A stretch of DNA of 64,000 bases from Mustelus asterias (lineage: Eukaryota), in contig NC_135820.1 in NCBI RefSeq assembly GCF_964213995.1, forward strand, positions 434,001-498,000, given 5' to 3'. Both the position numbers and the translations under genes were made by a program. Positions 1-64,000 of the stretch are shown here, one piece after another; position 1 is the stretch's first letter, and every line of letters begins with the position of its first letter. The notes under the pieces are model-generated. The model was not told the DNA's origin, did not search any database, and saw nothing but the letters and a program-made list of their open reading frames with translations.

Positions 1-261
1 TTGAACTGCGCATGCACAGTTCAGAGCTCCAATCGTTCCGGCAGCGCTAAGCCCCGCCCACAGCTCGGATTGGACTGGAGCCGGCAAAATGCGTATGGGC
101 GCGCTGGAAAGAGGATTCCGGGCTCGGATCTCTATTACGCCCGGATCCGGTCCTTAGACTCCAAATGGTAAAATAGGACCCTGAGTGAGTGTATCGCTTC
201 TCGCGATACATCGGAGCATCTTTCTAAAAGTGTCGTGCAGTAATTAATGTCTGATTTACAG

Positions 262-358
262 AGAGAAACTCCAGTAAATGGCCAGTAGGATCACTCACAG
301 CTGGGATCATGTTCAGTGTTTGTGTGGCTGGAATCTTAGTCTTCGTGTGTGTGAGAAA
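262..358 (+). CDS. Siglec-like gene A (upstream paralogue), transmembrane exon
   Basis: Acceptor tttacag|, donor AA|gtaagt; 97 nt encoding RNSSKWPVGSLTAGIMFSVCVAGILVFVCVR. Same length, phase and flanks as the exon at 50208-50304. Confidence 0.85.
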
Positions 359-689
359 GTAAGTGAGAAGGTTTAACTTGATGTTTTGCTAAAAATTTAC
401 TGCAATCTTCTTTCCTTAATCAGTGATTCTTTCCCTTGTGTTAAGCACCATCGGCCTCTCCGCCAGTGATCCCTTTGTCCCTTCTGATCCAGGGCGCGTC
501 TTTCATTGTCCTGGATCCAGGTGAACATTAATAAGTTGTTGTGATCTGGAAGGCGCTGCCTGAAAGGGCGGTGGAAGCAGATTCAATCGGAACTTTCAAA
601 AGGGGCAATTGGAGAAATATGTGAAGGTGAAAAGATTTGCAGAGCTTTGGGGGGCACCAAGCTGAAGTGGAGTGTGTCAGAAGGAATGT

Positions 690-3600
690 CTTGTTATTAT
701 AGTTATCGAATCTTTTGGGCTTATTTACTGTACAAGACACACGAGATCAATCACTTGCGGGGGATTGGATAAGCATGTTGTGCTATCCTTTATTAAGACT
801 AGGCATATGAGAACAGTAATACATAGAGGTTAAACTCAAAAACATCAGAGCTGTGTGTGTGTGCTGTGCTCAAAGTCCAAGTGAAACTAAGACTGGATCA
901 CATGACAAACAGTGACAAGAGTGACATATTTCAGTGATGTCATTCTGCTGCAAGTCATGAGCATAGTACAACTTCCCCTTTTCTTTTTAAAGATATTTTC
1001 TCCTTCCAAAGAACTTTAACCAATTACAATATACATTCAAGTTTGTTGACCATTACACAAGAGTATAGAATGGATAATCTACGAGTTTCTAATCTGTAAA
1101 GATGACCTGCCGGTATGCACAGATTTTGCAATAAGAACATAAGAAATAGGAGCAGGAGTAGGCCATCTAGCCCCTCGAGCCTGCCCCGCCATTCAATAAG
1201 ATCATGGCTGATCTGAAGTGAATCAGTTCCACTTACCCGCCTGCTCCCCATAACCCTTAATTCCCTTACCAATCAGGAATCTATCGATCCGTGACTTAAA
1301 CATATTCAACAAGGTAGTCTCCACCACTTCAGTGGGCAGAGAATTCCAGAGATTCACCACCCTCTGAGAGAAGAAGTTCCTCCTCAACTCTGTCCGAAAC
1401 TGACCCCCCTTTATTTTCAGGCTGTGCCCTCTAGTTCTAGTTTCCTTCCTAAGTGGAAAGAATCTCTCCACTTCTACCCTATCCAGCCCCTTCATTATCT
1501 TATCTGCCTCTAAAAGATCACCCCTCAGCCTTCTAAACTCCAACGAGTACAAACCTAATCTGCTCAATCTTTCCTCATAATCTACACCCCTCATCTCCGG
1601 TGTCAACCTGGTGAACCTTCTCTGCACTCCCTCCAAGGCCAATATATCCTTTCGCAAGTAAGGGGACCAAAACTGCACACAGTATTCCAGCTGCGGCCTC
1701 ACCAATGCCTTGTACAGATGCAGCAAGACTTCTCTTCTTTTATATTCTATCCCCCTCGCGATAAATGCCAACATCCCATTTGCCTTCTTGATCACCTGTT
1801 GCACCTGCAGACTGAGTTTTTGCGACTCATGCACAAGGACCCCCAGGTCCCTTTGCACAGTAGCATGTTGTAATTTTTTTCCATCTAAATAATAATCCAA
1901 TTTGCTATTATTTCTTCCAAAGTGAATAACCTCGCATTTGCCAACGTTATACTCCATCTGCCAGATCCTCGCCCACTCACTCAGCCTATTCAAATCTCTC
2001 TGCAGACCTTCCTCTTCCTCCACACAATTCACTTTCCCACTTATCTTCGTGTCGTCAGCAAACTTTGATACCCTACACTCAGTCCCCTCCTCCAGATCAT
2101 CTATGTAAATAGTAAACAGTTGAGGCCCCAGTACCGATCCCTGCGGCATGCCACTAGTCACCATCTGCCAACCAGAAAAGCACCCATTTATTCCAACTCT
2201 CTGCTTCCTGTTGGATAGTCAATCCCCAATCCACGCTAACACCCTACCCCCAACTCCGTGTGCCCCAATCTTCTGCAGCAACCTTTTGTGAGGCACCTTA
2301 TCGAATGCCTTTTGGAAATCCAAAAACACCACATCCACCGGTTCCCCTCTGTCAACCGCACTCGTCATATCTTCATAAAAATCCAACAAGTTCGTCAAAC
2401 TCGACTTTCCCCTCATGAATCCATGCTGCGTCTGCTTGATCGAACCATTCTTATCCAGATGGCCTGCTATTTCTTCTTTAATGATGGATTCCAGCATTTT
2501 CCCAACTACAGACGTTAAGCTAACCGGCCTGTAGTTACCCACCTTTTGTCTACTTCCTTTTTTAAACAGCGGCGTAACAGTAGCCATTTTCCAATCAGCT
2601 GGCACTACCCCAGAGTCCAGTGAATTTTGATAAATAACCACTAACGCATCCGCTATTACCTCTGACATTTCTTTCAGTACCCTGGGATGCATTCCATCCG
2701 GGCCCGGGGACTTGTCCACTTTCAGTCCCGTTAGTCTACCAAGCACTGCCTCTCTAGTAACAATAATTGTATTGAGTACCTCTCCTCCTACCAACACTCG
2801 ATCGTTAATATTCAGTAAACTATTTGTGTCTTCCATCGTGAAGACCGACAGAAAAAACCTATTTAAAGTCTCAGCCATTTCCTCGTTTTCCACTATTAAA
2901 TCCCCCCTCTCGTCCTCCAAGGGTCCAACATGCACTCTGGCCACTCTATTCCTTTTTATATATTTGTAAAAACTTTTACTATTATTTTTTATGTTTAGAG
3001 CTGGTTTAGTTTCATAATCTATCTTTCCTTTCTTTATCGCTTTCTGAGTCATTCTTTGTTGTTTTTTAAAGCTTTCCCAATCTTCTAAGTCTCCACTATT
3101 TTTGGCCACTCTGTACGCATCGGTCTTTAATTTAATACTCTCCTTTATTTCCTTCGTTATCCACGGCTGGTTATCCCTTTTCTTACAGTCCTTCTTCATC
3201 ACCGGAATATATTGTTGCTGAGTACTGAAAAAGATCTCCTTAAAAATCCTCCATTGTTCCTCAGCTGTCCTACCTACCAGTCTGCTCTCCCAGTCCACCC
3301 AAGCCAATTCAGCCCTCATCCTATCGTACTACCCTCTGTTCAAGCAGAGGACATTGGTTTGGGACCCTACTTTCTCCCCCTCCATCTGCACCAGAAATCC
3401 GACATATTGTGATCACTCGATCCTTGTCTGGAGGTTTCTTTAATCATGCACAGGATTGTCATTCTTTGATCTGCTTTCATTTAGGATCTCATCCTTGATG
3501 CAATTGGACCGTACAGTGTTTGAGGAGCTGGAATGGATCTGATTTGTCCTGGGTTATTATTCATTGTTGTGTTTGTGTGTGTGATGCCCACTTTGGACCT

Positions 3601-3860
3601 TGGTTCTGGATAAATCTTTGTCACTTTGATTGGTTGCTACAGGCCTTCTATGGGATCCTGGATGTGAACTTGTCCCAAGTGTGGACGTGGCAATTCTGTA
3701 CCCTCCTATTTATTGTGCACATTGGCCATCTTCCCTTGTGGCTGTAAAATTTGCTGTCTAATATCTGAGAGTAGAACGGCGAGGAGCAGGAAAATTGATA
3801 CGCATTTGTCTGCCAAGCATGAGCTCCGCCAGTGATGGATAATTGGAATTAAAGTTGTTA
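690..3860 (-). mobile_element. Decayed Gypsy-type LTR retrotransposon 3' remnant (LTR + PPT + 3' internal region), interrupted by a CR1
   Basis: ~850-1131 and 3420-3860 align by eye with 51940-52700 (aagactgg.tca.atga, ttcccctttt PPT complement, ttttgcaat|t.cttgt.tgg). That region adjoins a recognisable integrase in the paralogue. Confidence 0.55.
1132..3419 (-). mobile_element. 5'-truncated CR1 LINE (ORF2 RT, one internal stop)
   Basis: ORFs 2219-3319 and 1223-2164 with NYRPVSLTS, FLDFQKAFDKV, PQGSVLGP, KFADDTK; (TTCTTATG)n 3' tail. Empty site seen at ~52160-52180. Confidence 0.95.
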
Positions 3861-3861
3861 T

Positions 3862-5070
3862 CGAGTCATAGAGATTTACAGCATGGAAACAGACACTTTG
3901 GCCCAACTTGTCCATGCTGCCTAGTTTTTACCATTAATCTAGCCCCAATTGCCCGTGTTTGACCCATATCCCTCTGTACAAATCTTACCCATGTAACTGT
4001 CTAAATACGTTTTTAAAAGACAAAATTGTACCCACCTCTACTGCTATCTCTGACAGCTTGTTCCAGACACTCAGCACTCCCAATGTGAAAAAATTGCCCC
4101 TCTGGACGCTTTTGTATCTCTCCTCTCTCACCTTAAACCTATGCCCTCTAGTTTAAGACTCCCCTACCTTTGGGAAAAGACTATCTACCTCATTTAAGCC
4201 CCTTACTATGTTATAGACTTCTATAAACAGGTGTTGCTCTCAGACGGACCACTGCAATGTGTGGATCTTGGCCTGTTTACATGTGAGAAGGAGAGGTTTC
4301 ACTGTGCAAATAATTCCATCAGCTGGGCCCTTTGGATCTCGGGTAATGATCAATATTCCACTTCTCACACAGACGTAACGACCCAGCCTCTACAGCTCTC
4401 TGCGGCAAAGAATTCCACAGATTCACTCCCCTCTGAGAGAAGAAATTCCTCCTCATCTCTGCCTGAAATGAGGCAACCTCCTTACTCTGAGATTATCCCT
4501 CTGGTCCCAGACTCTCCCACGAGGGGAATCGCCCTCTCAGCATCTACTCTGTCAAACCTCCTGAGAATCCTCTACGTCTCAATAAGGTGGCCCCTCATTC
4601 TTCTAAACTCCAATGAAAACAGGGCCCACCACCTGAACCTCTGCATGCTGTTTATAGATTGCAGAGGTTGGGATTGTTCTCCTTGGGGAGGATAAGGCCA
4701 AGAGGAGATCTGAGAGGGGTGTTCAAAATCCTGAGTAGATAGGGAGAAACTGTTCCCACTCGTAAAAGGCGAATTCCACAGGGCACAGATTTAAAGCAAT
4801 TTACAAAAGAAGCAAATGTGATGTGAGAAAACTTTTTCACACAGCGAGTGGTTGGGTCTGGGACGCTCTGTCTGGAAGTGTGGTGGAGGCAGCTTCAATC
4901 GAGGCATTCAAGAGGGCATTGGATGATTATCAGAACAGAATCGATCTGCAGGGATACGGGGGAACAGGCAGGGGAATAGCACTAAGTCACAAGGTTGATT
5001 TGGAGAGTAAGTGCAGACATGGTGGGCTGAATGGCCTCCCTCTGCTCCTAAACAATTCTGTGATTCTGTT
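3862..5070. mobile_element. Cluster of short CR1 3' fragments in both orientations
   Basis: CR1 ORF2 C-terminal/3'UTR signatures, e.g. ORF 4823-5233 WDALSGSVVEAASIEAFKRALDDY. Confidence 0.7.
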
Positions 5071-5091
5071 TAAACATGATCGATTTTGGTT

Positions 5092-5385
5092 CGGCACAGT
5101 GGCACAGTGGTTAGCACTGCTGCCTCACAGCGCTCTGTCTGTGTGGAGTTTGCACGTTCTCCCCGTGTCTGCGTGGGTTTCCTCCGGGTGCTCCGGTTTC
5201 CTCCCACAGTCAAAGATGTGCAGGTTGGGTTGATTGGCTGTGCTAAATTTCCCCTTAGTGTCAGGGGGATTAGAAGGATAAGTATGTAGAGTTACGGGGA
5301 CAGGTTCTGGGTGGGATTGTTGTCGGTGCAGGTTTGATGGGCTGAATGGCTTCTGCACTGTAGAGATTCTATTCTATGATTCTAA
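5092..5385 (+). mobile_element. HE1-type V-SINE (tRNA-derived, elasmobranch)
   Basis: ggcacagtggttagcactgctgcctcacagc head; gtggagtttgcacgttctccccgtgtctgcgtgggtttcctccgg core; CR1-like (ATTCT)n tail. Confidence 0.85.
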
Positions 5386-5475
5386 TTTGGATCGTAGATC
5401 AGTTGCATCCCAAAGCAAACTGGGAAATATTGTGGATGTTGTGACAATCTCCCTTTGACCTTCCTTCTCCTGTAG

Positions 5476-5665
5476 TGCCTGGAATGAGAGTTGCTGTCAC
5501 CGCTTTCAAGCACTTACCCACAGACACACCGACAATCCTGACAATCTTCTCTACGCCAACATCAACCTCTTGAACCTGTCCAGCGATGACGGGACTGTGC
5601 ACATGAGCGAGGGCAGGAATACACACAGATCAGATTCCAGTGAAACTGAGTGTGAAACGGGGTGA
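5476..5665 (+). CDS. Siglec-like gene A terminal cytoplasmic exon (ITIM retained, distal motif frameshifted)
   Basis: Acceptor ccttctcctgtag|, phase 2 compatible with the TM exon. Encodes NAWNESCCHRFQALTHRHTDNPDNLLYANINLLNLSSDDGTVHMSEGRNTHRSDSSETECETG*; ITIM LLYANI at 5546-5563. Confidence 0.8.
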
Positions 5666-5769
5666 GAGGCTGTGGAGTGTGTGAAGCCAATAGGGTCGAA
5701 TAGTAACAAACAAAAATATGATGTTGCTCACCTTTTGTGTCAGTTGTGAGTGTGTTTTCTGAATGCTGC

Positions 5770-6612
5770 TGTGGTGATCGTGTGCCTTGAAGAAATATAT
5801 TTGTGTCATGTTTCTTGTGCAGGATTCGTTTTTAACAGTTGGTTCTATTTACCCGGTTCCACCTTGTCTGTAACCGGGAGTCACATGTTGATACTGCAGA
5901 AGCATAATTGATCCTAATTGCTTGAGTGTTTGTTTTAATCTGGGTTAAAGCAGGTTTGGTGATTTGAGTGATTTCCCCTGGGGTTTTTCAAAGTGGGGTT
6001 TGATGAGGTTGATTGACAGGAACATCATGTGACTGGGTGGGGCTCGGCTCACAGAGAGAAACACATTTGGTTGCTGCTAGGGATCTTTAGAGAGAAGTAG
6101 CTCCCTGTCTCTCTTTGGAGATTGGAGTCTAGGACTTGCCAAATAAAAAGGTCTCTTCCTCTGAAGTTGCTGTTTGAAGGTAGATCTTTCTCTGGAGGCT
6201 GTTGTACGGGAGTCAGAGGACAGATGTCTTTCTGTATCTCTGTCCAGACGTGTTAAAAGGCTGGAGGTCTTGCATCCACATGAGCCTATATGTTTTGTGC
6301 TAACTGATTCTGAAGAGGGATTTGTGTCTGTGGGGATATTGCTTAAATTGGAACTATAGAAATAGCTAGCAGTTAAGAATTATACCTTCTCATGTTTTAA
6401 GCATTTCAATTGGTGAATGTTATGTTAATTCTTTTTGTTATAAATTAACTGTTATTAAATAAAGTTTGTTTTAATAAAAGCTTCCGAGTGGGTCAATCGA
6501 ATCACACATTGAACGAAACACCTCATGCTCGCATTAATATCAAAATCACAAAAAGTTGGGGTCTTGGTTAACTTCATAATATACTTTGGAGTTTCTGATC
6601 TTGTCCCTAACA
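5770..6612 (+). mobile_element. Solo LTR (~843 bp) in the 3' region of gene A
   Basis: Starts TGT, ends ACA; 5-bp TSD gctgc/gttgc; AATAAA near 6458 and 6473; absent from the paralogous site at ~60860. Confidence 0.8.
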
Positions 6613-6852
6613 GTTGCACCTGTTTTTATTCTGTCCCAACTTGCAAGGAGCTGATGAATTCTCTATAATTTTACAGCTATTGATACAAGCGATTAAGATA
6701 CTCAGGTGGTTCTGTACATCTTTCAAATTAAATTTCATACTCTACAGAAGATTCTTATCTCCAAGGCAGCCTTTCCTGTTGTCCCAAGTCCTTCTGATTA
6801 TTGAAATCCCAGTGCCGTCACTTGTAATGGAAAATTCCCATGTAAACACATT

Positions 6853-7914
6853 GGGCAGAATTCTCCCAAATAAATTCTCAGTGTCAAATTTGTGTAAAAA
6901 CTGGAGTAAATCCTGTTGCTTTTTTCAGTTGAATTTTCATAATGAATTTCCCACACTCTGTGCCCAGTGGAGTGCACTAGCCTCAAACTTGTGAAAAATC
7001 AGTGGTCGGGGCCTATTCCCACTGGAGAGGCCGGCAGCAGAGCGCTGAGTGGGCCACTGCACATGCGCTGATCTGTCAGAGCGGAGATCGATGCCTGTGT
7101 AGTAACCCCATACTGCTGGCCTCCTGATCACTGGCCAGCCCCGTGACCCAGCAACGCTGCCCCACCGATCACCCCACGTCCCGATTGCTGGCCCCACCGG
7201 ACATGTCAGGCTCAGCCTGTGATGATCTCCTCCAACCCCCCCCGACCAACAGTCCCGATTTCCACCCCCCCCCCCCCCCCCCGCCCCCGCAACCTCCCTC
7301 ACCAGCAGTCTAGTCTCCCCCTCCCCAAACCCGATGGCCAGTCCCGAACGCTGGTCTCCCTCCCTCCGTCACTGCCAAGTGCAGAGTGCCAGCGGAACCC
7401 CCCACCCCCACCGCTCTCCATCCCCCCGAGGCCCTGCCCCCAATAGACCCCATACCATTTGGCCCTGCCCAATGCCTGGTGGGCAGTGCCAAGATGCCCC
7501 CTGGGCATTACCTCTTTGTCCTTTAGGCAGTGCCAGGGGACCAGGCTGGCACTGCCATGCTGGCAATGTCCGGGGGCACCCCCCTCACTCCCGACCTCCT
7601 GTGGGGCCTCAATTGTCCCCCCTTCGCTCCAGTGGGGTTGGGAAACGAGCTCACCGCAAGTAGGGAGCTGTTGTAAACCCCGGTGGGGGGATATACTCCT
7701 GGCCGGGTGGGGGTGGAAGAGGGGGGAGGGGTAGTCGAGCTGGAGATTTCAGTCCTGGGCCCGCTAATTAGATGCATATTCAAATTTAAATACATTTTTG
7801 GCGCGGAGCTGACGGTGCCAATAATCCGGCACCTGGAGACACGCGGAGGCCGTGGCGTCCAGCGGGGAGCCCGCGAAATGGCCTCCCCTTCAATCTCCCT
7901 GGGAGAATCGCCCC
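6853..7914. mobile_element. Non-autonomous DNA transposon (MITE, GGG..CCC ends, Harbinger-like)
   Basis: Ends gggcagaattctccc / gggagaatcgcccc; empty site in the paralogue at ~61090 (aaacat|gtcac); same family at 32462 and 61471. Confidence 0.75.
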
Positions 7915-8589
7915 GTCACATTGTAATTACATCCTCCTGCCAGTGGTGGTGATCTAACTTCACCATTTTGCCTCTCAGAGACTGGAGGAGACATTTCCCC
8001 TGGGTTTACAATATTGGTAACACACAGGGATGAACAAAGGTGGTGTTTTGTCCATGTGAAGAACGCTGTTCAGGGACAGCGGGACAGAGCAGTTTATTGG
8101 TTGCGTTTGCTATGTTGCTCAGACAGAATTCTGGTGAAAGATATTTTCCAACCCACTGCCCCGGTCTTGCCAAGAGGGAACAATAACTTTAGAACAGAGC
8201 CTGGGAGTACACAGGATCAGTCCCTGTGTCTGATTGGATAGATTCCAAGAAAACCAATGCTGGGTCTTAAACCTCATGATCTTGGAACAGGCGCAGAGCG
8301 GACACCTCAGATGATGTCAAAGATCCCACAGACACTATCTGGAAAAAGAGTGGGGGTGGAGGGGGGGAGGTGGGAGTGGGGGCAGAGGAGATCTACCCAG
8401 TGTTTCTAACATTAACTAACATTGACGGTGACACAAGGGAAGCCCTTTGTTGGCTGTGAAACACTTTGGGACGTCCTGATTTGCTGGAAGGAGTGAGAGA
8501 AATGTAAGATTGTCTTTCTGCAATGTGGTCGGGGTGTGGTGAGGGGAACTCTCCCCGTCCACTGCATGAAAACGGTGTTTATTCCCATG

Positions 8590-8700
8590 TCCTGAAGAAG
8601 AGTCACATTGGACTCAAAACCTTCACTCCATCTCTCTCTTTCTCCACACAGGCTGCCAGACCTGCTGAGGTTTTCCAGCACTTTCCGTTTTGATTCATGT
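8590..8700 (+). mobile_element. Penelope-like pLTR fragment with decayed hammerhead motif
   Basis: CTGAAGA-A-GAGTC-ACATTG-GACTC-AAAA (GAAA mutated) followed by gacctgctgaggttttccagc, as at 53271-53360. Confidence 0.55.
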
Positions 8701-9140
8701 TTCCTTTTGTTCAGATTCACTCCCAGCCTCCTGAATGGCTCCAATGTTTCTCACCCCCAATGTCTACCCCTCCCCTTCCCCCAAATATCAGGATCCAATC
8801 CCAGGTTTTCATCGCTCTCTGTGATCTAACTCAGTCCTGAAACCTCTCGATTCTCATCACTCCACCATTGGCAGCCGTGTCTTCAGCTACCTGGGGCCCT
8901 AAGCTCGGGAATTCCCTCCCTACACCACTCCACCTCTCTCGATCTCTCCCATTCACTCTCTCTTCTCCTTAACGATGTTCCTCAAAACACAACCTCTTTG
9001 GCTCAGAAGTCAAAATGCACAATCATTTGGCTGGAGATAGGAAATATCAAGGCAAGAAGTCATTGTTGTGGGCACAATAAGTCTCACAACACCAGGTTAA
9101 AGTCCAACAGGTTTATTTGGGAGCAAAAGCCACTAGCTTT

Positions 9141-12100
9141 TTTTGTTTGGATTTAATCTCAATTGTTTGGGTTTAAACCCAGTTGTTGTGGGTTTAATCT
9201 CAGTTGTTTGGATTTAATCTCAGTTGTTTGGGTTTAATCTCAGTTGTTTGGGTTTAATCTCAGTTGTTTGGATTTAATCTCAGTTGTTTGGATTTAATCT
9301 CAGTTGTTTGGGTTTAATCTCAGTTGTTTGGGTTTAATCTCAGTTGTTTGGGTTTAATCTCAGTTGTTTGGGTTTAATCTCAGTTGTTTGGATTTAATCT
9401 CAGTTGTTTGGGTTTAATCTCAGTTGTTTGGGTTTAATATCAGTTGTTTGGGTTTAATCTCAGTTGTTTGGGTTTAATCTCAGTTGTTTGGGTTTAATCT
9501 CAGTTGTTTGGATTTAATATCAGTTGTTTGGATTTAATATCAGTTGTTTGGATTTAATCTCAGTTGTTTGGGTTTAATATCAGTTGTTTGGGTTTAATCT
9601 CAGTTGTTTGGGTTTAATATCAGTTGTTTGGGTTTAATATCAGTTGTTCTGGGTTTAATCTCAGTTGTTTGGGTTTAATATCAGTTGTTTGGGTTTAATA
9701 TCAGTTGTTTGGGTTTAATCTCAGTTGTTTGGGTTTAATCTCAGTTGTTTGGGTTTAATCTCAGTTGTTTGGGTTTAATCTCAGTTGTTTGGATTTAATA
9801 TCAGTTGTTTGGATTTAATATCAGTTGTTTGGATTTAATCTCAGTTGTTTGGGTTTAATATCAGTTGTTTGGGTTTAATCTCAGTTGTTTGGGTTTAATA
9901 TCAGTTGTTTGGGTTTAATATCAGTTGTTCTGGGTTTAATCTCAGTTGTTTGGGTTTAATATCAGTTGTTTGGGTTTAATATCAGTTGTTCTGGGTTTAA
10001 TCTCAGTTGTTTGGGTTTAATATCAGTTGTTTAGGTTTAATCTCAGTTGTTTTGGGTTTAATCTCAGTTGTTTGGGTTTAATATCAGTTGTTTGGGTTTA
10101 ATATCAGTTGTTTGGGTTTAATATCAGTTGTTCTGGGTTTAATCTCAGTTGTTCTGGGTTTAATATCAGTTGTTCTGGGTTTAATCTCAGTTGTTCTGGG
10201 TTTAATATCAGTTGTTTGGGTTTAATCTCAGATGTTTGGGTTTAATCTCAGTTGTTTGGGTTTAATATCAGTTGTTTGGGTTTAATATCAGTTGTTTGGG
10301 TTTAATATCAGTTGTTTAGGTTTAATCTCAGTTGTTTTGGGTTTAATCTCAGTTGTTTGGGTTTAATATCAGTTGTTCTGGGTTTAATATCAGTTGTTTG
10401 GGTTTAATCTCAGTTGTTTGGGTTTAATCTCAGTTGTTTTGGGTTTAATCTCAGTTGTTTTGGGTTTAATCTCAGTTGTTTGGGTTTAATATCAGTTGTT
10501 TGGGTTTAATCTCAGTTGTTTTGGGTTTAATCTCAGTTGTTTTGGGTTTAATCTCAGTTGTTTGGGTTTAATATCAGTTGTTCTGGGTTTAATATCAGTT
10601 GTTTGGGTTTAATCTCAGTTGTTTTGGGTTTAATCTCAGTTGTTTGGGTTTAATATCAGTTGTTCTGGGTTTAATATCAGTTGTTTGGGTTTAATCTCAG
10701 TTGTTTGGGTTTAATATCAGTTGTTTGGGTTTAATATCAGTTGTTTGGATTTAATCTCAGTTGTTCTGGGTTTAATATCAGTTGTTTGGGTTTAATCTCA
10801 GTTGTTTGGGTTTAATCTCAGTTGTTTGGATTTAATATCAGTTGTTTGGATTTAATATCAGTTGTTTGGGTTTAATATCAGTTGTTTGGGTTTAATATCA
10901 GTTGTTTAGGTTTAATCTCAGTTGTTCTGGGTTTAATACCAGTTGTTTGGGTTTAATCTCAGTTGTTTGGGTTTAATCTCAGTTGTTTGGATTTAATATC
11001 AGTTGTTTGGATTTAATATCAGTTGTTTGGGTTTAATCTCAGTTGTTTGGGTTTAATCTCAGTTGTTTGGGTTTAATCTCAGTTGTTTGGGTTTAATCCC
11101 AGTTGTTGTGGATTTAATCTCAGTTGTTTGGGTTTAATCCCAGTTGTTGTGGATTTAATCTCAGTTGTTTGGGTTTAATATCAGTTGTTTGGGTTTAATC
11201 CCAGTTGTTGTGGATTTAATCTCAGTTTTTTGGGTTTAATCTCAGTTGTTTGGGTTTAATCTCAGTTGTTTGGATTTAATATCAGTTGTTTGGGTTTAAT
11301 CTCAGTTGTTTGGGTTTAATCTCAGTTGTTTGGGTTTAATCCCAGTTGTTGTGGATTTAATCTCAGTTGTTTGGGTTTAATCTCAGTTGTTTGGGTTTAA
11401 TCTCAGTTGTTTGGATTTAATATCAGTTGTTTGGGTTTAATCTCAGTTGTTTGGGTTTAATCTCAGTTGTTTGGGTTTAATCTCAGTTGTTTGAATTTAA
11501 TCTCAGTTGTTTGGATTTAATATCAGTTGTTTGGATTTAATATCAGTTGTTTGGGTTTAATCTCAATTGTTTGGGTTTAATCTCAGTTGTTTGGGTTTAA
11601 TATCAGTTGTTTGGGTTTAATCTCAGTTGTTTGGGTTTAATCCCAGTTGTTGTGGATTTAATCTCAGTTGTTTGGGTTTAATCCCAGTTGTTGTGGATTT
11701 AATCTCAGTTGTTTGGATTTAATATCAGTTGTTTGGATTTAATATCAGTTGTTTGGATTTAATCTCAGTTGTTTGGGTTTAATATCAGTTGTTTGGGTTT
11801 AATATCAGTTGTTTGGGTTTAATATCAGTTGTTCTGGGTTTAATCTCAGTTGTTTGGGTTTAATATCAGTTGTTTAGGTTTAATCTCAGTTGTTTTGGGT
11901 TTAATCTCAGTTGTTTGGGTTTAATATCAGTTGTTCTGGGTTTAATATCAGTTGTTTGGGTTTAATATCAGTTGTTTGGATTCAGTATCAGTTGTTTGGG
12001 TTTAATCTCAGTTGTTTGGGTTTAATCTCAGTTGTTTGGATTCAGTATCAGTTGTTTGGGTTTAATCTCAGTTGTTTGGGTTTAATCTCAGTTGTTTGGG

Positions 12101-12334
12101 TTTAATCTCAGTTGTTTGGGTTTAATCTCAGTTGTTTGGATTTAATATCAGTTGTTTGGATTTAATATCAGTTGTTTGGGTTTAATATCAGTTGTTTGGA
12201 TTCAGTATCAGTTGTTTGGGTTTAATCTCAGTTGTTTGGGTTTAATCTCAGTTGTTTGGGTTTAATCTCAGTTGTTTGGGTTTAATCTCAGTTGTTTGGA
12301 TTTAATATCAGTTGTTTGGATTTAATATCAGTTG
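9141..12334 (+). repeat. 20-bp tandem array (GGGTTTAATCTCAGTTGTTT)n, ~155-160 copies
   Basis: Directly visible, with variant units (ATAT/ATCT, GGAT/GGGT, 21-mers). Confidence 0.98.
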
Positions 12335-13645
12335 ATCAATCAGACGCAGCATGGATTCATGAGGGGAAAGTCGAGCTTGACGAACATGTTGGATTTTTAT
12401 GAAGATGTGACGAGGGCGGTTGATGGAGGAGAACCGGTGGATGCGGTGTTTTTGGATTTCCAAAAGGCGTTTGATAAGGTGCCCCATAAAAGGCTACTGA
12501 AGAAGATTAGGGCACACGGAGTTGGGGGTAGTGTGTTAAAGTGGATTGGGGACTGGCTATCCGACAGGAAGCAAAGAGTCGGAATAAATGGGTGTTTTTC
12601 CGGTTGGAGGAAGGTAACTAGTGGCGTGCCGCAGGGATCGGTACTCGGGCCGCAACTATTTACCATTTATATAGATGATCTGGAGGAGGGGACGGAGTGT
12701 AGGGTAACGAAGTTTGCAGACGACACAAAGATAAGTGGAAAAGTGAATCGTGTGGAGGACGGAGAAGATCTGCAGAGAGATTTGGACAGGCTGAGTGAGT
12801 GGGCGAGGATATGGCAAATGGAGTACAACGTTGAGAAATGCGAGGTTATACACTTTGGAGGAAATAATAACAAATGGGATTACTATCTCAATGGAAACAA
12901 ATTAAAACATGCTACCGTGCAAAGGGACCTGGGGGTCCTTGTGCATGAGACGCAAAAGCCCAGTCTGCAGGTACAACAGGTGATCAAGAAGGCAAATGGG
13001 ATGTTGGCCTATATTGCGAAGGGGATAGAATATAAAAGCAGGGATGTCTTGATGCACCTGTACAGGGCATTGGTGAGGCCGCAGCTGGAATACTGTGTGC
13101 AGTATTGGTCCCCTTATATGAGGAAGGATATATTGGCATTGGAGGGAGTGCAGAGAAGGTTCACCAGGTTGATACCGGAGATGAGGGGTTTGGATTATGA
13201 GGAGAGGCTGAGGAGATTGGGTTTGTACTCGTTGGAGTTTAGAAGGATGAGGGGGGATCTTATGGAGACTTATAAGATAATGCGGGGGCTGGATAGGGTG
13301 GAGGCGGAGAGATTCTTTCCACTTAGTAAGGAAGTTAAAACTAGAGGACACAGCCTCAAAATAAAGGGGGGTCGGTTTAAGACAGAGTTGAGGAGGAACT
13401 TCTTCTCCCAGAGGGTGGTGAATCTCTGGAATTCTCTGCCCACTGAGGTGGTGGAGGCTACCTCGCTGAATATGTTTAAAGCGCGGATGGATGGATTCCT
13501 GATCGGTAAGGGTATTAAGGGTTATGGGGATCAGGCGGGTAAGTGGTACTGATCCACGTCAGATCAGCCATGATCTTATTGAATGGCGGGGCAGGCTCGA
13601 GGGGCTAGATGGCCTACTCCTGCTCCTATTTCTTATGTTCTTATG
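12335..13645 (+). mobile_element. 5'-truncated young CR1 inside the 20-bp array
   Basis: ORF 12332-13552 RT C-terminal half; (TTCTTATG)n tail; about 6 differences from 16989-18300. Confidence 0.95.
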
Positions 13646-14130
13646 TTTGGATTTAATATCAGTTGTTTGGGTTTAATATCAGTTGTTCTGGGTTTAATCT
13701 CAGTTGTTCTGGGTTTAATCTCAGTTGTTTGGTTTAATCTCAGTTGTTTGGGTTTAATCTCAGTTGTTTGGGTTTAATCTCAGTTGTTTGGGTTTAATCT
13801 CAGTTGTTTGGGTTTAATCCCAGTTGTTTGGGTTTAATCTCAGTTGTTTGGATTTAATCTCAGTTGTTTGGGTTTAATCTCAGTTGTTTGGATTTAATAT
13901 CAGTTGTTTGGATTTAATATCAGTTGTTTGGATTTAATATCAGTTGTTTGGGTTTAATATCAGTTGTTCTGGGTTTAATCTCAGTTGTTCTGGGTTTAAT
14001 ATCAGTTGTTTGGTTTAATCTCAGTTGTTTGGGTTTAATCTCAGTTGTTTGGGTTTAATCTCAGTTGTTTGGGTTTAATCTCAGTTGTTTGGGTTTAATC
14101 TCAGTTGTTTGGGTTTAATATCAGTTGTTA
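13646..14130 (+). repeat. Continuation of the 20-bp tandem array (~24 copies), directly abutting the CR1 5' UTR
   Basis: Same unit as 9141-12334. Confidence 0.97.
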
Positions 14131-17100
14131 ATATCAGGGATTTGTTCCCAGGAGCAGGCTGAGGGTAAGAGAGTGGGTTTTCTGACTTTAATTAATTATT
14201 TATTTTTTTGTTTCCTTACACTCTTATTAACTTTTCACTGTCTTACTTGACATAAAGTGTCCAGTATGAGTGTGAAACCAGTGTGTTGTTCCCAGTGTAG
14301 GATGTGGGAGGTCCTGGAGGCATCTGGCCTCCCGGACATCCACATCTGTGAGGGGTGTGTCGAGCTGCGGTTCCTGAGGGACCGTGTTAGGGAGCTGGAA
14401 CTGCAGCTCGAGGATCTTAGGCTGATGAGGGAGAATGAGGAGGTGATAGACAAGAGCTATCATCAGGTGGTCACACCAGGGCAACGGGAGGAGGCCAAGT
14501 GGGTGATGGCCAGGAAGGGTAAGGCTAGGGTGGTTGAGAGCACCCCAGTGGATTTGCCCCTGCACAACAAGTACTCCTGCTTGAGTACTGCTGGGGGGGA
14601 CAGCCCGCCTGGGGGAAGCAGCAGTGGCCGTGTCTCCGCAGTGGAGTCCAGCCCTGTAACTCAGAGGGCTAAGGAAAAGAGGAGGAAGGCGGTATTAATC
14701 GGGGACTCGATGGTGAAGGGGACAGACAGGCGTTTCTGCGGAGGTAGGCGGGATTCTCGCATGGTGGTCTGCCTCCCTGGGGCCGGGATCCAGGATGTCG
14801 CTAGTCGCGTCCCGGAAATCCTGAGGTGGGAGGGAGAGGAGCCTGAGGTAGCGGTACATATTGGTACCGCTGATGTGGGTAGGAAGGGAGAAGGGGTCAT
14901 GAAAAGGGAGTACAGGGAATTAGGGAGACAGCTGAGAAAGAGGAAAGCAAAGGTAGTAATCTCAGGATTACTGCCTGTGCCACGGGAAGGTGAGGGCAGG
15001 AATGGAGTGAGGTGGAAGATGAATGTGTGGCTGAGGGACTGGTGCAGGGGGCAGGGATTCAGGTTCCTGGACCATTGGGACCTCTTTAGGGGCAGGGGTG
15101 ATCTGTATACAAAAAACGGGTGGAACTTGAATCACACGGGGACCAATATCCTGGCCGGTAGGTTGGCTAAGGTTACTGGGGAGAATTTAAACTAGATAGG
15201 TTGGGGGGAGGGGAGCTAGAAGAGTTGACTAGGATCAAGGAACTAATTGATGGGGTGGAGGATGCAGGGGTAAGGGGAATTACAAAATTAATGGTAGAGG
15301 AGAGGGTGCAAGTGAATGAAGGCGGTAATTTAGATAAGGGAGTAGAGGGAGAGGGTGTTCGCGACTCATCAAAGCGGGTCCAGATAAAAGCTGGAATAAG
15401 GACACTTTGCCTGAATGCACGAAGCATTCGGAACAAGGTAAATGAGTTGATGGTGCAAATCAGCACGAGTGGGTACGATCTAGTGGCCATTACAGAAACG
15501 TGGCTGAAAGGTGACCAGGACTGGGAGATGAATATCCAGGGGTATCAGGCGTTTAGGAAGAATAGACAGGAAGGAAAAGGTGGTGGGGTCGCGCTATTAA
15601 TAAGAGATAATATCAGGGTAGTACTGAGGGATGACATAGGCTCTGAGGAACAAAACGTGGAATCATTATGGGTAGAGATGAGGAATAGTAGAGGGAGAAA
15701 GACACTAGTAGGTGTGGTATATAGGCCCCCAAATAATAATGTTGAGGTAGGGAGGGCTATAAACAAGCAGATAAGGGATGCGTGTAAAAACGGAACGGCA
15801 ATAATCATGGGGGACTTCAACATGCACATTGACTGGCAGACTCAAGTCGGTAAGGGTGGAATGGAGGAAGAGTTCTTAGAATGCTGTCGGGATAGTTTCC
15901 TTGAACAGCATGTTACGGAACCGACGAGGGAACGAGCTATTTTGGATCTGGTATTGTGTAATGAGGTAGGTAGAATTAAGGATCTTATTGTGAAGGACCC
16001 TCTTGGGTCTAGTGACCACAATATGGTCGAATTTCTGATTCAGATGGAAGAGGAGAAAGTTTGGTCCCAAACCAGTGTCCTCTGTTTGAACAGAGGGAAA
16101 TATGATAGGATGAGGGATGAATTGGCTAAGGTAGACTGGGAGAGCAGGCTGGCAGGTAGGATAGCTGAGGAACAGTGGAGGATTTTTAAGGAGATCCTTT
16201 TCAGTTCTCAGCAAAAATATATTCCAGCAAAAAACAAGGATTGTAAGAAAAGGGAGAACCAGCCGTGGATAACGAAGGAAATAAAGGAGAGTATTAAAAT
16301 AAAAACAGCTGCGTACAGAGTGGCCAAAAATAGTGGAGAAACAAGTGATTGGGAAAAATTTAAGAAACAACAAAGAGAGACTAAGAAAGCGATAAAGAAA
16401 GGAAGGATAGACTATGAAGCTAGGCTAGCAATTAATATAAAAAATGATAGTAAAAGTTTTTATAAATATATAAAAAGGAATAGAGTGGCTAGAGTGAATG
16501 TTGGACCCTTGGAGGATGAGAGGGGGGAGTTAATAGTGGGAAATGAGGATATGGCTGAGTCTTTAAATAAGTTTTTTGTGTCGGTCTTCACGGTGGAGGA
16601 CACAAATAGTTTGCCAAATATTAACGATAGAGGGTTGGCAGCAGGAGAAATACTTAATACAATTAATGTTACCAGAGAGGCAGTGCTGGGTAGACTAATG
16701 GGACTGAAGGTGGATAAGTCCCCGGGTCCGGATGGAATGCATCCCAGGGTATTGAAAGAAATGTCAGAGGTAATAGTGGATGCGTTAGTGATTATTTATC
16801 AAAACTCGTTGCATTCTGGGGTAGTGCCGGTTGATTGGAAAACGGCTAATGTTACGCCGCTGTTTAAAAAAGGAAGGAGACAAAAGGCGGGTAACTATAG
16901 GCCGGTCAGCTTAACGTCTGTAGTAGGGAAAATGCTGGAATCCATTATTAAAGAGGAGATAGCAGGGCATCTGGATAGAAATGGTTCGATCAATCAGACG
17001 CAGCATGGATTCATGAGGGGAAAGTCGTGCTTGACGAACATGTTGGATTTTTATGAAGATGTGACGAGGGCGGTTGATGGAGGAGAACCGGTGGATGCGG

Positions 17101-18300
17101 TGTTTTTGGATTTCCAAAAGGCGTTTGATAAGGTGCCCCATAAAAGGCTACTGAAGAAGATTAGGGCACACGGAGTTGGGGGTAGTGTGTTAAAGTGGAT
17201 TGGGGACTGGCTATCCGACAGGAAGCAAAGAGTCGGAATAAATGGGTGTTTTTCCGGTTGGAGGAAGGTAACTAGTGGCGTGCCGCAGGGATCGGTACTC
17301 GGGCCGCAACTATTTACCATTTATATAGATGATCTGGAGGAGGGGACGGAGTGTAGGGTAACGAAGTTTGCAGACGACACAAAGATAAGTGGAAAAGTGA
17401 ATCGTGTGGAGGACGGAGAAGATCTGCAGAGAGATTTGGACAGGCTGAGTGAGTGGGCGAGGATATGGCAAATGGAGTATAACGTTGAGAAATGCGAGGT
17501 TATACACTTTGGAGGAAATAATAACAAATGGGATTACTATCTCAATGGAAACAAATTAAAACATGCTACCGTGCAAAGGGACCTGGGGGTCCTTGTGCAT
17601 GAGACGCAAAAGCCCAGTCTGCAGGTACAACAGGTGATCAAGAAGGCAAATGGGATGTTGGCCTATATTGCGAAGGGGATAGAATATAAAAGCAGGGATG
17701 TCTTGATGCACCTGTACAGGGCATTGGTGAGGCCGCAGCTGGAATACTGTGTGCAGTATTGGTCCCCTTATATGAGGAAGGATATATTGGCATTGGAGGG
17801 AGTGCAGAGAAGGTTCACCAGGTTGATACCGGAGATGAGGGGTTTGGATTATGAGGAGAGGCTGAGGAGATTGGGTTTGTACTCGTTGGAGTTTAGAAGG
17901 ATGAGGGGGGATCTTATGGAGACTTATAAGATAATGCGGGGGCTGGATAGGGTGGAGGCGGAGAGATTCTATCCACTTAGTAAGGAAGTTAAAACTAGAG
18001 GACACAGCCTCAAAATAAAGTGGGGTCGGTTTAAGACAGAGTTGAGGAGGAACTTCTTCTCCCAGAGGGTGGTGAATCTCTGGAATTCTCTGCCCACTGA
18101 GGTGGTGGAGGCTACCTCGCTGAATATGTTTAAAGCGCGGATGGATGGATTCCTGATCGGTAAGGGAATTAAGGGTTATGGGATCAGGCGGGTAAGTGGT
18201 ACTGATCCACGTCAGATCAGCCATGATCTTATTGAATGGCGGGGCAGGCTCGAGGGGCTAGATGGCCTACTCCTGCTCCTATTTCTTATGTTCTTATGTT
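14131..18300 (+). mobile_element. Full-length young CR1 LINE
   Basis: Intact ORF1 and ORF2, 3' UTR and (TTCTTATG)n tail. Confidence 0.95.
14266..15195 (+). CDS. CR1 ORF1p (CxxC..CxxC zinc finger, leucine zipper, SGNH esterase-like domain)
   Basis: CCSQC..ICEGC, LRDRVRELELQLEDL, LIGDSMV, HIGTAD; ATG at 14266. Confidence 0.9.
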   Translation: MSVKPVCCSQCRMWEVLEASGLPDIHICEGCVELRFLRDRVRELELQLEDLRLMRENEEVIDKSYHQVVTPGQREEAKWVMARKGKARVVESTPVDLPLHNKYSCLSTAGGDSPPGGSSSGRVSAVESSPVTQRAKEKRRKAVLIGDSMVKGTDRRFCGGRRDSRMVVCLPGAGIQDVASRVPEILRWEGEEPEVAVHIGTADVGRKGEGVMKREYRELGRQLRKRKAKVVISGLLPVPREGEGRNGVRWKMNVWLRDWCRGQGFRFLDHWDLFRGRGDLYTKNGWNLNHTGTNILAGRLAKVTGENLN

Positions 18301-18362
18301 CTTTCGGAGCGCTGCTCCTTCATCAGGTGAGTGGGAGTTCTGTTCACAAACAGGGCATATAA
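15201..18362 (+). CDS. CR1 ORF2p (AP endonuclease + reverse transcriptase); a 1-nt deletion near 18180 extends the frame past the normal stop (~18205)
   Basis: CLNARS, AITETW, GDFN, SDH endonuclease motifs; PQGSVLGP, KFADDTK RT motifs. tatggga here versus tatgggga in the sister copy. Confidence 0.9.
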   Translation: MGGGELEELTRIKELIDGVEDAGVRGITKLMVEERVQVNEGGNLDKGVEGEGVRDSSKRVQIKAGIRTLCLNARSIRNKVNELMVQISTSGYDLVAITETWLKGDQDWEMNIQGYQAFRKNRQEGKGGGVALLIRDNIRVVLRDDIGSEEQNVESLWVEMRNSRGRKTLVGVVYRPPNNNVEVGRAINKQIRDACKNGTAIIMGDFNMHIDWQTQVGKGGMEEEFLECCRDSFLEQHVTEPTRERAILDLVLCNEVGRIKDLIVKDPLGSSDHNMVEFLIQMEEEKVWSQTSVLCLNRGKYDRMRDELAKVDWESRLAGRIAEEQWRIFKEILFSSQQKYIPAKNKDCKKRENQPWITKEIKESIKIKTAAYRVAKNSGETSDWEKFKKQQRETKKAIKKGRIDYEARLAINIKNDSKSFYKYIKRNRVARVNVGPLEDERGELIVGNEDMAESLNKFFVSVFTVEDTNSLPNINDRGLAAGEILNTINVTREAVLGRLMGLKVDKSPGPDGMHPRVLKEMSEVIVDALVIIYQNSLHSGVVPVDWKTANVTPLFKKGRRQKAGNYRPVSLTSVVGKMLESIIKEEIAGHLDRNGSINQTQHGFMRGKSCLTNMLDFYEDVTRAVDGGEPVDAVFLDFQKAFDKVPHKRLLKKIRAHGVGGSVLKWIGDWLSDRKQRVGINGCFSGWRKVTSGVPQGSVLGPQLFTIYIDDLEEGTECRVTKFADDTKISGKVNRVEDGEDLQRDLDRLSEWARIWQMEYNVEKCEVIHFGGNNNKWDYYLNGNKLKHATVQRDLGVLVHETQKPSLQVQQVIKKANGMLAYIAKGIEYKSRDVLMHLYRALVRPQLEYCVQYWSPYMRKDILALEGVQRRFTRLIPEMRGLDYEERLRRLGLYSLEFRRMRGDLMETYKIMRGLDRVEAERFYPLSKEVKTRGHSLKIKWGRFKTELRRNFFSQRVVNLWNSLPTEVVEATSLNMFKARMDGFLIGKGIKGYGIRRVSGTDPRQISHDLIEWRGRLEGLDGLLLLLFLMFLCSFGALLLHQVSGSSVHKQGI

Positions 18363-18589
18363 AGACACCAACTCAATTTACAAGATAATGGGTGGAATGC
18401 GAGTCTTTACAGGTAATCAAGTCTTAAAGGTACAGACAATGTGAGTGGAGAGAGGGTTAAACACAGATTAAAGAGATGTGTATTGTCTCCAGCCAGGACA
18501 GTTAGTGAGATTTTGCGAGCCCAGGCAAGTCGTGGGGGTTACAGATAGTGTGACATGAACCCAATATCCTGGTTGAGGCTGTCCTCATC

Positions 18590-20997
18590 GAACCATAGAA
18601 CATTACAGCACAGAAACAGGCCTTTTGGCCCTTCTTTTTCTACCTAGTCCCACTGACCTGCACCTGGACCATATCCCTCCACACCCTTCTCGTCCATGTA
18701 CCTGTCCAAGTTTTTCTTAAATGTTTAAAGTGAGCCAGCATTCACCACTTCATCTGGCAGCTCATTCCACACTCCCACCACTCTCTGTGTGAAGAAGCAC
18801 CCCCCCGCCTAATATTCCCTTTAAACTTTTCCCCCTTCACCCTTAATCCATGTCCTCTAGTTATTTTCTCCCCTCGCCTCAGTGGAAAAAGCCCGCTTGG
18901 ATTCACTCTGTCTATACCCACCATAATTTTATACACCTCTATCAAATCTCCCTTCATTCTTCTACGCTCCAGGGAATAAAGTCCTAACCTATTCAACCTT
19001 TCTCTGTAACTCAGTTTCTCAAGTCCCGGCAACATCCTTGTAAACCTTCTCTGCACTCTTTCAACCTTATTAATATCCTTCCTGTAATTAGGTGACCAAA
19101 ACTGCACACAATACTCTAAATTCGGCCTCACCAATGTCTTACACAACCTCACCATAACATTCCAACTCTTGTACTCAATACTTTGATTTATAAAGGCCAA
19201 TGTACCAAAAGCACTCTTTACGACCCTATCTACCTGTGACGCCACCTTTAGGGAATTATGTATCTGTATTCCCAGATCCCTCTGTTCTACTGCACTCTTC
19301 AGTCTCCGACCATTTACCTTGTATGTTCTACCTTGGTTTGTCCTTCCAAAGTGCAATACCTCACACTTGTCTGCATTAAACTCCATCGGCCATTTTTCAG
19401 CCCATTTTTCTAGCTGGTCCAAGTCCCTCTGCAAGCTTTGAAAACCTTCCTCACTGTCCACTACACCTCCAATCTTTGTATCATCAGCAAATTTGCTGAT
19501 CCAATTTACCACATTATCATCCAGATCATTGATATAGATGACAAACAACAATGGACCCAGCACTGATCCCTGTGGCACACCACGAGTCACAGGCCTCCAC
19601 TCAGAGAAGCAATCCTCCACTACCACTCTCTGGCTTCTTCCACTGATAGTTCTTCCATTGTTGTATAAGTTCTTCCATTGAGCCAATGTCTAATCCAATT
19701 TACTACCTCTCCAGTATACCTAGTGACTGAACCTTCCTAACTAACCTCCCATGCAGGACCTTGTCAAAGGCCTTACTGAAATCCACGGCCTTCCCTTCAT
19801 CCACTTTCCTGGTAACCTCCTCGAAAAACTCTAATAGATTGGTTAAACATGACCTACCACGCACAAAGCCATGTCGACTCTCCCTAATAAGTCCCTGTCT
19901 ATCCAAATATTTGGAGATCCTATCCCTTAGTACTCCTTCCAATAATTTACCTACTACTGATGTCAAACTTACCGGCCTATAATTTCCCACATTACTTTTT
20001 GAGCCTTTTTTAAACAACGGAACAACATGAGCTATCCTCCAATCATCCGGCACCTCACCCGTGGATACCGACATTTTAAATATATCTGCCAGGGCCCCTG
20101 CAATTTCAACACTAGTCTCCTTCAAGGTCCGAGAGAATACCCTGTTCAGTCCTGGGGATGTATCTACTCTGATTTGCCTCAAGACAGCAAGCACCTCCTC
20201 CCCTTTAATCTGTATAGGTTCCATGACCTCCCTACTTGTTTGCCTTATTTCCATAGACTCAATGCCAGTTTCCTTAGTAAATACGGATGCAAAAAACCCA
20301 TTTAATATCTTCCCCATTTCTTTTGGTTCCATACATGGCCAACCACTCTGATCTTCAAGAGGACCAATTTTATCCCTTACTATCCTTTTGCCCTTAATAT
20401 ACCTGTAGAAGCTCTGAGGATTATCCTTCACCTTGTCTGCCAAAGCAACCTCATGTCTTCTTTTAGCCCTCCTGATTTCTTTCTTAAGTAGTTTCTTGCA
20501 CTTTTTATACTCCTCAAGCATCTTATTTGCTCCCTGTTGCCTATACATGTCATACATCTCTCTCTTCTTCTTTACCAGAGTTCCAATATCCCTCGAGAAC
20601 CAAGGTTCCTTATTCTTATTCACTTTGCCTTTAATCCTGACAGGAACATACAAACTCTGCACTCTCAAAATTTCTCCTTTGAAGGCCTCCCACTTACCAA
20701 TCACATCCTTGCCAGAGAACAGCCTGTCCAAATCCACGCTTTTTAGATCCTTTCTCATTTCTTCAAATTTGGCCTTTTTCCAGTTTAGAACCTCAACCCG
20801 AGAACCAGATCTATCTTTATCCATGATCAAGTTGAAACTAATGACGATATGATCGCTGGAACCAAAGTGTTCCCCTACACACACTTCCGTCACTTGTCCT
20901 CACTCTTTTCCTAATAGGAGATCTAATATTGCTTCCTCTCTAGTTGGTACCTCTATATATTGATTTAGAAAATTTTCCTGAACACATTTTACAAACA
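18590..20997 (-). mobile_element. 5'-truncated CR1 LINE (different subfamily) inserted in the Penelope endonuclease
   Basis: ORFs 19703-20893 and 18742-19686 with CR1 RT motifs; (TTCTATG)-type tail at ~18590. Confidence 0.92.
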
Positions 20998-21237
20998 TGT
21001 GTGCGGAACTTGGCTATCAGCCTCTGCTCTGCGACTCTGCGCTGTCGTGTGTTGTGAAGGCCGCCTTGGAGAACGCTTACCCGAAGATGAGAGGCCGAAT
21101 GCCCGTGACCGCTGAAGTGTTCCCCAACAGGAAGAGAACACTCTTGCCTGGTGATTGTCAAGCGATGTTCATTCATCCGTTGTCATAGCGTCTGCATGGT
21201 CTCCCCAATGTACCATGCCTCGGGACATCCTTTCCTG

Positions 21238-21645
21238 CACAATGGCACAGCGGTTAGCACTGCTGCCTCACAGCTCCAATTCAATTCCTGCCTTGGGTGA
21301 CTGTCTATGTGGAGTATGCACATTCTTCCCATGTCTGTGTGGGTTTCCTCCGGGTGCTCCAGTTTCCTCCCACAGTCCAAAGGTGTGTAGATTAGGTGGA
21401 TTGGCCATGCTACATTGTCCTTAGTGTCCAAAGATGTGCAGGTTCGGTGGATTAGCCATGCTAAATTGCCCCTTAGTGTCCAAAGATATGTAGGTTAGAT
21501 GAATTGGCCATGCTAATTAGCTATTGTTCATACACAGGATTACGGCAATAGAGAGGGGAAAGGACGCGCCGTGGTAAAATGTTGTTCAGACAGTTGGTGA
21601 AGACTTGATGGGCTGAATTGCCGCCTTTTGCACTGTAGGGATTGA
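21238..21645 (+). mobile_element. HE1-type V-SINE with an internally duplicated segment
   Basis: Same head and core as 5092-5385; repeated ccttagtgtccaaagat.tg.aggtt blocks. Confidence 0.85.
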
Positions 21646-21964
21646 CTGGCTATAGGTTCTCTGACAGTAGTTACACTGGGGGCAGAATATAAATCAAAAA
21701 ATGATTAAAATTTGTTAGAAAGTCCCTTTATTAATAGTGGGAAAGATTAAGCCCCACACTGATTGGACAGATCAAACTGGCAAAGATAACCTCCAGCATG
21801 GGCTCACAGACTGTATTCAGGACAATTTCCGGGAACAATCCATTGTGGAACCAACTGGACAACTGGATATTTTAGACCTGGTCAGGTTTAATGAGACAAT
21901 ATAAAATATCACGTCTCACATAAAGGATCCTCAAGTGAAGGGTGATCATAACATGTGGGAATTT

Positions 21965-23374
21965 CACATTCAGAGGCCCAAACATCCTAGACCACTGCTA
22001 CACAAATATCAAACATGCCTCCCGCTCTATCGCCCGCCCACACTTTGACAAATCAGACCACAAGGCTGTGCTCCTGCTCCCGGCTTACAAACAAAAACTG
22101 AAGCGGGAGAATCCATCAAAGAGAGTCGTGCAATGTTGGTCTGAGGAATCGGATGATCTCCTACGGGCCTGCTTGGAGTCAGTGGACTGGTCAGTGTTTA
22201 AAAACTCTGCGACCAGCCTGAACGAGTACGCCACTACAGTAACTGACTTCATTGGTAAGTGTGCAGAAGACTGTGTGTCAAAGGAGCAAATCCGTGTGTT
22301 CCCCAACCGGAAACCATGGATGACCAGGGATATGCACTGCTTGCTGAAGTCCAGGTCTGAGGTGTTCAAGTCAGGTGACCCTGACCTATACAAGAAAGCC
22401 AGATACGATCTAAGGAGATCGATCAAAGATGCCAAAAGATAATACTGGACCAAGCTAGAGTCCCAGGCCAGCCACACCGACCCCCGCCGACTATGGCAAG
22501 GTCTGCAAGACATAACAGGCTACAAGCTGAAGGCATGTTAAATCGTCAACTCCAACACACCCCTCCCTGATGAGCTCAATGCATTCGATGCCCATTTTGA
22601 GCAAGAGGTCAGCGAGAGCATGCCCTCCACCATGGAAGCCCTGGATGAACCTGTATCTGGGGTCACCACTGCAGATGTCAGAGCAGCATTCTTGAAGGTC
22701 AACTCACGGAAAGTGACTGACCCGGATGGGGTACCCGGACTTGCACTCAGATCCTGCGCAGATCAGCTGGCGCGGGTATTCACAGACATCTTCAACCTCT
22801 CTTTACAACAATCTGAGGTCCCTATCTGCTTCAAGAAGATGACCATCATCCCAGTACCTAAGAAAATCCAAGCAGCGTGCCTTAATGACTATCAGCCGGT
22901 GGCTCTGACATCCATCATTATGAAGTGCTTCGAAAGGTTAGTCATGGCACGAATCAATTCCAGCCTCCCGGACTACCTGGATCCACTACAGTTTGCCTAC
23001 CGCCGCAACAGGTCCACAGCAGACATCATTTCGCTGGCCGTGCACTCAACCCTGGAACACCTGGATAACAAGGACTCCTATGTCAGACTCCTATTTATTG
23101 ACTACAGCTCAGCTTTCAACACTATTATTCCCACGAACCTCATCTCCAAACTCCGTGACCTGGGCCTCGGCACCTCCCTCTGCGACTGGATCCTGAACTT
23201 CCTAACTCACAGACTGCAATCAGTAAGGATAGGCAACAACACCTCCTCCACGATCATCCTCAACACCAGTGCCCCACAGTGTTCTCAGGCTCCTACTATA
23301 CTCCTTGTACACCTCTGACTGTGCGGCCAAATTCCCTTCCGATTTGATTTTCAAGTTTGCTGACGACACCACTG
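21965..23374 (+). mobile_element. Rex1/Babar-clade LINE fragment
   Basis: LDHCYTNI..SDHKAVLLLPAYKQKLK; DPLQFAYRRNRST; YVRLLFIDYSSAFNTI; KFADDT. Confidence 0.85.
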
Positions 23375-24066
23375 CAATAATATCTCAAATCAAATCAAAA
23401 TCAAATCAGTTTAAGAGTGAGAAATTTGGGTCTGAAACTTATGACTTAAACTGAACAGAATAGAATTAAAGAACAGATAGTTGACTGAAGACGAGTGGCA
23501 AAATGGGGAAAAGTAAGATGGTAGTTGATCAATTGAAGACATTTAAAGAGATATTTCATTATTCCCAGGACAGATACATTCCATTGTGAAAGGAATAATA
23601 CATAAGAAGGATGAATCATCCAGGCCAACTGAGGAAGTTAAGGATGGGATAAAGTTGCACAAAAAAGCGCAATGTTGTGAAGATTAATGGTAGGCCAGAG
23701 ATTGGGAAAAATGTTCAAACCAGAAAAGGGTGACAATAAAATAAAGAGGGAGAAATTATAACATGACAGTAAACTAGAAAAAAACACAAAAACAGAAAGG
23801 GGGTCTTAAGCAAGCACATTAAAAGTTAGGGAGTAGCTAAAGTACAAATTGGACAGAGTGAGGATGTGACTGGGGAATGAATGAAGGTAAACAAGAAATA
23901 GCAGAGACGTTGAACAAATTTTTAGTATCTGTCTTCAAAGTGGAAATCTCTCAAACCATCCCAAATAGCAGCAGAAAATCATGGAGGCAAAGGAGAGGGA
24001 GACAGAAAACAATCACAATCACCAAAGAAATTCCACAAGGAACACGAATGGAACTAAATGATAATA

Positions 24067-26150
24067 AGTCAGGTGACATTGACCTATACAAGAAAGCCGG
24101 ATACGATCGAAGGAAATCCATCAAAGACGCCAAAAGACAGTACCGGACAAAGCTAGAGTCCCAGGCGAGCTACACAGACCCCCATCGACTATGGCAAGGT
24201 CTGCAAGACATAACAGGCTACAAGATGAAGGCATGTAAAATCGTCAACTCCAACGGACCTCTCCCTGATGAGCTCAATGCATTCGAAGCCCGTTTTGAAC
24301 AAGAGGTCAGCGAGAGCATGCTCTCCACCCTGGAAGCCCTGGATGAACCTATACCTGAGGTCACCATTGCAGAGGTCAGAGCAGTTTTCTCGAAGGTCAA
24401 CACCCGGAAAGCGATTGGCCCAGATGGGGTGCCCGGACGAGCACTCAGATCCTGCGCGGATCAGCTGATGGGGGCATTCAACCTCTCTTTACAACAATCT
24501 GAGGTCTCTATCTGCTTCAAGAAAACAAACAAAGAATAAAGAAAATTACCGCACAGGAACAGGCCCTTCGGCCCTCCAAGCCTGCACCGACCATGCTGCC
24601 CGACTTAACTAAAACCCCCTACCCTTCCGGGGACCATATCCCTCTATTCCCATCCTATTCATGTATTTGTCCAGATGCCCCTTAAAATTCACTTCCGTAT
24701 CCGCTTCCACTCCCTCCCCCGGTAACGAGTTCCAGGCACCCACTACTCTCTGTGTAAAAAATCTGCCTTGTCCATCTCCTTTAAACCTTGCCACTCACAC
24801 CTTAAACCTGTGCCCCCTGGTAATTGACTCTTCCACCCTGGGAAAATGCTTCTGACTATCCACTCTGTCCATGCCCCTCATAATCTTGTAGACTTCTATC
24901 AGGTCTCCCCTCAACCCCCGTCGTTCCAATGAGAATAAACCAAGATTCTCCAACCTCTCCTCATAGCTAATGCCCTCCATACCAGGCAACATCCTGGTAA
25001 ATCTTTTCTGTACCCTCTCCAAAGCCTCCACATCCTTCTGGTAGTGTGGCGACCAGAATTGAACACTATATTCCAAGTGCGGCCTAACTAAGGTTCTATA
25101 AAGCTGCAACATGACTTGCCAATTTTTAAACTCAATACCCCGGCCGATGAAGGCAAGCATGCCGTATGCCTTCTTGACTCCCTTCTCCACCTGCATTGCC
25201 ACTTTCAGTGACCTGTGTACCTGTACACCCAGATCCCTCTGCCTATCAATACTCTTAAGGGTTCTGCCATTTACTGTATATTTCCCATCTGTATTAGACT
25301 TTCCAAAATGCATTACCGCACATTTGCCCGGTTCCCTGCCCATCATCCCGGTACCAAAAAAAAGCCAAGCAGCGTGCCTTAATGACTCATCCGGTGGCTC
25401 TGACATCCATCATTATGAAGTGCTTCGAAAGGTTAGTCATGGCACGAATCAATTCCAGCCTCCCGGACTGCCTGGATCCACTACAGTTTGTCTACTGCTG
25501 CAACAGGTCCACAGCAGACGCCATCTCCCTGGCCCTGCACTCAACACCTAGATAACAAGGACATCTATGTCAGACGCCTATTTATTGACTACAGCTCAGT
25601 CTTCAACACTGTTATTTCCATGAAACTCATCTCCAAACTCCGTGGCCTGGGCCTCGGCACCTCCCTCTGCGACTGGAACCTGAACTTCCTAACCCACAGG
25701 CCACAATCAGTAAGGATCGGCAACAACACCTCCTCCACGATCATCCTCAACACCGGTGCCCCACAAGGCTGTGTTCTCAGCCCCCGACTATACTCCTTAT
25801 ACACCTATGACTGTGTGGCCAAGTTCCTCTCCAACTCAATTTTTAAGTTTGCTGACGACCCCACCATAGTGGGTTGGATCTCAAACAATGATGAGACAGA
25901 GTACAGGGATGAGGTAGAGAATCTGGTGAACTGGTGCGGCAACAATAATCTCTCCCTCAATGTCAGCAAAACGATGGAGATGAAGACTAAAATGAAGACT
26001 AAGGAAATTTGGCATGTCAGCTACGACTCTCACCAACTTTTACAAATGCACCATAGAAAGCATTCTTTCTGGTTGTATCACAGCTTGGTATGGCTCCTGC
26101 TCTGCCCAAGACCGCAAGGAACTACGAAAGGTTGTGAATGTAGCCCAGTC
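24067..26150 (+). mobile_element. Second Rex1/Babar LINE fragment, interrupted by a CR1
   Basis: Near-paralogous to 22370-23374; [15 protein letters not shown] motifs. Confidence 0.85.
24526..25337 (-). mobile_element. CR1 3' fragment nested in Rex1
   Basis: ORF 24795-25406 RPHLEYSVQFWSP; (TTCTTTG)-type tail. Confidence 0.88.
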
Positions 26151-27373
26151 CAAAATTGATGGTGTTGGGTGAAATATTAGAATGGATGTAGGACTGGGTA
26201 ACCAGCAGGAAACAGACTCGGGACAGATGTGTCATATTCAGGTTGGCAAACCGTAACCCAGGGAGTGTCACAGACATCAGTGATATGGCCTCAATTATTT
26301 ACAATCCACATCAATGACTTGGATGAAGGAACCAACTGGACTGGAGCCAGAATTTCTGACTATGTCATCAAGATAGGCGGTAAAGATTTCATCAAGGTGG
26401 GAAAGAAAGTTGTGAGGAGGACACAAAGAGGCTGCAAAGGGATATTAATCGATTCAGTGAGTGGACAGAATATTTGTCTGATGGAATATTATGAGGGACA
26501 ATGTGAGCTAATACAGTTCAGCAGGAAGAATAGAACAGCAGAATATTATTTAAATACAGAGAGACTGCAGAATGCTGCAGTACAGAGGGATCTGGGTGTC
26601 CTTGTACATGAATCACATTATATTACCACCCTGAAACAGCAAAGAATCAGGAATGCAAATGGAATGCTGTCCTTTTCTGGCAAGGGGGGTGGGGTATAGA
26701 AATCAGGGAGCCTTGCTATAACCATACAGGGCATTGGTGGGACCACGCATTGAGTCCTGTGTACAGGTTTGGTCTCCTTACTATAGAAGGGATATACTCC
26801 CAGTGGTTCCATTTCAGAGAAGGTTCAATGGGGTTGGGCTGATTCCTGCGATGACGGGGTTTGTCATTTGAGGAAAGGTTGAGCAGATTTGGGTCGATAT
26901 CCAATGGAGTTTAGAAGAACAAGAGGTGATTGTAGCAAAACATGCAAGATCCTCTGGGAAACTTGGCAGGGTGGGATTGAGAGGGGGTTCCCATTTGTGG
27001 TAAAATTTTGAATGAGGGGGGCACAGTTTCAGATCTCTCTTCGCAGACACAGGTGAGGAGGAATTTCTTCTCTTGGACAGTCATTAGTCTGTAGAATTCA
27101 TTCCCCCAGGGGGCAGTGGAGGCTGGGCCATTGAATACATTCAAGGTTGACTTAGAGACTTTAGTGTTTAGGGAATCAAGGTTCATGGCAGAGTGGGGGT
27201 GGGTCGCAGAAAATTGGAGTTAAGGCCACAGTCGGATCAGATGTGATAGTATTGAATGGTGAAGAAGGCTTGAGGGGCTGAATGGCCATCGTCTGTTCCT
27301 GTTATGTCCTTCTGTTCTTAAATCGGCAGAGGGGTTGCTGATAGGACGAGGGTACGTGCTGTTTGCTCACTTT

Positions 27374-27395
27374 GATCCAACTTCCTCATTTTGTC
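27374..27395 (-). promoter_or_regulatory. PU.1/ETS-like site in the putative TATA-less promoter of Siglec-like gene B
   Basis: AAAATGAGGAAGTTG on the minus strand, with further GGAA cores at ~27447, 27545 and 27699, just upstream of the first exon. Confidence 0.4.
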
Positions 27396-27429
27396 TCTCA
27401 GTGAAACATCAACCCTTTCTAATTAAACA

Positions 27430-27519
27430 CACAGAGGGAGCAGCACAGGAAGAGGACATTCAGCCCAAGCAGAGCGGGACCGCAGTTACTCCCCAGGCGA
27501 GCAGACGGACAGGTCCTGG
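27430..27519 (+). other. Putative non-coding first exon of Siglec-like gene B (start uncertain)
   Basis: Perfect donor CTGG|gtaagt at 27520; downstream acceptors at 27801 and 27921. Confidence 0.5.
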
Positions 27520-27963
27520 GTAAGTAACGGAACGATTGGAATTCACTTCCACGACCAACATTGTCCTTTGTTGATGTTGTGACTTTATAAAGACAGATTC
27601 CAATGATTGATGCCTTTGAAAGATTTCTACTGATTATTGAGATCTGGCTGTGAGGCTCAAGTCAGTCGGACAGAATATCTTTCTGGTTTAAGATCGAGGG
27701 AAGTGCAGAGACATGAGCTTTGGGATGTCTTGAGGTGGTGAATGGTGCTACAGAAACGAAAGTAAAGTCTTTCTTTCTTAAAGCCTTGTGTCTCTCTGCA
27801 GAGCACCTATCATCCCACACAGAATCCAATTAGTCTGTGACGACATTGTCTAAAAGCAGTTCTGATCTCTCGAGAGCTGTCGGACAAGAGGTGAGGTCTC
27901 ATTAACTCCTTTCTCTTTCAGAGCTTGAGAGTGAGAAGCTGGTGAAATATCTGGGACTGGACA

Positions 27964-28003
27964 ATGATCGGGAAATCTTACTTCCTCCTGTCACTTCTCC
28001 AAG
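27964..28003 (+). CDS. Siglec-like gene B leader (signal peptide) exon, coding part
   Basis: acaATG ATC.. = MIGKSYFLLSLLQ + G|gtaata (phase 1); acceptor ttctctttcag at 27921. Joins in frame to any V exon. Confidence 0.8.
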
Positions 28004-28969
28004 GTAATATCATCGACAGCTTGGACAGATTTATGGTTAATAATCTTTGTAAAAGATCATTCTTGTTGAGCTCTGATTGGGAACCAATTCAGCAGTGACC
28101 CAGTGTACAAACTCTCACCAAGTCCCATTCACCCATCAGCTCTGTGCTCACTGATATACGCTGACTCCCTGTCTGACAGCAGAGTTAGAGGACAGCAGAG
28201 ATGTTAGAGGGTTGTACTGACTGGAGGATGTTAGAGATGGGGAGGTTTGTATAGACTGGAGGATGTTACAGTGATGGGGAGGGTTGTGGCGGCTGGAGGA
28301 GGCAATAGAGATACGGAGGGTTGTTGGGGCTGGGGGAGATTACAGAGATAGAGTTGTAGGGGCTGGAGGAGAATCTTACCTTGACTTGCTGTTGGATATA
28401 GGTTAGCGAGTGGAAGTGCTGAGTAGAGAATCAGGGATTAAAAACTGGGTGGAGAAGTCTATCCCGTTGCTTTGAAAGCTTGGCCTGAACTTTGTGTATT
28501 TTGCTGATTTTCATCAGAATGTTCCACGAAGACGACACAGAAGCTTCTAGAATAGACAGGTTGCTCAGCGTCACACTTCCTGTCCATTCACACCACGCTA
28601 GAAACTTCCATTAGGGTGCAAGACAACTGAAATAGAAACAGAAGAAAAACATGCGGTGTATAAATGTGTGAAATAATTTAACTTCTCATGATTGTCTCTG
28701 ACCTGCTGCAAAGTTTAAATTTGCAGCTCAGAAGGAGGCGATTGATTTACTGCCTGAAAGGGTGCGAGAAGCAGATTCAATGGGAACTTTCAAAAGGCCA
28801 ATTAGATCAAAACCTGATGGGGAAAAACTTGCAGCAATATGGGTGAAAGAGAGGGGGAGGGAGAATGATGACTAATCGTATAGATCTTTCAAAGAGCCAG
28901 CACAAGAATGATGGGCAGAATGGCATCCTTCTGTGTTGAATCATTTGACAATCCAATGATTTAAGATAC

Positions 28970-31547
28970 TTACCAACAACTCTTCAGGTTCCTGCTGAAG
29001 TCATGGATCTTTCAGAAGGACAGGGAACAAGAGGGTTCTGGTCATCATGTTCGTGTTTCGCTGCCATTACAGAAGTGTACAGAGCCAATGAATCTCTGAG
29101 TCTGTAAAGCACTGAGGCAATCTGCTGGTACTCCCACATCTTGTCATGGCGACTGTGTCTGGAGTTTCTTTAATTGCTCACACTGATCTGTGGGATCGTC
29201 ATTCTTCCATGTTGTTCCTGGTTTCAGTGCCCTGGATGAACTCGGATTGTACAGTGGGAGAGGAGCTGGAGTAGATCTGATTTGTCCTCAGTTTTGCCTC
29301 TTTGCCTTTGTCTGGGATGATTTCAAAGGATCCCGACTCAGAACAAATCCTCGTCACCTCGACTGGTTGCTGCGAACCTTCTGCGGGATCCTGAATGTCA
29401 AATTGTTGTCCCAACTGTAAATTTGGAATTCTGTATTCTCATTTTAATCATAAATCAGAGTCGACATGTGTTTGTGAAAAGGAATATCATGTTTGAAAGG
29501 TTGAATAGAATTCTTTGAGGATGTAACAAGCAGGGTGGAGAAAGGAGAATGAGTAGATGTGGTGTATTCGGATTTCCAAAATGCATTCAATAAAGTGCCA
29601 CATAAAAGGTTACTGTGCCAGATAAAATTTGATAGTGTTGGGGGTGATATATTAAAATGGATAGAAGATTGTGTAACTAACAGGACACAGAAAGTCAGGG
29701 AGCGAGGCAGGAAAGAAAGCTGTGAGGAAGACACAAAGAAGCTGCAGAGAGATAAAAATCATTTCAGTCAGTCAGCAAAATATTTGTGGGATGGAATATA
29801 AGGAGGCAAAATGTGAGGCTGTCCACTTTGGCGGGAAGTGTTGAAAATAAGAATATTAGACACGTATGGAGTGATTGCAGAATGCTGCAGCACAGAGGGA
29901 ACCTGTACATGAATCTCAAAATGTTCCCATGTTGGAACAGCAAAGAATTAAGAAGGTAAATGAAATATCGGTCTTTATTGAAAGGGGGATAGAGTGTAAA
30001 AGTAGGGAAGTCTTGCTACAACTGTACAGGCCATTGGAGAGGCCACATCTGGAGTAGTTTTTGTCTCCTTACTGAGGAGGGATGTTCTGGTATTGGAGGC
30101 AGTTCAGAGAATGTTCACTAGACTGATACCTGGGTTGAAGGGGTTTGTCTAATGAAGACATTTTGAACAGTTTGTGTCGATACTCACTGGAGTTTAGAAG
30201 AATGAGAGGTGATCGAATTGAAACATAATTGTGAGGGGTTTTGACAGAGTGGATGCTGAGGCTGATATAACTCCTCAGAGGCTGGTGTCAGAATGAGGGG
30301 TGTCCCACTGAAGAGGGAGAAGAGGAGGAATTTCCCCTCTCAGAGACTCATCAGTCTGTGGAATTCTCTCCCCCAGAGGGCAGTGCAGGTCACTTGTTAA
30401 AAGTTCATCAGCTGACTCCTGTGACTCTGCTCAGTCGCCTCCTTCCCCGTATCTGACAAAAGATAAAAGTTAGGATTTATCAGACCAGCTTCCACTCTGC
30501 TATCTGAGTTATCCAGTGGTAACATCAGTTGGAACGATAACATCACCGAGTACAACTGTTGCACACACCCTGAATATTTTAATTTCAGAGATCTTTATGG
30601 ATTACGGTCTGCAATTCATTGTTGGGCCATTTCAGGATATGTGTATAAAGTGAAATATCGATCAACGCTCTTCCTCTCATTGTGCACATCACTGTCATCT
30701 TTTGGTTTGTCAATCACTTCATGTCTGTGTTTCTGTTTTCAAAGATTTCCTGTACAGTCAGCAGCTGTGATTTCAACATTCTCCGACACTGCGACTGTTG
30801 TGTTTGATCAAAGTGTCCAGGGTGGTCTCATGTTATGCCGCGTGACTGAAGGCTGTTCACCGTGTCGTACCTGTACTGAATCTTGCTCCCAGAATGTTTG
30901 ACCACCGCTGAACATCATGTTGTGTTTTAATAATGATATGAAAGCACCAATCACTCATTAGGGATTGTACAAATATGTTGTTTTTTATTATTCATTTGTG
31001 GGACATGGGTGTCGCTGGCGGGCCAGCATTTACTGATCATCCCTGTTACCCTTGAAGGGCAGTTGAGAATCAACCACATTGCTGTGGCTCTGGAGGCACA
31101 TGTAGGCCAGACCAGGTAAGGACGGTAGATTTCCTTCCCCAAAGGACATCAGTGAACCAGATGGGTTTTTTTGACAATCGACAATGGTTTCACGGCCAAC
31201 ACTAGATTCGTAATTCCAGATTTGCTTTGTAGAATTCAAATTCCACCATCTGCTGTGACGAGATTCAAATCCAGTCCCCAGAACATGAGCTGAATTTCTG
31301 GATTAATAGTCTGATGATAATACCACTAGGCCATTGCCTCCCCGAAACCCTAACCCTTTGTGGGTTCAATTATTTAGACGAGGCACATGAGAGCAGATGT
31401 ACATGGATAGAAAGTTTGAAGACACCAGCAGCAGATCTGTGTGTGCTGTGTTCTGCTGACAGGCCACAGTGAAACTAAGACTGGATCACATGAAACACTT
31501 CCCCAGTAGTGATGTCATGCTGCTAATCCCTTAAAGGCAAATTACAA
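28970..31547 (-). mobile_element. Decayed Gypsy-type deletion derivative with LTR-like segment (~31350-31547), containing nested CR1 (+, ~29450-30400) and SINE
   Basis: 29150-29440 resembles 3420-3710, 30670-30740 resembles 59710-59770, and 31440-31547 resembles 850-970 and 51940-52005. Confidence 0.5.
30985..31345 (-). mobile_element. tRNA-derived SINE (DeuSINE/SacSINE-like)
   Basis: Minus-strand head gggaggcaatggcctagtggta with a B-box-like ggatttgaatc; tail ..cccacaaatgaataataa. Confidence 0.6.
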
Positions 31548-31941
31548 TCAATTGGAACCGCTGTCTGAGACACTGAGGATCCAGGAAGGTGAGGCTAATG
31601 AGTGATTCATGATGGTGAAAATGGTGGGAGCTATGGGGACACCTAATCCATTGTCCTGCCTTGTCGATCAGCACTCAATGTATCTCTATTGGTGCGTCTT
31701 GTAGACATTGTGTTGGGTGGAGACTGGCTTCATTAAACAGGATCTGAGGACCGTGAGCCAATGTAGAATGAACTTGTCCACTCCAGGATTCTCTTCCATC
31801 CATTGTGAAACCTTGGGGAGTTCTTTGTGTGTCCTGTAGATGGTCCACACTGCAGCCACTGTGCACCATTGACAGAGGGGGTGGATATCGAGTCTGGTGG
31901 ATCTTTGATCCAGTGTTAAATATTGATATTTCTCTCCCCAG

Positions 31942-32307
31942 TTGGATTGTCGCTGGAGTGGAAAGGCGACACTCCAAGTGAGATGACAGCGCAGGAAGGT
32001 TCGTGTGTGCAGATTCCCTGTCGTTACAGTTATCCATCACATTTGACAAACCAGCCGCGAATCGGAATCTGGTATAAAAATGAGGAAAGGGGAACAAAGC
32101 CTACAGCCTTTCACTCCGAGGAGCACAATAGGATATCGTCACAATTCCGCAATCGGACCCGGCTGTCTGGAGACCTGAAAGATGGCAACTGTTCCCTGAT
32201 TATACACAACGTCAGACAGGGAGATGCTGGATCTTATTATTTCAGAATAGAATTTGATGTCAAGAATAGTTACAACTTCGACCCTGTAACCCGGCTTCAC
32301 GTTTCTA
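31942..32307 (+). CDS. Siglec-like gene B V-set exon V1
   Basis: tctctccccag| .. A|gtaagt, phase 1-1. (V)GLSLEW..GSCVQIPC..GNCSL..DAGSYYFRIE: Siglec B-E strand Cys pair, inter-domain Cys and essential Arg. Confidence 0.92.
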
Positions 32308-32461
32308 GTAAGTGCTGCATTATAATTACTCAACAATTCACAGCCCACACTTAATGGGAAACAACACATCCCAGTGTTTGATTTGCTTTTTGTGCCTGTG
32401 TTAACCAGTGTCAGTATATTTAATGATTTATCTATTTCTGCTCCAGATCCATGAACTTGTT

Positions 32462-33803
32462 GGGGGCGATTCTCCCCCCAAAATTCTAAGTATTGAATTT
32501 GTGTGAAAGCTGGAGTAAATCCCGCTGGTTTTTACAGCGGGAGTTTAAACATGAATCTCCCAGACTCTGTGCACTGCAGAGTGCACTGGAGTGAATCACA
32601 TTAACATTCAGTGGGCAGGGGCTATTCCCGGTGGAGAGGCTGGCAGCATAGTGCTGAGCGGGCCACTGTGCATGCACCGATTTGTCAGCGCCGAGATAAG
32701 CGTATGCACAGTGGCCTCGCACTGCTGGCCTCCTGATCGCTGGCCTCCTGATCGCTGGCCTCCCGATCGCTGGCCACCCGATCGCTGGCCTCCCGATCAC
32801 TGGCCTCCCGATCACTGGCCTCCCGATCGCTGGCCTCCCGATCGCTGGCCTCCCGATCGCTGGCCTCCCGATTGCTGGCCACCCGATCGCTGGCCTCCCG
32901 ATCGCTGGCCTCCCGATCGCTGGCCTCCCGATCGCTGGCCTCCCGATCGCTGGCCTCCCGATCGCTGGCCTCCCGATTGCTGGCCAGCCCCGCAATCCTG
33001 CAACGCCCACCGTGCAACCACCCTGGCCCAATCGCTTGTCTACCGGACGTATACGGGCAGCCTTGACCCCTCCACCCCCCGCACAGTGCCAGTCCTCCCA
33101 ACCTGCAGTCAGGACCCCCCCAGAAGGCTGCCCTCCCCCAACCCGGAATGCCAGCCACGATAACTGGCATCCTTCCCTTCCCACCGATCCTAACTGCAGA
33201 GTGGCAGCGGGAACCCCCACCCCCATCGATCGTTCTCCCTGAGGACCCCCCATCAGACCCTGCCCCATTATGCTCCGCCTGCTTGGCACTGCCCCCTGTC
33301 TGAGGGTCAGTGCCATAGTGCCAAGGGCATTGGCAGTTTGCCCCTTGGGCAGTGGCAGGAGGCCAGACTGGCACTGCCAAGGCTCCAATGCCCAGGGCCC
33401 CCCTCCCGGCGCTGGACTCTCTGGCAGGGCCTCGATTGCCCCCCTTCACTCCAGCGGGCCTGGGTCACCAGCTCCCCACAATTGGGGAGATGCTGGAGTG
33501 AAACACTCCTGGTGGGGGGCCGGGGAGGGGGTGGGGGGTGGTAGGGGGGTGAATGCGAGCGGGCCCAGAGAATTCAGTCCCGGGCCCGCTAATGGTATTT
33601 AAATTACATGCAAATTAGGTGCTGCATAATTTATTCAGCTCCCCGCTGATTTCCGACACAGAGCTGACAACATTGGAAATCCGGCGCTGGGAGATTCGCT
33701 CAGGTCCGGATGCCCAGCGGTGAGCCCGAAAATCGGGCGCTGCTAGAATCTTCCGGCCCACTGCGCTAAAAGATCAGTGCAGCGGGGCGGGAGAATTGCC
33801 CCC
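32462..33803. mobile_element. MITE (same family as 6853) containing a 15-bp tandem expansion at ~32725-32985
   Basis: TIRs GGGGGCGATTCTCCC / GGGAGAATTGCCCCC; (CTCCCGATCGCTGGC)n, ~17 copies. Confidence 0.8.
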
Positions 33804-33809
33804 ATTGTG

Positions 33810-34620
33810 TTTGAACACAGCTTGTCCATGAGGGCCACCTCCTGTTCCCTCAATCCGATTCCCAGCAAACTGCTGACCGGACAACTTCCCCTCCTGGTCT
33901 CCGTGTTCGCCGATATTGTTAACAGTTCACTCTCTCTCCGCGTGCCGTCCCTCTCTCTTTCGAATCAACCTTCAATGACCTTCTCCACACAATAACAATC
34001 ATTGACCCCTCTGTCCTTATAAACTCCAGTCCTGTCTCCAACCTCTCTCCCATCTCCAAAGTTCTTGAACGTGTTTTCATCTCCTGAATCCGTTCCCATC
34101 TTTCCCGGAACTCCATGGTTGAATTCCTCCAATCAGGTTGCTGCCCCGGCCACAGTACTGAAACATTTCTTATCAAAGTCACTGATGACACCCTGTGTGT
34201 CTGTGACAAAGGGAAACTTTCTCTCCTCGTCCTTCTCCACCTGTCTGCACCCTTTGACACGGTGACCGCACCATCCTCCTCCAATGAAAACCATTGTTTA
34301 CAGTCCCTATTCCAAACTCCGTTCCCGAGCGACCGACTCCATCCCTCTCCCTGGAATCTCTCTGAGATTAATCCAATCCGGTCGCAAGTTTGGTTTCCCA
34401 TTTGATCCTGAGATGAGTTTCCGACCTGATATCCGTGCTATCACTGCGACCGTTTACTCCCACCTCTGGAACACCGCCCGACTTCACCCCGTCTCGGGGC
34501 ATCTGATGCAGAAACCCTCATACATGCTTTCAGGACCTCCACTATCGACTATTCCAACGCACATTCTTCCCTCCACAAACCTGAGGTCATCCAAATCACT
34601 GCTGCCCATGTTTCAACCTG
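33810..34620 (+). mobile_element. Decayed L2-clade LINE fragment
   Basis: SCSLNPIPSKLL; QSGC..HSTETFLIKV..LLHLSAPFDTV. Confidence 0.65.
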
Positions 34621-34849
34621 CACAACATTCTCTGAATTTAAGGTGATTGGACCACTCCTTGCTCTGGAGAGGGGATGTTCCTCGGTAACGTACAGCATTG
34701 TTTGTGTTTTTTCACAGTGCATGGTGGGTTTGTAGAATGTCCCAAAGGTGGAGGTTGGCTATCCAGGGGCCCTGGCCTGTCCTGAACCTGTCCTAACCTA
34801 TTTAGCAACGCGGACTCTTGCCTTGGGAGTTCAAAGCCTTGGGCCTACA

Positions 34850-35760
34850 CCAACATTCAATAAGATCATGGCTGATCCGGTTGTGGTCTCAACTCCCACT
34901 TTTCTGTCTGCCCTCCCATAACCCTCGACTCCCTTGTTGATCAAAACTCAGTCTAACTCAGCCTTGAATATATTCAATGACCCACAGCCTCCACTGCTCT
35001 CTGGGGGAGAGAATTACGCAGACTAATGACCATCGGAGAGAAGAAATTCCTCCTCAAATTCGTCTTCAATGGGAGACCCCTTACTTTGAAACTGTGCTCC
35101 CTGAGGGGCAAACATCCTCTCAGCATTCACCCTCTCGAGCCCCCTCAGGATCTTACATGTTTCAATAAGATCATCTCTCATTCTTCTCGACTCTAATGAG
35201 TACATGCTCAAACTGCTCAACCTGTCCTCTTAAGATAACCCACTCAGCCCAAAAATCAGCCGAGTGAACCTTCTCCGAACTGTTTCCAATGGAAGTATGT
35301 TCCTCTCTAAGTAAGGAGACCAGAGCTGTGCACAGTACTCCAGGCATGGTTTCACCAATGTCCTGTACAATTGTAACAAGATGTCCCCACTTTTATATTC
35401 CATCCCCTGGTAATAAAGGCTTACATTCCATTTGTCTTCCTAAGAATGCTAAATTTCCCCTTCGTGTCCAAAGATGTGTGGGTTAGGTGGATTCACCGTG
35501 GTAAATGTGCAGATTTACAGGAATAAGGCGGGGTGATGGCCCTGAATAAAATGCTCTTTCTGAGGCTTGGTGCAGACTCGATGGGCCGAATAGCCTCTTT
35601 CTGCACTGTATGTTCCACGGCTCTGTCAATTGCTGTACGAGAATGCTAACAGTTTGTGATTCATGTACAAGGACACTCAGATCCCTCTGTACTGCATTCC
35701 GCAATCCCTCTCATTTTCAATAATATTCTGTTTTTCTCTCCATCCTGCCAAAGTGATTGA
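34850..35760 (-). mobile_element. Decayed CR1 3' fragment with an HE1 tail piece (~35448-35615)
   Basis: YSLESRRMRDDLIETCKIL; AVQRDLSVLVHES. Confidence 0.75.
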
Positions 35761-35872
35761 TTGCGGAGCTCCTCAGTATTGACTCTCTCCCAAATTCACT
35801 CAATTCTGTACGTTTTGTGTCCAGTGGATCTATAAACTATCCAGGGTTAAATGTTGATATTTCTCTGCCCAG

Positions 35873-36241
35873 CTGAACCGTCACAGGAGTGGAACAGTGA
35901 CACTCCACAAGAGGTGACAGTGCAGGAAGGTTCGTGTGTGCAGATTCCATGTCATTACAGTTATCCATTGTGTCTGAGACACCGACCACGAGATGGAGTC
36001 TGGTTTAATAACAAGGAACAGATTCCCAATGCTCCCGTAGTCTTTCACTCCAAGGATCACAAGAGTATATCATCACGGTTCCGCCATCGGACCCGGCTGG
36101 CTGGAAACCTGAAAGATGGCGACTGTTCCCTGATTATTACCAACATCAGACAGGAAGATGCGGGACCTTATTATTTTAGAATCGAATTTGACAATGGTCC
36201 CAGCTATAGTTATCGCCCCGTAACCCGGCTTCACGTTTCTG
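35873..36241 (+). CDS. Siglec-like gene B V-set exon V2
   Basis: ttctctgcccag| .. G|gtaagt, phase 1-1; (A)EPSQEW..CVQIPC..GDCSL..DAGPYYFRIE. Confidence 0.92.
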
Positions 36242-36702
36242 GTAAGTGCTGTGTTATAATTATTCAATAATTCACATTCAAACTGTGACATTTACATATT
36301 AACACAAAACACAGCTTATTATAGAACAGTGTCTGATTATCAATAACCTGGTGATAGCTTCCAGTTCAGTCTTAAAGCAACCTCGAATACTCACTTTAAT
36401 GTCAATGATTAAATGCACTGACTGCGTCCATCAATGTTATCAGGTTATCCAATCCCATCAATCTCTCTGATCCTGTTTAAAAGTCGTACATATCGACCTC
36501 CACACCGTAATCAAATATTGTCTTTATGGGTGACAGAGGTAATAGGGGAGGGAGGTGCTGTTGATGTAACACTCGTGAGTTTTCTATGTTCTGTAGATGG
36601 TCCACACTGCAGCCACTGTGTGCCAGTAACAGAGGGGGTGGATATCGAGTGTAGGGGATCTACAAACCATCCAGTGTTAAATATTGATATTTCTCTCCCC
36701 AG

Positions 36703-37068
36703 CTGAACTGTCAAAGGAGTGGAAAGGCAACACTTCACGAGAGGTGACAGTGCAGGAAGGTTCATGTGTACAGATTCCATGTCAGTACAGTTATCCATCG
36801 TGTTTGGCAAACCAGCCGCGAGTCGGAATCTGGTTTAATAATGAGGAATATTCATCATCATCGATCGCCTTTCACTCCGAGGATCACAATCAGGAGGCAG
36901 CACAATTCCGCAATCGGACCCGGCTGTCTGGAGACCTGAAAGATGGCGACTGTTCCCTGATTATAAACAGCGTCACACGGGGAGATGCTGGACCTTATTA
37001 TTTCAGAATAGAATTTGACGGAAGGAATCGTTACAGCTACCACCCTGTAACCCGGCTTCGCGTTTCTG
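36703..37068 (+). CDS. Siglec-like gene B V-set exon V3
   Basis: ttctctccccag| .. G|gtaagt, phase 1-1; (A)ELSKEW..CVQIPC..GDCSL..DAGPYYFRIE. Confidence 0.92.
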
Positions 37069-37554
37069 GTAAGTTCTGTGCTATAATTACTCAATAATTC
37101 ACATTCATCACTCAATGGGAAATAACACAAACTGTGATGTTTACAAATTAACACAAAACACAGCTTATTATAACACAGTGTCTGGTTATCAATAACCTGG
37201 TGATAGCTTCCAGTTCAGTCCTGAAGCAACCTCCAATACTCACTTTAATATCAATGATTAAATGTACTGACTGCGTCCATCAATGTTACCGGGTTATCCA
37301 ATCCCATCGATCTCTCCAATCCTGTTTAAGATTCTGACATATCGGCGCAAGACTCACATTTCTATAGCGCCTGTCACCACCTCAGGACATCACAAATTGA
37401 TTCACAGACAATGAAATAATTCCTGAATTTCACATTCTGAACACTGTGGTAAATGAGTCCCTGCTGAATTCCAGATTGGATTTATTAGTGTCTAATTTGT
37501 GCACAGCAAGCTCCCACAGACAGCAATCTGATCAATAACCTGATTAATAACCTG

Positions 37555-38440
37555 AGCAAGAGGGATACAAACAGTTTACAAAGAGATGTTGATAGGTTAA
37601 CTACCTGGGCAGAAAGTTGGCAAATGGAATATAATGTGGGAAAATGTGAAGTTGTTCATTTTGGAAGGGAGAACAAAAGAACAGAGTATTATTTAAATAG
37701 AGGAAAAACTGCAGAAAGCTGCAAATCAAAGGGACTTGGGGTACTTGTGAACGAAACACAGAAAGCTAGCACACAGGTACAGCAGGTAATCAAGAAGGGG
37801 AATGGGATGTTGGCCTTTATTTCAAGGGGGTTGGAGTATAAGAGTAAGGAAGTCTCGCTGCGACTGTGCAAGGTACTGGTGAGACCACATCTGGAGAACC
37901 GGGAGCAGTTCTGGTCCCCTTATTTCAGGAAAGATATATTTCATTGGAGGCGGTTTGGAGAAGGTTCACGGGGATGATCCCTGGTTATGGAGGGATTGTC
38001 TTCTGAGGACAGGTTAAACAGGTTGGGACTCTATTCATTGGAATTTAGAAGAATGAGAGGTGATCTCATTGAAACATTTAGGATTCTTAAGGTATTTTAC
38101 AGAGTAAATGTTGAGAGGATATTTCCCCTCATGGCAGAGTGTAGGATCAGAGGGTGGAGTCTCAGAATATTGGGGCACCAATTTAAGATTGAGATGAGGA
38201 TGAGTTTCTTCTCTCAGAGGGTAGTGAGTTGTTGGAACTCACTGCCACAGAGAGCTGGGGGGGCAGAGTCCTTGTGTATATTTCAGGCTGGGATAGATTT
38301 TTACCAGTAAAGGAATCAAGGGTTGTGGGGAAAGGACAGGAAAGTGGATGTGAGGAATGTCAGGTCAGCCCTGATCCTATTGAATGGTGCAGCAGGTTCC
38401 AGGGGCCAAGCGGCCGACTGCTGTTCTTATTTTTTATGAT
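37555..38440 (+). mobile_element. Decayed CR1 3' fragment
   Basis: ORFs 37624-37977 and 37987-38310 match the CR1 ORF2 C-terminus. Confidence 0.85.
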
Positions 38441-38943
38441 CAAATCTGATTCCAGTAAAAACAAATGACTGCAAATGCAGGATACTTGAAATAAAAACAG
38501 AAAATGCTGGGAAACCTCAGCAGGGCCGGCAGCGTCTGTGTCGAGAGAAAGTGAATTACCGTTTCCACTCCAATAGAATTCTTATTCTGTTTTAGCTGTT
38601 GGTTCAGAGATAGTTTCAAACTGTTTCTGTCCGATCGCAAACAGGATTTAATTTAAATTTGGCAGGTTTTGGACAAAGTGATGAACCTGTTCTCCCCGAG
38701 CTGTGAGCTGTCCCTCCACCCTCACCCAGTCTGGTCAAATCAAGGGTCACTGAGTGAAAGTGTATTAAGCTGCTGACAGAGTTTCAGCAAGTCTGAAAAT
38801 AGGAAATTCTTTCATAATCATTGTAATCTCTCAATTCAGATTTCATCCTTGTAACAATGCTTTCTCTTGTGGGGCTGTGATTTCTATTTGAACTGATGCT
38901 TCATGTTATATTTATCTAAAAGGATCCATTCTCTGTGTGTTAG

Positions 38944-39237
38944 ATTTCACAGATAAACCCACGATATTCCCTGCTGAAATTATTGCAGGAAAGTGTGTGA
39001 ACATAAGCTGCACCTTCAACACAACGTGCAATGGAACAGCACCTGTCTTAACCTGGGACACTCCCACTGACGTACCTGGGTCAGTCTCAAACACTGTAAC
39101 TCAGCATGGTGTCACTCTGACCTATACTTCTGTTCTGACCCTCATCCCATCACTCAAACACCACGGACACAATCTCACCTGTAGAGTGAGATATCCATCT
39201 GTTTCATCAGAGCGGATCCTCGGACTGACTGTACAAT
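38944..39237 (+). CDS. Siglec-like gene B C2-set exon 1 (domain 2)
   Basis: tgtgttag| .. T|gtaagt; DFTDKPTIFP..ISCTFNTTCNGTAPVLTW..HHGHNLTCRV, with the Siglec domain-2 extra Cys. Confidence 0.92.
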
Positions 39238-39439
39238 GTAAGTAAAGATATAATTCATTTGATATCAGGTGTAGTAGTTTCCATTCTGCACAGTAAGGCA
39301 GCACTGTGGTTTGGACTGGTGTGTCTGTCTTTAAATAGCAACATTGCCTCGTGAGAACACTCCATCAGATCATGTCTTGGGACAAGTTATATCCACGTCA
39401 GAGGGTAGAGGGGCAAGTTTTCGAATGTCAGATGAAAGA

Positions 39440-41235
39440 TGACACCTCTGTCAGTGCAGCACCACTTCAGTACTGACCCTCTGACAGTGCGGCACTCCCT
39501 CAGCACTGACCCTCTGACAGTGCGGCACTCCCTCAGTACTGACCCTCTGTCAGTGCAGCACTCCCTCAGTACTGACCCTCTCACAGTGCAGCACTCCCTC
39601 AGTACTGACCCTCTGACAGTGCAGCACTCCCTCAATACTGACCCTCTCACAGTGCGGCACTCCCTCAGTACCGACCCCCTGACAGTGCAGCACTCCCTCA
39701 ATACTGACCCTCTGACAGTGCAGCACTCCCTCAACACTGACCCTCTCACAGTGCGGCACTCCCTCAGTACTGACCCCCTGACAGTGCAGCACTCCCTCAG
39801 TACTGACCCTCTGACAGTGCAGCACTCCCTCAGCACTGAGCCTCTGACAGTGCGGCACCCCCTCAGTAATGACCCTCTGACAGTGCAGCACTCCCTCAGC
39901 ACTGACCCTCTCACAGTGCGGCACTCCCACAGTACTGACCCTCTGACAGTGCGGCACTCCCTCAGTACTGACCCTCTGACAGTGCGGCACTCCCTCAGTA
40001 CTGACCCTCTGGCATTGCAGCACTCCGTCAGTACTGACCCTCTGACAGTGCGGCACTCCCTCAGTACTGACCCTATGACAGTGCTGCACTCCCTCAGTAC
40101 TGACCCTCTCACAGTGCGGCACTCCCTCAGAACAGACCCTCTGACAGTGCGGCACTCCCTCAGTACTGACCCTCTGACAGTGCGGCACTCCCTCAGTACT
40201 GACCCTCTGACAGTGCGGCACTCCCTCAGTACTGACCCTCTGACAGTGCGGCACTCCCTCAGTACTGTCCCTCTGACAGTGCGGCACTCACTCAGTACTG
40301 ACCCTCTGACAGTGCAGCACTCCGTCAATACTGAGTCTCTGACAGTGCGGCACTCCCTCAGCACTGACCCTCTGACAGTGCAGCACCCCCTCAGTACTGA
40401 CCCTCTGACAGTGCAGCACTCCCTCAGTACTGACCCTCTGACAGTGCAGCACTCCGTCAATACTGAGTCTCTGACAGTGCGGCACTCCCTCAGCACTGAC
40501 CCTCTGACAGTGCAGCACCCCCTCAGTACTGACCCTCTGACAGTGCAGCACTCCCTCAGTACTGACCCTCTGACAGTGCGGCACTCCCTCAGTACTGACC
40601 CTCTGACAGTGCGGCACTCCCTCAGTACTGACCCTCTGACAGTGCGGCACCCCCTCAGTACTGACCCTCTGACAGTGCAGCACTCCCTCAGCACTGACCC
40701 TCTGACAATGCGGCACTCCCTCAGTACTGACCCTCTGACAGTGCGGCACTCCCTCAGTACTGACCCTCTGACAGTGCGGCACTCCCTCAGCACTGACCCT
40801 CTGACAGTGCGGCACTCCCTCAGTACTGACCCTCTGACAGTGCAGCACTCCCTCAGCACTGACCCTCTGACAGTGCGGCACTCCCTCAGTACTGACCCTC
40901 TGACAGTGCGGCACTCCCTCAGTACTGACCCTCTGACAGTGCGGCACTCCCTCAGTACTGACCCTCTGACAGTGCGGCACTCCCTCAGTACTGACCTTCT
41001 GGCAGTGCTGCACTCCCTCAGTACTGACCCTCTGACAGTGCAGCACTCCCTCAGTACTGACCCTCTGACAGTGCGGCACTCCCTCAGTACTGACCCTCTG
41101 ACAGTGCGGCACTCCCTCAGTACTGACCTTCTGGCAGTGCAGCACTCCCTCAGTACTGACCCTCTGACAGTGCAGCACTCCCTCAGTACTGACCTTCTGG
41201 CAGTGCAGCACTCCCTCAGTACTGACCCTCTGACC
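39440..41235. repeat. 33-bp tandem array (CTGACCCTCTGACAGTGCGGCACTCCCTCAGTA)n, left part
   Basis: Directly visible; 11-aa periodic ORFs. Preceded by a Deu-domain-like SINE segment at 39387-39450. Confidence 0.97.
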
Positions 41236-41243
41236 GGGATCAA

Positions 41244-42143
41244 TCAGAAACCTTTTGAGATGTCTAGCACCATAAACACAGACGCCGACGCCGGAATTTC
41301 TCCTAACAGGTCTGCTACGGCTGCCACTGTTGGTGCGCCAGCCGGAATGTTTTTGTTGAGGACCCTATAGTCTATCGTGGCCCTCCCGGAGTTGTCTGGT
41401 TTCCTCACTGGCCAGAGCGGAGAGTTTACGTGGGTCGCTATTGGCCTCAGGACGCCCTGCCTGACCAGTGAACTCAGGGCGACTTCTAAGTCAGCCTCCG
41501 CTTCCTGGGGAAAATTGTACTGCTTCTGCGGTCGGGACATGGGATCCCCTTCTATCCTGACCTCTGTCCCGGTGACCCTTCCACAGTCGTGCTTGTGAGT
41601 CGCGAAGGTGGCCAAATTTTGTTTCACGTATCCCTGATACTCAGTCGGGGTATTTCTCACTCGGGCATCTAGATCGTACCCCTCTCTGGGCTTCACGACA
41701 CACAGAGCCCCTTTCTCTGGTGCCCTCTCAATGACCATTACCCCCTTTTCAGCCCCTTCCTCTGCTATGACCCACAAACAGTGGTTTCTCAGGTCCACTA
41801 AGACCTGATGTGTCACTATGAAGTCAGCGCCTAATATCCCTTTTCCCTCCTGTTCCCATCTCATCAGGATGCATTTCCATTGCGCCTGGAGTACTCCTAA
41901 CCGAATGGACAGGGGAACAGATAAAAATCCCGCCTTCTCATTTCCCGTGAATCCGACAAGGCTATAGGGCGCCCCACTGGACAGAGGGGATGCAGGGGGA
42001 TTGTCCATGTGGACAATGGTACTGGAAGCACCTGTGTCCAGCAGGTAACTCCCGACCACATCCTGGACCTCCATTCTGACCCAGGGTCTCCCACATGGGC
42101 CATATTCAAGTGGGCACAGGAAGGTGGGTTGTTTTGCTGGCAG
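41244..42143 (-). pseudogene. pol: pro-pol N-terminal fragment (protease + RT fingers), truncated
   Basis: Open from the gag stop through GRPWV..LLDTG..ILGADF to LDISKGF*. Confidence 0.85.
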
Positions 42144-43928
42144 TCATAACGGCGCTGGAGACACGGGCACGGGTGCGCTCTGGCCTGTTGCCATGGCCAC
42201 CTGTCCGGACCCTCCCGTCTTAGACTGCAGATGTGCCATTAAGTCTTTTACATCCATCGTCCCCGGCCCGGTTGCTCCCACCTCCGGGGTTGGGGCGGCT
42301 GCTACCGGGGTCGCATCCTCCACTGCTTTACTTGGGTTCCTACACTCCCTCCTGTAGTGCCCGGGCTTCCCACACCCGTAGCACACTGGCCTCCTATCGG
42401 AAGTCCGGCTGCCTTCCTGCTTCCACTCCCTCCTCTTCCGGGGTGCTGGTGTAATGCCATGCACTTTGCTGTTAGAGGGTTTTTCCTCCCCTCTCTCCCC
42501 GTTGCGGTATGCGAGAGTGAGTTTTCTGATCACCTCCGCCTCATTAAGGTTCGGGTCCATTGGATCAAACTAATGTTTGGCCTTTGCCCTAACTCGCGGG
42601 AGGCAGTTTGCTACTAGAGTCTTCAGCCAGTGGGCGGTTCTCTCGTCCAGATTCCGCCGATCTAACGGAGTCCCACACGCTCCCTCAGACACTGCCCACA
42701 GCCTGTCTGTGAACATACTCGGGGACTCAGCCACCTGCTGCTTCGTTTCCCCCACCCTGGCGAAAGGACTACCCTGATCCAACCCCATGGCCTCCAGATC
42801 CGCTGCCTGTGCCGCTGCCCATGTTGCAGGTCTTCCCCCTTCCCTGGACGTCACTGCCTTACATAAATAGGAATCCAGGGTCATCAGCAGTAGTTTCACC
42901 CATTCCACCTCATCACAATCATTTATGTCGGCTGCCTGCTGCACCTCCATCAAATGTAATGATGGGTCTCCTGCCCGAGTCAACCTGGGAACGTGAGCCA
43001 CCATCCCCCTTAGCACGTGTGCCCCATGGGGAATGATGATGTCGCTCTCTATGGGGCCCCCTATCTGCCTGTCCCTCCGGGGGACCATATTTCCGCTGCC
43101 TTACCGGGCACATCTGCCCTACCTGGGGCTGCTGCCCCTTTAATTCTCCTACCCCTGGCTCTCCCACCATGATCGGTAACCCCACCCTCTGGTGTGCTAC
43201 ACATGGCCAAGACACCGCTGACTGGGGGTGCTCTTCCCACCCCCCTTGGGCCCGTCCCTCCGCGGATGCCCCGATCCCCACCTGCCAACCCGGACCCGTT
43301 GCCGGCGCCTCAGGAGGCGATCTATTTCCCCTTGCTTCTGGGGAATCATCAGCTGTTTGGAGCCCTCTGTCTGTGGGGGCCCCTCCGGGTCCTATCAAAT
43401 AGACCTGTCCCCAAGCCTTGGATGGACCCTCCTCCAGCTGGTCTATCCTTGCCCTGCAAAGCCCATGATCACTGGCCCCTACAGGCCACCCTGTAAGCTG
43501 CTTGGATATCCCGGAACTTCCCCTCCAGCTCCCTGTACCCCTGCGTACTCTGAGCCAGGAGTTTTTGGGCGTTCCGTTCCCTCTCCTTTGCCTCCACAGC
43601 CTGGCATTGGAGAAATGCCTGGGCATTCCTATGCGACTCCCTGGCCTGCAGGATACACTGCCTGGCCTCACCGAGTTCCTCATAGAGCCCTTCCTCTGCT
43701 CTAGCGCTTTCCTCTGCACCGGCCCTTGCTTCCGAGTTGCTCTTCCAAATCCCCAATCTGCTTTTCCATCTTGGCTACCTGCTGTGATAAGCACGCTAGC
43801 CAAACTGCCTTTTCCTGTGCTTTATTATAATTTTTACTCTCCGTCCACTCTGCTGCAGCCGCTGCTCCCACCCATTGTTTGGAGAGGTTGGTTTTTTTAA
43901 ACAGATAAGAGGAAATTCTTTCCTCCAT
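42144..43928 (-). pseudogene. gag: Disrupted retroviral gag (coiled-coil N-terminus, capsid-like region, one CCHC knuckle)
   Basis: ORF fragments 43701-43958, 43469-43756, 42570-43088 and 42144-42560 separated by frameshifts or stops. Confidence 0.75.
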
Positions 43929-44819
43929 CTTCCTTCTTTCTCTCACCCCCTCTGGCAAGTCGCAGAGCCCAAACCACCGAAGTCATGTCGCGGTGGCCAT
44001 TTGTAGGGGGTCTGTTTCCTTTACTCCACTCACAGGCTGGTATCGGTGTTCAGCAGTACCTGTGGGGTCTCTTTCCAGCGGCCTCTGAAACTTCAAAGCC
44101 GAGGAATGCCGCACTGGGGCAGTTTCCGCTGGAGAGAGCGCTGGGCCAGGCTCACTGTTTATACCTAAGCAGTAACCTGGACCTTATTCCACACCAGGTA
44201 TCCTGACCACCACCAACGCCTGGGTGATTCTCTCTCTCGTTGGTGGAGCAAATGGCCACCCTGTAACCACCTCACTCAGGTAGTTTCCACGTGAGAGAGA
44301 GAAAGAGGGAAACTGCACTGTTTATCCCTGACCAGTCGTTTCCCCCGAGTGAGCGTTTTCGAGGCGCTCCGATCACCCTTGGTTCTCGACTCCGGAGTTA
44401 CGGTGAGAGGTCTTGAAATTGTGACCCCGCCAGAGTACGGATGAGAGAACAGAAAAGCAAGACGAACTCCAAATGGGTTTCAAAGTTACAACAATTTATT
44501 CAACCAGCAAATCAACCTTCCCAACACCACACCATACAATAATAAAGCTTATACTTTAAACTATTTTCTATGGGAGGAAACACTGTCGGCACAACGTAAA
44601 TTCTTACTTTTACACAATCTTATCACACTTAACTTCACAAAACACCACCCCCTTTCAACCCTCGTCCTCTACCTTATATCGGGAACTTCAGCCGGCGGAG
44701 GTACTTACAACTTTGAGAGCGGCTTTACTTGTCTTGATGCGGGTCCGGCTGGCGGGCAGGAGCGGGACACGTGGTGCGAGAGCTGAAGAGCCAAGTGCCA
44801 GGAGGAAGAGGCGAAAAGC

Positions 44820-45225
44820 TAAGAGAGCGGGCACACATCGAGAGCGAGAGAGAGAGAGAGCGGGCACACATCGAGAGCGAGAGAGAGAGAGAGCGGGCAC
44901 ACATTGAGAGCGAGAGAGAGACACAGCGGGCACACATCGAGAGCGAGAGAGAGACACAGCGGGCACACATCGAGAGCGAGAGAGAGCGGGCACACATTGA
45001 GAGCGAGAGAGAGACACAGCGGGCACACATCGAGAGCGAGAGAGAGAGAGAGCGGGCACACATTGAGAGCGAGAGAGAGAGAGAGAGCGGGCACACATCG
45101 AGAGCGAGAGAGAGAGAGAGCGGGCACACATTGAGAGCGAGAGAGAGACACAGCGGGCACACATCGAGAGCGAGAGAGAGACACAGCGGGCACACATCGA
45201 GAGCGAGAGAGAGAGAGAGAGCGCG
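44820..45225. repeat. ~30-bp GA-rich tandem repeat inside the proviral LTR-like region
   Basis: (GCGGGCACACATCGAGAGCGAGAGAGAGA..)n, ~13 copies. Confidence 0.9.
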
Positions 45226-45703
45226 AGCCGTTACTCGCTTGTCCTTTTTAAACCTCCCCGGTGATTCTCTCGCATAAAGCAATTTTTGATCACTGGTAGT
45301 TTCGACCGACTGGAACAAAGGGCCGGAACTGTCGGGGCCGCCCTTAATCGATATTATAATGTATTTTTTAATGTTTTCTGAGTCGGCCTGATTGTTTTCC
45401 CATCAGCGAGTTTGGTCTTAATGTTTTCTGTGGATGGGCTGATCTCTGTTCTCATTGTCTCGCTGCTGGGCTATTTACCCCTCGTCTGCTGGCCATGGTT
45501 TCTCCTTTGTTTCCTGTTGATTAGATCATCCCTGTCTCGACCTTCTCATTATTCCCAGCCTCTTGCATATTCATGTGGCTGTCAAGGTCCACCGACAGCT
45601 TTGCGCTTGGGAGTTTTGACAGCCAGCAGGCCATTTTAACAAATTGTCCATTCTCCTTATCCCTGGGTTCTTTAATCATGGAGGATTTGCCCTAAAACTT
45701 ACA

Positions 45704-47545
45704 CAATGCAGCACTCCCTCATTACCGTCCCTCTGACAGTGCGGCACTCCCTCAGCACTGACCCTCTGACAGTGCAGCACTCCCTCAGTACTGACCCTCT
45801 GACAGTGCAGCACTCCCTCATTACCGTCCCTCTGACAGTGCAGCAACCCTCAGCACTGAGCCTCTGACAGTGCGGCACTCCCTCAGTACTGACCCTTTGA
45901 CAGTGCAGCACTCCCTCAGTACTGACCCTCTGACACTGCGGCACTCCCTCAGCACTGACCCTCTGACAGTGCGGCACTTCCTCAGTACTGACCCTCTGAC
46001 AGTGCAGCACTCCCTCAGCACTGACCCTCTGACAGTGTAGCACTCCCTCAGTACTGACCCTCTGACAGTGCGGCATTCCCTCATTACCGTCCCTCTGACA
46101 GTAAAGCACTCTCTCAGCACTGACCCTCTGACAGTGCAGCACTCCCTCAGTACTGACCCTCTGACAGTGCAGCACTCCCTCAATACTGACCCTCTGACAG
46201 TGCAGCACTCCCTCAGTACTGACCCTCTGACAGTGCAGCACTCCCTCATTACCGTCCCTCTGACAGTGCAGCACTCCCTCAGCACTGACCCTCTGACAGT
46301 GCGGCACTCCCTCAGTCCTGACCCTTTGACAGTGCAGCACTCCCTCAGTACTGACCCTCTGACACTGCGGCACTCCCTCAGCACTGACCCTCTGACAGTG
46401 CGGCACTCCCTCAGTACTGACCCTTTGACAGTGCAGCACTCCCTCAGTACTGACCCTCTGACACTGCGGCACTCCCTCAGCACTGACCCTCTGACAGTGC
46501 GGCACTCCCTCAGTACTGACCCTCTGACAGTGCAGCACTCCCTCAGCACTGACCCTCTGACAGTGTAGCACTCCCTCAGTACTGACCCTCTGACAGTGCG
46601 GCATTCCCTCATTACCGTCCCTCTGACAGTAAAGCACTCCCTCAGCACTGACCCTCTGACAGTGCAGCACTCCCTCAGTACTGACCCTCTGACAGTGCAG
46701 CACTCCCTCAGTACTGACCCTCTGACAGTGCAGCACTCCCTCAGTACTGACCCTCTGACAGTGCAGCACTCCCTCATTACCGTCCCTCTGACAGTGCAGC
46801 ACTCCCTCAGCACTGACCCTCTGACAGTGCGGCACTCCCTCAGTACTGACCCTTTGACAGTGCAGCACTCCCTCAGTACCGACCCTCTGACACTGCGGCA
46901 CTCCCTCAGCACTGACCCTCTGACAGTGCGGCACTCCCTCAGTACTGACCCTCTGACAGTGCAGCACTCCCTCAGCACTGACCCTCTGACAGTGTAGCAC
47001 TCCCTCAGTACTGACCTTCTGACAGTGCGGCACTCCCTCAGTCCTGACCCTCTGACAGTGCGGCACTCCCTCAGTACTGACCCTCTGACAGTGCGGCACT
47101 CCCTCAGTACTGACCCTCTGACAGTGCGGCACTCCCTCAGGTCTGACTCTCTGACAGTGCAGCACTCCCTCAGTACTGACCCTCTGGCAGTGCGCCACTC
47201 CCTCAGTACTGACCCTCTGACAGTGCGGCACTCCCCCAGTCCTGACCCTCTGACAGTGCGGCACTCCCTCAGTCCTGACCCTCTGATAGTGTGGCACTCC
47301 CTCAGTCCTGACCCTCTGACAGTGCGGCACTCCCTCAGCACTGACCCTTTGACAGTGCGGCACTCCCTCAGCACTGACCCTCTGACAGTGCGGCACTCCC
47401 TCAGTACTGACCCTCTGACAGTGCGACACTCCCTCAGTTCTGACCCTCTGACAGTGCAGCACTCCCTCAGTACTGACCCTCTGGCAGTGCGCCACTCCCT
47501 CAGTACTGACCCTCTGACAATGTAGCACTCCGTTAGTACTGAATT
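45704..47545. repeat. 33-bp tandem array, right part
   Basis: Same unit and orientation as 39440-41235. Confidence 0.97.
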
Positions 47546-47668
47546 GTCTGTCTGGTTTCCCTGCTTTGTGGTGAAGGAACCTACATTCATATCACACCTT
47601 CACATTCTCAGAGTCTTTCAAAGTAATTCACAGTCCATGTAAGTTAACTGATCTTCATTTCTTTTTAG

Positions 47669-47950
47669 ATGCACCGCAGAATCTTTCAATAACTTTGTTT
47701 GATATGTTTGATGCTTCCTGGATCAATATAACTGAGGGGAATTCGACAGTGATAATCTGCTCTGTCGAGAGCTTCCCAGCTTCTAACCTGACCTGGAGAC
47801 ATCTTAATGTCACAATGAACAGAACAAGATCCATCAATGAGCTGTGGTTGGTGATTCCTCACATTACGTCCAGGGACACTGGAGACTATCAGTGTGTGGC
47901 AGAGAATGAACATGGAGCAGTGGAGGGGTCCATCACCATCGCTGTGGAAC
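47669..47950 (+). CDS. Siglec-like gene B C2-set exon 2
   Basis: tttctttttag| .. C|gtgagt; YAPQNLSIT..IICSVESFPASNLTW..DTGDYQCVAENEHG..IAVE. Confidence 0.92.
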
Positions 47951-48134
47951 GTGAGTGTACACAGACTGCAACATCTCTCTCTCACACACAAACACTCAAA
48001 CACACACACACTCAATATTATTTGTATGAATGTTACATTGGAAAGGAAAAGTTGCATTCATATGGTGATGAGATCATCCTGAAACACTTTATAGCCAATG
48101 AAATACATTTGAATCATCATCATGTTCACTTTCA

Positions 48135-61295: not shown

Positions 61296-61470
61296 AGTTA
61301 CATTTCCTCTATGTTTAAAATATTGGCAACACATCAGCTGGCACTTTGTCCATGGTTGTGATATTGGTAATCCGAGCGGTTTTATTAGCTGCGTTTGCCA
61401 TGTTGCTCAGAAGAAATTTGGTGAAAGGTGTTTTCCAACCCACCATCCCTCTCATGCCAAGAAGTAACAA

Positions 61471-62752
61471 GGGGCGGAATTCTCCCCCAAAAATTCTCAG
61501 CGTTGAATTTGCCTGAAAACTGCAGTAATTCACACTGTTTTTTTCCAGTGGGACTTCAGAGACGAATCTCCCACACTCTGTGCACTGCAGAGGCCACCAC
61601 CGTGAATATCATTACATTTCAGGGGGTGGGGCCTATCCCCGCTAGTGTCACTAAATAGAGTGATCCTTGGGGACTGTGTCACTAAATAGAGTGATCCTTG
61701 GGGACTGTGTCACTAAATAGAGTGATCCTTGGGGATTGTGTCACTAAATAGAGTGATCCTTGGGGATTGTGTCACTAAATAGAGTGATCCTTGGGGATTG
61801 TGTCATTATTTAGAGTGATCCTTGTGGATTGTGTCACTATTTAGAGTGATCCTTGTGGATTGTGTCACTATTTAGAGTGATCCTTGGGGATTGTGTCACT
61901 ATTTAGAGTGATCCTTGGGATTGTGTCACTATTTAGAGTGATCCTTGGGGATTGTGTCACTATTTAGAGTGATCCTTGGGGACTGTGTCACTAAATAGAG
62001 TGATCCTTGGGGATTGTGTCACTATTTAGAGTGATCCTTGGGGATTGTGTCACTATTTAGAGTGATCCTTGGGGATTGTGTCACTATTTAGAGTGATCCT
62101 TGGGGATTGTGTCACTATTTAGAGTGATCCTTGTGGATTGTGTCACTATTTAGAGTGATCCTCTAAATTAGTGACACTCTATTTAGTGAAAGCAGCGCGC
62201 TGAGTGGGCCACTGTGCATGTGCCAATCTGTCAGTGCCGAGATCGACATATGAGCAGTGCCCCCACGCTGCCGGCCTCTCGATCGCTGGCCAGTTTGATC
62301 GCTAGCCAGTCCCACGACCTCTGCAATGCCAGCTCTCTGCACCCCCCCCCCTCCACCCCCCGCGGCCCGATCGCTGGCCCCCCTGACTATTCCCAAGCCC
62401 AACACCCCCACCGATTTGCCCCCCTGACAGTAAACCTCCCCCTCCCCGCACCCCCCCCCTCCCCCCCTCCCCCCCCCCCCCCCCCCCCCCCCCCCGGCCA
62501 TAAGCAGGCAGACCACATCCCCCTCCCCGGCTAACCCCTGATGGGCAGTGCCAAGATGCTCCCTGAGCATTGGCACTTTGCTCCTTGGACAGTGCCAGAG
62601 GGCACAGGCTGGCACTGCCAAGGTGCCAATGTCCAGGGAGCACCCCCTGCCGCCCGACCCTTTGGGGGGTTCCGATTGCCCCCCTTCACTCCAGCAAGGT
62701 CGAGCCGCGAATTCCCGGTTTGTGGGGAGCTTGTGTTATCCCCACTGGAGTG
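61471..62752. mobile_element. MITE (family of 6853/32462), right end cut by a CR1
   Basis: ggggcggaattctccc start; internal similarity to the other copies. Confidence 0.75.
61644..62190. repeat. 31-bp tandem array (TGTGTCACTAWWTAGAGTGATCCTTGGGGAY)n, ~17 copies, closed by inverted partial units
   Basis: Directly visible; period 31 (actaaatag at 61681 and 61712). Confidence 0.95.
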
Positions 62753-64000
62753 AACAAGAACAAAGAACAATACAGCACAGGAACAGGCCCTTCGGCCCTC
62801 CAAGCCCGCGCCGCTCCCTGGTCCAAACTAGACCATTCTTTTGTATCCCTCCATTCCCACTCCGTTCATATGGCTATCTAGACAAGTCTTAAACGTTCCC
62901 AGTGTGTCCGACTCCACCACCTTGCCCGGCAGCGCATTCCAGGCCCCCACCACCCTCTGTGTAAAATACGTCCTTCTGATATCCGTGTTAAACCTTGCCC
63001 CCCTCACCTTGAACCTATGACCCCTCGTGAACGTCACCACTGACCTGGGAAAAAGCTTCCCACCGTTCACCCTATCTATGCCTTTCATAATTTTATACAC
63101 CTCTATTAGGTCACCCCTCATCCTCCGTCTTTCCAGTGAGAACAACCCCAGTTTACTCAATCTCTCCTCATAACTAAGCCCCTCCATACCAGGCAACATC
63201 CTGGTAAACGTCCTCTGCACTCTCTCTAAAGCCTCCACGTCCTTCTGGTAGTGCGGCGACCAGAACTGGACGCAGTATTCCAAATGCGGCCGAACCAACG
63301 TTCTATACAACTGCAACATCAGACCCCAACTTTTATACTCTATGCCCCGTCCTATAAAGGCAAGCATGCCATATGCCTTATTCACTACCTCCTCCACCTG
63401 TGACGTCACCTTCAAGGATCTGTGAACTTGCACACCCAGGTCCCTCTGTGTATCTACACCTTTTATGGTTAACATAGAACATAGAACAGTACAGCACAGA
63501 ACAGGCCCTTCGGCCCACGATGTTGTGCCGAGCTTTATCTGAAACCAAGATCAAGCTATCCCACTCCCTATCATCCTGGTGTGCTCCATGTGCCTATCCA
63601 ATAACCGCTTAAATGTTCCTCGAGTGTCTGACTCCACTATCACTGCAGGCAGTCCATTCCACACCCAACCACTCTCTGCATAAAGAACCTACCTCTGATA
63701 TCCTTCCTATATCTCCCACCACGAACCCTATAGTAATGCCCCAATGGTTCTGCCATTTATCGTATAGCTCCCCCCTACATTAGTTCTACCAAAATGCATC
63801 ACTTCGCATTTATCTGGATTGAACTCCATCTGCCATTTCCTTGCCCAAATTTCCAGCCTATCTATATCCTTCTGTAGCCTCTGACAATGTTCCTCACTAT
63901 TTGCAAGTCCAGCCATTTTCGTGTCGTCCGCAAACTTACTGATCACCCCAGTTACACCTTCTTCCAGATCGTTTATATAAATCACAAACAGCAGAGGTCC
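62753..64000 (-). mobile_element. CR1 LINE running off the window, with a nested CR1 3' fragment (~63471-63745)
   Basis: ORFs 62828-63475 and 63728-63985 with RT motifs; two 3' tails. Confidence 0.9.

What the first reader, a model, noticed from the sequence alone, without database searches (positions are those of the whole stretch)
27964..39237. Siglec-like gene with a cassette of three interchangeable V-set exons between one leader and one constant region
Seen: a single leader exon (MIGKSYFLLSLLQ), three intact V exons with perfect splice sites (all phase 1-1), then one C2-C2-TM-ITIM region. I found no leader or C2 exon between the V exons, and V2-V3 are only 461 nt apart. Each V exon starts with what looks like the end of the signal peptide plus the N-terminal Trp (GLSLEW, EPSQEW, ELSKEW). 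Each also keeps the essential Arg (YYFRIE) and the Cys that in Siglecs bonds to domain 2. Established: Siglecs normally have one N-terminal V-set domain disulfide-linked to domain 2; Siglec-12 has two. Inference: only one V can pair with the single domain 2, so the design favours alternative or mutually exclusive V use (417-418 aa isoforms) over a 662-aa triple-V protein. That would be a Dscam-like, splice-diversified glycan receptor in a cartilaginous fish.
Basis: partly seen in the sequence, partly recalled or inferred. Interest (0 to 1): 0.85.

Follow-up and report, generated by a model that had tools for sequence, protein, structure and literature searches.

The report
Shark Siglec gene with three V-exons
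A starry smooth-hound shark gene for a sialic-acid-sensing immune receptor carries three intact copies of its sugar-binding exon behind a single leader, and they are most likely spliced in a row into one long inhibitory receptor rather than chosen one at a time.

Summary
One 40-nt leader exon is followed by three intact Siglec-type V-set exons of 366, 369 and 366 nt. All have AG/GT borders and phase 1-1. One C2 exon follows. The window has no second leader.

The window is Mustelus asterias. RefSeq already models this gene as a 662-aa V-V-V-C2-C2-TM-ITIM protein named "Siglec-12" (P0156). It maps residue for residue onto the window.

Tandem 2-4-V Siglec models occur in many sharks and rays. All three V exons show domain-typical constraint. 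V2 and V3 carry an extra B-C-loop cysteine that is typical of non-first V domains: 29 of 39 later, against 1 of 27 first and 3 of 104 single.

Strict one-V-at-a-time choice has no support. Variable V use has annotation-level precedent: catshark isoforms combine six V exons, and one white-shark isoform joins the leader directly to V2.

No RNA data could be found, so splicing in this gene stays untested. The scan also noted a two-V gene of this kind elsewhere in this genome (s1-890464).

The parts
27964..28003 (+). Leader exon: start codon and most of the signal peptide (MIGKSYFLLSLLQ + 1 nt), phase 1 donor
   Evidence: It is the only leader-like sequence in the window.
31942..32307 (+). V1: first-type Siglec V-set exon (GLSLEW..., His at the extra-Cys position), 366 nt, phase 1-1
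   Evidence: It is 97% identical in protein to V1 of the neighbouring paralogue P0165.
35873..36241 (+). V2: later-type Siglec V-set exon (EPSQEW..., extra Cys in PLCL), 369 nt, phase 1-1
36703..37068 (+). V3: later-type Siglec V-set exon (ELSKEW..., extra Cys in PSCL), 366 nt, phase 1-1
31824..32368 (+). Duplication unit around V1 (exon plus about 118 nt upstream and 61 nt downstream), 84% identical to 36581-37129 around V3
35823..36495 (+). Duplication unit around V2 (exon plus 50 nt upstream and 254 nt downstream), 82% identical to 36653-37344 around V3. The V2-to-V3 period is 830 nt.
38944..39237 (+). C2a exon (C2-set_2). The CTFNTTC cysteines align with the B-strand Cys and the interdomain Cys of CD33 domain 2. 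An additional Cys (GKC) is Arg in several paralogues.
47669..47950 (+). C2b exon (I-set/Ig_3), phase 1-1
50208..50304 (+). Transmembrane exon (WTAGLLTAGIMLGIFLAGILVFMFV)
60567..60741 (+). Cytoplasmic exon with ITIM (LLYANI) and distal ITIM-like motif (TEYAQL), then the stop codon
   Evidence: Motif comparison uses the passages of PMC7165337.

Best explanation
This is a Mustelus asterias member of an elasmobranch cluster of CD33-related-like inhibitory Siglecs. Its ligand-binding V-set exon was multiplied by local duplication of units of about 0.6-0.8 kb (exon plus flanking intron).

The main product is most likely the tandem protein: signal peptide, V1, V2, V3, C2, C2, TM, ITIM plus ITIM-like tail (662 aa). 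Each V keeps the sialic-acid-binding arginine and the flanking aromatic residues. The V copies differ mainly in the loops that vary across the family. The receptor would therefore present three lectin sites of probably different fine specificity on one stalk.

I infer that the chain is stapled by serial interdomain disulfides. The first Cys of CVQIPC in V(n) would bond to the extra B-C-loop Cys of V(n+1). The last V would bond to the C2 domain, as in ordinary Siglecs.

Because every Ig exon is phase 1-1, skipping a V keeps the reading frame. Shorter isoforms probably exist as minor or regulated forms.

Shown: the exon anatomy, the family membership, constraint on all three V exons, and the position-specific Cys pattern. 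Inferred: tandem inclusion in this gene, the disulfide chain, and ligand binding.
For: 1. RefSeq protein P0156 (662 aa, 'sialic acid-binding Ig-like lectin 12 [Mustelus asterias]') maps exactly onto leader, V1, V2, V3, C2a, C2b, TM and tail of the window. It is listed as a single model.

2. Tandem V is the rule in a whole subfamily.
- The top 7 of 150 listed hits of a V3 search have 2-4 matched stretches.
- Among 131 proteins with a full high-scoring V, 27 have two to four.
- They come from Mustelus, Scyliorhinus canicula and S. torazame, Cetorhinus, Carcharodon, Chiloscyllium, Hemiscyllium, Rhincodon, Hypanus, Hemitrygon and Mobula.
- A neighbouring Mustelus paralogue, P0165, is also V-V-V.

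3. First and later V domains are different kinds.
- On a tree of 78 V domains the label 'later' needs 10 changes, against a shuffled mean of 26.3 (0 of 500 shuffles as low).
- One clade (SH-aLRT 90) holds 22 later V domains from lamniform, orectolobiform and carcharhiniform sharks.

4. The extra Cys occurs in 29 of 39 later V, 1 of 27 first V and 3 of 104 single V. It lies 7 residues after the B-strand Cys. The C2 domain's Cys that aligns with the second Cys of CD33 domain 2 lies 6 residues after its B-strand Cys. CD33 C169 forms the interdomain bond (PMC7426717, passage). Siglec-6 C46-C172 does the same (PMC10122656, passage).

5. The residue 5 before the conserved Trp is Glu in 16 of 39 later V (including V2 and V3 here) and in 0 of 129 first or single V. 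Later V exons have therefore drifted away from the signal-peptide end that first V exons keep.

6. All three exons are constrained as real domains.
- In the family-conserved half of the columns dN/dS is 0.26-0.37.
- In the variable half it is 0.48-1.02.
- For V1-V3, 6.0 of 135.5 nonsynonymous sites changed in the conserved half, against 38.3 of 143.3 in the variable half.

7. All three V exons have the same consensus gtaagt donor and a long pyrimidine tract.

8. An AlphaFold model of a basking-shark L-V-V-C2 relative (P0194) folds with mean pLDDT 81.8 and pTM 0.67. Its V2-C2 pair superposes on solved Siglec-10 (Z 19.5, rmsd 2.6 A over 211 residues) and on CD33.
Against: - No transcript evidence for this gene. 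The one run search found 4 holders, none on record as RNA and all holding intron sequence. Laying them gave DNA contigs only.
- P0156 and all relatives are automatic gene models. A gene predictor tends to chain every in-frame exon. I could not see their RNA support.
- The Cys-position association is not phylogenetically independent. Only 3 independent pairs lie on supported branches, and the sign test gives p = 1.
- 10 of 39 later V lack the Cys. The second V of a mammalian Siglec-12 (P0279) has none.
- This gene's C2a has one more Cys (GKC), so cysteine parity does not come out even for the triple-V form.
- V1-V3 dN/dS over the whole exon is 0.89.
- RefSeq isoforms of other sharks show that V content does vary.
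- The fold search gave no information on V1-V2 geometry: all two-domain Siglec matches chose V2-C2. I could not read model coordinates, so the proposed disulfide was not measured.
Confidence: 0.6

Rival explanations
1. Regulated cassette splicing. The V exons are independent cassette exons, and cells make substantial amounts of several isoforms with one, two or three V domains in different combinations. This would tune the valency and glycan specificity of one inhibitory receptor.
For: - All V exons are phase 1-1 and multiples of 3, so any subset is in frame.
- Catshark RefSeq isoforms X1, X2 and X3 share an identical leader and an identical C2-to-tail part. They use V sets D-E-F-C, D-B-C and A-B-C, which makes six different V exons.
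- White shark isoforms of one gene are L-V1-V2 (598 aa), L-partial V1-V2 (562 aa) and L-V2 (475 aa, V1 skipped exactly).
- Each V here keeps the Trp, the Arg and the Cys needed to work next to the C2 domain.
Against: - For this gene RefSeq lists only the triple-V form.
- Only 2 gene groups among the multi-V models examined showed isoforms that differ in V content.
- Those isoforms are automatic models whose read support I could not inspect.
- All three V exons have strong, near-identical splice sites.
- V2 and V3 begin with Glu-Pro/Leu-Ser, unlike any first or single V (0 of 129).
- No transcript-derived V-V or L-V(later) protein was found among 82 and 168 relatives. The two Logan-derived proteins found were single-V.
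Confidence: 0.28
2. Strict mutually exclusive choice. Each mRNA takes exactly one of V1, V2 or V3, giving 417-418-aa receptors, as in Dscam exon clusters.
For: There is one leader and one C2 for three V exons, and no leader copy lies between them. The white shark X4 model shows that a leader-to-V2 junction can be modelled.
Against: - None of the known enforcing devices is visible. The introns are 3565 and 461 nt, so steric exclusion is unlikely. All borders are GT-AG. Co-inclusion keeps the frame, so nonsense-mediated decay cannot act as a filter.
- An RNAduplex scan of V flanks against the ends of intron 1 and of the V3-C2a intron gave z between -2.3 and +1.4, apart from two pairs at -3.2 and -3.9. 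No site was shared by all three V.
- Of the 6 isoform models that differ in V content, 5 co-include V domains.
- Later-type V domains carry the extra Cys, which would be unpaired in a single-V protein.
Confidence: 0.04
3. Only one V exon is really used. The others are decaying duplicates or exons borrowed from lost paralogues that the gene predictor chained in.
For: - The duplicates are no more conserved in the exon than in the adjoining intron: 79-84% over exon plus flanks.
- Whole-exon dN/dS for V1-V3 is 0.89.
- There is no RNA evidence.
Against: - All three have open frames, intact AG/GT borders, all structural Cys/Trp/Arg residues and 66 of 122 invariant columns, despite 16-24% nucleotide divergence.
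- Nonsynonymous change avoids the family-conserved columns in every pair (dN/dS 0.26-0.37, against 0.48-1.02), which neutral decay would not do.
- The same first-type then later-type order recurs in paralogues and in other species.
Confidence: 0.06

Closest known systems
RefSeq model XP protein 'sialic acid-binding Ig-like lectin 12 [Mustelus asterias]' (P0156, 662 aa)
   Same: It is this gene. Every segment maps exactly to the window's leader, V1, V2, V3, C2a, C2b, TM and cytoplasmic exons.
   Different: It is an automatic model and name, not a described protein. It asserts tandem inclusion without evidence I could see. The name Siglec-12 reflects the multi-V look, not shown orthology.
Primate/mammalian Siglec-12 (Siglec-XII in humans)
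   Same: It is a CD33-related Siglec with more than one V-set domain in tandem (PMC6288428, passages). A ground-squirrel Siglec-12 (P0279) aligns over 95% of a shark V-V query at 37% identity.
   Different: It has two V, not three. Its second V has no extra B-C-loop Cys. The shark arrays group with other shark V domains and ray arrays with ray V domains, so the multiplication looks independent of the mammalian one. That last point is an inference.
CD33-related Siglecs (CD33, Siglec-5, -7, -9, -10)
   Same: - V-set with the essential Arg and the three-Cys pattern.
- C2 domain with the interdomain Cys.
- A short V-C2-C2-TM layout.
- A proximal ITIM and a distal T-E-Y-x-x-[IL] motif, like the Siglec-9 motifs quoted in PMC7165337.
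- The V-C2 fold match of a relative: Z 19.5 to Siglec-10 and 19.4 to CD33.
   Different: The best sequence match of the V exons is MAG (E 7.5e-17), only slightly ahead of Siglec-10 and Siglec-5, so orthology is open. A teleost study states that fish lack CD33-related Siglecs (PMC7226832, abstract and passages). These elasmobranch genes are not covered there.
Catshark and white shark multi-V Siglec genes (P0160/P0151/P0001; P0183/P0288/P0290)
   Same: They have the same leader (MIGKSYFL...), the same first-type plus later-type V order and the same C2a.
   Different: The catshark has at least six V exons, with 3-4 used per model. The white shark has two, with a V1-skipped isoform.
Dscam1-type mutually exclusive exon clusters
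   Same: Both have an array of similar, in-frame Ig-domain exons between constant exons.
   Different: No docking/selector pairing was found. Co-inclusion is in frame and is what the gene models show. The array has three members, not dozens.

Membership tests
Siglec (I-type sialic-acid-binding lectin) | N-terminal V-set Ig domain of the Siglec type | tested here: met
   All three exons hit Pfam V-set and Ig_CD22 above the cut-off. The best solved relatives are MAG, Siglec-10, -5, -7, sialoadhesin, CD33 and Siglec-8.
Siglec (I-type sialic-acid-binding lectin) | Essential arginine on strand F, plus aromatic residues equivalent to sialoadhesin W2 and W106 | tested here: met
   R101 in YYFRIE, W6 and Y110 are invariant in V1-V3. 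Sialoadhesin chain residues 2-105 align with query residues 6-109 without net gap. The residue numbers W2, R97 and W106 are recalled, not taken from a call.
Siglec (I-type sialic-acid-binding lectin) | Three-Cys V domain (intrasheet pair plus one Cys bonded to domain 2) and a matching Cys in the C2 domain | tested here: met
   C21, C26 and C83 are present in all three V. The C2a CTFNTTC cysteines align with the two Cys of CD33 domain 2. The interdomain role is from PMC7426717 and PMC10122656 (passages).
Siglec (I-type sialic-acid-binding lectin) | Binding of sialylated glycans | not testable with these tools
   This needs recombinant V-Fc proteins on glycan arrays with Arg mutants.
CD33-related Siglec subgroup | Cytoplasmic membrane-proximal ITIM plus membrane-distal ITIM-like motif | tested here: met
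   LLYANI and TEYAQL lie in the last exon. Compare Siglec-9 L-Q-Y-A-S-L and T-E-Y-S-E-I in PMC7165337 (passage).
CD33-related Siglec subgroup | Orthology or monophyly with the mammalian CD33-related cluster | tested here: inconclusive
   The V exons score MAG 7.5e-17, Siglec-10 1.1e-15 and Siglec-5 2.9e-15. I built no tree with mammalian Siglecs.
Siglec-12-like (multi-V Siglec) | Two or more V-set domains in tandem in the mature protein | not testable with these tools
   This is predicted by RefSeq model P0156 and by the relatives. No RNA or protein data were available.
Mutually exclusive exon cluster (Dscam-like) | Alternative exons are never co-included | tested here: not met
   Only gene models were available. 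Of the 6 isoform models that differ in V content, 5 co-include V domains, and this gene's model includes all three.
Mutually exclusive exon cluster (Dscam-like) | An enforcing device: an intron too short for two spliceosomes, U2/U12 incompatibility, frame-shift plus NMD, or competing docking/selector RNA pairing | tested here: not met
   The introns are 3565 and 461 nt. All borders are GT-AG. The exons are 366, 369 and 366 nt. The duplex scan found no shared docking site, but it was a crude test.

The most novel reading that the evidence does not exclude
Elasmobranchs run a splice-diversified lectin system. Arrays of two to six Siglec V exons sit behind one leader and are combined in different numbers and orders of choice, as in the catshark sets D-E-F-C, D-B-C and A-B-C and the white shark L-V2 form. 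The chosen V domains are then locked into a rigid, disulfide-stapled multi-lectin rod by a Cys that only non-first V domains carry. This Mustelus gene would be a three-exon member that can give up to seven in-frame V combinations on one inhibitory tail.
Probability: 0.25. Interest if true: 0.7.

Novelty: new variant of a known kind. Interest (0 to 1): 0.45.

Why it matters
Siglecs are usually described as having one sialic-acid-binding V domain, with Siglec-12 the two-V exception. Fish are said to have only Siglec-1, CD22, MAG and Siglec-15 and no CD33-related inhibitory Siglecs (PMC7226832).

This locus and its relatives show that sharks and rays hold a cluster of ITIM-bearing, CD33-like Siglecs. 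In many of them the lectin exon has been multiplied two to four times per model, and at least six times in one catshark gene.

If the V domains are expressed in tandem, these are natural multivalent, possibly multispecific glycan receptors with a new inter-V disulfide. If they are combined variably, it is a modest splice-based diversification of an innate receptor in the oldest jawed vertebrates. Either outcome can be tested with one RT-PCR.

The gene model itself is already in RefSeq. The gain here is the interpretation, not the discovery of the gene.

Tried and rejected
- **RNA evidence.** The single run search on 31942-39245 returned 4 holders, none on record as RNA. Laying them on 31850-37150 gave only short DNA contigs. 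The 'joints' there lie in repeats. One of them (37019 back to 36216, 23 letters between) looks like a hybrid V exon of a paralogue. No statement on expression is therefore possible.
- **Transcript-derived proteins.** Among 168 relatives of P0004 (120 listed) and 82 relatives of the V-V part of P0003, only two clusters came from Logan run assemblies (P0245, P0278). Both are single-V.
- **Loci of the catshark and white shark genes.** The order of their V exons is therefore unknown and rests on proteins only.
- **Phylogenetically independent test of 'later position goes with extra Cys'.** Only 3 pairs lie on supported branches, so there is no power. The raw counts should be read as a family pattern, not as independent events.
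- **Docking/selector search by RNAduplex with 30 mononucleotide shuffles.** There was no common site. The two low z-scores (-3.9, -3.2) involve the V3-C2a intron region that is repeated in inverted orientation elsewhere. I rejected this as evidence either way.
- **Fold search for V1-V2 geometry.** All Siglec two-domain matches took V2-C2. Coordinates cannot be read, so Cys-Cys distances were not measured.
- **Whole-exon dN/dS (0.53-0.89).** Alone it could not separate relaxed from diversifying evolution. The split by family-conserved columns did.
- **Literature.** Five searches found no paper describing multi-V Siglecs of cartilaginous fish: Siglec + shark + V-set; Siglec + cartilaginous fish; Siglec + elasmobranch; Siglec-12 + two V-set domains; Siglecs + teleost + CD33-related + V-set domain. 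Subscription journals are not covered. The whale shark genome paper lists Siglec families only in a supplementary file that I did not open (PMC8455134, one passage). Supplements are closed, and that file might bear on the novelty claim.
- **Recalled, not checked.** Gnomon builds alternative isoforms only from transcript evidence.

Full report
**What is in the sequence**

- The leader exon runs 27964-28003. It is 40 nt: an ATG, thirteen codons (MIGKSYFLLSLLQ) and one further base, followed by gtaata.
- Three exons of 366, 369 and 366 nt follow at 31942-32307, 35873-36241 and 36703-37068.
- Each V exon is preceded by ...tatttctct(c/g)cccag and followed by gtaagt. Each is open and in phase 1-1.
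- The V2-V3 intron is 461 nt.

A tblastn of the three V translations and of the next Ig exon against the whole 64-kb window finds exactly three V loci and one C2 locus. Every other hit has E of 0.26 or worse. The leader, searched as DNA with flanks and as peptide, occurs once.

Short DNA contigs of four runs (at most three samples, one study) match V1, V2, the V2-V3 intron and V3. Many pieces have no difference, so the array is not an assembly artefact.

**What the exons encode**

- All three V exons pass Pfam V-set and Ig_CD22. The following exon passes C2-set_2.
- The nearest solved proteins are MAG, Siglec-10, Siglec-5, Siglec-7, sialoadhesin, CD33 and Siglec-8.
- The three V translations are 64-69% identical to V1, and 66 of 122 columns are invariant. 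The invariant residues include the CVQIPC pair, the E-strand Cys, the Trp near the N-terminus and the Arg of YYFRIE.
- The C2 exon's CTFNTTC aligns with the two Cys of CD33 domain 2. The second of these is the interdomain Cys according to passages in PMC7426717 and, for Siglec-6, PMC10122656.

**Whose gene it is**

A search of V3 against the representative library gave 1393 hits at E up to 0.001. The seven best have two to four V-like stretches each. They are RefSeq models from sharks and rays.

A search with the closest of them, P0004, returned P0156, 'sialic acid-binding Ig-like lectin 12 [Mustelus asterias]', 662 aa. Exact-match mapping places all of P0156 on the window:

| Part | Coordinates |
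|---|---|
| Leader | 27964-28003 |
| V1 | 31942-32307 |
| V2 | 35873-36241 |
| V3 | 36703-37068 |
| C2a | 38944-39237 |
| C2b | 47669-47950 |
| TM exon | 50208-50304 |
| Cytoplasmic exon | 60567-60741 |

Only the four split codons were left unmatched. The window is therefore M. asterias.

That step was left out, and the joined sequence I used is the database record.

The tail carries LLYANI and TEYAQL. These resemble the proximal ITIM and distal ITIM-like motifs quoted for Siglec-9 in PMC7165337.

**How the array arose**

Self-comparison shows units of exon plus flanking intron:

- 31824-32368 (V1) matches 36581-37129 (V3) at 84%.
- 35823-36495 (V2) matches 36653-37344 (V3) at 82%.
- V1 matches V2 at 79%.

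V3 shares its upstream intron with V1 and its downstream intron with V2. This is a mosaic that points to unequal crossing-over or gene conversion. The larger introns are filled with LINE reverse-transcriptase fragments and tandem repeats.

**Are all three exons alive?**

Whole-exon dN/dS is 0.53 (V1-V2), 0.89 (V1-V3) and 0.55 (V2-V3). On its own this is ambiguous.

I therefore split the 121 columns by their conservation in 153 V domains of other species.

- In the conserved half, dN/dS is 0.26-0.37 in every pair.
- In the variable half, dN/dS is 0.48-1.02.
- For V1-V3, 6.0 of 135.5 nonsynonymous sites changed in the conserved half, against 38.3 of 143.3 in the variable half.

Neutral decay would not respect the family's core. 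All three exons have therefore been translated as V domains since they diverged. The changes fall in columns such as 44-54, 59-67 and 105-111. These are loop regions, which in Siglecs shape glycan specificity (recalled knowledge).

**Tandem or alternative?**

Several lines favour tandem use.

1. Multi-V models are common. Of 131 proteins with at least one full, high-scoring V (score 100 or more; partial V domains and weaker Ig hits were left out of this count), 27 have two to four. They include a second triple-V gene next door in Mustelus (P0165), four-V models in Hypanus and Mobula, and three- and four-V models in both Scyliorhinus species.

2. First and later V domains are different kinds.
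   - I built a tree of 78 V domains: all 66 from multi-V proteins plus 12 chosen single-V ones, out of 170.
   - On it the label 'later' needs 10 changes, against 26.3 on shuffled labels.
   - One clade (SH-aLRT 90) holds 22 later V domains from lamniform, orectolobiform and carcharhiniform sharks.
   - Ray arrays group apart.

3. Later V domains have an extra Cys seven residues after the B-strand Cys: 29 of 39. Only 1 of 27 first V and 3 of 104 single V have it. Here V1 has His, and V2 and V3 have Cys. The C2 domain has its interdomain Cys six residues after its B-strand Cys. The simplest reading is that each later V offers the preceding V the partner that a C2 domain normally offers.

4. The residue five before the conserved Trp is Glu in 16 of 39 later V (V2: EPS; V3: ELS) and never in 129 first or single V. 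Later V exons are therefore not held to the signal-peptide end.

5. All three exons have equally strong splice sites, and co-inclusion is in frame.

The limits of this case are as follows.

- All relatives are automatic models.
- The Cys association is a family pattern, not a set of independent events: 3 usable pairs, p = 1.
- Ten later V domains lack the Cys.
- A mammalian Siglec-12 second V lacks it.
- This gene's C2a has one more Cys (GKC; Arg in P0004, P0003 and P0168), which spoils simple parity.

**Evidence for variable V use**

Two RefSeq genes have isoforms that differ in V content.

- Catshark X1 (819 aa), X2 (698 aa) and X3 (696 aa) have the same first 21 residues and the same sequence from C2 to the end. 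Their V sets are D-E-F-C, D-B-C and A-B-C, which makes six distinct V exons.
- White shark X1/X2 (598 aa) is L-V1-V2. X3 (562 aa) starts V1 late. X4 (475 aa) joins the leader directly to V2.

Even so, five of these six forms co-include V domains.

No RNA run holding this gene was found. No transcript-derived multi-V protein turned up either.

**Mutually exclusive splicing**

None of the known devices is visible.

- The introns of 3565 and 461 nt are too long for steric exclusion.
- All borders are GT-AG.
- Co-inclusion is in frame.
- A crude duplex scan of the V flanks against both ends of intron 1 and of the V3-C2a intron found no site shared by the three V. Z-scores lay between -2.3 and +1.4, except two at -3.2 and -3.9 that lie in repeated DNA.

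**Structure**

The model was an AlphaFold prediction of a basking-shark L-V-V-C2 relative (P0194), made with 22 aligned sequences.

- It gave mean pLDDT 81.8 and pTM 0.67.
- Its V2-C2 pair superposes on Siglec-10 (Z 19.5, rmsd 2.6 A, 211 residues), on CD33 (Z 19.4) and on Siglec-5 (Z 17.7).
- This supports family membership but says nothing on V1-V2 packing.

**Comparison with what is known**

Siglec-12 is the known multi-V Siglec, with two V-set domains (PMC6288428, passages). A study of teleost Siglecs states that fish regularly have only Siglec-1, CD22, MAG and Siglec-15 and lack CD33-related Siglecs (PMC7226832, abstract and passages).

Five full-text searches found no description of multi-V Siglecs in cartilaginous fish. 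The whale shark genome paper only mentions Siglec families in one sentence and refers to a supplement I could not see.

The scan itself noted a one-leader, two-V gene elsewhere in this genome (s1-890464). That fits the two-V Mustelus models P0004, P0168 and P0176.

**Verdict**

- The gene is an already annotated member of an elasmobranch expansion of CD33-like inhibitory Siglecs with multiplied V exons.
- The most likely product is the tandem V-V-V receptor (0.6). Cassette-type variation is a serious rival (0.28). Strict one-of-three choice is unlikely (0.04).
- The new elements are three functional-looking lectin domains in series and the position-specific Cys that suggests a disulfide-stapled V chain. 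I rate this a new variant of a known kind, of moderate interest, and decidable by one RT-PCR.

Noticed in passing
window 39440-41234 and 45703-47542 (C2a-C2b intron): There are two large arrays of the same 33-nt minisatellite, with 54 and 56 copies at 90-92% matches. They flank retroelement-like ORFs on the minus strand (41244-43803), for which Pfam found nothing. A third 33-nt array lies at 44822-45219.
   Followed up: partly
window 32724-32985 (V1-V2 intron): This is a 15-nt tandem repeat (17.5 copies, 95% matches) in a GC-rich stretch. DNA contigs of the runs pile up here at very high summed depth, so it is a genome-wide repeat.
   Followed up: partly
window 47695-49647: The open frame of the C2b exon runs straight on past its donor into a LINE reverse-transcriptase fragment (RVT_1, E 1.5e-12 for 48694-49647). 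A mechanical ORF list therefore shows a 315-aa 'Ig-RT fusion' that is not a gene.
   Followed up: partly
window 55552-57546 (minus strand): A 664-aa open reading frame with a full reverse-transcriptase domain (RVT_1, E 3.7e-35) lies here. It is a fairly young LINE copy inside the 10.3-kb TM-to-tail intron.
   Followed up: no
window 38994-38996 (C2a exon, Cys of AGKCVNISC): This gene's C2a has an additional Cys where the paralogues P0004, P0003 and P0168 have Arg. P0176 shares the Cys. Whether it is free, pairs with a V Cys or makes dimers is unknown.
   Followed up: partly
window 36216-37019 (run X1): One DNA contig joins V3-like sequence back to V2-like sequence with 23 other letters between. 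It most likely comes from a hybrid V exon of a paralogue elsewhere in the cluster. V-exon bins also show two- to six-fold higher summed depth than unique introns.
   Followed up: no
TM-to-tail intron of the gene: The RefSeq model jumps 10.3 kb, across assembly gaps, from the TM exon to the tail exon. Any alternative TM or tail exon hidden in the gaps would be missed.
   Followed up: no
P0005 / P0196 (Cetorhinus maximus RefSeq isoforms): The basking shark 'Siglec-12 isoform X3' is L-V-V-TM-tail with no C2 domain at all. C2 exons therefore also appear to be skipped in some models.
   Followed up: no
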